Shown here in pieces: positions 1 to 64,000 of a stretch of 64,000 nucleotides of DNA (within the stretch, counting starts at the first letter, position 1; every line of letters begins with the position of its first letter). Made by a program: the position numbers and the translations under genes. The notes under the pieces are model-generated. The model was not told the origin of the DNA and did no database searches. It saw only the letters and a list, made by a program, of their open reading frames with translations. The DNA comes from an uncultured virus (IMG/VR IMGVR_UViG_3300020048_000037). Lineage: Duplodnaviria; Heunggongvirae; Uroviricota; Caudoviricetes. The stretch lies in the IMG/VR virus record IMGVR_UViG_3300020048_000037. One strand, written 5' to 3'.

Positions 1-342
1 AGAATGGACTGGAATATAATTTTAAAAATAAATCAGAACAAGATATAATTGATATCGGAATTAAATATGCCAAAGATAATAATTTACCAAATATAACTTA
101 TTATCAAGATTATTGAAAAATAAATGAATTATTTAAAAAATAATTCATTTTTTTGTTGTATATTTGTAATAAAAATAAAAAAATATTAAAATGTTAAAAA
201 AAGTTAATTATATTACTAGAATTTATATCTTTTTTGTTATAATTTGGTTAGCACTATCATTATTAGTAACAATTATAATATCTATAATTAAAACTTCTTT
301 TAGAAAAATATTTAAAATAATTAAACTAATAATTTTAAAAAA

Positions 343-681
343 ATGACAAAAACTCTTTTATGGTTAGATGATTGTAGAGATCCATTAGAAAATGATTGGT
401 TAGTTTTTAGTCCAATAGGAAGAAATGTTGATGTACATTGGGTAACATCACAAATAGAATTTCAAGATTGGATTATGATTAATGGACTACCTGATGCAGT
501 GTGCTTTGATCATGATTTAGGTACAGGCAATGGAGATGGTTATGAGTGTGCAAAGTGGTTATGTGATTATTGTTATGATAATAATAAGATATTACCAAAA
601 TATGCTATGCAATCAGCAAATTCTGTAGGTAGAGAAAATATTGATTATTATTTAAAAAATTATATTAAACACATGCAATAA
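343..681 (+). CDS. Cyclic-phosphate-processing receiver-like domain protein
   Basis: LWLDD-R, FDHDLG, GYECAKW and SAN-VG motifs typical of this RNA-repair-associated family. Confidence 0.65.
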   Translation: MTKTLLWLDDCRDPLENDWLVFSPIGRNVDVHWVTSQIEFQDWIMINGLPDAVCFDHDLGTGNGDGYECAKWLCDYCYDNNKILPKYAMQSANSVGRENIDYYLKNYIKHMQ

Positions 682-711
682 AAAAGTGGTTAATTTCTTA
701 ACCACTTTTTT
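681..711. terminator. Intrinsic (bidirectional-type) terminator
   Basis: A-tract, AGTGGTTAA/TTAACCACT hairpin, T-tract. Confidence 0.7.
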
Positions 712-791
712 TATTATTAAGTAAAGAACCTTTTCGTATATTTTGATTTTTTAGGTATTGATATTTTTATATATACTTAAAAAAAAGAAAT

Positions 792-1664
792 ATGAGAGTT
801 TTTTGGAGTGAAGAAGAAATAAACACATTAAAATATTATTACATTAATTCTGGATTATCTATCAGCGAATTTTATGATGATTATATAAAAAAATATTCAT
901 ATAGAACAAAAACTGCAATAAAAGTTAAAATTAAAAAACTAAAATTAAGACACACAAAAGAACAAACAAGTAAAATTAAATCTAGATTATATTCTGGTGA
1001 AAATAATGGAATGTTTGGTAAAATTGGTCCAAATAAAGGATTAACTAAAGAAAATTGTGAAAGAATTAAAAATGCTGGAGATAAAATTTCAATAACAAGA
1101 AAATATTTATTTGAAAATAATCTGTTAGAAAAAATGATAGGAGATAAAAATGGAATGACTGGTAACGTTGCTTGGAATAGAGGAGAAACTAAATATACAA
1201 AAAAATCAATAGCTGATGGTGGTAGGAAGTCGTCAAAAACAATGAAGAAGAAATGGCTAAATATGACAAATGAACAGAAAAATAAAAGAATTGGTGATTT
1301 AACATTAGCTGCAAATAAAGCCAGAAAAGATACTAAAATAGAAATGATAGTTAAAGATGTTTTAGAAAAATTAAATATAAATTTCATTAAAAATTATAGA
1401 TATAGTAGATTTGTTTTCGATTTCTATTTAATTGATTATAATTTTGTAATAGAATGTCAAGGTGATTATTGGCATGGAAATAGTGAATATTTTAAAATAA
1501 TGAATGATATACAATTAAAAAATATTGAAAGAGATAAAACAAAAATTAAATATTTAGAAGATAATAATATATATTCATTATTTTTATGGGAAAATGAAAT
1601 TCATAGAAATAAAAATATTTTAGATGAGATAATATTAGAAAAAATAAAAAAAGTTATGATTTAA
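792..1664 (+). CDS. Homing-type endonuclease: NUMOD3-like repeats plus C-terminal DUF559/Vsr-like nuclease
   Basis: GENNGMFGK / AWNRG repeats; FDFY..IECQGDYWHG..LWE nuclease motif. Confidence 0.7.
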   Translation: MRVFWSEEEINTLKYYYINSGLSISEFYDDYIKKYSYRTKTAIKVKIKKLKLRHTKEQTSKIKSRLYSGENNGMFGKIGPNKGLTKENCERIKNAGDKISITRKYLFENNLLEKMIGDKNGMTGNVAWNRGETKYTKKSIADGGRKSSKTMKKKWLNMTNEQKNKRIGDLTLAANKARKDTKIEMIVKDVLEKLNINFIKNYRYSRFVFDFYLIDYNFVIECQGDYWHGNSEYFKIMNDIQLKNIERDKTKIKYLEDNNIYSLFLWENEIHRNKNILDEIILEKIKKVMI

Positions 1665-1679
1665 ATCATAACTTTTTTT
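1646..1679. terminator. Bidirectional terminator between convergent genes
   Basis: AAAAAAGTTATGAT TTAA ATCATAACTTTTTT perfect hairpin. Confidence 0.75.
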
Positions 1680-1683
1680 ATTT

Positions 1684-2409
1684 TTATTTATTTGCTGTTG
1701 TTGGTTTTAGCCAAAATTTATTATTTTTAAAGATATAATCTCTCAATTCTGGAAATTTATTAAGCATTGTGATAGTTTTAAATGTATCAAACTTAAAACA
1801 TTTACTTAATTCATCCATAATTCTTTCATTTGATACTACATACATTTTAGTATCATAATCAAATTCTCTAATTGTTTTTTCAATTGATGGCATCATTATA
1901 AATCCTTTAGTTATACAAAATCTGCAGCATCTACAGATTCTTAGCGGATCCTCTTCAAATGTAATATTACTTGGTTTTGGTGTTTGAAGAATACCTTGTT
2001 TAAGATGCTCTATACCATTAAATAAATCAATAATATTACCATTTTCATCTAATGCCATAGCATTTAATGTAAAATCTCTTCTGATTAAATCATCTTCAAG
2101 AGTACCAAGCTCAAGTATAGGATTTCTTGTACCTTCATAATATCCAATTTCTTTTCTTGCCATTACAAAATCTGCAGTTAATCCTTCATGTTTATGTCCT
2201 TTTGGAAACTTTGCTTTAACTGTATAGAATTTTGGTGTTGAATTATATATGGTAAATCCATTATCACCCAACCATTTTTCCATTTCTTTAAATCCAGACT
2301 CTACTGTTTGCTTAGTGTTATCTAAAACAAAAGTAAAATCAATATCTTTACAATCAACTCCTAAGATACGATCTCTGACCGCTCCGCCTACTTCATATAT
2401 TTTTGGCAT
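1684..2409 (-). CDS. cca: tRNA nucleotidyltransferase (CCA-adding, class II, short form)
   Basis: VGGAVRD..DIDF, EDDLIRRDFTLNAMA, EDPLR, ERI motifs. Confidence 0.9.
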   Translation of the reverse strand: MPKIYEVGGAVRDRILGVDCKDIDFTFVLDNTKQTVESGFKEMEKWLGDNGFTIYNSTPKFYTVKAKFPKGHKHEGLTADFVMARKEIGYYEGTRNPILELGTLEDDLIRRDFTLNAMALDENGNIIDLFNGIEHLKQGILQTPKPSNITFEEDPLRICRCCRFCITKGFIMMPSIEKTIREFDYDTKMYVVSNERIMDELSKCFKFDTFKTITMLNKFPELRDYIFKNNKFWLKPTTANK

Positions 2410-3195
2410 ATTTTTATTTTTTACTTTTTTTTAACCACATAATATATATTGAATAGAAAAATGAACTAAAAAATATTAACATTGCTATTCCTATTACAAC
2501 ACAAAAATTCACAAAATCGTTATATGTACAATCATTATTTAAATATAATTTATGATATATTATAATAATATTAATCATATTTGATATTAGATATACATAT
2601 ATAACTGATGTTAACAAAGTTGTTAAAACTTTAAATTTTTTAGTGTTCATAATTTTTATTTTTTAATATATTCAAATTCTAATTTATCAGAAAAATCATA
2701 TAAATCTTGTGCTAAAGCTATTAACACAAATCCTATTAATATTATATAGGTGAATGTGCCTATTATACCCAAAAATAATGCAATAATTCTTAATAAAAAT
2801 CACAATAGCTCTCATAATTTATTGTTTAAATATATAACCTTCTGGAAATTTTTTTCTACATTCTGACCCTACTCCCATCACCCAAGCATCAGCATATATT
2901 TCTTTATCATCAGCTTTGTACATATCACCACCATAAATGGAGTTTATGAAATATTTTGGATTAGTAATAACTTTACCACAACAAGGACAATGTTCTAAAT
3001 TCAAACTATCAGCTTTATCCACATTTGACAGATACATATCTATATTTTCTATAACAGGAATATTAATTATGTCTTTAGGCTCTTTCATATTAATAATTTT
3101 AATTGCAATACAAAGATACAAAAAAACTTTGAATAATACATACTCAAGGTTATTATTTAATATATTTTAATATTAATTAGAAAAAATTAGATTTA

Positions 3196-4376
3196 TTAAT
3201 ATCTATAGTTATTATATTTATCATTATTGCCAATCACATCACCATTTTCATCATATTCTATTGTATTTAATACTACGAATATTGAAATTCCTATATTTAC
3301 TATCATTATAATAATGAATAACCACATCATTTGATTACCTGTTAAATTGATTTCTATATAATCAAAATCTTTAAATTCTTTCCTTTTCCAATATTGAGGG
3401 ATTGCATTTTGAGCCCAATCACTTAATTCATAAAGATTTACTCTATCTTTTGAGGTATAAAAACTTCTAAAATTAACTTCAAATGATGGTTTATCTGACC
3501 AAGAAAAAGCATCAGTCCATTGTAGTTTTTTTGATACAGAATCAACACCAAAACATAAAATCATCTCATTCTTATTACCTCCTAACCAATAACTTTGTTG
3601 TTCTTTTACAATAGAACGAGATTTATTATAAAAAAACAATAAATATATTCTTATTTGATTTTTAGGTCCATAATAACCATTTATATATTTCCATGTTGAT
3701 AATTCTTTCGGCGTTGGATTGTAACCTAAAAATGGACTTTGATCAATTGTACCATTTGAAAAATAACTACCACCATCGTTATTAGAATATAATACTGGAT
3801 NNNNNNNNNNCTTATTTTAGTGAATCCAAATATAGAATATGAATTATTTATTTTGTTTTCATACGTGTGCTCTGATGTAACAGTCTTTACACTATAAATA
3901 TTATTATCATATGCTTTTTTATACATATCACCATCATTATCATCAAAATCTCTGTTCATATCAACAAATATTTTATCTGTTTTCCAAAGTTTAGTTAATC
4001 TATTATATTCAGTTTCAGATATTTTTGTGGCATCACCTTTTGATGTTATTTGTTCCCAATATGCATCATGATAATCTTTATGTGAGCAATCATATGTAGT
4101 TGTCGTTGTATTACCGTTAGCATCTGTTGATGTGGATGTACAGGTTTCTGTTATCCATTCATCCCAAGCTTCATAATATCTAACTTCTGTAATATAATCA
4201 CCAAAATACTCTGTGTCTGTTGTTCTGCTACTAATCATACCTAAACTAATAAGTAATGTAAGTAACATTGATGGTATAATGAGAATTAAATATTCCCACC
4301 AAACTACTTTTGTTCTAAAAAAAATAAAAAGAATAATTGCAAATAAAATTGGAATTAAATAAATAAGTGATGTCAT
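3196..4376 (-). CDS. Membrane protein, probably one gene split by the N gap (ORFs 3726-4376 and 3196-3639)
   Basis: Two N-terminal TM segments, a C-terminal TM segment, gap at 3801-3810 between the two ORF pieces. Confidence 0.5.
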
Positions 4377-4870
4377 ATGATTATTTTTAATTATTTGTTT
4401 TTTTTGTAATAATCTTTTAGTTCTTGAAAAGATTTCATATCTTTATGAATAACACATCTTTTAAAATGATATAAATCAGACAACGATAATAAATTAAGTT
4501 CTTTGTCAGTAATAAAATCATATGTACCATCATCTTTTAGACTTATGTATTTTTCCACATATTCATCTCCATCCATAAACCAATGATCAATAGATGATGA
4601 ACATATAACACTACCAATATTATATTTTTCTGATGCTTCACCATCAAACATAAATTTACAGTAATCATACCAATCAATCAAAGGATCACCAGTATCAAAT
4701 CGAATTTCTTTCTTATCTCCATATTTAAGTATGATAGCTTTATATGATGATTGTGTTGAATCATCATAATCAATTGTCAAAAATCCTGAATTATCCATAT
4801 TTGTATTTGTTTTTAAATTATAGTACAAAGATACTCATATTAATCTACATCAAAAAAATATTTTTTTAAT

Positions 4871-4905
4871 AAAAAAAGCTGTTTATGTATTATAAACAGC
4901 TTTTT
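4871..4905. terminator. Intrinsic terminator
   Basis: AAAAAGCTGTTTAT..ATAAACAGCTTTTT hairpin. Confidence 0.7.
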
Positions 4906-4917
4906 ATCTATTTATTT

Positions 4918-5466
4918 TTATTCTAATGATATCTCATTGTTATCAACTCGTGTTTTAATTACATCTTTTGTATCTGATGAAGAAATTACAATATATTCAA
5001 ATGGTTTACTATTTTCTTTTGATATGAACCATTTTGCTGGTTTTTTTGATATATAAGTATCATATTCTCTTTTAATATCAATCATCCTTTTTTGTTGATT
5101 AGCAAAATTTGTACGTTGAATTTCAATATTATCCATCAATTTAACATATAATTTATCACTAAAATTAGGATTGGCTTCTTGAATCCATTTCATTAATGTG
5201 CCATCACCTTTTGAATACCGTCCACTAATCATATCAGTGTAGATTTTATCAAAGCTTTTAGCATAACTAGCTGGAACTTTAGCTTGATCCCTAAGAATGG
5301 ACCACATTTCATTGTGAACATTTTCAATGTTGCTGTTTTGAGCATCACATGATTTGTACAATTCAATCGCTTTGTTGTTGTACGTGATATCAGCAACAAA
5401 CCAAGAAATACCTAAAAATAGGACAAGACCTACAACTGTCAAAATAAGAATTTTTGTTAGATTCAT
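4918..5466 (-). CDS. LemA-like membrane-anchored helical protein
   Basis: N-terminal TM followed by YN, helical body, Y..L...IE..R pattern; similarity judged by eye. Confidence 0.4.
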   Translation of the reverse strand: MNLTKILILTVVGLVLFLGISWFVADITYNNKAIELYKSCDAQNSNIENVHNEMWSILRDQAKVPASYAKSFDKIYTDMISGRYSKGDGTLMKWIQEANPNFSDKLYVKLMDNIEIQRTNFANQQKRMIDIKREYDTYISKKPAKWFISKENSKPFEYIVISSSDTKDVIKTRVDNNEISLE

Positions 5467-5521
5467 TTTTTTTAAATTTAAATTGTTTTTAATTATAATT
5501 ATTGTTATTTTAATTGCTTGA

Positions 5522-5552
5522 CAAAATTACTATATTATTTTTATATTTCAAA
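5522..5552 (-). promoter_or_regulatory. Bacteroidota-type sigma promoter
   Basis: TTTG-N19-TAATTTTG on the minus strand upstream of 5466. Confidence 0.65.
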
Positions 5553-6101
5553 ATAATTATTATTCTTTTATGCTTTATTCACATTTATTAATTATATTTA
5601 TCTATATCAGGCTCAGAAATATAATCATATACATGTCCAATATTTTTTAATTTATATTTCCAATTATAGCCATCAAAATATATTTTTTCAATTACAACAT
5701 TTTTTTTATCATATTTGAATGGTATTTCATTATTATATTTTGGATATGTTGTATGTTTATTTGGTTTGATAATTTCAAAATGAGATTTAATAATATCATC
5801 TGATACATCATTTGTTTTATATAACCTATATATTCTTCCTCCTAAAATCTCATAAGGTATTTTACATTTTTTGTAAAGTTCAGTAATATCAAAAGTTTCA
5901 CCAACAAAAACTGTTTTCCATAACCGTTTATTCCAATTACAATTATCAGGTTTATCACTAAAACTATTAAACTTTAAATCAATCATTCCTTCAAAGTCAT
6001 CAGCCCAACTTTTATTTTTTAAAGCATAATCATAAACAATTGCAACTTCTCGAAAATGCTCAGGAAACTGTTCTATAAAATATATCTTATAATCTACAAC
6101 T

Positions 6102-6497
6102 TTAAAATCCATTGTTTTTATCATTTTTTGTATTTTTAATAAATGAGTTTATAACTAATATAATAAAAGTAAGTAAAATTGCTAATTTTAACATATTAAC
6201 ACCAATTAATACTCCTATTGCTGCAGTACACCATATTGTTGCTGATGAAGTTAATCCATATACATTTGTTCCTGATTTGAAAATTATACCAGCACCTAAA
6301 AATCCTATTCCAGTAACAATTTGTGCAATTATACGAGTAGGATCTGCATTAGGAAAACTTATTGAAACCAAACTAAATGCACATGCACCAAGTGAAATTA
6401 AAGCCATTGTTCTAATTCCATTTTGTTTATTGTGATTTTCCCTTTCTAATCCAATTAATCCACCTAAAAATGCTGATAATAATAATTGTAGTTCCAT
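6102..6497 (-). CDS. mgtC: MgtC/SapB family membrane protein
   Basis: GLERE, GIRT, DPTRIIAQIVTGIGFLGAG, GLTSSATIW motifs. Confidence 0.9.
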   Translation of the reverse strand: MELQLLLSAFLGGLIGLERENHNKQNGIRTMALISLGACAFSLVSISFPNADPTRIIAQIVTGIGFLGAGIIFKSGTNVYGLTSSATIWCTAAIGVLIGVNMLKLAILLTFIILVINSFIKNTKNDKNNGF

Positions 6498-6570
6498 AGT
6501 TTTATTTTTTTTAAAATAATATACAAAAGTATAACAATTTATTGAAACACGAAAATCTATTTAGATTTTT

Positions 6571-6580
6571 TAATATATAA
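6571..6580 (+). promoter_or_regulatory. Candidate late promoter (TAATATATAA)
   Basis: Motif recurs just upstream of MK..FE/KFNL arrays. Confidence 0.45.
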
Positions 6581-6587
6581 TAACCTT

Positions 6588-6917
6588 ATGAAACATTTGA
6601 AAACATTTGAAGATAATAATTTTAAATATAACATTGGTGATTATGTTATATGTAAATTTTATAATGATGGTGAAAATCACGAGTTAAATATATTTCTTAA
6701 AAATAATATAGGACAAATAATTGATATTACTAAATATTTAGGATTAGAAATAAATAAATATATTATACAATTTGATAATATACCAAAACATTTGAATTGG
6801 TATAAAATTGCAGTCTATGATTCTTCTATTCAGTTTACAGATAGAGATATTGTTTATTGTACAAAAGATAAATCAGAATTAGAAATGATGATAAATTCAA
6901 AAAAATTCAATTTATGA
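6588..6917 (+). CDS. MK..FE/KFNL family small protein
   Basis: MKHLKTFE...SKKFNL; IGDYVIC/NNIGQIIDI core. Confidence 0.8.
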   Translation: MKHLKTFEDNNFKYNIGDYVICKFYNDGENHELNIFLKNNIGQIIDITKYLGLEINKYIIQFDNIPKHLNWYKIAVYDSSIQFTDRDIVYCTKDKSELEMMINSKKFNL

Positions 6918-7231
6918 AACATTTGAAAACATTTGAAAGAATAAATAAGATGCCAAGTTATTATAAAATACCAACATATCCTTTAGAAGTATATGTTGTT
7001 GCACTAACTAAAGTTGGTATGACTACAGATGAGATATTAAAATGGAAGAATAATTATCAAGCTCAATATTGGAATAATCCAAATTTTAAATTCATATATT
7101 TAAATCACACGTATCATGATTATAGCAAAGAATATCATTGGAGCTGGTCAGATAAAATAAATATAAACAAGGCTGTAATAGAAATAACTGTTGAAGATTA
7201 CGAAATTTATGCAAATAAATTTAACATATGA
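6914..7231 (+). CDS. MK..FE/KFNL family small protein
   Basis: MKHLKTFE...ANKFNI; ATGA overlap. Confidence 0.8.
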   Translation: MKHLKTFERINKMPSYYKIPTYPLEVYVVALTKVGMTTDEILKWKNNYQAQYWNNPNFKFIYLNHTYHDYSKEYHWSWSDKININKAVIEITVEDYEIYANKFNI

Positions 7232-7537
7232 AATATATAAAAACTTTTGAAACAATAAAATACAATGTCGGTGATTTAGTTAAAATAAAAATTATCCCTG
7301 ATTATGTACTTGATATTGAAAGAATACCTGATAATTTATTTGTAAAAATAATTGATATTTCACACCAAGATTTTTCTAATACTATACAAGATTATTATTT
7401 TACATTTGAAACTTTAATAACTAATCAAAAAATATATGGTAATATATATTTTATAAGACAAAAAATGACAAAAAAAGAAATAGATTATTGTAAATTAAAA
7501 AGNNNNNNNNNNCAATACAAATAAATATAACTTATGA
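7228..7537 (+). CDS. MK..FE/KFNL family small protein (spans N gap)
   Basis: MKYIKTFE start; after the gap one frame reads NTNKYNL-TGA overlapping the next ATG. Confidence 0.7.
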
Positions 7538-7869
7538 AACATTTAAAGATATATGAAAAATATTATAAATTAGAAATCGGTGATTATGTTATATGTTGGG
7601 ATTATTATCTTAGAAATAATGATGATTATAAAAATATTAATGATTTTCTTAAAAATAATGTAGGACAAATTATTGACATAACAAATAAATTAACAACTGG
7701 AGTAGAAAATTATGTTGTACAATATGATAATATTCCATATAATTTAAATAAATATACCACATCTTTTTATAAATCATCAATACCAATGACAAGCAAAGAT
7801 ATACTTCAATATTCTAAAGATAAATCAGAATTAGAAATTATGATAAATTCAAATAAATATAACTTATGA
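7534..7869 (+). CDS. MK..FE/KFNL family small protein (close paralogue of 6588)
   Basis: MKHLKIYE...KDKSELEIMINSNKYNL. Confidence 0.8.
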   Translation: MKHLKIYEKYYKLEIGDYVICWDYYLRNNDDYKNINDFLKNNVGQIIDITNKLTTGVENYVVQYDNIPYNLNKYTTSFYKSSIPMTSKDILQYSKDKSELEIMINSNKYNL

Positions 7870-8162
7870 AATATATAAAAACATTTGAAAATAATAACGA
7901 TCCTCACTATGGAGATTATGTAGTAATTAATAGTAAAGATATTGACCCAGAAATTGCAAAAGATAGAAGTGGTAGAATTTATATAATAACTTCTGATATG
8001 ATTCAGAATAAAAATGATAATATATATAATATATCTTATTTAGATATGAAGAATTATTCTATTTATGTTTATCGTTCTGAAATAATATTTTATTCTAAAA
8101 ATTTATCAGAAGTTGAAGAATTTTTTAATTTAAAATATGATACAAATAAATTCAATTTATGA
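7866..8162 (+). CDS. MK..FE/KFNL family small protein
   Basis: MKYIKTFE...TNKFNL. Confidence 0.8.
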   Translation: MKYIKTFENNNDPHYGDYVVINSKDIDPEIAKDRSGRIYIITSDMIQNKNDNIYNISYLDMKNYSIYVYRSEIIFYSKNLSEVEEFFNLKYDTNKFNL

Positions 8163-8455
8163 AACACATTAAATTATTTGAGAATTACACACCACATAAA
8201 TATAATGTAGATGATTATGTAATATTTAGGGAATATGGATTTTATACTATGGAACCATGTAAAATTATAAATACATATAATTCTGAATTTACAGCAGCTT
8301 ATACTGGAGAACCTGATTATGTAAATTACTATATAGTTGATTGTGAAGAAGAATTCGGTAAAGGTATATGTGAACCTGAAATTGTACGAAAAATGACATC
8401 AGGTGAAATTGAAAGTTTTAATTTGATGATGACTACAAAAAAATTTAATTTATAA
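8159..8455 (+). CDS. MK..FE/KFNL family small protein
   Basis: MKHIKLFE...TKKFNL. Confidence 0.8.
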   Translation: MKHIKLFENYTPHKYNVDDYVIFREYGFYTMEPCKIINTYNSEFTAAYTGEPDYVNYYIVDCEEEFGKGICEPEIVRKMTSGEIESFNLMMTTKKFNL

Positions 8456-8713
8456 ATCTCTTAATTTTTTCAATTTTTTCAATCTTTGTTCTTTTTTATA
8501 TTCAAAATGTTCTATTATATCAATATCAGTTAAAAATATGGTATTATACTTTTTTATACCATATTTTTCTAATACTAAAGTATAGTAACCATAGCTATAA
8601 CTCAATATTTTATATCTATCTCCTTTTGTTATTTTACAATGAGTATTAAAATAGTTATCAAAATCACTTAAAGCAACTATTATATCTCCTTTTCCTAAAA
8701 TTAACTTTCTCAT
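8450..8713 (-). CDS. RKxKL-tail family small protein
   Basis: KGDIIV start, ends EQRLKKLKKL; TATCTTTG upstream (8740-8747). Confidence 0.7.
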   Translation of the reverse strand: MRKLILGKGDIIVALSDFDNYFNTHCKITKGDRYKILSYSYGYYTLVLEKYGIKKYNTIFLTDIDIIEHFEYKKEQRLKKLKKLRDL

Positions 8714-8827
8714 ATTTTACCCATATATTATTTGTAAAACAAAGATACAAATAATTTTTTAATTTTAATGTTAAATTATTCTTAAAAAATAAACTTATTG
8801 CTGAAAAATTATACAATAAAATAAACT

Positions 8828-9712
8828 ATGGATAAATTAGAATTAAAAAAAGTTGTACATTCAACTAACGATAACACTATAAAGTATATATTTTATACAG
8901 AAGATAGATTGGTTATAGAATTTTCTTATATTAATAAGAACGATGGTAAAAATATTATTTGTGTACCAGTTTCAACATTTTGCAACATTGGCTGTAAATT
9001 TTGTCATACTACAGAATATATTGGTAAAATTAAAAATAGAAAATTAACTTCAAATGAAATATCTAATGGAGTTGATTATATTTATGGTGATTTAAAATTA
9101 GGTGAAGAACCTAAAACATTATTAATAAGCTATATGGGAATTGGTGATATCGTATTAAATGTTGATGAATCAGTCGATTCTATGTTTGATATAAGACATA
9201 ACTATATGGAAGATATAAATGTGAGATTTGCATTTGCAACATCACTACCAGAGTATGAACATCTTGAATTTTTTAGAATGATAAATTTGATTAAAAAATG
9301 GGATTTAAACGTTAAATTACATTTATCATTACATTATACTACTGATGAATTGAGAGAACAATGGATGCCATTAGCATTAAAAATAGAGCCTTCTATTGCT
9401 GCTGTTGACTTCTATAAAGCCATGACAGGTAATCCAGTTGAATTACATTATACTTTAATAGAAGGTGTCAATGATAGAAGTGAAGATGCTATTCGTTTAT
9501 CTAGTCTTATAAAAGGAAAAGGATTTAATGTTAAGTTCTTGTTTTATAATAAGAAAGATAATATAAATGCAGAACCATCTAATATAGATAAAATTAAAAA
9601 TTTCACTGATTTATTTAATGTTGCTGGAATAAGTTCAGAATATTATATACCTCCTGGACTTAGTATATCCGCTGGTTGCGGAATGATTCAAATAGAAGAA
9701 TATTTAAATTAA
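8828..9712 (+). CDS. RlmN/Cfr-like radical SAM RNA methyltransferase (N-terminally short)
   Basis: ICV..TFCNIGCKFC, YMGIGD (cf. MGMGEP), LSLH, EGVND, C-terminal AGCG (cf. AACGQL). Confidence 0.8.
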   Translation: MDKLELKKVVHSTNDNTIKYIFYTEDRLVIEFSYINKNDGKNIICVPVSTFCNIGCKFCHTTEYIGKIKNRKLTSNEISNGVDYIYGDLKLGEEPKTLLISYMGIGDIVLNVDESVDSMFDIRHNYMEDINVRFAFATSLPEYEHLEFFRMINLIKKWDLNVKLHLSLHYTTDELREQWMPLALKIEPSIAAVDFYKAMTGNPVELHYTLIEGVNDRSEDAIRLSSLIKGKGFNVKFLFYNKKDNINAEPSNIDKIKNFTDLFNVAGISSEYYIPPGLSISAGCGMIQIEEYLN

Positions 9713-9714
9713 TA

Positions 9715-10602
9715 TTATCTACCCCATTCATAAACTACCTTATACCCGTTATTTTCAAAGCATTTAATTCTATCTAATGTTTTTTGATATAACTCAGTAT
9801 AAGGTATTTTAGAATAAGGATGTAAACCTATTAAATCTTTTCTATCAGGATGACCATGCCAAAAACTGCCAAAATATTCATATATAGTTTTTGTAGTTAA
9901 ATCATAGCCATCTACTTTAAATCTTTTACCATCAATAAATAAGATTTTTTCTTTAATAATATTTTCATTATTAAAAGATTTTATAAATTCATCACCAGCT
10001 AATGATGTATTAAATCCACAATTAGGACAGCCACATTTATTTCTCATATGAGAAGTTGCATTTTGTTCAAATACTCCATGTATTTTACATATAATTTTAA
10101 CTTTATCTTTACATGATTTTAATTCTTCAACTAAAGAATAATCATATCTATTATTATGTTGTTTATTACTTTCAATAATAAATTGATACTTTGTTATTTT
10201 TTTAGTTCCTGATATTTCAGATCGTCCGCAAAAAGGACAACCTTGTCCACTTATATGTTTTTGTGGAGTTTGTAAAAAATCACCATGTTTCAAACATGTT
10301 ATAGATATTTTATTTTCTTTATTTATATATTCAATATTATCATATTTATATTTATTGTTGTGTTTTTTATTTGCTTGTTCAATAAATTCATCTTGTGTCA
10401 ACATATTATTACCACACATTTTACATCCTCTATTACCTAGATGAGCACTTGCTGTTATAATAAAATCTCCGTGCTTAGGACATGTTACAATAACCTTTGC
10501 TCTTTGATTTGTATATACAACTTTATCATATGTATAATAATCATTATGAATAAAATTACATTTACGTATAAACCTATCTAACGTTAATTTTGTTGTTGAC
10601 AT
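9715..10602 (-). CDS. Homing-type endonuclease: three C-x2-HG..H..GC-x2-C zinc repeats plus Vsr/DUF559-like nuclease
   Basis: CPKHGDF/CLKHGDF/CKIHGVF repeats; VDGY..IYEYFGSFWHG. Confidence 0.75.
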   Translation of the reverse strand: MSTTKLTLDRFIRKCNFIHNDYYTYDKVVYTNQRAKVIVTCPKHGDFIITASAHLGNRGCKMCGNNMLTQDEFIEQANKKHNNKYKYDNIEYINKENKISITCLKHGDFLQTPQKHISGQGCPFCGRSEISGTKKITKYQFIIESNKQHNNRYDYSLVEELKSCKDKVKIICKIHGVFEQNATSHMRNKCGCPNCGFNTSLAGDEFIKSFNNENIIKEKILFIDGKRFKVDGYDLTTKTIYEYFGSFWHGHPDRKDLIGLHPYSKIPYTELYQKTLDRIKCFENNGYKVVYEWGR

Positions 10603-11051
10603 AAACTTTTTATTTTTATGTATATATAAATATCATTGGTTCCACTTGTGGACAAAAATTAAAAAATATTATGACTGAAGAAGAGAACGAAGATTATAAT
10701 TATGTTAAAAATAAAATGAAGAATGAAGGATTTGATTATTGCTTCAGATGCTATAGTGATTTTAAAGAAGTTAATGATGATAAATTTCATGAACTTAGAA
10801 ATAATTATATAAATAGTGCAAATTTGTTGGAAGATTATATAAATAATAAGTGTGATGAAGAATTTTGAAATTGGAGATAAAGTAATTAAGAATGAGGAAA
10901 CCTGTATTCCTAATGACTTTGATGGTTGGGGTAGAGGAATAGTAGTTGGTGTAGTAGTTGAACCTCCTTTTTATATGAATGATTATGAAGTTGATGTTAG
11001 ATGGGAAGATGGTAGATGCTTTGAATTTACTGAACAACTAATAAATATAAC

Positions 11052-11083
11052 AAAAAAAGCTGAGATTTAATCTCAGCTTTTTT
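11052..11083. terminator. Bidirectional terminator
   Basis: AAAAAAGCTGAGAT TTA ATCTCAGCTTTTT. Confidence 0.75.
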
Positions 11084-11089
11084 ATTTAA

Positions 11090-11310
11090 ATTATTACAGG
11101 TATTTATTTCTGCTATGGCATACTTCAGTTCTTTTTTGGATCCCTCTGTAACTTAGACCTTGCAATCTTTTTAGTCCTGTGCCGAACTTGCTAACTTTTT
11201 TCAGTGGCATCGTAGTTCCACTTCGGCTTACTAGTAGTATTTTATAATATCACCAAGACAGTATGATATCGCTTGTTATTATTCTCAACATGTGAGCAGT
11301 TATGATATTA
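11090..11310 (-). ncRNA. Candidate structured ncRNA, family unknown; strand inferred from operon direction
   Basis: ORF-free, GC-enriched, several stems (GCCGAA/TTCGGC, GTGG/CCAC, ATATCA/TGATAT, TTACAG/CTGTAA, CTGCT/AGCAG). Confidence 0.45.
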
Positions 11311-11334
11311 TAATTTAAAACTATAATAATCTAT

Positions 11335-11568
11335 TTAATCATTATTTAGTTGTAAAAGTTTTAATTTTCTATATTCCTGTAATGTTACAAATTTATGGTA
11401 TTTTTCTGAATATCTAACTTTTTCATCTTCATTAAAATGATAAAAAATAATATTGTTAGTATATGTTATACGAGATATTTTTATTGGTACTAATATAGGT
11501 ATACAATAATTAACAATTATTGGTTTAATATGGTATAAACAAACAACAATTTCTCCTTCTTTTAACAT
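11335..11568 (-). CDS. RKxKL-tail family small protein
   Basis: MLKEGEIVVC...FVTLQEYRKLKLLQL. Confidence 0.75.
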   Translation of the reverse strand: MLKEGEIVVCLYHIKPIIVNYCIPILVPIKISRITYTNNIIFYHFNEDEKVRYSEKYHKFVTLQEYRKLKLLQLNND

Positions 11569-11789
11569 GATTCATTTAATTGTAATAGTTTTTGTTTTCT
11601 ATATTCTTTTAATGTCATAAATATATTAAAATTTTCACAATACCAAATATTATCTTCTCTAAATTTATAAAAATAAGTATCATTAATTATTGATACTATA
11701 TCAATTTTAATTTTAGTAAAAAGTGGTAATTTATATGAAGCTGAATCATGATAAGTACAAACAACAATATCATCTTTATTAAATCTCAT
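11562..11789 (-). CDS. RKxKL-tail family small protein
   Basis: MRFNKDDIVVC...FMTLKEYRKQKLLQL. Confidence 0.75.
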   Translation of the reverse strand: MRFNKDDIVVCTYHDSASYKLPLFTKIKIDIVSIINDTYFYKFREDNIWYCENFNIFMTLKEYRKQKLLQLNESC

Positions 11790-12097
11790 CTGTTTATTTT
11801 TTTAATTTTTTTACTTCTTATATATTTTTCAATAACTTTAATATCAAAAAGTTCTAGTAATTCTCCATCTAGGAATTTATTAGGATTACTATAATATTCC
11901 CAATCATCACACCAATTTTCTAATGATAAATCTCTCATATTTACTCCAAAAAATTTTTCATTTTTCATAACATAAATTCTATTATTTGCGATACCTACAA
12001 AAACAACTTCGTCTCCAAGATATGAACGATCACCAGAATGAGATCTTTTCATTCTAACAATTCTATCACCTTTTTTGAAATTTGAAATATGGCTCAT
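11786..12097 (-). CDS. RKxKL-tail family protein (IExYIR subtype)
   Basis: FKKGDRIV...DIKVIEKYIRSKKIKKI. Confidence 0.7.
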   Translation of the reverse strand: MSHISNFKKGDRIVRMKRSHSGDRSYLGDEVVFVGIANNRIYVMKNEKFFGVNMRDLSLENWCDDWEYYSNPNKFLDGELLELFDIKVIEKYIRSKKIKKINR

Positions 12098-12100
12098 TTT

Positions 12101-12592
12101 TTAAAATTTTGTAGTCCAATTAGGATCTGGTAAATAATTATCTTCTTGATATTTTAACAATAATTTATAAATTGGTTCCCAATCTGTATATGGATCAAAT
12201 GCAGCTTTATCATCTATTAGAACATTGAAATACATTTTTTGTTCATAGAATCCAAAGTTACCATTATTAGATGATATGTTTGGATTTTCATTTATTGTAT
12301 CAAAAAATATACTATATTTAGTAAATTCTCTTACATAATTATCAATTTCTTGCTTATATGATGATGTCCACATAATTAAATGAATATCATCTCTATTTGC
12401 TAGTAATTGCAATACTTCTTTTGCATAAGGATAAAATTCTATAGATTTATCATTCAAATTATAACTTGGTTTAATTACAGTTGAATGTAAATCTATTAAC
12501 CAATAAGTTTCATACCATTCTTTTTTAAAAGAATTAATAAATACTTTATTGATATACTTTGTCATTGATGTTGTTAGATAATCGTCATACAT
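12101..12592 (-). CDS. HAD-superfamily hydrolase-like protein
   Basis: IDLHSTV motif I variant, WTS, IDDKA. Confidence 0.55.
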   Translation of the reverse strand: MYDDYLTTSMTKYINKVFINSFKKEWYETYWLIDLHSTVIKPSYNLNDKSIEFYPYAKEVLQLLANRDDIHLIMWTSSYKQEIDNYVREFTKYSIFFDTINENPNISSNNGNFGFYEQKMYFNVLIDDKAAFDPYTDWEPIYKLLLKYQEDNYLPDPNWTTKF

Positions 12593-12600
12593 AGTTTTAA

Positions 12601-13087
12601 TTATTCAAATGGTTCTATTATTTTTTTAATATATTTAGCAGGTATATCAACTTCACAACATAAATGATTTCTATTGGATGATTGATCTTGATTTGAAAAG
12701 TTATCATCATAAAAAATAATATTATCTTTAATCAATTCTTGTGTATCAAGTACAACTATATATGAGTCATCATAATATCTAAACATATCTTCAGTTGTGT
12801 GATTTATAGGATATGAGAAAAATAACATTCCAGTATTTATAAGNNNNNNNNNNACTTATTATTGTTACGTTACCTAAAGAGTCTAATGTTGATAACATTC
12901 CAGTATTTATAAGTGATTTATATGCTGGTTTATTTATTTTTAAACCATTTACTTTAATATCTTCAACTCTATCTTCAGTAGTTACATGATATAATATATC
13001 ATATTTACTAATATTATGCTCAGTAAATTCTTCTTCAAATGTTTCATCAGTAAATGGTGATGTAAATTGTTTTTTCATATTAATCAA
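12601..13087 (-). CDS. ADP-ribosyltransferase/Tpt1-fold candidate, split by N gap
   Basis: LYHVT..I...GL at N-terminus, DIPAKYI at C-terminus; duplicated sequence around the gap. Confidence 0.35.
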
Positions 13088-14175
13088 TTCTATAATCTAA
13101 ATCTAATCCAACTTTATTACAATAATCTTCAAATTCAATTGAATAATCAGTACCATATTTTTCAATTAATTCATTACTATTATCTGACATACCGTCACAA
13201 ACAGCAATATAACCTTCAAGTACACCATTATCTACATATTCTGCAACATATAAATTCCCACATGGTACATTATATCTATTTGAAAAAATTTCAAAATGAT
13301 GTAATACAATATTAATTGCTTCCACACTATTTTTAATGTGTTTTTTATAAAATATATCTAGAGTATCAAGAATCATATATAAATTTTTTGCATCATTATA
13401 TGATATAATCATATAATCTTTAATTTCTTCTTTCATTTTATTTTTTATTGTTGTTTAATTTTTCTAATTTTTTATTGTTAATAAACTCTTCAATATCTTT
13501 AATATTTATATCTTTAATATTTTCAAATTTTTTTGAAGATAAATAAAATGCGATTAAATCATTTTCTAAATCATTTAATTTTTTATCTAATGTTAACAAT
13601 TTCATTTTTCTAACATACAATTCAACTAATCTAAAATCAATAGAACTAAGTTTTTTATTAATTGAAAATTTTTCAATTTTAAGTCTAATTAATTTTTGTG
13701 ATATTTCATTGCAATCATCATCAGCTATACCCCAATATAATGCANNNNNNNNNNATAATGCACCACCCATGCTATCTCTAATAGTTCTTGCTTTTGATAA
13801 GAAAATCTCACCTTGCTCAATTGTATCAAAATTTAAATATTCTTGTAGATAATTCATATTTGTTATTTATTTGATGTTTTAAAATCCAATTTTGTACCAT
13901 GTAATTTTTCAAAAATATATCTATCTAAATTCCAAGAATGTAAAAATTTCTTCCATTTTTTAGATAATATATTATAGTCATTTTTTGTTAAATGTGAATT
14001 ACATTTGGTATAATCCATTATATTTAACCAATGTGGATTTACTATAATATTCATCTCAATAGATTTGTCTATCATAAACTTCAAATAAAGTTCTTCAGCA
14101 TTATCTACATCTACTTGCCACACATTTTGTATGTGATTATAGTCATCTGAATATTTATTTGTAATATAAATCATA

Positions 14176-14793
14176 TTATTTGTATAAATTGTGTTCTAAA
14201 ATATATGTATCAACAAAACCAGGTACGAATGTACTAATATTTTTTGAATTTCTAATATCATTTCTTATTTTTGTTGAAGATAATGACGATATTTTAATAT
14301 CAGTTAATAATATAGTTTCTTTGTGTATTATTACACCTTCATTTAGTAGTTCTAATCTTTTAACTTTGAATTGTTCTATATTTGATTCTTTATTAAAATC
14401 TCTTGGCAAAACAATAAAAGGATATTGTTCACATATAAGTTTATAATCTTTCCATTTATCAAATTCTTGCCAGATATCTAATCCCATTATCATATAATAG
14501 TTAGTATCAACATTTTCATTTTTTAATGCATTTAATGCATTTATAGTATAGGAAGGAACTGGTAATTTACTTTCAATTGTATTTACTGTAATATTATCAT
14601 AATCAGAGACAGCTATTTCACACATTTTACATCTATCTTCATAATTTGCTAAATCATGTTTAAATGGATTTTGTGGAGATACAACAAATTGTACTTCATC
14701 AATATAATCTAAAGAAGATATATAATCTGCAATATATAAATGAGTATTATGAATTGGATTAAAAGAACCAAAATATAAAGCGATATTTTTCAT
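14176..14793 (-). CDS. nadD: Nicotinate/nicotinamide mononucleotide adenylyltransferase
   Basis: YFGSFNPIHNTH, SPQNPFK, PSYTIN, MGLD..W, SSTKIR. Confidence 0.9.
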   Translation of the reverse strand: MKNIALYFGSFNPIHNTHLYIADYISSLDYIDEVQFVVSPQNPFKHDLANYEDRCKMCEIAVSDYDNITVNTIESKLPVPSYTINALNALKNENVDTNYYMIMGLDIWQEFDKWKDYKLICEQYPFIVLPRDFNKESNIEQFKVKRLELLNEGVIIHKETILLTDIKISSLSSTKIRNDIRNSKNISTFVPGFVDTYILEHNLYK

Positions 14794-16995
14794 TTAATTA
14801 TTTTTTGTGTTCATCATAGTAATTTGCGAGAATGAATGCTATTATTAACAAAAAAGAAACAGTGAAAACAAATAAACCACAACTTAAAAACAATTCAAAT
14901 ATTGTTAATAAATTAGAACCAAATACTAATGCTATAATGAAAAGTCCTAACCATGTTAATAAAAAATTATACTTAAGTTCCAAAAAAATGACTAACGATA
15001 TTGATAATACTTTTTTTATTACTAATAATATTTCTTTTATTTTTTTCATATTTATATTTTTTATTTTAATTTATTATAATCTTCAAGAAATTTTACATTT
15101 TTAATATTTCTCAAACATTCATTACAATCAATATTAGTACACAAATAAATATTATAATCATTATATGGACAAGATCTATATGATTTGTCTATTGTTAATG
15201 CAGGAATTGGAATAAAAAATAATTTATCAATTTCTGAAGCATAATATTTTAAAGGTGTATAATTCATTTATTTATTTATTTATTTATTTATTTAATAAAT
15301 ACAAAGATAGTAAAAATATTATTATAATTTAAACTATTATGTAATATTAACTAATAATTTCAATTGCTTTTAAAATTGCTGGTATTCTAGCTTTATATTT
15401 ATCTTCATATAAAGGTAATTTTAAATCTATTAACGAATCTATAATATCTTGATAATTATAACTTATATTTGTATAAATATACCAACACCAACCTTTTCCT
15501 GCACCACAATTCATATAATTGGTTTTAATATCAATTTTATGTTTCAATAAAAACCAATCTTCAACTTGCTGCCAAAGTGGTGCAGCTATTCCAATATAAT
15601 GAACACTTTTTGGATTATCAAATGATACTATTATATTTTTAATAGACATATCAATAATAAATTCATTAGTTACTATAACTTCTTCTGATTCAAAATAGCC
15701 GAAGCAAGGAAAATCAAAACCTAAATCATGAAGTTTATATGCAATATAATAAGGCACAAAATTAGTTTCATTTATTATATTATAAGGTATTATACCATTT
15801 TATATTTTCAACCAACTGAACCCATATATCTACTATTGTATATAATGTGCTTTTAATATCTAACTCATCACAATATTTTGTATATTCATCCCTATTATTT
15901 TTTATTTTTTCATCAAATTGATCTAATAAGTCCCATTTTTTACAAACTGGTATTAATAAATCAAATGATGAATTAAAATATAAGTGTAAAATATTATCAC
16001 TAAAATCTTCTGGTGACAAATAATTTGCAATACGATCTAAATGTAATAATGCGTCATCATACCCATTATTCCACTCTGATTCTGATATGAGATATAAATT
16101 AGATTCAGAATCATATGTTATTCCTATAAAATTAGCAATAATATCATTTCCTTCAGATATATTATTTTTCATATTATTTTTATTTAATTTTTGTACTTTG
16201 CTTTTAACTTTTAAATTTATTTAATTTATAAATTACTTCTATTTTATTATACTCGTCACGAATATAAAAATATAAATTATCTTCACAGATATAAACACAT
16301 AATGTGTAATTATTAGCATAAAAACATTCTAAACTATGATTAATATCATATTCTTCTTTTTTATCATTATAATAATCATAAATTATATTATTTTTATTAT
16401 TTGTAGATAATATAATAATATGTTTAGACTTATCAATAACTAATTGACCTTCTATATTTTGCCAAGGTTGCCACTTGTTCATAATATAACATGAATCGTA
16501 TTTATAGTTGTCTATTTTAACTTTGACACTTAGAATATTATAATTTTCAATTGAATATACAGTTGAAAAAAAACTAAACATTAATATAATAAGAAATATA
16601 ATTTTTTTCATATTAATCTTCTATTTCACCATATGATTCATTGATATCAACATCAGGTTCTAATATTGTTGATTCATCTACTTCAATTTCAGGAATTTCA
16701 TGTTTTACATAAGAAGGAATTCCAATATTTTCTACACCTACACAATAAGTTGCTTTTTCCATATTTTTATTTATTTATTTATATTTTATTTTTATTTATT
16801 TGTTTATATTTATCACCTTCTTTAATCATATTATTAAATAAACCAATCCAATATATTAAAAATATTACAGTAAATATATTATAAAATATACTTGTGCTTA
16901 TACCTAATACTTCTAAAAAAAGATTAGTTATCAAATTGTATGTCATTAACAATAATAACGAGAAAACAATTAATAGTTTTATATTTTTTTTCATT

Positions 16996-17400
16996 CTAAC
17001 TATTTTTTAAAACTTTGTTGCAAATTTCTTTCCAATCTATTGTTATGTCGTTATGAATACACATGACATCAGTTTCATCATTAATAAATTCCATTGCAAT
17101 ATCATCATCATCTAAATGCCAAATAAAATCAGTTTTTTTAATAAAAAATTTATATTTATCTGTCATATTCATAAAATGAATATTATCTTTACAAATTCCC
17201 AATTTTTTAGCAACGTCAAATAAATAATCATTAGAATATGCACAATTAGAAGTTTCTTCAAATCTATCAGTAACAATATGAACTTCAATACCATTTTCAA
17301 TTAATGATAATGCATATTCTTGAATTTCTATTTTTGATAATGTACTATCAAAATCAAATGATACTTTAAGTTTTTTATTCATTTTCATCAGATGGTGCAA
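16996..17400 (-). CDS. HAD-like phosphatase
   Basis: SFDFDSTL (DxD), VT, HLDDD. Confidence 0.6.
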   Translation of the reverse strand: MHHLMKMNKKLKVSFDFDSTLSKIEIQEYALSLIENGIEVHIVTDRFEETSNCAYSNDYLFDVAKKLGICKDNIHFMNMTDKYKFFIKKTDFIWHLDDDDIAMEFINDETDVMCIHNDITIDWKEICNKVLKNS

Positions 17401-17540
17401 CTAATGCCATTATTAAATATGGTAAAAAAGTATAGCTGAAAAATATAACCATCAATATTCTAATTATTATAACATCTACATCTACATAATTTGATATACC
17501 TGAACACACACCAAATATAATACCATTTTTTCTATCTAAT

Positions 17541-17789
17541 TTAAATTTTTTCATATTTTTTCAATTTTTTTAATTTCTTTTTTCTATATTCAGATACTGT
17601 GAGAAAATCTTCTTTTCTATATTTATAATTAATGTGTTCTTCTAATTCAACATATTCAACATTTTCTTTAAAGTTATATGAAATATAACAAGATTTTAAT
17701 GTATATTCCTTATTTACATATAATCTTGGTGTTGAATCAAATGCGGTTCTCTTATTACGAATACAAAATATTTTAGTTCCTATATTCAT
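17541..17789 (-). CDS. RKxKL-tail family small protein
   Basis: MNIGTKIFC...FLTVSEYRKKKLKKL. Confidence 0.75.
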   Translation of the reverse strand: MNIGTKIFCIRNKRTAFDSTPRLYVNKEYTLKSCYISYNFKENVEYVELEEHINYKYRKEDFLTVSEYRKKKLKKLKKYEKI

Positions 17790-17800
17790 GTTCTTGAATT

Positions 17801-18304
17801 CTAATTATTTATATATTTTAATTTATTTTGAATTTTATTTAATGATTTTAATATAAATTCATCAGACATATCAGGTTTAGCATATATATCTTCTGTTATT
17901 TTTGGTATAGAATCTGTATGTTTTATAGTATCATAAGTCAACAACAATTTATTATTTTTTGATGCAATAACATTTCTAATATTTTCAATCATTTCATTGA
18001 CGTATATTTGTTGCTCCAACATTTTTTTTGAATATCTTTTTTCTCTAGATAATAAACTATCTGTACAATTTTGATTATCTGAAATTAATATACTGTCAAG
18101 TTTATCAATTCTAATTTGTAAATTATTAATTTTTATTTGTTGAGAAACTATCGTTTTACTTAATTGTTCAGGATCTTTATTTGTTTCTTTTATATAAACA
18201 ATTCCAAGTGAGATAATTGCACTGACAACTAACAATAATAAAAGAACAAAAACTTTTTGTGTAGTTGTAAATTGTGCAAGTATATCTGAAAAATATTTAA
18301 ACAT
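17801..18304 (-). CDS. Membrane-anchored coiled-coil protein
   Basis: Hydrophobic segment at about residues 18-37 followed by heptad-rich region. Confidence 0.5.
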   Translation of the reverse strand: MFKYFSDILAQFTTTQKVFVLLLLLVVSAIISLGIVYIKETNKDPEQLSKTIVSQQIKINNLQIRIDKLDSILISDNQNCTDSLLSREKRYSKKMLEQQIYVNEMIENIRNVIASKNNKLLLTYDTIKHTDSIPKITEDIYAKPDMSDEFILKSLNKIQNKLKYINN

Positions 18305-18362
18305 ATTTGATTGATTTTAATTGTTATTTTTAAATGAATAAATCCACAATATAATATATCGA

Positions 18363-18394
18363 CAAAGATATAATTATATTATGGATTTACCAAA
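18363..18394 (-). promoter_or_regulatory. Bacteroidota-type sigma promoter
   Basis: TTTG-N20-TATCTTTG. Confidence 0.7.
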
Positions 18395-18703
18395 TAATTA
18401 TATGATTATTTAATTATTTTAATGATTCAAAAAAGTCTTTTTCTTCATCACAAACATACCATTTTTCACATTTATAATCAAGATAATCAATAAATCTAAC
18501 ATTTTTATCTATGACTTTCTCTAATTTACAAACACCAGATGAAGCGTAAAAATGTTTAAAGTTTTTACAAGTACAACAACAATCTAATGTCATAATTCTT
18601 TCATTGCGTGCATCTTCCTCTGTGTATTCTGGAATTATTTGATTAGGTATATCAAACTCAAAGTTAAAGTCTAAATCGTTCATGTTGTGATTTATTAGTT
18701 TAG

Positions 18704-18789
18704 GGAGAAATGTAGGATTCGAACCTACAATTAAAGTTTTATAAAACGCTTTTTTGGCTATTGACGTTACCAATTAGTCTAATTTCTCC
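18704..18789 (-). tRNA. tRNA-like gene with aberrant anticodon arm (G-1:C73 as in tRNA-His)
   Basis: Acceptor GAGAAAT/ATTTCTC, D-arm GAC..TGG..GTC, T-arm GTAGG-TTCGAAT-CCTAC; no canonical anticodon stem; no encoded CCA. Confidence 0.7.
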
Positions 18790-18791
18790 AG

Positions 18792-18857
18792 TGTGAATTG
18801 TGTGAGTTGAACACACTTTTTTTTCATTGCTTTATTGGCTAAATCCCCGTAATTCAC
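18792..18857 (-). tRNA. Minimal tRNA-like element
   Basis: Acceptor GTGAATT/AATTCAC, T-arm GTGTG-TTCAACT-CACAC; D and anticodon arms degenerate. Confidence 0.55.
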
Positions 18858-18928
18858 ATATTTATTTTAATATACTAACAGTAAAAAATATTAATTAAGT
18901 ATATAACTTGATTAATATTTTTTATATG

Positions 18929-19026
18929 TAGTTAGAGCAGGACTCGAACCTGCAAAAGAAATTAATCTCTGAGCAACCTCATAAATAGGACTTTTACCTA
19001 AACGTCTACCATTCCGTCACCTAACT
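18929..19026 (-). tRNA. tRNA-like gene, Leu-type D arm, irregular anticodon arm and two extra hairpins
   Basis: Acceptor AGTTAGG/TCTAACT, D-arm ACGGAATGGTAGACGT, T-arm GCAGG-TTCGAGT-CCTGC; 98 nt. Confidence 0.7.
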
Positions 19027-19029
19027 ATC

Positions 19030-19240
19030 TCCACCTGAGAATACGATGAATAAAGTAACCGATGTTTTTTTACTTTGAAAAAAACTTCTTAATCGTCTTA
19101 CCGAACAAAAAAAAGTCACCTAGATGGTAGAACTGGTAAATTCTATAAATCCATCTGTACAATTATCAAGATATAGTACAATAACCTGCATATTTTACGA
19201 ACATATGCTGAAACCTCAAGCATCATCTTACTTACTAGAT
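19030..19240 (-). ncRNA. Candidate structured ncRNA directly upstream of the tRNA-like cluster
   Basis: Stems GCATAT/ATATGC, TGTAC/GTACA, AGATGG..TAGAA/TTCTA..CCATCT, GT7/A7C, closing CCTGAG/CTCAAG. Confidence 0.5.
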
Positions 19241-19555
19241 TGAATATTAACTCAATAATATACAATCAAACATATATATAAATATTTGTTTGTTTGTTAA
19301 ATCTAATTTAATATACAACTATTTTTTAATCAATTGTTTACAATATAAAAACATTATTCTATAAAGTTTCTTTTTTTATTAAGAATTCAACAATATCATC
19401 ATTCAAATATTCTGTTGATTCAATTTTATCTCCTGCTGCGGAATGTTTTTTTCCTAATTTATATGCATTTTGTAGCATATCGTCTTTTGGTACATTAGAA
19501 AAATTAATTTCATCATTGAATCCTAGTAAATAAAATTCTAGTAATCTATCTTTTT

Positions 19556-19759
19556 TCATGTTTTATTAATTTTATCAAGTTTTTCTTTTCTTAATTCTTT
19601 CTTATCATAATATAAAAAAGTATGTAATAAACGACCGTTAGAATTTATCGACTGAGAAAATTGTTTAATATCAACTCCAGTTTTTAGCCAACTATTAATA
19701 GCTTCTTCAAGTCTATCAATTGATCTAAAATTTATTTCTTGAAATATTTTTATTTTCAT
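19556..19759 (-). CDS. RKxKL-tail family small protein
   Basis: ends KELRKEKLDKI. Confidence 0.65.
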   Translation of the reverse strand: MKIKIFQEINFRSIDRLEEAINSWLKTGVDIKQFSQSINSNGRLLHTFLYYDKKELRKEKLDKINKT

Positions 19760-19763
19760 GATA

Positions 19764-20483
19764 TTAAATTTCTAAAATGAGGCATTCTTTTGGTAATGCA
19801 TCAATATATGTAACTGAAGATTTATATAGAGGATGCTCAGTTTTTTTGATACCATCAGTGTGAGTATGTCCAACTATTTGATGATAATTCTTTAATGATT
19901 TCATCCAAGTTTCAGATTTATCAGCCCATAATGGACCACCAATCTTTTTTGTACCTCTTCTTTTAAATCCACAATCAACTAAACAAGTCATTTCAAATTC
20001 TAATGCTAAATTTAATTTATCTGCTATATTATAATTTTCAACAGATAAATCATATTTATCAACATATACTTTAAATTCTCTTAGAAATTTTTGATACCAG
20101 CCAATATGAATACCAGCATGTGTCCAAATATAGTTTTCATATTGATAAGCAATCTGAAATAATCTAAAATTACTTTTAAAAATTGTATGTAAATCAAAAT
20201 GAATTTCTGCTCTATATCCTGTTGAATAACATAAAATTTCCATTTCAAATGGTCTAATAGCATACTGATAATCATGATTACCCAATAATAAAATAACCTT
20301 ATCAGGATATTCTTTTTTGAATTCAATTATTTCTAATAGATTAGATATTATTTCAGTGTTGCTAATATCATAATCATCTACATAATCACCAACAAAAATA
20401 ATCTTATCATACATAGAAGGGTCCTTTACAAAATCTTTCCATATATTATGTCCATGTATATCACCTATACTTAAAACTTTCAT
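19764..20483 (-). CDS. Calcineurin-like metallophosphoesterase
   Basis: GDIHG, GDYVD, GNHD, THAG, GHTH motifs. Confidence 0.9.
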   Translation of the reverse strand: MKVLSIGDIHGHNIWKDFVKDPSMYDKIIFVGDYVDDYDISNTEIISNLLEIIEFKKEYPDKVILLLGNHDYQYAIRPFEMEILCYSTGYRAEIHFDLHTIFKSNFRLFQIAYQYENYIWTHAGIHIGWYQKFLREFKVYVDKYDLSVENYNIADKLNLALEFEMTCLVDCGFKRRGTKKIGGPLWADKSETWMKSLKNYHQIVGHTHTDGIKKTEHPLYKSSVTYIDALPKECLILEI

Positions 20484-22028
20484 ATTTTGTTATTTTGTTT
20501 TTTTTAATATATCATTATAATTATATGAACTTCTTTTAATAATATTAGCGGAAATAATATTAGCAGAATCATCAATTTCAAATTCTGTTATTTCAAGACT
20601 ATCAACAATAGTATCTATATCTTTACTATTTTCAATATCAACAATCATTTTTACTATTACTTCTATTTCTACTCTTTTCATTATATTTCTATATAATTAT
20701 CTTTTAAAAAACTCTCAGAGTAATGCCATAATGGTATACGTTGAGTTGTATCAAAAATGATATATTCTCCTTTATTTTTCTTTTTGACAATATTAACTAT
20801 ACAACTAAGATCAAGACATTTTATTTCCATCATTATATCACTATAATAAATTGCTTTTAAATTACTATTGTGTTCTAAATTATACAGTTTGACTCCTTCA
20901 TTTATTTCATCAATAGTTGACTTACCACCAGTCCAATAAAAAACTAAGACTTCATTTTTTTTCTTATACGTTTTCATTGAAATTAAATCTTTAAATTGTT
21001 ATTTCCTTTACCGTTACTTCTGTTTTTCCGTTAATAGCATTCATTCTTTCTGTTAATGAAATATCATGTTCCATTGAGTGTTCTAAGTGATTTATATCAC
21101 GATAACTATCACTATCTAATACAACTTCGATACCAAATTCTTTGAGTGCTTTAACAATTGCTAATGTAATTGTAGATTTACCAATTGCTGTTGCTCCTTC
21201 AATTTTAACTGTAATATTGTTTTTATTCATGCTTATTTGTTTTTATATTTTATAGTAAATATATCAAAATTTGTTTTTTATTTTTGTCCATATCTTATAA
21301 TTCCCCTTTTAATTAATGTTAAATATACAAATTCATCAACGTATGATAATTTACATTTTCTATGACCATCTTGTAATGATATTCTTACAAGTTTTAAATA
21401 ATATCTAAAATGTGTATTATATTTAGTTAGATTATTATAATATATTATCAATAATCTATGATTAAACTTAATATGAAAATTTTGAAAGTAGTAATTATCA
21501 TATACATATCTATGTATATTTTCAATATGTAAATATAATAATATTTTAAATATACTATATTCTCTTTTTTTGTTCATTTATATCTATTTTTCTATTATTT
21601 ATCTTTATAACAAGAGATATAAATTCTGAAATAGAATCATCTGTTATATTTACATGATTTTTATAAATGGGATTATCATACTTACTACTGAAAAAATAAC
21701 AAAAATCATTCTTCTTGATTTCTATAAATATAGTTTCATTATATTTATTCATCCAAATTAAATTAATGATACCTTCTGTTGAGTAATATTCAACAAGATT
21801 AGTAATAAAACTGTCCCCAAGTCTTTCTATTAAACATAATGTATTTGAAATAGAATGCTTAATTTCTGGTGTGAAATTGTTATTATCAATCTTATTGTAA
21901 TTTTTTATTGTGCCAATTATTGCATTTAAGTTTTTCATATCTTATAATTATTGGTTTTTATAGATACAAAGATATTAAAAAATTGTTACACTTAAAATTA
22001 TTTTATAATTATTTAACACAAATAAACA

Positions 22029-22526
22029 TTATTTATCTGTTATTATTTTAGCAAATGTGGAATCATTTTTAATTTTATTAATAAGTTCTTCTCCAGTCAT
22101 ATTTTTTGCTTCTTCAAGAATCTTATTTTTTTGTGAATTTACATTAAGTTTAACATCTGCCTCCTCTGCAAATTGTTCCAATTTAACATCAACAAACTGT
22201 AATACCTTATGAGGTATCTGTTTTGAGATTGAATCGTTTGCTAAATAGTTTGCTGTTGCTCCACCTGCAATAATAAATAGTGCATCTTTTTGTGATGGTG
22301 TGAAAATATAAAGAGACCAAAAAAATATCATAAATGGATATGACCAAAACATCCATTTTGTTGCAACTCTTCTATCTTCTGGTGATTCTTTACTATCGCC
22401 TAAATTAAATAAATAACCTAATGATGAGATAAATGCCAAAAACGTGAAAATGCACACAAAAACCACAAAAAAAGTCTTTGCATTGTCGGCTACAGTTAGC
22501 CAATAAAAAATTGTTGTGTAATTCAT
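22029..22526 (-). CDS. Membrane protein (two TM segments)
   Basis: Two hydrophobic helices followed by a soluble tail. Confidence 0.55.
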   Translation of the reverse strand: MNYTTIFYWLTVADNAKTFFVVFVCIFTFLAFISSLGYLFNLGDSKESPEDRRVATKWMFWSYPFMIFFWSLYIFTPSQKDALFIIAGGATANYLANDSISKQIPHKVLQFVDVKLEQFAEEADVKLNVNSQKNKILEEAKNMTGEELINKIKNDSTFAKIITDK

Positions 22527-22578
22527 AATTTTTAATTTTTAATTATTATTTAATTGTTTTAATTTTATTTTTATATTA

Positions 22579-22956
22579 TTACCACAAATCTTCAGATGTA
22601 AGTTCTCCTCCAATAATATTATTTTTTAATTGTCCATTTTCTTTAACTAATATCAACGCTTCTTTTCTTGTTAGAAATCTATTCTTTGTAGTTAAAAATC
22701 CTTGAGTTGTTAATCTACCAAAAATATCATATGGATAAAGTTCTCGTGTTAATTCAAATATTTGAGGGTGACGATGCCCGCTGAAAACTCTACCAGTATT
22801 TATATTATATGGTTTGAAACTATAGTCAATTCCGTCATCTATGTAATTTGCTGCACACATTACATATTCTGTTTCACCATTTTTTAAATGTGCTTCTAAT
22901 CTTACTTGATCAATCATTTTTTTATCTTTATTATATTTATTATCTTTATTATTCAA
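22579..22956 (-). CDS. Conserved hypothetical phage protein (paralogue of 36578-36883)
   Basis: CAA..GHRH..QGFLT..RF..RKEA..SEDLW. Confidence 0.6.
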   Translation of the reverse strand: MNNKDNKYNKDKKMIDQVRLEAHLKNGETEYVMCAANYIDDGIDYSFKPYNINTGRVFSGHRHPQIFELTRELYPYDIFGRLTTQGFLTTKNRFLTRKEALILVKENGQLKNNIIGGELTSEDLW

Positions 22957-23331
22957 TATTTAATTATCTTCTTCTTGACATATAAAATAATTATCATCTT
23001 GATTTGAAAATATATCACAATAATGTTCTTTAATTTTTTCTATTGCTTCATTTAATGTCATAACTTTAAAAAACATTCCATATGATATTTGTTTAAAATG
23101 TGTATCAAACTCAGAATCTGTCATATGTTTAGCATATACTCTATGTGTATCATAAGTATTTTTTATTTCTATGTCACATTCTATTGTAGCATCTTTTTCT
23201 GTTATAAAAACTTTTTTAAAACTATTCATAATTAAATCATACACTACATACACATTTTCAATATCTATACCTCCCATAATATTATAATTTATTTCACCAC
23301 AAAGATAAACAATTAAATCCAATTAAAAAAA

Positions 23332-23541
23332 CTAATTATATTTTTTTTCAATATTTTTCAATTTTTCTATTCTTAAGTCAATAATAGCTTGACGATAATA
23401 TTTTTTAAAGTCTTTATCATTTTTATAACGAATAAAATCATAAATAGGTATATAAACATAATTATCACTTTTTGAATCTGATATATCTACAAATGTATAT
23501 ATCTCATATGCTTTTTTGTCTAATTCACTAATCATAAACAT
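23332..23541 (-). CDS. RKxKL-tail family protein (similar to 45061-45258)
   Basis: AYEIY...IDLRIEKLKNI. Confidence 0.6.
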   Translation of the reverse strand: MFMISELDKKAYEIYTFVDISDSKSDNYVYIPIYDFIRYKNDKDFKKYYRQAIIDLRIEKLKNIEKKYN

Positions 23542-23811
23542 TAAACGAATTTATTAAGAGCAAATTTAAGTTTAAATTCAAAATCTGTATCTGCTTCAAT
23601 TTCTTTTAACATCCTATAATAAAAAGAGTTGTCTAACGTATTATCATTCGGTTCACCTCCAACTAAATATAATTGATAATTTCTATTCACATAATCATCA
23701 ACATTATCATATTCATTAATATCTTTAATAGATTCTTTAATTTTGTCTATAACTTTATTTATTTCTGTGTATTTCATAATTGTAACTTTTTTATTTTTTT
23801 ATTATATAATA

Positions 23812-24303
23812 ATGATGGAAATATTAGATATTAAATTTAGAAATGAAGGTTTAGCAAAAAAATTATCAAATTTATACCCTCACAAATTTGAAATAGATGG
23901 AATATCTATGGCTTCATATGAAGGCTTCATACAATCATTAAGAACTCCAGACATAGAAGTTAAAGAATGTATATGGAATCTATCAGGGTTTGAAGCCTGG
24001 CAAGCAGGACAGTCTATTAATTGGATTGATAATCAAACATTATATTGGATAACTGAACCAATAGATAGACAATCTGAAAAATATAATAAACTTATAGAAA
24101 GATCATATGATTGTTTATTTGAACAAAATGAAGAATATAGAAATGCTCTAACAGAATCATTACCATATAAATTAGATCATACTATTGGAAAATCTGGTAA
24201 AACAAATACATTAATGACAAAAAGTGAATTTTTAATTCAATTAAATAGATTGAGAAGTAAATTGACAGAACGTAAATTCTTTAATCTATTTGAATTATTT
24301 TAA
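23812..24303 (+). CDS. NADAR-superfamily protein (T4 gp30.3-like)
   Basis: LSNLYPHKFEIDG..SYEGFIQSL; likely start ATG 23812. Confidence 0.65.
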   Translation: MMEILDIKFRNEGLAKKLSNLYPHKFEIDGISMASYEGFIQSLRTPDIEVKECIWNLSGFEAWQAGQSINWIDNQTLYWITEPIDRQSEKYNKLIERSYDCLFEQNEEYRNALTESLPYKLDHTIGKSGKTNTLMTKSEFLIQLNRLRSKLTERKFFNLFELF

Positions 24304-24663
24304 ATAATTTTCATATAATTAATAATATATTTATTCATCTTATTGTATCACCTTTATTTTTTGTGACACAAATAGCCTCAACAAATTTCGAGTTTTCATA
24401 GTATCTTATTTTATTTTCTGCATCTTTAACAATAATTGAATAATTTGTATCAACTATGTTTGTCATGTTATTTATTGTTGATGTAAATAATACATTTTTA
24501 ACAATAACTGGAGATTTTAGTTCATTTATTGAATATTCAACATATTGGTCATAATTGTAAAATACTATACCATTATATGTATAACTATCATGTGATATGC
24601 AACCTACTAAAAATGATGCAATAAAAATTGCAATTTGAAACTTAATACTTTTCATATTTTAAA

Positions 24664-25086
24664 TTAAAACCAAACTCTATGTTTTTCGTGAATTGTTTCT
24701 AAGCCGTCTTCTGATTCATATATATACCACTCTACATCATCAGGAATCTCAACAATTTTTAATTCAGTAGACGGATGTTCTTCTACTGCTTTGATTAAAT
24801 TTATATCAGTTCTATCAATATCATTATAAGAAAAATAATTTTCATCAGAAAATAATAGATTATCAGATTTTAGTTCTGGTCCTAAATCATTTAATGATAT
24901 ATAAAAATATTGATATATAGATTTGGTGTTTTTTGTATATTTGACATCATCTAAATCACTATTAATGCTATTTCCATAAATTCTATTATAAAAATACGGC
25001 TTACCTAATCCAGATAATTTAAAATATTTTTTAATGATATTTGATGTTAATGTGAAACCGCTCCCCTTTGATATTACTACTTTCAT
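24664..25086 (-). CDS. Conserved hypothetical phage protein
   Basis: C-terminal LKIVEIPDDVEWYI..DG.E.IHEKHR.W. Confidence 0.55.
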   Translation of the reverse strand: MKVVISKGSGFTLTSNIIKKYFKLSGLGKPYFYNRIYGNSINSDLDDVKYTKNTKSIYQYFYISLNDLGPELKSDNLLFSDENYFSYNDIDRTDINLIKAVEEHPSTELKIVEIPDDVEWYIYESEDGLETIHEKHRVWF

Positions 25087-25175
25087 ATTTTCTATTTTTT
25101 ACCACAAATAATTATTTATTAAATATATGCAAGATCATGATATATACTATATTTTAATTTATTTTATTCCCGAAA

Positions 25176-26186
25176 TTATTCATTTACTAAATATTCATTA
25201 CTAATTACTTTAAAACTAATAGATGAATCTAATGATTTAAATACTGATCCCTCCCTTTTTTCTGATGTAGTTAATAATGAATTACCTTCAGTATGTTTTA
25301 ATAATTCATCAATAGTATTAGGTAATTTATAATGATTACTAACTAAAGGTACAGTATCAGCGTTTAATACATTGTGAATTATATCTACAAATGTATCATA
25401 ATCTTCTAATCTATATTCATCTATATTAAATACTCTAAAATATTTAATTGTTTTATAATTTAGTTTATAATTATTTTTTTGTATTCCTGAACCAATCAAT
25501 TCACCTTGAATAGCTATATTTTTACCATATGCTCTCAATTTTTCTTCAATGTTATTATCAATTGCAAATTTCCAAATTAAGTTATCTGGATTTCTTTTGT
25601 ATTCCCAATTTCTACCACATACACCAAATACTCCATTATTTAAATACATAGTAGTTGATTGTCCATCTAGTTTTTCTGTTTCATAGAAACTGATGTCATC
25701 TTGTTTCCATTCTTCAAAATCATCTGATAAATTTTGAATTCTTTCTTCATCCGTCTTAGATATAAATGAAGGAATAGCACCAACAACATCTTCTTTAAGT
25801 TCATCTGGAATTGGAACTTCATATTTTTGAATATTTAATGATTCTGTTAAATCAATACCAACAGTAACATCAGACAAATCATATCCATCTAATGTTATAA
25901 TAAGTCCCTGTGAAATTTGATTTTTTAACCGAATCGTTCTCAAACGGAATCCTTCTTGTTCATCATTTTTAATATAAGAACTTTTTCTTAAAAATTCATA
26001 ATTTTCTTCTATTGGTAATAACGAATCAATTTCACAATATATAACTTTATCACCTATTTTAAATTCATCTTTTTTAACTACAACTTTCCAACCAAGAATG
26101 CTTGCTACTTCTATTCTATCTGCGCCTTTTATTGGTTGAATATCTTTAATTATTTGAACTGTTGCTAATTTTCTTTCAATATTCAT
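25176..26186 (-). CDS. ATP-dependent RNA ligase, DRB0094-type with N-terminal OB/tRNA-binding domain
   Basis: RKLA..I.GADRIE..GW, YCEIDS, SQGL, KTDEERIQN, TEKLDG, QGELIG, REG.VFK, FKVISNEYL. Confidence 0.9.
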   Translation of the reverse strand: MNIERKLATVQIIKDIQPIKGADRIEVASILGWKVVVKKDEFKIGDKVIYCEIDSLLPIEENYEFLRKSSYIKNDEQEGFRLRTIRLKNQISQGLIITLDGYDLSDVTVGIDLTESLNIQKYEVPIPDELKEDVVGAIPSFISKTDEERIQNLSDDFEEWKQDDISFYETEKLDGQSTTMYLNNGVFGVCGRNWEYKRNPDNLIWKFAIDNNIEEKLRAYGKNIAIQGELIGSGIQKNNYKLNYKTIKYFRVFNIDEYRLEDYDTFVDIIHNVLNADTVPLVSNHYKLPNTIDELLKHTEGNSLLTTSEKREGSVFKSLDSSISFKVISNEYLVNE

Positions 26187-27060
26187 AATTTACTTCTATT
26201 ATATATGCTTTTATTTGTTTATAAAGTAATCTATCTGGTTCATATAATTCTGATTCTATATCATTAGAATCATTTATTTTTATGAAATTTTTATTGATTT
26301 CTTTTATTATAATAATACTTTGATGTTCATATCTTCCAATTTTTGCTTGAATTATATGCAATAATCTTGCTTTATTACCTATTGATTTCTTTTTATATGA
26401 TATTAATCCACACTGTCCAATAACAGCATAATAATTAGTATCATTTTTATAATCTTCCATATTTCTATTTTAATTGAGAAATATATGAACAACCTTTTTC
26501 TAACCTATATGTTAGTTTAGTACCATATTTTTCTTCGTATGCTAAAATATATCTATCTAATTCTTCAATATCTGAATGAAGATATATAATTTCTTCAAAA
26601 GGATGTGTGTAATTTATACCAAGAAATTGATCATTCCATGCATCAATACACATTTTAATATGTATACTTTTAAATTATTTTTGTAAATTTTTAAATTCTT
26701 CTGTATCAAAATATTCTTTTTTCATATTAATTGATATTTTTCAATAAATCATCAGATATAATATTAATGAGTTTAATGTTTAATGAATCAGAATTACTTA
26801 AACGATTCAAAATAAACATGTTTCCTTTATAAAAAAATTTACCATTTTTATCATTAAATATCAATTTCCCTTGACTGAAAAGTCTTTCATCACCATCCAT
26901 AGAAATAAAATCTAATTTTTTAACTTCATCGTTAGATTTATCATATAAAATCCAATAATAATTTTTAGATTTGTCTGTTTCTTTTTTATTAGTAATTTTT
27001 GTTTCAAATAACATATATTTATTTGATTCAAAACAATATAAAATACCAGTGTTAGTCATA

Positions 27061-27612
27061 TTATTCTTTATTTAATTCGATAAAAGATTTTAGTGTTATA
27101 ACCTTATCATAAACAGATTTTGGTACCATATTTTGTATATCTTTTGATTCTGTTAAGATAGCTTCTCTAACTTTTGTTGCAGATATACCATCTTCAACAC
27201 TACCTCTTGCTAATAGAACAAGAGACACATTAGATTTGAACATAAATCCTGGAAACCATTTTGTAATTATTTCAAATCCATCAGAATAATACATAGTAAA
27301 ACAACTACTTTTTATTTCATCTACAATTTTAGCATATAGATAAAATCCCCATTCAATTGAATTATCACTTTCAGATGATAAATCATCCAATTTAATTATC
27401 TTACATTTATCTATTAATTTTTCCTCTGTTAATGCTTCAGTTAGCATTTGCACTCTCAAGCTAATAGGAATAGGATTTCTAGAATTTACTTTATCTGCAC
27501 TACCTACCAAAAAAACTACTATTTCATTTTCAGCACACGCTTTTTTAATCAAAGCCATATGTCCATTATGTACTGGCTGAACTCTTGCTAAAATTACTCC
27601 AAATTTATTCAT
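27061..27612 (-). CDS. NadM/NadR-like NMN adenylyltransferase
   Basis: RVQPVHNGH, VGSA, RNP, ISATKVR. Confidence 0.8.
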   Translation of the reverse strand: MNKFGVILARVQPVHNGHMALIKKACAENEIVVFLVGSADKVNSRNPIPISLRVQMLTEALTEEKLIDKCKIIKLDDLSSESDNSIEWGFYLYAKIVDEIKSSCFTMYYSDGFEIITKWFPGFMFKSNVSLVLLARGSVEDGISATKVREAILTESKDIQNMVPKSVYDKVITLKSFIELNKE

Positions 27613-28824
27613 ATTTATATTATATTAATAATTTCTACTTTTTATAAAATCAAAGATGATATCTAATTCTTTTGAATATAGAATCCTGTGAAAACGTGTA
27701 CCTTTTGAGTCACCAACATAATCATTAAACCATTCTACAAATTTTTCTTTTGTTATAGTGTGTGATCCGCCAAACAAATCAGTTTGTATAATTCCTTCAC
27801 CGCCATAAGAAATCCATAGAATTCTCTTTTCTAAATAAAAATCTATATTTTTTCTTGCTTTATCATCAGTTAATTTTAATGAAAAATCTTCGATATTTAA
27901 TTCAAGTATGAATTTTCCTGTAATAAGGTTTAAATCAGCTATAGTTATTGTCTGTTTCATTTAAATTTCTTTAATAGGATATTTAATATGTCTTTCTTTA
28001 AAATAATTATAATATTGTTCAGCTTGTTCATCATTTATAAAGTATCTTTCGTAATATTGTCGATCAGTAAATCTCATATATACTATAGGATAACGATATA
28101 CTTCATTATTTAATAAATATAATTCTTTGTTTTCATTCTCTATTCCAAAATAATTTTCTTTTTTTTGTGTTGCACCATAACGTGAGTTATCATTCCACAT
28201 ACTCACTGCTTTAATTTTAATTAATCCAAAAAAAATTGATTTTTCTGGTTTGTTGATGTGTTCCCAATCAGTATCTTTTTTTGTTTTTGTTAATGATATT
28301 GATACCAAAAAATCAGCATTATAAATCTTTTCCATATATTTAATTATTAATTGTTATACCAAACTACATGTGTTGCATCTAATGAACATATATATTCATT
28401 ACAACTTTCATCAGATTTTTTATTTTCTTTTACCCAATATCCAAATCCATCATCACTAGTTATACTACGGTCCTTGATTTGTTGCTTATAATCTTTTACT
28501 GTTATTAAACATTTTTTATCATTTCTGTCTAATTCTTGATTATATTTTCGTTGTGTCATAATTATATTATTTATCATAATGAATCTGTTTCACTGGTTGA
28601 AATTATTTCAGTACCTAGTTTTAATGTTACTTTCACACTATATGAATCTGGTTTACAATATCCTGTATCATGTGGTATCAATTCTGCTTCGATATTTAAA
28701 TTTTCTTTTAAATAATCTATTATTTCTTCTTTACTCATAATGTTATTTTTAAATTATTGTACAAAGATATAAAATATAAATGATTAATATATCATATTTT
28801 TAAATTTTAATGTTATTTAACTAT

Positions 28825-30377
28825 TTATAATTTATTTAGTTTTCTTTTTCTATATTCTTTTAGTGTTATAAAATAATTTGCATTATATCCAAGATTTTTA
28901 TATTTAAGAAAAACTAGGTTATTAGAATAATGAAAAGGACCATCATTATTATATGTAGCTAATATACAAAGATTGCCATAGAGATTGTATTTTTTCTTAT
29001 ATTTTTTATCTATGCAAATAATTATTTCTCCTTGGTTAAACACAATTTAGTTTTTTTAATTTTCTTTTTCTATATTCTTTTAATGATATAAAATTTTTAA
29101 TATTAGATGCCCAAAGTATATCATATAATAGTATATAATTTATATATACATCTGTTATAGTGTATGTATTATAAAGTTTGACATCACCACCTTCACCTGT
29201 AACATCTATACATACTACTATGTCTCCTTTTTTAAACATTATTTTATTACTTTAATTTATTGAGTTTCAATATTCTTTTTATTTTATAATATTCTTTTTT
29301 GCTATAACCTTCTACACCTATATTAACCTCAAATAAACCAATTTTTATTAACTCATCATACTCTTTTATTCTTGTTTTATAATACTCATTTTTCCTTATT
29401 TTTCTTATATTTTTTAAAAATAAAAAACACAAGAAGTTGAAAAAATAAAAAATCATCCACCATTTCATTTTTAGTGTATTATCATCATCAGAAAATCTTG
29501 TTAATTTATCTAATTTATTATTTATTATAACACCAAATATTACATAAAATCCTACTGAAAATATTACACTCTTTAAAAATTCTATCATAATGTTTTTAAT
29601 TTTAATAATTTTTCTTTTCTATAATCTTTTTTTCTTTTTTTATAAAATCTATCTGATCTAAGTGGTATTGTGCTATTATCAACAAATAAAAAACCACTCA
29701 TATCTATATATGTTATTACATAAAAATGATTTTTTGTGATGTGCTTATAGGGTGTAGAATATATACATATTACATCATCTCCTACTTTAAAATCTTGTTT
29801 GTTGTACATATATTATTAAGTTTATTGAGTTTTAATTTTCGATTATAATTAGTAAAATTTATTTCTTTATTTGATAAATAAATATTACCTTTTTCTATAT
29901 TTCCTGATAAATAAACAATACAATTATCGAACTTTCCAATAGATTTTGAAGTTTGTTTATTTTTTGATAAACTAAAATTTCTTGAATATAATAAAAAATC
30001 AATATCTTCAACACTAAAATAAATTATTGGTTCATGATTATATTTTAATTTATAAATATTGATTTCTTTTATAATTTCTTTTATAATTTCTTTATAAATA
30101 TTATTAGATGTATAAGTTGTATCTATATTAAATGTTTCAATCATAAATTATTGATTTTTTCTAATTTTCTATTTCTGATAAATTTAAGAATATTTCTTAT
30201 ATCTTTTGTATAATGTAAAGTTTTACAATCAATTAAATCTTCATCTATCCACAGTATTTCAAATATTATTAGATGATCATCTCGTTGAATGATTTTTACA
30301 AATGTAAATTTATATTGAGATTCTTTCTCACCTCCATTGAGTATATATGATATTAAATCTTCTTTTGAAATATTCAC
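28825..30377 (-). other. Array of six RKxKL-tail ORFs (28825, 29036, 29247, 29585, 29782, 30141)
   Basis: Tails YRKRKLNKL, YRKRKLKKL, KRILKLNKL, YRKEKLLKL, NRKLKLNKL, IRNRKLEKI; abutting or overlapping genes. Confidence 0.75.
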
Positions 30378-30401
30378 AATTTTGATAATTTTTAAAGTTT
30401 T

Positions 30402-30923
30402 TTATTTTTGTTTACTATTAAATAATGATTTAAACTCATTGAAATCTTCACAGAATAATAATCTTGATTTTTGTTCATCTGTTATAAAGTCTGATAGATT
30501 TTTGAATAATGAATATAACTCATTGCCAAATATATAAATATTTGGTTTAATTTTCATTTTTCTTTCTTCATCTAAAAGTAAAAAAACTTCAGATAAAGTT
30601 CCAATACCGCCTCGTTGTACAATAAATATATCACTATCAGTAACCAATTTTTTTAATCTAGAATAAATATCATCACAAGGAATAGTTTGTGTTAAATATT
30701 TATTTCCTTTTGCTGGTCCTATTGATAAGCAAGTATATCCAATTACTTCACCATTTGATTCCTTAGCACCTTTTGATACTGCTTCCATTAAACCTCTATA
30801 TCCACCACTCTTAACTATATAACCATTTTTAGCTAATAGTTCACCTATTAAAATACTATCACTATATTGCTGTGTTGTTCTATCATTAATAGCTCCACCA
30901 AAAAAAGTTGCATATTTTTTCAT
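30402..30923 (-). CDS. LOG/SLOG family nucleotide-processing protein
   Basis: SGGYRGLMEAVSKGA, R...L, GGIGTLSE. Confidence 0.85.
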   Translation of the reverse strand: MKKYATFFGGAINDRTTQQYSDSILIGELLAKNGYIVKSGGYRGLMEAVSKGAKESNGEVIGYTCLSIGPAKGNKYLTQTIPCDDIYSRLKKLVTDSDIFIVQRGGIGTLSEVFLLLDEERKMKIKPNIYIFGNELYSLFKNLSDFITDEQKSRLLFCEDFNEFKSLFNSKQK

Positions 30924-30993
30924 TTTGATTATTTTATTTATTTTAAAAGTCTCTTCTATTATTTATTGTTGATGAATAATTCATCTAAAAATT

Positions 30994-33746
30994 TTATTTT
31001 ATGATAGTTTTTAAATATGATATAATTTTTTTAAATATGTTATTATTATTTAATTTTTTTAATTTCATTTTTCTAATATCTTTTTCTGTTGGTGGTATTT
31101 TAAATGTATAATCAAAAATATCATTTTTTTGACAAATATTAACATACATATAAAGATTATCATCTATAATATATGTCTTATCTTTTTTATAATAATACAT
31201 ATCTCTTTTCATTGTTATTTTATCTCCTATTTTTACCATTTTAAAGTCTTTTTATTATTTTTAGTTTTTGTCTTCTTATTTCACTGTCAGATAATATAAA
31301 TCTTGTGTACTCATATTCATATGGTTCATCTTCTAATTTCAAATGTAACTTACCAAAAATAGGGTGTTTTTTTATTACTTTGTATGTTTTATTTAAATCT
31401 AAATGGTGTTTATAATACTTATTAACAATACATTTTACTTCATTACCTTTTTGTATTTCCATTTAATTTATTTAGTTTTAATTTTCTATATTCTTGAGTT
31501 GATATAAATCTATTTGAATCCAAATCTATATCTACATTTTCTTTTAATGTTAAACTAAGTTCACAGTAACTTTTTTTGTTTGTTAAACTAAAATCTCGAA
31601 TTCTGTATATTGTATAAATATGATAATTAATTAAAAAATTTGTTTCATCCCAATAAAGATCATCACCATAACTATATGCATAATCATCGATACAAACTAT
31701 TTTATCTCCTATTTTAAACATAGTTTATTTGTTAATTTATCTAGTTTTAATTTTCTCGCTTCTTTTAATGTGATGAAATAATCATCAAAATTATAACGTC
31801 CATCTATGCTATATTTTCTAAATGATACATCATCAACTTCAATAATATCTTCAAATCTGCGATATTTTTTGTCACAACATATTCCTGTTATTGAGTAGAT
31901 ATGAACATATTTAAATCCAAAAAAGTTATCTTCATTTAGTTTACATACAACTTTATCTCCTATATTAAACATCATTTATTTTTTTTAATTTTTGTTTTCT
32001 ATATTCAGTTAAAGATATAAAATATATTGATTCAAATGTGTATGAATGATCATTTTTAAGATAGTAATAAATTGATGTTTTATATTTAAATATATAATCT
32101 ACTATATATGATTCTCCATGTACTAATCTATTATCATATTTACCTATATAAATAACTATATCTCCAACTTTTACACTCATAATTTTGATAATTGTTGTAA
32201 TTTATATTTTCTCATATTTGGTGAGAATATTAATTTTATAATAAAATTATCATCAATATAATATAAAAATAATTTATAATCATGTGAATATATTTTGTTT
32301 ATTATATCTATATTTTTACCTAAATCTACATATAAAATATATTTATACCAAAAATATGGATTTGCTATTTCACATATAATGTTGTCTTGATTGATAATCA
32401 CAAAAAAGTTATTTTTAGTATCATAAATATCATTTATACTTAATTCTTCTATTGTAATATCCACCATTTTTAAATTATCATTAATATCACATATAAAATA
32501 TATTGGAAAATTCTTACAACTAAGATTATTTATTCTAAATAAACTTTCACTCCATATTTTGTTTGATTCACGAAATTCAATCATAAGATATTCTTTACTG
32601 TAAATTGTATCTTTATGTTTCTTATACTCAATAGTATTAAATTTTATAATATTATTCAATTTTTAATTTTTTTAGTTTTATTTTCAGCTCAAGTTGATGA
32701 ATTAATTTATTGGTTTCTATTATTATTTGATTTGTGCTTGAAGTAGATTTATAATATGAAATATATTGTATTTTATAATTATAGTACTTCAATTTAAAAT
32801 TATCATATTTTATATAATTATATAATATTATAAAGATAGTAAAAAATATATAAACTATCTTATTTTTATCTACCTCATCTTCTAAAAAAGTAATAAAAAA
32901 ACCATTATCAAATTTTTTCTTTTTATTTTTATATATCAAATATGATGATACATTTAATATAAAATAAATAACAATAGAGAAAAATGTAATATCTATTATA
33001 TTAATCATATATTTAATTTTTTCAATTTTTTCAATTTAATTTTTAACTCACATTGATATAATTTTCTTCTAATTTCATCTTCACCTATTATATTTAAATT
33101 ATAATCTACTGAGTTTGATATGATTTGTAAATAAGGATCATTTTTAGCATTTTCGATTTTTTCAACCTTATATTTTAAATATCCATATTCAAACTCATCT
33201 TTATGATAACTATTGTATATAAATATAAAATGAGTAAAAAATAAGTATAATACAGGATGTTTATTTATATGCTCTTTATAAAAATAAGTCTTATAATCAT
33301 ATGTGAGTTTTTTAACTTCATTTTTAAAAACTATAATATTACTTATATAATATATAAGTGTAGATATTGATATTATTCCAATAATTATTAATGTATTATT
33401 CATATTAATTTTTTTTAATTTTTTCAAGTTTATTTTTTCGTTCTTGTTTTTTTATATATTTTTTCAATTTAACTATCACTTTAGAATTTGGATCCATATA
33501 AGATTCTTTTAATTTATTTTTTGAATATGTTAGTTTAAATTTATCATCTGTTTTATTGATAAATAATACATAAATAGGATAATATAATATACATGGGAAA
33601 CTATAATTCATTTTAACATAATAATTAAAATCATGATATATTCTATTATACCTTTTTTTTAAGTATATACTAGCGCATACACAAAATATTACATATATTT
33701 CAAATATAAATAATATAGATAATATAATTATATAAAAATTGGTCAT
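30994..33746 (-). other. Array of nine RKxKL-tail ORFs (30994, 31241, 31443, 31709, 31965, 32177, 32652, 33005, 33405); the last three have TM segments
   Basis: All end in (R/L)K-x-KL-x-(K/Q/I)-(L/I); several start M-(F/V)-(K/N)-(I/V)GD-x-(I/V). Confidence 0.75.
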
Positions 33747-34333
33747 AAATCATATAATTTTTTTAATTTGTCTTTTCTGTTCATACTCAATAAATCAAAT
33801 TTTTTATAGTTGATTTCTTTACTTATATCTAAATTATAATCTTCAATTAAAACTTTTTTGTTGATAATAAAACAATTGTCAAAAGTTATAAAACTTTGTT
33901 TTCTTTCAATATTTAATGATATAGTATTATCAAATATATTATCTTTTTCATTATTTGATTTTATTTTATCAATAACATAATTAGAAATTAATTGTGCTAA
34001 TTTAGTACCAAATTTAAATATCATTGTTTCTCCTTCTAATTCTGGATTATTATAATCTTTAATGATATTAATATAACAAAAATTCATTTTAGCAATTGAA
34101 ATATTTTTTATTCTATTATCAGTATATTCATTAGTTTTTCTGTAAATAAAACAATTTTTTTTAATGTTATCATCAAGTTTAAAATATCCTTGCTTATTTT
34201 CATTATCTTGTAAATAATTAATATATGCAACATCTTCTATTATTATAGTATTATGTGTATTAACAATAGCAATTTCTGATAAATATTCTTCACCTTGTTT
34301 TATATTAGTAAATTGATTATAAAATTTTGTCAT
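33743..34333 (-). CDS. Divergent T4 gp32-like ssDNA-binding fragment with RKxKL tail
   Basis: YINIIKDYNNPELEGETMIFKFGTKL resembles the gp32 core [26 protein letters not shown] (recalled); ends RKDKLKKL. Confidence 0.45.
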   Translation of the reverse strand: MTKFYNQFTNIKQGEEYLSEIAIVNTHNTIIIEDVAYINYLQDNENKQGYFKLDDNIKKNCFIYRKTNEYTDNRIKNISIAKMNFCYINIIKDYNNPELEGETMIFKFGTKLAQLISNYVIDKIKSNNEKDNIFDNTISLNIERKQSFITFDNCFIINKKVLIEDYNLDISKEINYKKFDLLSMNRKDKLKKLYDL

Positions 34334-35588
34334 TTCATTTTATTTGAAGTTTTACCATTCCAATTATCTTTTTCTGCGTAATATAGAAACATATCATAAA
34401 ATTTTTTCCATGTTGCTAATGATCTATTTTTTTTAGGGTATCTAACTTTGTTACAATTGCTACCACAATTACCAATATGAATACCTTTATTGTCACGTCT
34501 TATTATAGGTGATTGTGAGTTAAAGTTAGTATGTGGTGATGATATTTTTATTTTTTCTTCTTTATATATGTTATCAATAATAATACCTGGTATTTTATAT
34601 TGTAATATAATATCATACAAATCAATATATATTGTACTACTATTATAATTTTGTCCAGTAGTTCCATTTTGTTCTCGTACTAATCTCCAATATATAGCAG
34701 TTTCTTTAATTATTTCAATATTTGTTTTACCAATACTATGTTGTGAATATAAATACACTTGACTTAGTAGATTTCTTAGCTTTTTTAAGTATTTTTTTTC
34801 TGTCATTTGTTTTTAATATGAATTATATGTTTTTGTATTAGGTTTATAACTTTTCATTTTTTTAATCTTCTTGCTTTGCATCATTTTCGTGCAAATCTTC
34901 AACAACATCAGGGATTGGCTGAGAAGAGTTCNNNNNNNNNNTCTTTTCATTTTTAAATATCTTTTCATTTTTACATATTCATTATAATATTTAGATGTAG
35001 CATAATCATATTTTAACATATGATTTTGTTCAAAATTTGAAACTCTGTCTTTATAATAAGATATCTTTCTACTCTCTCGTATTTTATCTAAAAATAAAAA
35101 GCAAAACACATTAATAAACATGAACATTAAAATATATTTAATATCAATATTTTTTCCTATAAAAAATTTATCATTTTTATATCTTGTTTTTTTGTCTAGT
35201 ATATTTGGCAAATATGGAAAACTACCAAAATATAAAGTATAAATAATTATAACTACTAACTCTAATATCATATTTTTATATTTTTATAGATTCAATTTTA
35301 GTATCAACATCTTTAATGAGTTTATTAAAGACATTTAAGTGCATATTATCATTACTATGAATACCTCTTGTTCTATTATCTATAGAGTCATTGATAATAT
35401 CATTGCGAATTTTAAATAATTCAATCTTAGAATTAGATTTAGATATGTTATAGTTGTGCTTATTGTACAATTTATTTGCAATTTTTTTATGTTTTATTGA
35501 ATTTGCAAATATCAATAAAAGTAAACAAATAAATCCTGATATAATTAATATTGCTGTTTCCATAATTAGTATATTTATATAAAGTTCA

Positions 35589-35677
35589 CAAAGATAATGA
35601 TAATTTTTATATTACCAACAAATAATAATGTTTTTTGTAAAATTATTTGGTAATATAAAATATAAGCATTATCTTTG
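35589..35677. promoter_or_regulatory. Divergent pair of Bacteroidota-type promoters
   Basis: + strand TTTG(35646)-N20-TATCTTTG(35670); mirror TATCTTTG on - strand at 35589-35596; sits at the strand switch. Confidence 0.75.
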
Positions 35678-36577
35678 TAGTCTAAATAAAATTAATATCA
35701 ATTAAAATAATAATTATTATGGAAGATTCATATGGTAGTACATATCTTAGTGTAGAAAAACCTTTTATTGATTATTTCAATAGATGTAAAGAAATCGGAA
35801 TGTGTAAGTTAGATATTCAAAAAAATTTTAGATATCTTGATAAGTATTATCATGAATCTGTATTTGAAAAACTTTCATTACAAACAATTTATAAAAATGA
35901 TCCAACATTAGATAAATTGTTCAACAATTGGTGTAAAGATAATAATATTGAATAATTATGTTAAATATATTCACAAAAGAATTTATTGAAGAAATTGGTT
36001 TTAAATTCACTGTTGGTGATGAAAATAGTCAATATGGTGAAGCAGTTAGTAAAAAACCAAATGGTATGACTGTTATTAATTGGAATAACGGTGGTCATTT
36101 TTGTACATATTTTGGTGAAAAATTAGAACCAAATGTATCAATGTCAATTAAAAAAGATGGTGGCACAAGAACAGCTTTTAATGGTTATGTTTTTTCACAA
36201 GATGATGTTAGATTTTTATTAAAAAGAACAAATTAAAAATATAAATTATGTCTATATTAGTTGGAGTTATTGATGTTCATGTGAGTTATAATAATAATTA
36301 TGGAGCTGAAGTTCATGATGTTAGTAAATTAGTTCTCATTAAAGAAGGTGAAGAAAAAGATTTGTTAGAGTATGTTAGAACTTCACGTGAAGAATGTGAG
36401 ATTGGTAACGCTGAACGCAAAGAATTATATATGAATAAGAGTGAAAAATATAAACTTGACATGGATATGCCTGATCATGAAAGAAAAATATTTAATGATG
36501 AGTTGAAAAAAAATAGAGAAAAATGCCATATAGGTAAATATAAAACATTAATGATTTTAGAAGGTAAACAAATTTAA

Positions 36578-36883
36578 ATGAAAGAAAAAGAATATATATT
36601 ATGCTCCGCTATAAAAATTGATAATATTATTGTTTGTGGACGTAGACATAAGGATTGTTATAAAATATATAGTGAAATAAGAAAATCTTGTGGAGACTAT
36701 AGTATATGTGATCAAAATAGAAATGAGCAAGGATTCTTAACTTCTGAAAATCGTTATGTTGATAGAAAAGAAGCATGGAATATAGCTAAAGATAATAATC
36801 AGATTAAATATGGACTTAAAGCATCTGAAGATGGTATTAATTCTGAATTAATTTCTGAAAATTTATATTTTGATGATATTTAA
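36578..36883 (+). CDS. Conserved hypothetical phage protein (paralogue of 22579-22956)
   Basis: CSA..GRRH..QGFLTS.NRYVDRKEA..SENLY. Confidence 0.6.
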   Translation: MKEKEYILCSAIKIDNIIVCGRRHKDCYKIYSEIRKSCGDYSICDQNRNEQGFLTSENRYVDRKEAWNIAKDNNQIKYGLKASEDGINSELISENLYFDDI

Positions 36884-37567
36884 ATAATAAAAACAATAAA
36901 ATGAAAACTAAATTTGATTTTTTTCTATTGTTTATAGGCTGTATATTACTAATTAGTGGTATATTTAGTTTATTGTTTTTTGGTGTGTTTAGTTTTTATC
37001 CAGTATATTTATTAATTATATCAACAATTATATTTATTTATTTGGGTATAAAAACTATTAAAAACTTAAATTAGAAAATATAACATAATAAAGTATAATT
37101 ATTTATTTTATTATATTTGTAATCTAATTAAACAAATATGACTATATTATAATATGAAAAGAAAACTAAATACTTTTATAAATAATTTTGACAAATTAAA
37201 GTTTGGAGATTTTATATTATTTCAAGAATATGTATATAACCATAAAGATAAACAAGTTGAAATTACAAAGCCTATACTTGCAATATATCTTGGTTCATTT
37301 GCTGCTGATCAAACAATGGGATTTAATTATGTAATATATATTAATGATAATCATATAGTTAGAATTACAAATGAACATGTTAAACAATATCCTGTTAGTA
37401 AAGAAGTAGATGGTATTAAAAATCATATTGAGTGGTATGATTATATTGATATACTTGGTTCTTGGAAATATAGTCCAAATTGGAAAGAAATTATGGTAGC
37501 ATACAGAAATCAAAACTTAAATGCTCTTATATCAGAAAAAGAATTAGATATTTAATATTTATATTGT

Positions 37568-37870
37568 ATGAATAATGATTTTAAATTTGGTGACAATGTT
37601 TGGGTTCATTATCCAAAATCAAATGGTTTCAAAAAACCAGGTGTGGTAGTTAGTATAGTGGATAATAATGATGACATTGAAGTAGAATTTACACATTGGG
37701 GAGAAACCATATGTTATTTTTTTAAATATTTTGAAATATCACACTTCACAACTAATGAAGAGATAAATAATATTGAGAATATATTAGAAGGTGTGAATTT
37801 AAAATATGTTGAATTATATATTAGAAAAGTTAAATTAAGAAAATTTATAGATGAAAAAAAAAGAACTTAA
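37568..37870 (+). CDS. RKxKL-tail family protein (IExYIR subtype)
   Basis: FKFGDNVWV...VELYIRKVKLRKF. Confidence 0.65.
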   Translation: MNNDFKFGDNVWVHYPKSNGFKKPGVVVSIVDNNDDIEVEFTHWGETICYFFKYFEISHFTTNEEINNIENILEGVNLKYVELYIRKVKLRKFIDEKKRT

Positions 37871-37999
37871 TATAAGTGATGATTTGAAAAGTAAATTACC
37901 AGATGATGCAAAAGATATTAGATTAATTGAAACAAAATTATATTTTAAAACAAAATTTAGAGGTAAAAAATATTTAATAACATACATAGAAATATAAAA

Positions 38000-38197
38000 A
38001 TGAATGAAGAAATATATTTAGATTCTATTCTTGGTAAAACAGAAGAAGAAGGAACAAAATATTTAAAAGAAAATAATGTTGAATTTAGAGTTGTTAGAAA
38101 AGATGACACTAATTTCATTTGTACTTGTGATTTTAATCCAAATAGAGTAAATATAGAATTAGATAATGATATTATAACATATTGTTATAATGCATAA
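38000..38197 (+). CDS. Peptidase inhibitor I78 / potato-I-like small protein
   Basis: LGKT.EE..RVV...TCDFNPNRVNI pattern. Confidence 0.55.
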   Translation: MNEEIYLDSILGKTEEEGTKYLKENNVEFRVVRKDDTNFICTCDFNPNRVNIELDNDIITYCYNA

Positions 38198-38883
38198 TTT
38201 ATATATTTATAATAAAAAAATTCTAATAATATGCTTATAACTTCTAAATTTAAAGATTATTATGATTTTCTATCAGGAATATATGGTGTTGATCCATTAA
38301 TTGTATTAGATAGACGTGATTTTACTATGCCTGATTGTATAAATATAAATTCTATTGAAGTTTTTTCTAATGAACGTATAGAACAACATAAGTTGACTAT
38401 ATATATTGGTGGTTATCAAATAGATGCATATTGTAGAAATGGTATATGCTACTATGGTGATGAATTAAAACAGTTTGTAAGCCAAGCTAAACATTCAAAT
38501 TGGTATAATAGATTTATAGGAAATGATGAAAAATTAGAAGATTTTGTTTCTATTGAATTTAAGGGACATAGAAATAGTTATAAACATTTTAATTTAGTGA
38601 TTAAAAAAGACAAATTAAAATTAAATGATAAATATAATTGTTCTATTCTAGTAAGGGTTGATGAAGAAAAAGATGATAAATTACACAAGAATTGTATATT
38701 AAAAAATTTAAGCCTCAATAAATTTATTTCACCTGNNNNNNNNNNATAAACTAATTTCTGATTGGATTTCTTTACAAAGAACAAAAGCAGAAAACCGTGT
38801 TGATAATATGACAAATATTGAAAAAATTGAATCAAAAGGATTTGATAAGATAACATCATTTAGACCTAACATTAAAGATTAAT

Positions 38884-39066
38884 ATGAAAGAAACTGACTA
38901 TTTATATAAAAATTATAAAAAAACTATTTATGATATTGACTGTTTTAAAAAAGAAAAACGTTATATACGTATAGAAACTGACGAAGAAAAACTTGATAAA
39001 ATTGATATTAAGGTTATTGAATCATATATTAGAAAAAAGAAAATTGAACGCATAAATAAGAAATAA
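38884..39066 (+). CDS. RKxKL-tail family protein (IExYIR subtype)
   Basis: IDIKVIESYIRKKKIERI. Confidence 0.7.
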   Translation: MKETDYLYKNYKKTIYDIDCFKKEKRYIRIETDEEKLDKIDIKVIESYIRKKKIERINKK

Positions 39067-39699
39067 ATATGAATACAGATGAATTATTAGTGATGTTAAG
39101 TTACACTAGCAATAGAAGTTTAAATCAAACTAAATTTTTATTTGAATTGTGTGATAATGACTTTGAAAAACTTATGAAGTTAGAAGCTTGTGTAAAAAGA
39201 GATTTTACTCATTTTTGTCCAGGTGATAAAGAGTCTGTTAATGAGTTAGTAGATGCGTGGGATAAAGCCAGAGAAAAAGATAATAGCAATAAAAAATGAA
39301 AAATATAATAATTATAATAGTAAATATTTCATTCTTTATTGTTGCTTTAGTAGTACCAATAATTTTTCTCATATTAAATCTTGTGTTTAATATGAACATT
39401 TATGTTTATTTTAATTATTGGTTTATTAGTATGCTTATTTTCTTTTTTATTGATACTTTTTTTCCACATAATTTATTATCAAAAATTTTAAGAATGAAAC
39501 CAACAAATTAAATAATATTATGAACACAATTTTAATTATTTTTTTAGTAGTTTTTGGTATTTTAGTACTTAGTAGTTTTATTTTTTTGGTATTAACAATT
39601 ATATTTAGAAAAAATAAAACAAGTGTTGCTAATTGGTGGAATAATTTTTTTTTTAAACGTTTAGACGACGATGATGATAATTTTTAATAATTTATTTTA

Positions 39700-39921
39700 A
39701 TGTTCAAAGTAGGAGAAAAAATATATTGTATAGATGATAGATTTAAACAAGAATTAGGAGATTTTGTTATTGTAGATAGAACTGATTATAGAGCAGAATA
39801 TCCAAACAATCAAATGATAAGTTTAATTGGCCATCATTCTATGTATAATACATTAATTTTTATTTCACTTAAAGAATATCGTAAACTTAAACTTAAGAAA
39901 ATAATAGAATGTTCAAAATAG
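39700..39921 (+). CDS. RKxKL-tail family small protein
   Basis: MFKVGEKIYC...FISLKEYRKLKLKKI. Confidence 0.8.
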   Translation: MFKVGEKIYCIDDRFKQELGDFVIVDRTDYRAEYPNNQMISLIGHHSMYNTLIFISLKEYRKLKLKKIIECSK

Positions 39922-40127
39922 GAGATAAAGTTGTTTGTGTTTCAGGAATTAAAACAAATAAAGGAAATTTAGAAAATTATAAAGAATATATAATCTCTTA
40001 TATTTCTGATGATTCTTTTCAGAGTTGTTTAAAAGTAGAAGGAATAGAATTTGGATTTTTAAACTCAAGATTTATCACACTTAAAGAATATCGTAAAAAT
40101 AAGCTTAATAATCTACTTAAAAAATAG
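39909..40127 (+). CDS. RKxKL-tail family small protein
   Basis: MFKIGDKVVC...FITLKEYRKNKLNNL. Confidence 0.8.
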   Translation: MFKIGDKVVCVSGIKTNKGNLENYKEYIISYISDDSFQSCLKVEGIEFGFLNSRFITLKEYRKNKLNNLLKK

Positions 40128-40131
40128 AAGA

Positions 40132-40365
40132 ATGTTCAAAGTAGGAGATAGAGTTGTTTGTGTAGATACTGGTAATATAACAGCAAATATATTATATGTT
40201 GATAGAGTGTATATTGTGTTAGGAGTTGCAAAATTTGGAAATATACAAAAATTACATATAAATAATAATAGTAAGGTATTCTAGAAAGGTAGTAGATTTG
40301 TTTCATTGTCTAAATCAAGATTAGAAAAACTTAAAAATATCAATAAAAATGAATATAATTTGTAA
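40132..40365 (+). pseudogene. RKxKL-tail family member with in-frame TAG (40282-40284)
   Basis: MFKVGDRVVC...KVF*KGSRFVSLSKSRLEKLKNI in one frame. Confidence 0.7.
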
Positions 40366-40579
40366 AATATTTTGTCATAAACCGGATTTAGTTAAACTAG
40401 TTGATAATAAAATTAATAATAATAATTCAACTAATATTTCACATTGCAATTGTAAAAGGTGTGGTGATATTATTACTTATGATGAGTGTTTTAAAAAACA
40501 CTCATATGAAATTATAACTATTATACAACAAAAATTAATAAAAAACTTAAAAAATCCACAATAAAATACTATATTGTAT

Positions 40580-40658
40580 AAAAAAGAGAATCTTTAGATT
40601 CTCTTTTTTTTTGTGTAAAAAAAACTCTATTCCAATTAATTGGAATAGAGTTTTTTTT
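40580..40658. terminator. Two tandem terminator hairpins between convergent operons
   Basis: AAGAGAATCT/AGATTCTCTT and AAACTCTATTCCAA/TTGGAATAGAGTTT with A/T tracts. Confidence 0.75.
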
Positions 40659-40680
40659 GAATATAATATATTTTAATATA

Positions 40681-43140
40681 TTATTCTTCTTCTGGTTTTT
40701 CAGGAGTAATATTAGCCATCAACCCTCTGATAGTTGTTTCTAAATTTGTACCTTTAACTGAATCTAATAAACCTTCAATACCGCCCTTCTTAAAGATGTC
40801 AGTCCAGTTACCACCTTGTTCTTTAATATTTTTAGCAAGAATTTCAGTAGTTCTAACTCCACCAAGAGTTATCATCGCTTCAATTAACTTAGGTTGAATA
40901 GCATTCATTTGAGATTTATATTCTTCTATACGAATATCAGATTTTTCTTTTGATACAAAGATTTCTTGCTTATCATTAAGTTTCTGGATTTCAAGTAACA
41001 TTTTATTTATATCATCTAAAACTATTTGTCTTTTTTTCTTAGCTTCAACTGTTGCTAATTCAATAATATTTGTATCATCAAGTTTTTTCTTATTGATATC
41101 ATAACGAGTTTTATCAGTTTTATAATTTTCTTCAAGAATTTGACGTTTTATAGTTTCTTCCTCTTTAGTGAGTTCTAAATCTTTCTTTATTTTATTAATA
41201 TTCATATTTTGTTTTACAACATCTTTCTGAAAATCTTTTAAATAATATGAAATTTCACTATCACCAATAGTAATATTCAAAACTTCAATATCATATACCT
41301 GCATACCATTTTCTTCAAATGTTTTTCCTGGTCTTTTCTTACCTTCATCAGCAACACCTAAAACTGTATCACGAAGAATATCTGCAGCGTCATTATTAAA
41401 TTCTTCAATGTTAACTTTTTTAACCTTATTACGAATAATTGAACGAAGATGTTGAGTTAATAATTTAACGTAATTACTTACATTAAACCATTTTTTATCA
41501 TCACCAGTAAAATTAACTCTATAAGATAATCTAATTGAAACATTAACTAAATCTTTTGTTTCAGCTTCAATTATATCTGATACAATATTATTTTTAGTCT
41601 GTAAATACGCAGTTTTAAATAATGTGTGGTCTGTTTTAGGTTTACCTGTTGATAATTCTAATACTTCAAGAGTTTCATCAAACTCAAGTAGTTTTACTTT
41701 TGGTCCAATAACTACTTCACGATCACCAGTTTTCTTAACTACTTGAATTGCATATCCTGGCCAAACATTAATTGTAACAGCACCATCATATTTATTGTCC
41801 ATTGTTAATGTTCTTGGTTTTGTGAAAGTACTTTTTCTACTCATCTCATCAGCCATGTTCATAGACGATGCATAAGCTTTAGAACCTTTAGATAAACTCC
41901 GATCAGAAACATATGCATTAGTTCTACCTCCAAATTCATTCATATCACTATTACTGATTTCTGATTCCATTGATCTATTGTAAGCCAATGCATCAACACT
42001 AGAAGGGAACCACAATTTTACTGATGCTTCATCTAATACCCGTTTAACAATAACTTCTTTTCTTGGATCTGGGTTAAACATCTTTGGTCCTTTATATAAA
42101 GTAATTTCACCAGTATTTTTATTAAGTACATAACGAGCCTCACCGCCAGTTATTGCTACTGCATAATGCATAACTCTATCATCATATTTAATGATAGCGT
42201 GTTCTTCTCTAGGAAAATAAATTTTTTGTTCTTTTCCTGTGATAAACAATTCTTCTCCTGTTAAGTATTTTTTGTTGTTTTCTTCATAGTCAGCAATAAC
42301 TTTAATATAGATACCCATATTATCATTTAATTCAACTGCTTTAAATTTCTTTTTACCTTCTTGTTCAAGAAATTCTTCTGTTGGTTTTGGAAATACTACA
42401 TCTGGTCCTTTCACGTAACGCTTTGCACCATTTTGATCTAAAAGAATACAATATTCTAATCTTTCTAATGTCACTGCTTTACGAACAAAGTTGTTTTGTT
42501 CATCTGATACAACTTCAATACCAGTAGGAGGAATATAAAAAGACACATCAGTTCCTTTAATTACAAATAATTTACCTGTTACTAAATCTTCAGGTGAAAT
42601 TAATGTTAATTTTTTAATTTTCTTTTCTTTTTCCTTATCTTCTGTTGCACCTGCAGCACTCTTAACAATAGAATTACTAATATTCTTTTTAGCTTCATCT
42701 TCATTATAAACTCTTACAATAAGATATTCATTATACTTTAAATTATGTCCATGTAACACTTTGCCAATTTGTTGAGGCCAAAGAGGAAATGTTATAGGAC
42801 CAGGTATATTAACTTTACTACCAAAACTCAATGGTGTCATATTTGAATTTTTACCTTTAGTTGGATGTAAAGGTTCATTATCTTTAGGAGATGCTGGATT
42901 GTTTAATACAATATATTCACCTTCATCTGCTGATAGTAAGTTTTGAATGGCTAAATTTGAATCTTCTACAGACATAAACTTCTTTGTCTTTTCATCAAAT
43001 ATAACCACTCTATCAATCTCACCAATACTCTCTTTGTATGGACCAACTGCTACAGCAACTGTTCCAGATGCACCATCTTGTATATATACAAATGTGCCTT
43101 GGGGTAACACTAAGTCACTCCTTTTGTTTTCATAACCCAT
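40681..43140 (-). CDS. Major vault protein (MVP) homologue
   Basis: Repeated G-P beta modules (VAVGP, IPGP, VKGP, YKGP, VIGP), GEELFITG, LELSTGKPK, shoulder/SPFH-like segment DII.AETKD..LSY..F..LRS.IR..EEF..FEENGM.V..IEV, C-terminal coiled coil. Confidence 0.85.
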   Translation of the reverse strand: MGYENKRSDLVLPQGTFVYIQDGASGTVAVAVGPYKESIGEIDRVVIFDEKTKKFMSVEDSNLAIQNLLSADEGEYIVLNNPASPKDNEPLHPTKGKNSNMTPLSFGSKVNIPGPITFPLWPQQIGKVLHGHNLKYNEYLIVRVYNEDEAKKNISNSIVKSAAGATEDKEKEKKIKKLTLISPEDLVTGKLFVIKGTDVSFYIPPTGIEVVSDEQNNFVRKAVTLERLEYCILLDQNGAKRYVKGPDVVFPKPTEEFLEQEGKKKFKAVELNDNMGIYIKVIADYEENNKKYLTGEELFITGKEQKIYFPREEHAIIKYDDRVMHYAVAITGGEARYVLNKNTGEITLYKGPKMFNPDPRKEVIVKRVLDEASVKLWFPSSVDALAYNRSMESEISNSDMNEFGGRTNAYVSDRSLSKGSKAYASSMNMADEMSRKSTFTKPRTLTMDNKYDGAVTINVWPGYAIQVVKKTGDREVVIGPKVKLLEFDETLEVLELSTGKPKTDHTLFKTAYLQTKNNIVSDIIEAETKDLVNVSIRLSYRVNFTGDDKKWFNVSNYVKLLTQHLRSIIRNKVKKVNIEEFNNDAADILRDTVLGVADEGKKRPGKTFEENGMQVYDIEVLNITIGDSEISYYLKDFQKDVVKQNMNINKIKKDLELTKEEETIKRQILEENYKTDKTRYDINKKKLDDTNIIELATVEAKKKRQIVLDDINKMLLEIQKLNDKQEIFVSKEKSDIRIEEYKSQMNAIQPKLIEAMITLGGVRTTEILAKNIKEQGGNWTDIFKKGGIEGLLDSVKGTNLETTIRGLMANITPEKPEEE

Positions 43141-43850
43141 AAATCACTTTTTTTAATTATTTAATTATTAATACTTGAAAATTATATAAAAACTATTATT
43201 ATAAATAGTTTCTGTTTTGTTTTTGTTTTATTTTCTTATTATTTGATTTTCATCAATTTCTTCTATAAATCTATCTGGTAGTGTAGTTTCACAACTAGTT
43301 ATAAATAATTTGTTTTCAGAAAATTCTCCTACTATCCAACCTGAACCAGGTACATTTATCCAATAATATCCATCATTTCTCATCCGACACACTTCTCATA
43401 ATTGATATTGTTTTGTGTTGTTTCAATGTAAAATCTAAACTATTTGTTCTATACCAGTTTAAATTAGTTTCTACAATAGGAATATGTTTACATTTTTGTA
43501 ATATTTTATATGGATTTACTAAATTATTTTTCATCCATTCAATTACTTCTGATAACTCTTTTGGAATATAATAATAATACCAACCTTCTGCACATATTTG
43601 AGATATTATACCATATTTCTCATAAATTTCTTCAAAAGCACACATATCTGTTTCCCACATATAATCATTAAACCAATAACTTTGTGATTTATTTGTCAAA
43701 TGTTCAATAAATTCCCATTTGAATTTATTATATTGTTTAGCTCTTTCCCAATGCTGTTTTTTTACAACTGGATCATCTTTATATTTATAATTACGATTCA
43801 GATTCTTATCTGCATAATAACATATCTTTATTATATAATAATCTTTACAT

Positions 43851-44147
43851 TTAAATTCTTTCATTACTTAATATTTGCATTGTATAATCATTTATAATTG
43901 TATTTAATGGACAATCTAGAATATCTTTAGTTGTTAATTTATGTCCTAATCTATCTTCCATACAATCCATACATAACATACCATCACCTACTCCATATTT
44001 TTTCCATAATTCATGAGTCACCATATAATAATCTTTTGAATTACTCAAGAATGTATCTTTTCCACAATCAACACAAGTCCAATGTTTCTTATCTGTTACA
44101 TTTCGGCTATCTTTAATTTTTTCTATTTTTATATTTTTTATCATCAA
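43851..44147 (-). CDS. Zinc-binding hypothetical protein
   Basis: CVDCG..YMV..LW..LCMDCME.RLG. Confidence 0.55.
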   Translation of the reverse strand: MMIKNIKIEKIKDSRNVTDKKHWTCVDCGKDTFLSNSKDYYMVTHELWKKYGVGDGMLCMDCMEDRLGHKLTTKDILDCPLNTIINDYTMQILSNERI

Positions 44148-44204
44148 TTTTTTANNNNNNNNNNGTTCTTTTTTTTATATTTACCAAATAATTTAATAGT
44201 TATT

Positions 44205-46389
44205 TTATAATTTTCTTAATTGTTTTAACTTTTGCTTTCTATAATTTTTTAATGATATAAAATGTTTTTCATAATAACTATTATTATCATAACCATGAAT
44301 TTTAATCATAAATTCACCATTATATTTGTAATTTAGATATCCATTGAATATACAAATTTGTTGATAATTTATGGTATAATAATCATATGGTGAATCTGAT
44401 TCAAATATACAAATTATTTGTTCTCCTGGTTTAAACATAAATTATTTATAATGTTCTTTAAATCTCTCTCTATCTTCTTTCGATAATCCTGTACCAACCC
44501 AATCCAATATTCCTAATTCTTTATCTATTTCCCATTGTCTTTCACCTGATAATTTAAAATAATTACCTGGTCTTTCAAAAGATTTTTCAAACATATCTCT
44601 TTCTGTCATATTGATTTTTTTATTTTTATTAATTTATTTTTTCTCTCTTCAGATAAAGATATAAAATCCTCAGCGGGGTGAAATCCAGTATGATATAATA
44701 ATTCAACATAATAATTTTCAAATATATGTCCTCTATAATTTCTATTAGATATATTTTCAATAATATATATTTCACCACGTTTAAATCGAATATCATCACC
44801 TCCGTATCTAACTTTTGAACCGATTCTATACATTTATTGTTAGTTTTTTAAGTTTTTCTTTTCTTGCTTCTTTTATGTTTAAATTTCTAAGATTGTGTGA
44901 TTCATATGTATTTGTACGTCCTACTATAGTATTTAATATACATCTAGTTCTAATATATGAATAATATCTCTCTTCAAAAATACATATAATAGTGTATGTG
45001 TCTGTTGTGTAGTACCATTCATCAGATAATTTGTCTGAGAATTTAACTTTATCTCCTATATTAAACATTTGATATTTTTTCTAATTTCTTTTTTCTTATT
45101 ATTATTTTTGCTTCTTTATAATAGTTATCGGTTAGTTCATAAAGCAGAAACCCAATTTGTGTATAATATCCATTATTTTTTAATTTATTGTGTGTTACAT
45201 AAATCTCATATGCAATATCATCTAATAGACTTGATTTAATGTCATTTTTGTGTATCATTGTTTATTCTTTTCAATTTCTTTTTTCTTAAATAAGATTCAA
45301 TTATTTTCAAATCATTATTATCAAAGAATAAATCAGGATTATCAAATATTTGTTTATAACCTTTAATTTCATTATCTAATAATAATATTGTTAGTGCATT
45401 ATTTTTATTTTCATCTTCTACAGAGCTACAATAATGTAAAAATTCAATATGTTTTTTCATTAATATATCATATTGTTCTTTCAATATTTCATATTTATCT
45501 AATTCAACACCAGCAATAATTTCAATGTGTTTACATCTATTTTTCATTGATTTTAGTTAATTTTTTTGATCTTATGTATTGTTCAATGTCTTTCATATTC
45601 AATTTATCAAGCATATCAATAGACGGATTTGATACTTTTTTTTGTAATTTCTTAATTAGACATCTTAGTGAGTTATTAGTAGTCTGTGTTGATTTTAATT
45701 CTGCTGATATTTGATTATATCTATTACTTAAAATAGTACATGACTTGACTAAATTATCATAATCTATCATAGATACACGAAGAGTTGAAGATTTTTTCAT
45801 TTATTTAACACATTTAATTTCTCTTTACGAATAAATTTATTATATTCATTGTGAAATTCATTTTTTAATACTTTAGTTGAATTAGATAATATATCATTAA
45901 TTTTTTTATTTTTTTTATTTTCATCTAATTTTTTAAAATGATTTCTTAAAATAGAAACATATTTAGATATTTTTTTATCTTTAATAAAAATAATATTACA
46001 ATATTTTGAAATTAATATACTTTCATATGATGAATGCAATACTAATTCATTTTTTTTAGTATCAATAATAAATTGTGCATTATCACCATAATCCTTGCTT
46101 TTATATATTTCATGTCCTAAACATGTGTCTATTTTCCAATTGTATATGTCGTTATCAACAGAAATAAAAAACAGCGCAATTAGTTCTAAAATTTTTGGAT
46201 TTGCGTTTTTCATTTTGTATTTAATTTTATTAATTTACGCTTACGTAGATAATTCTCTATGAATTTAATATCAATTCCATCTAAAATTATAGTGTTCAAT
46301 CTATCAACATTTGATTGATTGTTATTTTTTAATATTTCTAACCTTTTATCGTAAGTCATATCAATAGTATTTTTTGTTGAGTATTTCAT
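44205..46389 (-). other. Array of eight RKxKL-tail ORFs (44205, 44606, 44826, 45061, 45242, 45537, 45797, plus an untracked 59-aa ORF 46210-46389)
   Basis: Tails YRKQKLKQL, ERKNKLIKI, ARKEKLKKL, IRKKKLEKI, LRKKKLKRI, IRSKKLTKI, IRKEKLNVL, LRKRKLIKL. Confidence 0.75.
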
Positions 46390-46391
46390 AA

Positions 46392-46871
46392 TTATTTTAT
46401 GTTTTTGCTTTTCTTAATCAAATCGTACGCGGAATTCAATTTTATGAAATTTCTATTTGCAATTGCTTGATTTTCTTTAGTATCAGTTGCAAATTTATCT
46501 GGATGCCATTTCATAGACAATTCTCTATATTTCTTTTTTATAGTAGATTCATCATCTTTTTTATCAAGCTTCATTAATGTATATGCGTTATCAAGAGCTG
46601 TGCTTTTACTTGGTTGATTAAAGTTGTGGTTGTTGAATTTTTGACGTTCACTTCTACTATAAGAACTATATGCACTATACTGATCGCCATTAGATGACTT
46701 CATATTTTTAAGAAGTTCATCAATATAATCATACATTATATCTTCATATATGTAATCAAACTCAAATTGTGAATACTTACGACCATTAAAGTGTTTATTT
46801 GCACTTTCTTGTCGTTTTTTTTCTTCTTCCATACGTTCCTGTTCTTTACGTTTATTATTAAAAAATCCCAT
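46392..46871 (-). CDS. J-domain (DnaJ-like) co-chaperone
   Basis: AY.LM..IKKKYRELSMKWHPDK..F.KLN.AY. Confidence 0.85.
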   Translation of the reverse strand: MGFFNNKRKEQERMEEEKKRQESANKHFNGRKYSQFEFDYIYEDIMYDYIDELLKNMKSSNGDQYSAYSSYSRSERQKFNNHNFNQPSKSTALDNAYTLMKLDKKDDESTIKKKYRELSMKWHPDKFATDTKENQAIANRNFIKLNSAYDLIKKSKNIK

Positions 46872-47409
46872 ATTTTTATTTTATTTATAATATTCTAATA
46901 AGCAAGCTTCATTATCTCTAATTATGATTTTTAATCTCAAAGGAATATAAAATGCATCTGAATTTATTATGATTTCCCTGTGATCATTATATATAACAAT
47001 AATAGTATAATCAACACATAAATCATTTAATGTTACCATTTTTTTAAATGGTTCATCAAAAAAAGTTAACAATTGACTATTTAAAAAATTGACAATAGCA
47101 ACTTGTAAATTATTCTCTGCATATTCATATGAATAATGAAATAGATAATTGGGATATCTAAACTCAAACTCATCTTCTGATAATTCAGATAAACTTTTAT
47201 TTTCAGATAATGAATCATAATTGAACTTTTTCAAATTATAACACTCCTTCGAATTTTTGATCATGTTTGTCTTATCAATATCAAAATCATTTTTCATTTC
47301 TTCTGACATACAATCAGTTAATTTTATATCAGGATTTATTGCTTTTAATTTTATATAATTTTCGAAAAAATTATTTCGTTCTTCTATTTCACTCATAATT
47401 TATTGCGTA

Positions 47410-47646
47410 TTAAAATTTATATTTTGTTCTTTTATTAATATTTATCATTTTTCTACGTCTTACAAATTTTTCAACTATTTTAAAATCCATATTTTGTAGT
47501 ATTTCTTCTACAGGTTTATTGAGTTCTAAATATGCATCTTGTAACTTATTGTTATAATATCTATGAATATCTTCTTCACGTTCACGAAAGTATCGTTCCA
47601 TTTCATTCATATATCTGTTATTATCTTCAGTGTCCCTAATGTTCAT
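47410..47646 (-). CDS. RKxKL-tail family protein (IExYIR subtype)
   Basis: MDFKIVEKFVRRRKMINI; TATCTTTG upstream (47696-47703). Confidence 0.6.
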   Translation of the reverse strand: MNIRDTEDNNRYMNEMERYFREREEDIHRYYNNKLQDAYLELNKPVEEILQNMDFKIVEKFVRRRKMININKRTKYKF

Positions 47647-47846
47647 AAATTTAAATAATATAAAATATTTTTAATATAACCTAATATATAACTCACAAAG
47701 ATAATAAAATTATTTTAATAATCAATAATAAATAATTGAATATTTATTGTTTTTATAATTTTTTTAACATATTGTATATCATATATAAATTATTATGATA
47801 TGATTTTTTTATATATACATATCAATAAAAATAATTAAATTTATTT

Positions 47847-48365
47847 ATGAAAAATTTAAAAACATTTGATATTTTCAATGAAAATAATATAACTAATAAT
47901 GATCAATCAATAATAGATGATATACTATCAACAAACGAGAGTGTTGGTTCTTGGTTTGAAAAATTTATAAATTATGGTAAAAAGGGATTGTTGACAGCAG
48001 CTATAGTATTATCTGTTGCATTTTCTACACAAGCTAAAAATCAAAATAAAACAACAGATGTTATTAATCATGGTATAGAACTATTACAATCATCTGAAAA
48101 AAAAGATGTGTATTCTTTCTTTGTTGGTATTGCAGCAGAAAGTGCATCTATATCAATGAAAAATGGTGAAATAGAATCTTCTGCTGGTTTCATAGAACTA
48201 TCAAAACACTATCAATCATTGAGAGATAATAAAATACCTGATAAATTATCAAAAAATGCTATAAAATGCTTTGAATCTATTAAAAATATAACTAAAAAAT
48301 TAGATAAAAATGATTTTATTCATTTTATTCAAGAAGGTAAAAACTTACACACCACAACTAATTAA
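47847..48365 (+). CDS. MK..F(D/E)-leader protein with internal signal-peptide-like segment
   Basis: MKNLKTFD start; KKGLLTAAIVLSVAFSTQA. Confidence 0.6.
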   Translation: MKNLKTFDIFNENNITNNDQSIIDDILSTNESVGSWFEKFINYGKKGLLTAAIVLSVAFSTQAKNQNKTTDVINHGIELLQSSEKKDVYSFFVGIAAESASISMKNGEIESSAGFIELSKHYQSLRDNKIPDKLSKNAIKCFESIKNITKKLDKNDFIHFIQEGKNLHTTTN

Positions 48366-48381
48366 TATTAAATAGTATTTT

Positions 48382-50494
48382 TTATAAGTTAAATTTATTT
48401 GTTGCTATCATCAGATCAACATCATTTCTACTTATGATGTTAAATTGTTCACTTAGTTTAAATGATATAAGATATTGTCTATATTCATTGATTTCTTGTA
48501 TTGTATTTGATGTGAGAGCAAGAAGAAACCTTAAATGGTTTGGTGTAAAAACATCACTATTATAACAAAAAATAAAAATATTAAATTCTTTTCTTGTTTC
48601 ATTATAATATATATCATAATCTGATTGGTTTTCATTTAATGTTTGTATATCATTAGACAATATTGTTAAATCAACATATTTTTTAAAATATGTAAAGAAA
48701 TGATGTATACTATCATTATATTGTTTATATGTTTTCATAAGTTAAATTTATTTAAGTTTGATATATATGGAACTTCTTCTTTTGTTATATTTTTCCATGG
48801 ATAATTTGTGATTTTAATACTTCTTCTAATTTCAGATAAAGATGAATCAATATATATTTGTGTCATTTGCATAGCATATTTAAATTTGTGCTTTTCAACA
48901 AATAACATATTAGTTCCAGATTTTATATATGCATATATAATAAATATATTATTATTATTTTCAGTTAGATTATAAATATCATATTCTATATTATTTTCAT
49001 CTAATAAATTTGCGTTACTAATTATTTCATCACTATATCCATTGAATCTAATTGTATATATTAAATTAATTTCTTTTTTACTTTCATTGTATTGATTATA
49101 TGTTTTCACAAGTTAAATTTGTTTGTAATTTCTTTATATTTAGCAAATTTTTCAGCATCAATTTTTTTCTTAAAACAATGTTCAATATCACTTAATATAA
49201 TATATGTTCTATAATAATTTTCATTTTCTGTTATTACTGCAATAAAATGTATTTTTATATCATCTGGTACATTATCATATCTAACACTAACATATCTGTT
49301 AGTACATTCAATTATTTCACCTACATTATTATTTATAAATCTACAAAACTCTTTTCTAAGATATTGATAGTCATTTTCATTCGCATTTGTTAAAATATAA
49401 TATCCTTTATCATAACCATATAATTTCTCATTCTCAGTTAATTCTTCATTAAATATTTTTATTATCATATTATAAATTAAATTTTTCTGCTGATAACATC
49501 AATTCTAAATCTTTCTTATTTTTACTACAATATTTTATTTCATCTAATGAAAAAAGAAATCCATCATCAGTTCCAACCGCTATGAAATCTTTTAATGAAT
49601 CTAATTTTGCATCATCAAAATCAAAACTTACTATATATGGATAGTTTGCAGAAAAATTAGTATTAATGTCAATTATTTGTCCTATTTCACCATAACTATC
49701 GTTAGTTACTGGACTCAAATCTTGACAAATAACATAATCTCCAATAGTTGGATTATGATCATTCAGTTCATATAATTTAAATTTTGTTATCATATTATAT
49801 GTTAAATTTATTTGCATTTATTATAGTAAAAACATCTTCATATGTTATTGGTGGTGTTTTTTTAATAAATTCTTCAACAGTCTTTCTTGTTGCATCATAA
49901 TTAAATATATTATAATCATCTGGAATATTATCAATAGTAAAATATCCAGGTAATAAAGTAAATATGGAAAATTTAACAGTTGGTAATTGATTATTAAAAA
50001 TATAATAATCAATGTGTGATTTATCTAATATATCTAAATCTCCTTTCATTTCAGATATATTATTATCATTATATTTTTTATAATAAACATATTCACGTTG
50101 TGTATTTTCATTAAATCTTTCTATCTTCATATTATAAGTTAAATTTATTTGTTGATAATTCTAATTCTAAGTCTAATTTATCTTCAGACCAATGTTTTAT
50201 ATCATTATAATTAAAATATATTATACATTTATGCTTACTTTCAGAATATTTTTTCATTATGAACTCAGTTGCATTATTATATTCAACAACAACAGTAATA
50301 TCATCAAAATTTTCTTCATTATCATTAGGATATTCTATCTCAATAATCTTTCCTATATTAGTATCAAAAAATTCATTTGAAACAATCTCATTATCTAAAT
50401 AATAACCAGGAGTACCTAAATGACAAATCACATAACATCCAACATCAAATCCTCCTAAATCCAACTCTTCAAACATTTTAAATTTTGTTATCAT
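48382..50494 (-). other. Array of six KFNL-family ORFs (48382, 48735, 49106, 49470-49793, 49795, 50132)
   Basis: Starts MKTYKQYND, MKTYNQYNE, MIIKIFNE, MITKFKLYE, MKIERFNE, MITKFKMFE; all end KFN(L/I). Confidence 0.8.
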
Positions 50495-50558
50495 TATAAA
50501 TTATATTTATTATTTTTATTATTTTTATTATTATTCTATATATTTAATTTTTAAATAC

Positions 50559-50589
50559 AAAAAAACCTATGATAATTATCATAGGTTTT
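50559..50589. terminator. Intrinsic terminator
   Basis: AAAACCTATGAT AATT ATCATAGGTTTT. Confidence 0.7.
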
Positions 50590-50656
50590 AAAAACATGTT
50601 GTTAGTATTTATTTTAATACAGATATAGAAAAATAATAATTCAAAATTTTAAATGT

Positions 50657-51267
<611 letters not shown>

Positions 51268-51471
51268 TTAAGTATATTTCTTCAACAATTTTTTGAAAAT
51301 CCTCTATCTGAGTTTTAGTAAAATAATGCATTTTTACACTATGAGTGTATTTATCATTTTTATAACATTTATATAAATAACATTGTTCAGATGTTATATC
51401 ACTAACAGTTTGTGTGTATTTAGGCTTAAACTCAATTACTATTTTATTGATTAATTCTTTAATTTTTTTTA

Positions 51472-52236
51472 TCATTCTTCTATATTTTTAATTGAATTAA
51501 CACTTAAAACCTTAAAATATTTATCACCAAATTCATTTATAGTAGTAACAACATTCATCTCAAGTACTTTATTTTTTATTCTTTTAGCTTTTCCATTTAT
51601 TCTTGGTAATCCATATGTATATCCAGCATAAAAATTTTCTGAATAATCATCAAATCTAATATCAAACATTCTATCACCATACCTACCTTGATCATCTAAC
51701 GAATGATAAAAATTATGATAAAAAATGCCTGGAGTTTTATATTTATCATATATTTCTGAAATTTCTTTTTCTCTTTTTTCGATATTGTTTATTTTTTCAA
51801 TATGCTCATTACATAATTCAACAGAAGAAAAAATCATATCTTCATAAAAAGCACAACCTAATTCAATCAATCTATTTTTAACTATATTATAACGTTCATT
51901 ATAAACTCCATTTTGAAAATACCACATCAAATAAGATTGATCATTACATTTACTTATGAGTGATCCTTCATATTTACCAAAATGAAAGTATTCATCTGGA
52001 TATACAAATTTAGGTTCTTTTGACCAGCTTTCACTCTTTCCTCGTAAATCATCATCAATTGTAACATCAGGGTAAAGTTCTTTAACTTTTTCTAAATCAA
52101 AAGAAATGTTCTTTATGTAGTTATAATTCTGCTTTATACCATATTGAAATGATTTTTCACCAATTGTGGTATATAAAGGTTCTTCTGAATAACTCCAAAG
52201 AGTATAATACTTATTTGAAAATCCAATTAGGTTCAT
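51472..52236 (-). CDS. Hypothetical protein with FGKY(E/K)G motif
   Basis: FHFGKYEG..I.....SYLMW; promoter TTTG-N20-TACTTTTG at 52268-52299 supports start at 52236. Confidence 0.5.
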   Translation of the reverse strand: MNLIGFSNKYYTLWSYSEEPLYTTIGEKSFQYGIKQNYNYIKNISFDLEKVKELYPDVTIDDDLRGKSESWSKEPKFVYPDEYFHFGKYEGSLISKCNDQSYLMWYFQNGVYNERYNIVKNRLIELGCAFYEDMIFSSVELCNEHIEKINNIEKREKEISEIYDKYKTPGIFYHNFYHSLDDQGRYGDRMFDIRFDDYSENFYAGYTYGLPRINGKAKRIKNKVLEMNVVTTINEFGDKYFKVLSVNSIKNIEE

Positions 52237-52583
52237 AATGACAATTTTTAATTGTTTAATTGATATGCAAAAGTACAAAAAATATCTGATATACACAAAT
52301 ATCTGATAATATTTATTATTATTTCATGTTAAATATGATTAAATTTGAAACATTACATATAAATAATTATATAAAAATAAAAACTAAATTATATGGGCTT
52401 TAATAAAAGAATTATTTCAAAAGATTCACTTAAAAAATATGCGAATACTGATTATATACAATTTTTTAATTATTTTAAAACAGATGTAATTTTGTTTGAT
52501 GATATATTTTCTTTGAATATTATGAAAGAACTAAAAAATTACAAAATAGAAGATAAAGATGAAATACTAAAAATAATGATTAA

Positions 52584-52829
52584 ATGTATATGAAATATAT
52601 ATGTAAAAAAAGTTATAGTGATATTTTTTGCGTTGGTGATTATTATGAAGTAACTAGAATAGATAATAAAGGTCATTATAATCATATTATAATTAGAGGA
52701 TATATCTTTATTGATAAATATTCTGAATATATTAAACCATTTATTTATGATTATTTTACTGATATATCAGAAATTAGAAAAATTAAATTAGAAAAATTAA
52801 ATGAAATACAAATGCAAAATAGCATATAG
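52584..52829 (+). CDS. RKxKL-tail family small protein
   Basis: MKYICKK..DYF..SEIRKIKLEKL. Confidence 0.7.
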   Translation: MYMKYICKKSYSDIFCVGDYYEVTRIDNKGHYNHIIIRGYIFIDKYSEYIKPFIYDYFTDISEIRKIKLEKLNEIQMQNSI

Positions 52830-53016
52830 TACAGATTTTGTTATAGGTAAATATTATGAAGCTGATGACGAATTATCATCAGATGTGTTTTTATTAATTA
52901 ATGGATATTGGTTTTATGACTTTGATAACATACGTAAATCTAATATTAATGATTATTTTTATAGTACAATAGAATTAAGAAGAAAAAAACTAGAAAAATT
53001 GAAATGTATTGAATAA
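52801..53016 (+). CDS. RKxKL-tail family small protein
   Basis: MKYKCK..DYF..ELRRKKLEKL. Confidence 0.7.
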   Translation: MKYKCKIAYSTDFVIGKYYEADDELSSDVFLLINGYWFYDFDNIRKSNINDYFYSTIELRRKKLEKLKCIE

Positions 53017-53051
53017 TTTTTTATATCTTTGTAAATTATAAAAATAATAAT

Positions 53052-53789
53052 ATGAAAGTAAGATTATCTTCGTTTGATACTCAAAAAGAATATGATTCAA
53101 AATATGAATGGAATTGTTTTTGTCAAGGTGGTGGTTCTGGATTAGTACTACCATCAGGTTCTTTTGATAAAATAATGACTGGTGGAAAACCTTTAGAAGC
53201 TTTATCAGAAGGTATTTTGAATACTGAATCTTATACAACTGCGTTTTTTGAAGCATTTCCAAAAACTCCAAGCTGTTTTATTCGTGGTGAAGGTAAAACA
53301 ATATATGATGCAGAAGAAGATGCTTGGAAAAAATATCAAAAGATTGTTACATGTAATCATGAAATGGAACGTAGAAATAGAACTGATGGATATGCATATT
53401 GCAAACATTGTTCATATTCAGCAATAGTATTTGAGCCTTTAACTAAATGCTGTAAATGTGATAAACCCACTTCACATAGTACAGATTATAAAGGTAATTA
53501 TTATTGTAAAAAGCATTCTTCTACAAAACCAAAAAATCCAAAACCAGAAATATGGGAAAGATATTTAAGTAATAGATTACCAAGAAAAAGAAAAAAATTG
53601 TTAAAAATATGTGCTAAAAATAATTTTGATTCTGAGGAATGTACAGGAAAAATTAAATTTACATATAAATTATATAAAGTATTTATCTGCAATGGATTCA
53701 GACTTGATATATTATTTAAAAAGCAAGAACTAGAATTCATAAAAAAATGGAAAAAATATGGTACACACAAAAGGAAATATAATAGTTGA
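53052..53789 (+). CDS. Cys/His-rich hypothetical protein
   Basis: CNH, CKHC, CCKC, CKKH; TATCTTTG promoter element at 53024-53031. Confidence 0.55.
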   Translation: MKVRLSSFDTQKEYDSKYEWNCFCQGGGSGLVLPSGSFDKIMTGGKPLEALSEGILNTESYTTAFFEAFPKTPSCFIRGEGKTIYDAEEDAWKKYQKIVTCNHEMERRNRTDGYAYCKHCSYSAIVFEPLTKCCKCDKPTSHSTDYKGNYYCKKHSSTKPKNPKPEIWERYLSNRLPRKRKKLLKICAKNNFDSEECTGKIKFTYKLYKVFICNGFRLDILFKKQELEFIKKWKKYGTHKRKYNS

Positions 53790-54037
53790 TAATATAAAAA
53801 TAGGTGATATTCATTATGAATTCTCGTATTCAATGGGCACAAAAGTTGAAGTTTTAACATTACCTACAAGAAATGATGAAGGATTATGGACATGGAAAAG
53901 TAGAAATGTGACGACAGGATATATTATTGATTATTCTGTTCATGAAAAATTCACACAATATAGTCCTAATTTATATGACCAGTCAAAGAAAACACACAAG
54001 TCTTTAGCTTGTGTGATGAATTTGACAAAAAGTAATT

Positions 54038-54425
54038 CTAACCTTGAGTTAAAATATATTGTTTAATGGTGTTTGGATTTGCTTCTCCAATAGAACAAAC
54101 AAAATAACCATCTGACCAAAATGTTTTTTCTACCCANNNNNNNNNNGTCATATATGATATGTGCTTTCTTGTTTTAATTTCCTTACTATTAAAGTAATAG
54201 ATAACTAGGACTATATCTAATAAGAAAATGAATATGATCTATATCAGATTCCATAACTTCTATTTCAAAATCACTTTTAGAAGCAATGTTTAGTAATAAT
54301 TGCTTCATATCATCTTTTAACTGACCAACAAGTAATTTCTTTCTGTATTTACATACAAAGATTAAATGATATTTTAAATAATGTTTTGAACGAATTGTTG
54401 AATTGTGTTTTGAATTTTTAGACAT
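54038..54425 (-). pseudogene. tnpA: IS200-type HUH transposase with frameshift, premature TGA and gap
   Basis: YHLIFVCKYRK, DHIHFL; shifted frame continues LSIT.IVRKLKQESTYHI*; distal FWSDGYFVCSIG..IKQYI..QG. Confidence 0.8.
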
Positions 54426-54529
54426 AACTTTTAATTTTTTTGTGAATGTTTCTCAAAATGAATGGAAACATTTACAAAAAAATTAAAAAAATGTAAAAAA
54501 TGACTTTTAAAGTTTAATATATACATTAT

Positions 54530-55711
54530 ATGAAAACAATATTTAAGTCATTTAAGTTTAGAATATATCCAAATAAAGAACAAGAAATCTTGTTTGCTAA
54601 ACACTTTGGTGCTTGTAGATTTGTTTTTAATCATTATTTAAACAAAAGAAAAGAAAGTTATCTTGGTGAAGACAAGAAATCACTAAATTACTATGATAAT
54701 GCTAATGATTTAACACAATTTAAGAAAGATGAAAAATATAATTGGTTGAAAGAAATTAATAGTCAATCACTCCAATCATCTTTAAGAAACCTTGATACTG
54801 CTTATGGTAAATTTTTTAGAAAACAAACTAAATTTCCAAGATTTAAATCAAAATATGATAACCAATCATTTAATATACCACAATTCGTTAAATTAGAAAA
54901 TAATGAATTAATAATTCCTAAATTCAAAGGTGGAATTAAAATTAATTTACACAGAGAAATTAATGGTGAAATATTGTTTGCTACTATATCTAAATCAACA
55001 ACATGTAAATACTATGTCTCCATCACATGTGAAGTAAATCATAAACCTTTTGATAAAACTGGTAGTGAAGTAGGTATAGATACAGGTATCAAGGATTTAG
55101 CTATATTAAGTGATGGAACGACATATGAAAATATAAGAAGTTTAAAGATTAAATTAAAGAAGTTAAAATATAATCAAAGACAATTATCTAAAAAAACAAA
55201 AGGTGGTTCGTCAAGAAATAAACAAAAACAAAAACTTGCTATTGTTCATGAAAAAATAACTAATGTTAGAAAAGATTATTTACATAAAGTTTCAACCGAA
55301 ATTGTCAAAAACCACGATATTATATCAGTTGAAGATTTAGCGGTAAAAAATATAATGAAAAATCATTGTTTAGCACAAGCAATGTCTGATGTTAGTTTAG
55401 GTACATTCTATTCTATGTTGGAATACAAATGTGAATGGAATGATAAACAATTTGTTAAAATTGGTAGATTTTTTCCTTCATCTAAAATGTGTTCTAATTG
55501 TGGATGGATAAATCAAGATTTAACCTTGAATATTAGAGAATGGACTTGTACTTCATGTGGAGAAAAACATGACAGAGATTTTAATGCAAGTAAAAACATT
55601 TTAAAACAGGGTTTAAAAATATTGTCTGGTTCAGGGATTGAGTCGGACATTAAACAAAAACAGATGGAGGCGTTGCCGTTAGGTGAGTCTATGAAACCTG
55701 AAACACATTAG
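54530..55711 (+). CDS. tnpB: TnpB RNA-guided endonuclease
   Basis: FKFRIYP..FGACRFVFN HTH, GIDTG, VEDL, PSSKMCSNCG, WTCTSCG..HDRDFNA. Confidence 0.95.
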   Translation: MKTIFKSFKFRIYPNKEQEILFAKHFGACRFVFNHYLNKRKESYLGEDKKSLNYYDNANDLTQFKKDEKYNWLKEINSQSLQSSLRNLDTAYGKFFRKQTKFPRFKSKYDNQSFNIPQFVKLENNELIIPKFKGGIKINLHREINGEILFATISKSTTCKYYVSITCEVNHKPFDKTGSEVGIDTGIKDLAILSDGTTYENIRSLKIKLKKLKYNQRQLSKKTKGGSSRNKQKQKLAIVHEKITNVRKDYLHKVSTEIVKNHDIISVEDLAVKNIMKNHCLAQAMSDVSLGTFYSMLEYKCEWNDKQFVKIGRFFPSSKMCSNCGWINQDLTLNIREWTCTSCGEKHDRDFNASKNILKQGLKILSGSGIESDIKQKQMEALPLGESMKPETH

Positions 55712-55770
55712 TCTTTAGCTAATGTGTAGTTCATATAGTTATATAGCATATCAAGTTACAAAATGGGTTT

Positions 55771-55801
55771 AAAAAAAGAAGCAAAAATATTGCTTCTTTT
55801 T
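55771..55801. terminator. Bidirectional terminator
   Basis: AAAAAGAAGCAA..TTGCTTCTTTTT. Confidence 0.7.
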
Positions 55802-56301
55802 CATATATTATATTTTGATGTTGCTATAAAAAGTGGTAAATCATGATTTATTTGCTCATATATTATTTTAAACTCATCAATTATATCACCTAATGTTTTA
55901 GATTTTATTATTATTTGTTCTAGTATAGGATAATATTTTTTTATTAATTCATCATATGCTTTGTCTGGAATTTTTTCTATTATAGTTTTTTTATTACTAA
56001 TAAAATCATTGATATTTGAACTACGATATTTCATTCTATTGCTATGAAATTTAGTATCAAAAGACAACATAGAAAAATCTTTTTCTTCATTAGTAATACT
56101 AATATTTCTTAATTCAATATCATCTAAATATTTTGAATGATCACGTATTTCTTCAGCTAATCCCCAAATAGGTGAACACGCTCTATAATGTGAATTGAAT
56201 GTCATAATATTATTTTTATTATTTATTGTAATATTAAATTTAGAATTCTTATATAGTACGACATCTTCATTTTTTTTATCAAAAGTTTTTAGATATTTCA
56301 T
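55801..56301 (-). CDS. MK..FE/KFNL family protein
   Basis: MKYLKTFD...TSKYNI; TAATATATAC upstream. Confidence 0.75.
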   Translation of the reverse strand: MKYLKTFDKKNEDVVLYKNSKFNITINNKNNIMTFNSHYRACSPIWGLAEEIRDHSKYLDDIELRNISITNEEKDFSMLSFDTKFHSNRMKYRSSNINDFISNKKTIIEKIPDKAYDELIKKYYPILEQIIIKSKTLGDIIDEFKIIYEQINHDLPLFIATSKYNI

Positions 56302-56596
56302 AGTGGTATATATTAATATTAGATGTTGGTTTCTTTTGCAGTTACATATAATACAAATTCTCCTATTGATGTTGTTACTCTATAGACAAGTTGCCCGTTA
56401 TTTATTACTGATAAAATATCAAGATATTCATCTATTTTATCTGATTCTGAGCTATTTAATGTTTTTAGTTCAAAATATGCATTTTCTTTTGTTATTTGTC
56501 TTAAATCTAAAATTTTAACTTCCATAAATTGTATTATTGTTAAAAATACCATCTATATATTTAAAAATAAATGGTAATACGCTGATTTATTTATTG

Positions 56597-56980
56597 TTAT
56601 ATATTAAATTTTTCAGATTGTTTTTTTATTAAATATTCATTATATTTATCTTTATGAGATTTTAGTAAATTGTAATATTTTTCTTTATAATCTGAATTAT
56701 AATAATTAAGATAATCTATAAAATCTTCATCCTCATTATCTTTTATATACCAATCTGCATCATTATCTATAAGTTTTTTAAATATTTCATATTTATTAAA
56801 CATTACACACATCATTAACGGAGTAATACCGTTGCTATCTACATAATTTATATCTACACCAAGTTCTATAAAATATAATGCATTTTCTATTTCATTATTT
56901 TCTATAGACATAATCAAATCTATTCCAGTATAATCAAAGTCCTTTCTTAATTTAGTTTCATATGTTTTAATATATTTCAT
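56597..56980 (-). CDS. Ankyrin-repeat protein carrying MK..YE leader and KFNI tail
   Basis: GVDINYVDSNGITPLMM..EIFKKLID.DAD; MKYIKTYE...SEKFNI. Confidence 0.8.
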   Translation of the reverse strand: MKYIKTYETKLRKDFDYTGIDLIMSIENNEIENALYFIELGVDINYVDSNGITPLMMCVMFNKYEIFKKLIDNDADWYIKDNEDEDFIDYLNYYNSDYKEKYYNLLKSHKDKYNEYLIKKQSEKFNI

Positions 56981-57321
56981 AAGTTGAATTTTTTAATATC
57001 ATTTTCTATCGCAATTTCTATATCTGTAGCAAATCTCAAATCATAAGGATGACACTCAAATACAGATACTATACCATCATATATATTAGCAAAATTTGTT
57101 AATGATTTTGGAAGATTATAATATTTTACTTCAACCCAACCAACCCATGCATTACGTACTACTCCTATGCGATTGTTGAAAAAATGATAAAACTCATCTA
57201 ATTTACTTTCTGGTATATTGTTCCTGATTATTAAATTGTGAATGTCTTTAAACACAACTAAATCATTCACATGATATTTTTGAATATCATGTATTCCTTC
57301 AAATATCTTTAAGTATTTCAT
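56977..57321 (-). CDS. MK..FE/KFNL family small protein
   Basis: MKYLKIFE...IKKFNL. Confidence 0.8.
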   Translation of the reverse strand: MKYLKIFEGIHDIQKYHVNDLVVFKDIHNLIIRNNIPESKLDEFYHFFNNRIGVVRNAWVGWVEVKYYNLPKSLTNFANIYDGIVSVFECHPYDLRFATDIEIAIENDIKKFNL

Positions 57322-57611
57322 AAATTGAATTTTTCTGATTTTTTTCTTAATTCATAATCCTCAATTGAATTATCAGTTGTAAAAATTGAGCCAGCATACT
57401 CACATTCTTTTTCATTATTATATAAAATGCTAGTAACTGTATTAGTATCAAATTTTCCGTTATCGTCTTTTATTCTTTTTCCTACACTTGAATAATAAAT
57501 TTTATATTTTTTACCACTTGTATATTTCCAATAATAATCTTTATGAGGTTCTTTAACACACAATAAACCTTGGTTTACGTTATTATCTTCAAATGTTTTT
57601 ATATATTTCAT
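57318..57611 (-). CDS. MK..FE/KFNL family small protein
   Basis: MKYIKTFE...SEKFNL. Confidence 0.8.
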   Translation of the reverse strand: MKYIKTFEDNNVNQGLLCVKEPHKDYYWKYTSGKKYKIYYSSVGKRIKDDNGKFDTNTVTSILYNNEKECEYAGSIFTTDNSIEDYELRKKSEKFNL

Positions 57612-58021
57612 ATATTAAATTTTTTCATATCATATTTCATATTTACAAAATCTTTAACTCCATCAATACCAACTTCTTCTACTTCTTCTTTTGTAATAAG
57701 ATTATGATTAAATCCAATTTTATCATTTATTAATTTTGCATAATTAAAATCAATTAAAATCTTTTGTGTATTTTCATTTTGTAATGAAGATATTAGGTGA
57801 TAATTATATGAATCATAAAAAGGCGCAATACCTTGTTTAAGAAAATATATTAACACATCATCATCATCAATTGCTTTTTCAAATATATCATTATTATCAG
57901 CTTTATATCCTTTTTTAACAAAAAAATCTATAGCACTAATATCACAAGTATCTATAGCTTTTAATAGAAGCAATTCTTTAACTTCTTTTACATCATTATA
58001 TTTTTCAAATAGTTTTATCAT
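57608..58021 (-). CDS. KFNL family protein with degenerate ankyrin-like repeats
   Basis: MIKLFE..LLKAI..AIDFFVKKG..KAI..YFLKQG...MKKFNI. Confidence 0.6.
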   Translation of the reverse strand: MIKLFEKYNDVKEVKELLLLKAIDTCDISAIDFFVKKGYKADNNDIFEKAIDDDDVLIYFLKQGIAPFYDSYNYHLISSLQNENTQKILIDFNYAKLINDKIGFNHNLITKEEVEEVGIDGVKDFVNMKYDMKKFNI

Positions 58022-58074
58022 AAATTAATCTTTTATTATTTTATATATATAAAAAAATAAATATAATTTTTAAT

Positions 58075-59040
58075 ATGTACGACTTAATATTATCAATGAT
58101 AAAAGCAAATGAAGATTATGAAAATGAACTGAATTTCACAAAATCAGATATTGTAAATTTTATGAAAAAATACAATTTCAAAAGTGAAATCGAAGAATGT
58201 AATGAGATTGGTTGGATAATCTTATTGAGAAATAAATATATTACAAATGAAGAATTTGCAAAATTAATGGATGTTGAATATAAAGAAGATAAATTTTGGT
58301 TAGTTATAGACTCATTTGATAATATATTATCAGACAAATATGAAACTGAAATTAAAATTTTAAATCAAAATGATGATAATGAATGGTGGGATGTTTGTAA
58401 TTATTATGAAGTTTCTGATATAGAATCTTATTATTGGAGTATATACACAGAAGATACATTGAAAAATATAATAAAATATTGTATAGATAATGGTATTGAG
58501 ATAGAAAATGAAGATGGTAAAGATGAATTGATGACAGATGAAAATACATATCTGAAACAAGACAAAAAAGGAATTAATGATATTTATTTTAAATATGAAA
58601 ATGGAGAAGAAGTTAATTTGTCATCATTACTTGATGATGACGAATTCGAGGAATTGAAAACAATTTTAAATAGTTCAATTTGTGAGGCACAAGATGATGC
58701 AGATAAATCAGAGATTTATAATGATATAATGAAAGAATTTGAAAGTTCCATTGGTGTTATTAAAAGAGATACAATAAAGCAAATTAATTATAAAGGAGAA
58801 GAGCACGACATTGATAAAATTTATATAAATTTAGATAAACTTAAACTTTCTGATGTTGAATCTTTTCTACAAGATGATTATGAAGAATATGATTTTGAAT
58901 CAAAAAACTATGGAAGTTTAATTCACATATTAAAAGAAATGGAATATTTTGAATTTAGAACACCTGATTATAATAATGTTTATGGTAGTATTGATAATGA
59001 TATTTTGAATGAATATACACTAGATAGATTAAATGAATAA
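58075..59040 (+). CDS. Highly acidic hypothetical protein
   Basis: 321-aa ORF, D/E-rich throughout. Confidence 0.65.
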   Translation: MYDLILSMIKANEDYENELNFTKSDIVNFMKKYNFKSEIEECNEIGWIILLRNKYITNEEFAKLMDVEYKEDKFWLVIDSFDNILSDKYETEIKILNQNDDNEWWDVCNYYEVSDIESYYWSIYTEDTLKNIIKYCIDNGIEIENEDGKDELMTDENTYLKQDKKGINDIYFKYENGEEVNLSSLLDDDEFEELKTILNSSICEAQDDADKSEIYNDIMKEFESSIGVIKRDTIKQINYKGEEHDIDKIYINLDKLKLSDVESFLQDDYEEYDFESKNYGSLIHILKEMEYFEFRTPDYNNVYGSIDNDILNEYTLDRLNE

Positions 59041-59430
59041 TTATAAATTGAATTTTTTTGTGTCAATATATAATTCATATATCTCTATTATTTTTTTAAT
59101 AGTAATCTTTATTGTTATTTCAACAGTTCTTTGATTAAATCCATATTTATCTTTTTCATTAAAATATTTTTCTGTGACATTATTATCTAAATTGTTTTCA
59201 CTTAAAAAATTCTCAAAAATTTAAAACTCTTCATCTTCTGTGATATCAGCATTAAAATAAAATGAAAACTCACACTCATTTTTAATATCAGGATCATAAC
59301 CATATAAACAGTCTTTAAATCCCTTTATTCTTGGCATTAAATCTTCTAAGTAACAACAAACAGTATATAATATTTCTGTATTTAATGCTCCTTTTATGAA
59401 TTCACTTTCAAATTGTTTAATATGTTTCAT
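59041..59430 (-). pseudogene. MK..FE/KFNL family member with in-frame TAA (59221-59223)
   Basis: MKHIKQFE...DEEF*IFENF...DTKKFNL in one frame. Confidence 0.75.
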
Positions 59431-62400
59431 AAGTTAAATTTATTTGCATCTAATTCAAAATTCTCTACTTTTATTTTACCCATAAATGTACCATAATCTG
59501 GATTATTTAAAAAATATAATATCCAATCAATATAGTCATTTTTTTTATCATATTCACCTCTTAATCTATCAAAAGGCCGTTCTAAGTGTTTACATATAAA
59601 TACATCAGTATCGTCATCAACATACATATTTCTCCAATCTTTTATAGTATCATCAGGTACACCAATTTTTCTTAATGATATTTCAAAATATGGACTTAAT
59701 AGAGTTGTCATCCAATATTTATCGAAATGATTTTCAAAATTCTCAATTTTTTTAATATATTTCATATGTTAAATTTTTTTGCATTTTTTCTCATATTAAT
59801 ATTATTAATATCATCGTCAGTTAATATGAATACTTTATCCTCATCTAAAACTTTTATATATTCTGACTCTCTTTTTGTGTTTAGATATTCTTCCCATAAT
59901 GTTTCATCATTATTATATTCACCTCTATATCTACCTTTACCTATTAAATATTTTTTACCAAATGGATATTCTTTTGGAATCTCACCTATAATCTCATCAA
60001 AATCAAAAGAATTAATATCACTACTTTCGTTATTATACGGTCTATAAGATGTACAAATTATATATGGAGATTTAAAATAATTTATTTTATTTTTAAAATT
60101 AAATTCATATGCAAATTTAAATTTTCTTTCTGATAATTTATCTGTCCAAACATAACCAAAAGTTATTATATCACTAACAACCGTTCTAAAATCAGAATAA
60201 TATAAATATCCATACTCTACAGCTAATCTTAAATTATGAACTTCATCATCTGTCATATTATAATGATTAATGACTTGTTTTAAATATTCTTCTGAGTGCT
60301 TTCCAGATCCGCTAGATAGAAACGTTGTTAGTTTGTTAATATCATCAGATTCTAATATATTTTCAAAATTCTTTATATATTTCATAAGTTAAATTTTTTT
60401 GCATTAACTACAATTTCTAATTTAGTATTAACATCATTGTATATATTATCTAAAATACTTAAATCATCAACATCATCTATTTTTATTATATGAGATGTTG
60501 GATAATAATCAGAATGATCAATTTCAAAACTTTCAATAACAGTATTAAAAACTTCAGATAAAATTTTATTATTACTTGTATATTCATTCTGTATATAAAT
60601 ATAATTAGATATAATATTTAATTCTAATCCAGTTATTCTATTATATGTAATTAATCTGAATGTGTATAAATCAACATATTTATAATTATATTTTATAGTA
60701 ATTTCGCCAGAACTATCATAATATATTTTAACTGTAGATTTATTAAGTCCATCACTTTTTTTTAATAATAATAGAAGTGATTTTAACTTTTCTGCAAAAG
60801 GTTTAAATATATTATTATTGGCAGCATTATCACTATGTTTCAATAAATATTCAAATGTTTTAATATATTTCATATGTTAAATTTTTTTGCATCTATTTTA
60901 TATTTTAAATCTTCTTTATTTTCAGATTTATCAATTATACTACTTAATAAAAAATCTCTAAATCCTTTACCTATTTGTAAATTATTTGTATTAAACCCGA
61001 ATAAATATTGTATATCTGATGGAATATCTTCATATTCAACTTCTATTGATGTATAATCATTATTGTAATCAATATTAAGTATTTTGCCAATATTATCAGC
61101 AAGAAATTTATTAAGATTAATATTATTCATTGTAGAGTTCATTAATACATAATCGCCAATTTTTGGCTCAGTATTTAAATCTTCAAATGTTTTTATATAT
61201 TTCATATGTTAAATTTATTTGCCTCAATTTTTATTTTTAACTCTTCTTCTGTTTTACCATATGCTATCAAAAGTTCAATATCAAATATCCTAGTACCATC
61301 TTTAAAAAATAACTCTATATTATCTGGAATATTTTCATATTTAACTCTAATTTTATAATCAACTACATCATCAGGATAAACTGAAACTACTCTACCTATT
61401 GATGATGTTATAAAATTTTTAACATCATATGTACCATAAGTATTCATCAATATATAATCTCCATCTTCTGGTAAATTAATGTGTTTTTCAAATGTTTTTA
61501 TATATTTCATAAGTTAAATTTTTTAGAATTTAATATTATTTCCAAATCTTCTTTATTTTTAGAATATTTGTAAATCATATATGATGGAAAATCCACTCTA
61601 TATTTATCGTTTTTTGTTTTTATAAACATATTAGCACATTCAACAGGAACATTGCTATAACTTACTTCAATATTATAATATTTTAAAATAACCTCTTGTC
61701 TATAATTATGACTATATACAGGTGTTATTTTAACTATTCTACCAATTGTATTATTAATAAAATCTCTATATAAATCAAAGTAAGCTGTTATAATTATTAA
61801 CACATAATCTCCAACTTTATAATCAATCAAACTTTCAAACGTTTTTATATATTTCATAAGTTAAATTTTAATGTTGAGTTTACTAATTCTGGATCTTTAA
61901 GTGTTCGATATAAATCTAACCACTTTTTAATATCTTCTTCTTCATCGTCATCATATCTCCATTGATCTGGAAACAATGGATCATGACTAATTTCTTCATC
62001 ATCATATAGAATTGTAAAGTCTTCATCTTGCAACACTTTAATCTCATCAATTGTCATTCTAATAATACTTCTATGTGCAAGAGAATATACATTAATCATA
62101 CTTCTATATGACTTTAGAAATTTTTTAATATCTTCTTCTTCATCATCATATCTCCATTGATTAGGTAAATTTTTATCATAACTAATTTCTTCATCATCAT
62201 AAAGGATAGTAAAATCATTCTCTATTAATTCATCAAGTTCTTCTTTATTTACAGTTATGATACTACTATCTGATAAACTATATAAATCTATCAACTTGTT
62301 TTTACTTGCTTCAAATGTTTTTATATATTTCATACGTTAAATTTTATTGTATCTTTATTCAATCTCATAAATTCATCTAAGTTTTCAATATTTATTTTAG

Positions 62401-62650
62401 TTCCATTTTCATCAACTAATATATAATTATATTTAAGTTTTCCGTTAGTAAGCAAATATTCTTCAACACTATAATAAATCAAAGATTTCATATCATCATT
62501 AGTCATATTTTCTCTATGATAATCCATATAATAATTAGTATTAATAATTTTATTAAATGTTATATCAAGTTTATCTGCACTTAAATCAACTATCACATGA
62601 ACTCCAGTATTGTTTATATCAGTACTCTCATTAAACTTTCTTACTATCAT
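59427..62650 (-). other. Array of eight MK..FE/KFNL ORFs (59427, 59762, 60382, 60870, 61202, 61507, 61854, 62330), all ATGA-overlapped
   Basis: Five start exactly MKYIKTFE; all end KFN(L/I/V). Confidence 0.85.
61854..62333 (-). CDS. KFNL family protein with internal tandem duplication
   Basis: DFTILYDDEEIS...QWRYDD(D)EEEDIKK occurs twice. Confidence 0.75.
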   Translation of the reverse strand: MKYIKTFEASKNKLIDLYSLSDSSIITVNKEELDELIENDFTILYDDEEISYDKNLPNQWRYDDEEEDIKKFLKSYRSMINVYSLAHRSIIRMTIDEIKVLQDEDFTILYDDEEISHDPLFPDQWRYDDDEEEDIKKWLDLYRTLKDPELVNSTLKFNL

Positions 62651-62778
62651 AATTAAAAACTAATATTTTTAACTATATATAAAAAATATAAGGTAAAAAT
62701 TATTTTTAATAAATGTATGATATATCATTCACTATCTAAAAAAATGTTGATTAATGAATGAGTTATCATTCAAAAAAT

Positions 62779-62836
62779 ATAACATCTGATATATCAATAC
62801 AAAATAGTACATTTGTATTGATATATCAGATGTTAT
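62779..62836. repeat. Perfect 25-bp inverted repeat with 8-nt loop
   Basis: ATAACATCTGATATATCAATACAAA-N8-TTTGTATTGATATATCAGATGTTAT. Confidence 0.9.
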
Positions 62837-62870
62837 GTCTCATTAAAACAAATCATTTTTTAAAAACAAT

Positions 62871-63371
62871 TTAAAATTCAGAATTACCAGTTCCTTTATA
62901 AATTAATTTGATAGCTTTTACTGGTATGTTTTCAAATGTAATTATATGATAATTTTTATATTCGTTATTTGGTAGTTTAATTTTTCTACCATTATAAACT
63001 GCAAATTGTTCATTATCGTTTGAAAAATTTGGGTCTTCAAACCATTTATTTGTAATTTTTTCTGTATCTATTTGATAAATATCATCGTCATATGTGCTAT
63101 CAAACCAATCTTCTTTTTTATCTGAGTTTGTTGCAAATATCACCTCACCTTCAATTTTTGTATCTGAAAGCCAAGTTTCACTTTTTCCTTTTACTTTTAA
63201 TCCATCCTTTAAAATATCATTTCTAAAAAATGGATTTGATGAATGATATATAAATTTATTTACATTAACTGGTTTATATTTAAATTTACTCAATTCTTCT
63301 CTAATCAATTTACATATAAAATCTTCCTGCTTTGTAATCATAATATTAAGTTTTTTTATAAATATAGACAA
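62871..63371 (-). CDS. ADP-ribosyltransferase/Tpt1-fold candidate
   Basis: IYHSS..ILKDGL, IFAT, YQID, ENIPVKAI. Confidence 0.45.
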   Translation of the reverse strand: MSIFIKKLNIMITKQEDFICKLIREELSKFKYKPVNVNKFIYHSSNPFFRNDILKDGLKVKGKSETWLSDTKIEGEVIFATNSDKKEDWFDSTYDDDIYQIDTEKITNKWFEDPNFSNDNEQFAVYNGRKIKLPNNEYKNYHIITFENIPVKAIKLIYKGTGNSEF

Positions 63372-63432
63372 ATTAAATTTAATTTTTTAATATTGACTAA
63401 TATATCAGATATTATTAATTTGTTATTTACTA

Positions 63433-63843
63433 TTAAAGATTCAAATCTTGAATTACTTCTTCAATTTCTGAATAGAATATTTCTCGAATGTCTGTTTCTT
63501 CACCATATAAATTAAAACCTTCAACAGACACTTCATAATCTTTCCAATTTACTAATTCATCTTTATATTCTGTTGTTGTATCAAAATCTTGTTTGTTTAA
63601 AATAATATCTGGAACTTCAATGTCAAATGTTCTTTCTAATTCATCACCATCACCTTTAAGTAAAACTCGAACACGAAATACACCACTATTAAACTCTCTA
63701 TCAAATTCAGTATCATGTTTTGATATAAATCCGTTTTTTCTTAACATTTGTGTAAAACAAATGATATTATTACACACTGGTTTTGAACCCAACATTTTAC
63801 CTTCATTCATAAATTGTTTGAATTTTTTAACTTTATCACTCAT
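63433..63843 (-). CDS. Acidic protein with capsid-targeting-like leader
   Basis: MSDKVKKFKQFMNE; TAATATATAA upstream. Confidence 0.55.
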   Translation of the reverse strand: MSDKVKKFKQFMNEGKMLGSKPVCNNIICFTQMLRKNGFISKHDTEFDREFNSGVFRVRVLLKGDGDELERTFDIEVPDIILNKQDFDTTTEYKDELVNWKDYEVSVEGFNLYGEETDIREIFYSEIEEVIQDLNL

Positions 63844-63885
63844 AATTTTTTTATTTTTATATATTAAAAATTAATATATAAACTT

Positions 63886-64000
63886 ATGAAATATTTAAAA
63901 TCATTCGAAGAAATAAAAGTTTATCAAAAACATTACGATCCTTATTATTTACTTAATCTTGTTTCTTATAAATATAACATTGAAGAAATGCTGATTAATC
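63886..64000 (+). CDS. MK..FE family protein, truncated by window end
   Basis: TAATATATA-AACTT-ATG then MKYLKSFEE. Confidence 0.7.
   Translation, partial: MKYLKSFEEIKVYQKHYDPYYLLNLVSYKYNIEEMLIN

Follow-up and report, generated by a model that had tools for sequence, protein, structure and literature searches.

A shortened major vault protein homologue encoded in the AT-rich DNA of an uncultured large phage

The window, i.e. the whole 64,000-nucleotide stretch of IMG/VR record IMGVR_UViG_3300020048_000037 (Caudoviricetes) that was analysed, has a GC content of ~22% and carries short ORFs that are mostly without annotation. Its minus strand holds an ORF of 819 aa with an ATG start and no run of N inside, preceded by an AT-rich spacer and followed by two hairpins. 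The gene, its parts and its flanks are as follows.

40681..43140, minus strand: gene of a major vault protein (MVP) homologue with seven repeats, 819 aa (Pfam, PDB matches, structure model)
42025..43116, minus strand: N-terminal part with six beta repeats of the MVP type, residues ~9-372 (profile-profile alignment, structure comparison)
41800..42024, minus strand: pair of helices with a linker that is variable, of low confidence and carries an invariant Arg435, residues 373-447 (model, family alignment)
41650..41799, minus strand: seventh repeat, equivalent of eukaryotic R9, residues 448-497 (Pfam Vault_3, profile alignment)
41611..41652, minus strand: keyhole loop, residues 497-510, with nearly invariant Pro501 and Lys502 (family alignment)
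41260..41592, minus strand: SPFH-like shoulder domain, residues 517-627 (Pfam MVP_shoulder, E 5e-28)
40864..41259, minus strand: cap helix, residues 628-759 (model, PDB alignment)
40684..40863, minus strand: C-terminal short helices of low confidence, residues 760-819, without the eukaryotic cap-end motif (model, motif scan)
40617..40658, no strand assigned: inverted repeat, perfect over 21 bp, that forms a terminator-like hairpin on either strand (repeat scan, folding)
40580..40609, no strand assigned: second terminator-like hairpin with 14-bp arms (repeat scan, folding)
43141..43227, minus strand: AT-rich upstream spacer without Shine-Dalgarno core (similar ~45 bases in the closest relatives)

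An initial annotation made from the letters alone had read the 819-aa ORF, with its motif LELSTGKPK (residues 494-502), as a full-length MVP homologue, and profile searches agreed with the homology and with the proposed order of domains. PF11978 (MVP_shoulder) matched residues 517-627 with 97.9 bits against a cut-off of 25, and PF17795 (Vault_3) matched residues 456-507 with E 3.2e-9, also over its cut-off; these profile matches are MVP-specific, and Band_7 passed its cut-off on the same ORF as well (E 1.9e-6). All six PDB sequences matched were major vault proteins, with E down to 1e-37 when a profile was used, and the profile of the phage protein aligned to rat MVP 458-829. Searches of NCBIfam and PHROGs with the protein matched no family, and human MVP is ~22% identical to it. 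It is virtually certain that the ORF is a true MVP homologue. The term “full-length” holds for the order of domains and fails for the number of repeats, as two of the nine eukaryotic ones are absent.

The AlphaFold model built from 115 diverse homologues (pLDDT 82.4, pTM 0.61), which superseded an earlier one from 96 close homologues (pLDDT 68.6), has beta repeats to residue ~500, then the SPFH shoulder and then a single helix over residues 628-748, in concordance with the repeats, shoulder and long C-terminal helix that had been proposed. The best ten rows of VIA-align were vault chains with Z 20-25, the human vault being best with Z 24, whereas other SPFH proteins reached Z 12.4 at most; rows 1-15 of Foldseek were all MVP chains. 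Model residues 9-632 lie on human MVP 112-652 with rmsd 4.0 across 472 residues, residues 9-676 superpose on human 112-695, and the murine R1-R7 crystal, with seven repeats, spans model residues 7-516 (Z 13.9; Foldseek E 5e-15).

When profiles were aligned, two cyanobacterial MVPs of eukaryote-like type matched the phage protein over 651 columns (probability 99.5); this paired R2 and R6-R9 and placed a deletion of about two repeats within R3-R5, the human repeat numbering being reached via the cyanobacterial-human MVP alignment. Phage repeats 2-6 correspond in turn to R2, to one of R3-R5 (here enlarged by an insertion of ~45 residues) and to R6, R7 and R8; phage repeat 1 is placed as R1 solely from its position and a match below significance. 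Since about two of R3-R5 are deleted, the phage MVP carries seven repeats, not nine, which sets it between the five of Asgard archaea and the nine of animals. The eukaryotic vault (human 9BW5 and 9MXJ; rat 4V60 and 4HL8) shares with it the order of repeats, shoulder and cap helix, the fold (Z 20-25) and the Gly-x-Pro-Lys of the keyhole loop, but has nine repeats, a longer cap helix (157 residues from anchor to anchor in human MVP against 123 in the phage protein, i.e. 34 more) and a cap-end motif. The latter, ITDG, seen in human and cyanobacterial MVP, occurs in 0/115 family members. The most conserved part of the protein in the family alignment is the repeat region 201-360. No transmembrane segment was found in the MVP, where the top 19-residue hydropathy is 0.93 (a value of 1.8 is reached by 1/115 homologues), and its N terminus consists of beta repeats, without the N-terminal membrane anchor of membrane-anchored SPFH (band 7) proteins. 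Fused longer forms numbered zero among 3365 candidates of 1435-4095 aa, which speaks weakly against them, and the N-terminal extensions of two relatives had no Pfam match.

The two hairpins, recognised from the start as twin terminators, lie 3' of the MVP stop, between the gene and a converging gene block. On the MVP strand they folded with z -9.8 (40617-40658) and -6.8 (40580-40609); 0/200 shuffles folded as well as either of them on either strand, and U runs occur on both strands. The pair probably terminates transcripts from both sides. Upstream, the ~45 bases preceding the ATG are similar across the closest relatives, and this spacer may contain a promoter of the MVP gene's own; a promoter scan gave 15 sites versus 22 in shuffles.

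The first 220 kb of a 222-kb IMG/VR contig (G001) are matched by 91/154 window ORFs, mostly in the same order, and its part at 151-214 kb is largely colinear with window positions 343-50130, with MVP between the same flanks. The window is therefore not cellular or chimeric, and the phage origin originally proposed stands. The same MVP context was present in six IMG/VR contigs, with MVPs 79-81% identical. CheckV completeness of G001 is 31%, which would imply a genome of about 700 kb. Contigs from four DNA runs show the region, as short fragments, in aquatic metagenomes. Phage identity follows from the baseplate and tail-fibre-like proteins and UvsW encoded by contigs of close relatives, from a 1061-aa marker protein of G001 that matches 31 phage records, and from the Gp23 capsid gene, present in 2/2 GenBank carriers of MVP tested. 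The best match of the marker is a 735-kb phage (40%), followed by 634-642-kb phages, PAU and Lak, so that sequence kinship places the window in the Lak/PAU-related megaphage lineage. Capsid and terminase families (PF07068, PF03237) were found in 0/5 closest contigs, these being 15-70% complete, and the capsid fragment of the 735-kb phage gave, as query, one weak match (E 1e-4) among the five. Hosts named in marker-matching records are Prevotella (15), Tenacibaculum (5), Chryseobacterium (2), Sphingomonas (2) and Flavobacterium (1), and a Shine-Dalgarno core precedes 0/133 ATG ORFs of the window (~3 expected); together these point to a Bacteroidota host as the likely one.

The MVP family proved to be large. 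Homologues numbered 3578 among 8000 scored candidates. Of clusters built at 50% identity, 806 scored E <= 1e-30, a count that may take in more distant MVPs. Pattern scans confirmed MVP in 218/227 viral (IMG/VR) and 349/359 genome-contig stretches, from which 79 of the 218 and 80 of the 349 loci, respectively, were examined. There are at least 218 viral MVP matches, among them phages of about 460-735 kb; 18/79 viral contigs were of 200 kb or more, and the 18 near-complete carriers sampled were all of 134-482 kb, in a sample biased by the choice of long contigs. Among 50,697 GenBank phage records three had MVP, with sizes of 462 and 735 kb, and the same three are the only carriers among the 31 records sharing the lineage marker. 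As only 3/31 marker-sharing phages have it, MVP is an accessory gene in phages. It is under purifying selection, with dN/dS of 0.155-0.191 versus four relatives.

A FastTree phylogeny was calculated for 146 rows, of which 115 were loci (139 full-length ORFs dereplicated at 90%) and 31 were added; its supports are SH-like, its backbone is poorly resolved and its sampling covers the nearest matches only. The phage MVP fell into a clade of 23 rows with support 100, comprising 20 viral rows and three MAG contigs; in two of these three, genes beside MVP recur at phage loci, and both are probably misbinned. A 135-row clade (support 100) unites the phage protein with MVPs of the Saprospira/Microscilla type and is separate from eukaryote-like MVPs. 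Within the tree, the main bacterial set is a single 53-row clade (support 99) amid many deep viral lineages, and the first branches are four myxobacterial rows. Such a topology fits a bacterial origin, then long residence in phages and then returns to bacteria. The MVPs of ~820 aa from Saprospira, Microscilla, Plesiocystis and other bacteria are 41-48% identical to the phage protein over residues 1-772 or more and share with it the invariant residues and a strongly supported family, but the main bacterial set forms its own clade, whereas the phage protein belongs to a viral one.

Phage MVPs as such have been in print since 2023, contrary to the novelty implied by the initial annotation. As far as its accessible text goes, the preprint of Santos et al. 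(bioRxiv 10.1101/2023.11.10.566534) describes two gut-phage MVPs of ~811 aa, from Caudoviricetes ctOa11 and ct2Ri15 (DAN98122.1, DAT09870.1), ~23% identical to human MVP, placed near bacterial homologues and left without an assigned function; TEP1/vPARP partners were sought there and none found. By the description of that paper these proteins are akin to ours in being phage-encoded, in their length of ~810 aa and in grouping with bacterial MVPs, and they were not among the matches in the 50,697 records. Two genomes were reported there, as against at least 218 viral matches here; the size of the family, its deep diversification among phages, its accessory status, its breadth in large phages, the seven-repeat layout and the viral clade are additions to the published picture. 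Bacterial MVP homologues were described by Daly et al. (PMC3762200) and Sokolskyi (bioRxiv 10.1101/872010), according to the available parts of both. Likewise, the accessible portions of PMC12962969 report Asgard MVPs with five repeats, a ~10-mer model and predicted cups or barrels, those of bioRxiv 10.1101/2024.11.05.622173 and PMC9605863 report vault and TROVE proteins of Borgs, and multimer models of both Borg and Asgard MVPs gave partial barrels or cups (10.1101/2024.11.05.622173, PMC12962969). Set beside the phage MVP by these descriptions, they are similarly non-eukaryotic with predicted assemblies, the Borg one also on a giant mobile element, but differ in their archaeal hosts and, for Asgard, in five repeats. 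Among the top-listed matches in the full-text literature, with subscription papers mostly outside it, neither images of a vault from a prokaryote or phage nor an account of MVP across megaphages appeared; the same holds for 10 supplementary files that accompany PMC7162821, the huge-phage paper, and bioRxiv supplements may name further carriers. PMC13346979, considered as an MVP paper, was discarded, “MVP” being a database there.

According to the available text of PMC12280208, NAD+ and ADP bind to the human vault where two shoulders meet, with affinities of tens of micromolar, and ADP-ribose is present at that site in brain vaults (10.64898/2026.05.01.722283). In the human vault this NAD+/ADP-ribose pocket is lined by the keyhole loop. 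We compared the 13 human pocket residues named in the accessible part of PMC12280208 with the phage protein: two are kept (K506 and H509), two are changed conservatively (R504 to K and D521 to N), eight (R507, P508, R511, L517, F522, W545, P565 and K573) are lost and R437 is unplaced, having two candidate positions, with Arg435, invariant in 115/115, in the same linker. K506 corresponds to Lys502 and P505 to Pro501, each kept in 113/115; R504 corresponds to Lys500, where Lys or Arg occurs in 48/61 viral and 10/54 genome rows, with Lys prevailing in phages and Thr in bacteria; D521 corresponds to Asn518, invariant in 115/115. H509 is kept in the phage protein, not across the family. With most NAD-pocket residues changed and no constant counterparts of PARP4, TEP1 or vault RNA, the phage MVP differs here from the eukaryotic vault. 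The keyhole loop is conserved; binding of NAD there may be taken as a lead, and a nucleotide ligand as possible rather than probable.

No neighbour of MVP is conserved: the immediate neighbours at 109 loci fell into 103 clusters upstream and 101 downstream. Distances were assessed in 39 long carrier records of our own choice, 18 of them near complete, whose genomes are related and not independent; split matches were merged, and nine sub-cut-off RNA-ligase matches, one weak TROVE and one weak nucleotidyltransferase piece were excluded. Within 10.5 kb of MVP we found NAPRTase/NAMPT in 6/18 (1.6 expected), NADAR in 4/17 (1.4 expected; also 4/17 within 5 kb, 0.7 expected), TROVE in 3/5 (0.6 expected), RNA ligase in 8/32 (2.9 expected) and tRNA nucleotidyltransferase in 0/15 (1.4 expected). 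Locus L083 has the order NadE-NadD-NUDIX-MVP-NADAR-NAPRTase, with L031 similar, L053 has NUDIX-NAMPT-NADAR-MVP and L026 has NADAR-MVP, from annotation that covered 145/195 candidate neighbours. A fair reading is that the accessory regions with which MVP travels abound in genes of NAD salvage and RNA repair and that the proximity to NAD genes is not specific, RNA ligase being near MVP as often. Accessory control families also cluster together, as with MVP. In the window, the nearest NAD genes are NadD at 14176-14793 (26 kb away) and a NadM-like gene at 27061-27612 (13 kb), and no PARP or TROVE gene was detected there. PARP was present in 7/39 and TROVE in 5/39 carrier records, many of these being fragments. 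A WGR-PARP lies two genes upstream of MVP at L055; PARP was rejected as an obligate partner because 15/16 records matching one phage PARP are without MVP. TROVE was considered as a partner too; it lies within 6 kb of MVP in five loci that are close kin and in one additional record, and no Y RNA was found. One other lineage has MVP near TROVE, tRNAs and GOLLD RNA. Ordinary SPFH genes occur in 9/39 MVP phage records, with a flotillin two genes upstream in one lineage.

We propose, at a probability of roughly 0.5, that the protein is a soluble subunit of a self-assembling, shortened vault-like cage that would aid host takeover or counter-defence during infection. The gene would be an old accessory of very large phages, here of an AT-rich megaphage probably infecting Bacteroidota, and soluble MVP would be made inside the infected cell. 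Its subunits would pack laterally via cap helices and shoulders; lateral assembly of eukaryotic MVP is driven by the cap helix, as stated in the accessible text of 10.1101/2023.11.10.566534, and by analogy assembly of the phage MVP into a ring or dome is likely. The eukaryotic vault is a barrel of 2 x 39 subunits; that of the phage, whose subunit lacks two repeats and 34 residues of the cap helix, would probably be shorter than the vault of animals, and the lack of the cap-end motif in 115/115 leaves it uncertain whether a barrel would be closed. The cage would serve takeover or counter-defence rather than virion building, sheltering or buffering something that the host attacks in infection; adenine nucleotides (NAD+, ADP-ribose) at the shoulder keyhole loop would be its likeliest content, or else RNA and translation components. 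A bolder form of this proposal, which we consider doubtful, is that the seven-repeat vault is a phage counter-defence organelle whose pockets bind NAD+, ADP-ribose or derived immune signals and so blunt NAD-depleting defences, in a family that diversified within phages and returned more than once to bacterial genomes; given such repeated re-entry from phages, the main MVP clade of gliding bacteria may be phage-derived.

The function of vaults has been sought since 1986, and one phage gene, kept under selection across many large phages, makes for a simple system in which to study it; the present copy, one of hundreds, comes from a phage which is, like its host, uncultured. NAD+ and ADP-ribose have been placed in the human vault shoulder (PMC12280208, as its available part states; 10.64898/2026.05.01.722283), and recent work has an NADase related to antiphage effectors sitting inside the vault; with these two, the phage copy, whose pocket is partly kept, would be a direct test of whether vaults take part in NAD-based immunity. 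In addition, a vault of reduced size able to fold in bacteria could serve as a useful nanocage.

Instead of a soluble cage, the protein could form half a vault, left open, or a dome of the SPFH type, docked on the inner membrane; a membrane protein of the host (a protease such as FtsH, or an effector of defence) would be enclosed in it, in the manner of HflK/C, flotillin and prohibitin. The shoulder and helix of the phage protein resemble prohibitin, erlin, HflK/C and flotillin with Z 10-12, the cap-end motif is missing, SPFH genes accompany MVP in the phage records given above, and 14/999 Dictyostelium vaults were on membranes via the shoulder, as reported in the accessible text of PMC13100048. 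We nevertheless regard such a dome as unlikely, since the protein has no transmembrane or hydrophobic anchor, its strongest conservation is in the soluble repeat region and Band 7 genes other than MVP do not lie near it significantly more often than expected (2/10 within 10.5 kb versus 0.8); the membrane-associated cage suggested at first loses ground on the same absence of a transmembrane segment. The cargo then suggested, the window's own tailed proteins or non-coding RNAs, fares worse and is quite improbable. RKxKL and KFNL tails do end 27 and 24 of the 154 window ORFs and 80 and 72 of 413 in a close relative, and the lineage with TROVE and GOLLD RNA fits packaged RNA, but two or more tailed ORFs occur in only 10 of the 80 viral loci with MVP, every one of them closely related to this phage, and where a phage MVP is 73% identical, the tails are on 10 and 3 of the 756 ORFs of that phage. 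Furthermore, Rfam found one tRNA and no other family in the window, and no Y RNA or vault RNA in 12 loci scanned.

A virion part or genome-shielding shell would suit a fold of shell-forming type and the large genomes of all 18 near-complete carriers in the biased sample, yet MVP occurs in so few of the 31 related phage records, lies among small accessory ORFs outside the structural block without a PHROG match and is carried by many bacterial chromosomes too. A vault of ~65 nm would, moreover, be too small for a genome of hundreds of kb, so that this role is highly improbable, and the soluble cage is preferred to it. Recent capture of a host gene without phage role, or an assembly chimera, is largely refuted. 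The GC content of the gene (29.5% versus ~22% around it) and eight N runs in the scaffold might have hinted at either; those runs all lie outside the gene, its GC3 of 0.14 is inside the range of the window, the flanking genes are the same in six IMG/VR contigs, the 23-row clade is almost wholly viral and dN/dS remains below 0.2.

In one phage lineage (loci L015, L016, L019, L022, L032 and L036), a TROVE gene and many tRNAs are found no further than 6 kb from the major vault protein (MVP) gene, and in a relative, L014, a GOLLD RNA (L014:3579-4063) is located 1.5 kb upstream of MVP. The association of MVP with TROVE and tRNAs or GOLLD RNA echoes that of MVP with TEP1 and vault RNA, in this single phage lineage only. 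Runs of NAD-salvage genes enclose MVP in a few phage lineages (L083 and L031, L053, L055), with a WGR-PARP gene two genes away from MVP in L055. L083, together with L080 and L081 (JAFGOA010000025.1), was assigned to MAGs, either archaeal or without name; these contigs probably represent misbinned phage DNA: their neighbouring genes and MVP clade are common with phage loci. Such contigs could falsely raise the tallies of archaeal MVPs.

The window itself encodes four proteins possibly related to NAD:

14176-14793, NadD (above the TIGR00482 cut-off)
23743-24303, GP30.3-like protein
27061-27612, NadM-like adenylyltransferase
30402-30923, SLOG protein

Their order is retained in G001 (locus L163), the largely colinear megaphage contig, and they may constitute an NAD-salvage kit.

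The basic RKxKLxKL-like C-terminal tail, raised in the initial annotation as a possible vault cargo mark, showed no link to MVP. It was found in 27 of the 154 window ORFs (80/413 in G001), which are short and for the most part mutually unrelated, and may serve them as a common signal for targeting or degradation. A K[FY]N[LIV] C-terminal end occurs in 24 window ORFs (72/413 in G001), many with an N-terminal MKYIKTFE-like leader; this is a second putative tag family with paired N- and C-terminal tags.

28825-33746, 39700-40127 and 44205-46389, examples of RKxKLxKL-like-tailed ORFs
6588-8455, 48382-50494 and 55801-62650, K[FY]N[LIV]-ending ORFs

G001, the closest megaphage relative, also carries a Cas3 gene (L163:7580-9874), followed by a 650-aa ORF with no Pfam match; the locus is a possible phage-encoded type I CRISPR system.

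Other genes and elements of the window were as follows:

1684-2409, tRNA nucleotidyltransferase head domain gene
6102-6497, MgtC gene
18703-18788, tRNA called as Phe by ARAGORN, with anticodon AAA
19764-20483, metallophosphoesterase gene
25176-26186, RNA ligase gene, DRB0094 type
46392-46871, DnaJ-domain gene
54192-55711, IS200/IS605 element

In the IS200/IS605 element, both a TnpB (Cas12f-like) gene and a gap of Ns adjoin a fragment of a Y1 transposase. The anticodon of the tRNA is unusual, and its span overlaps the ORF call at 18414-18773.
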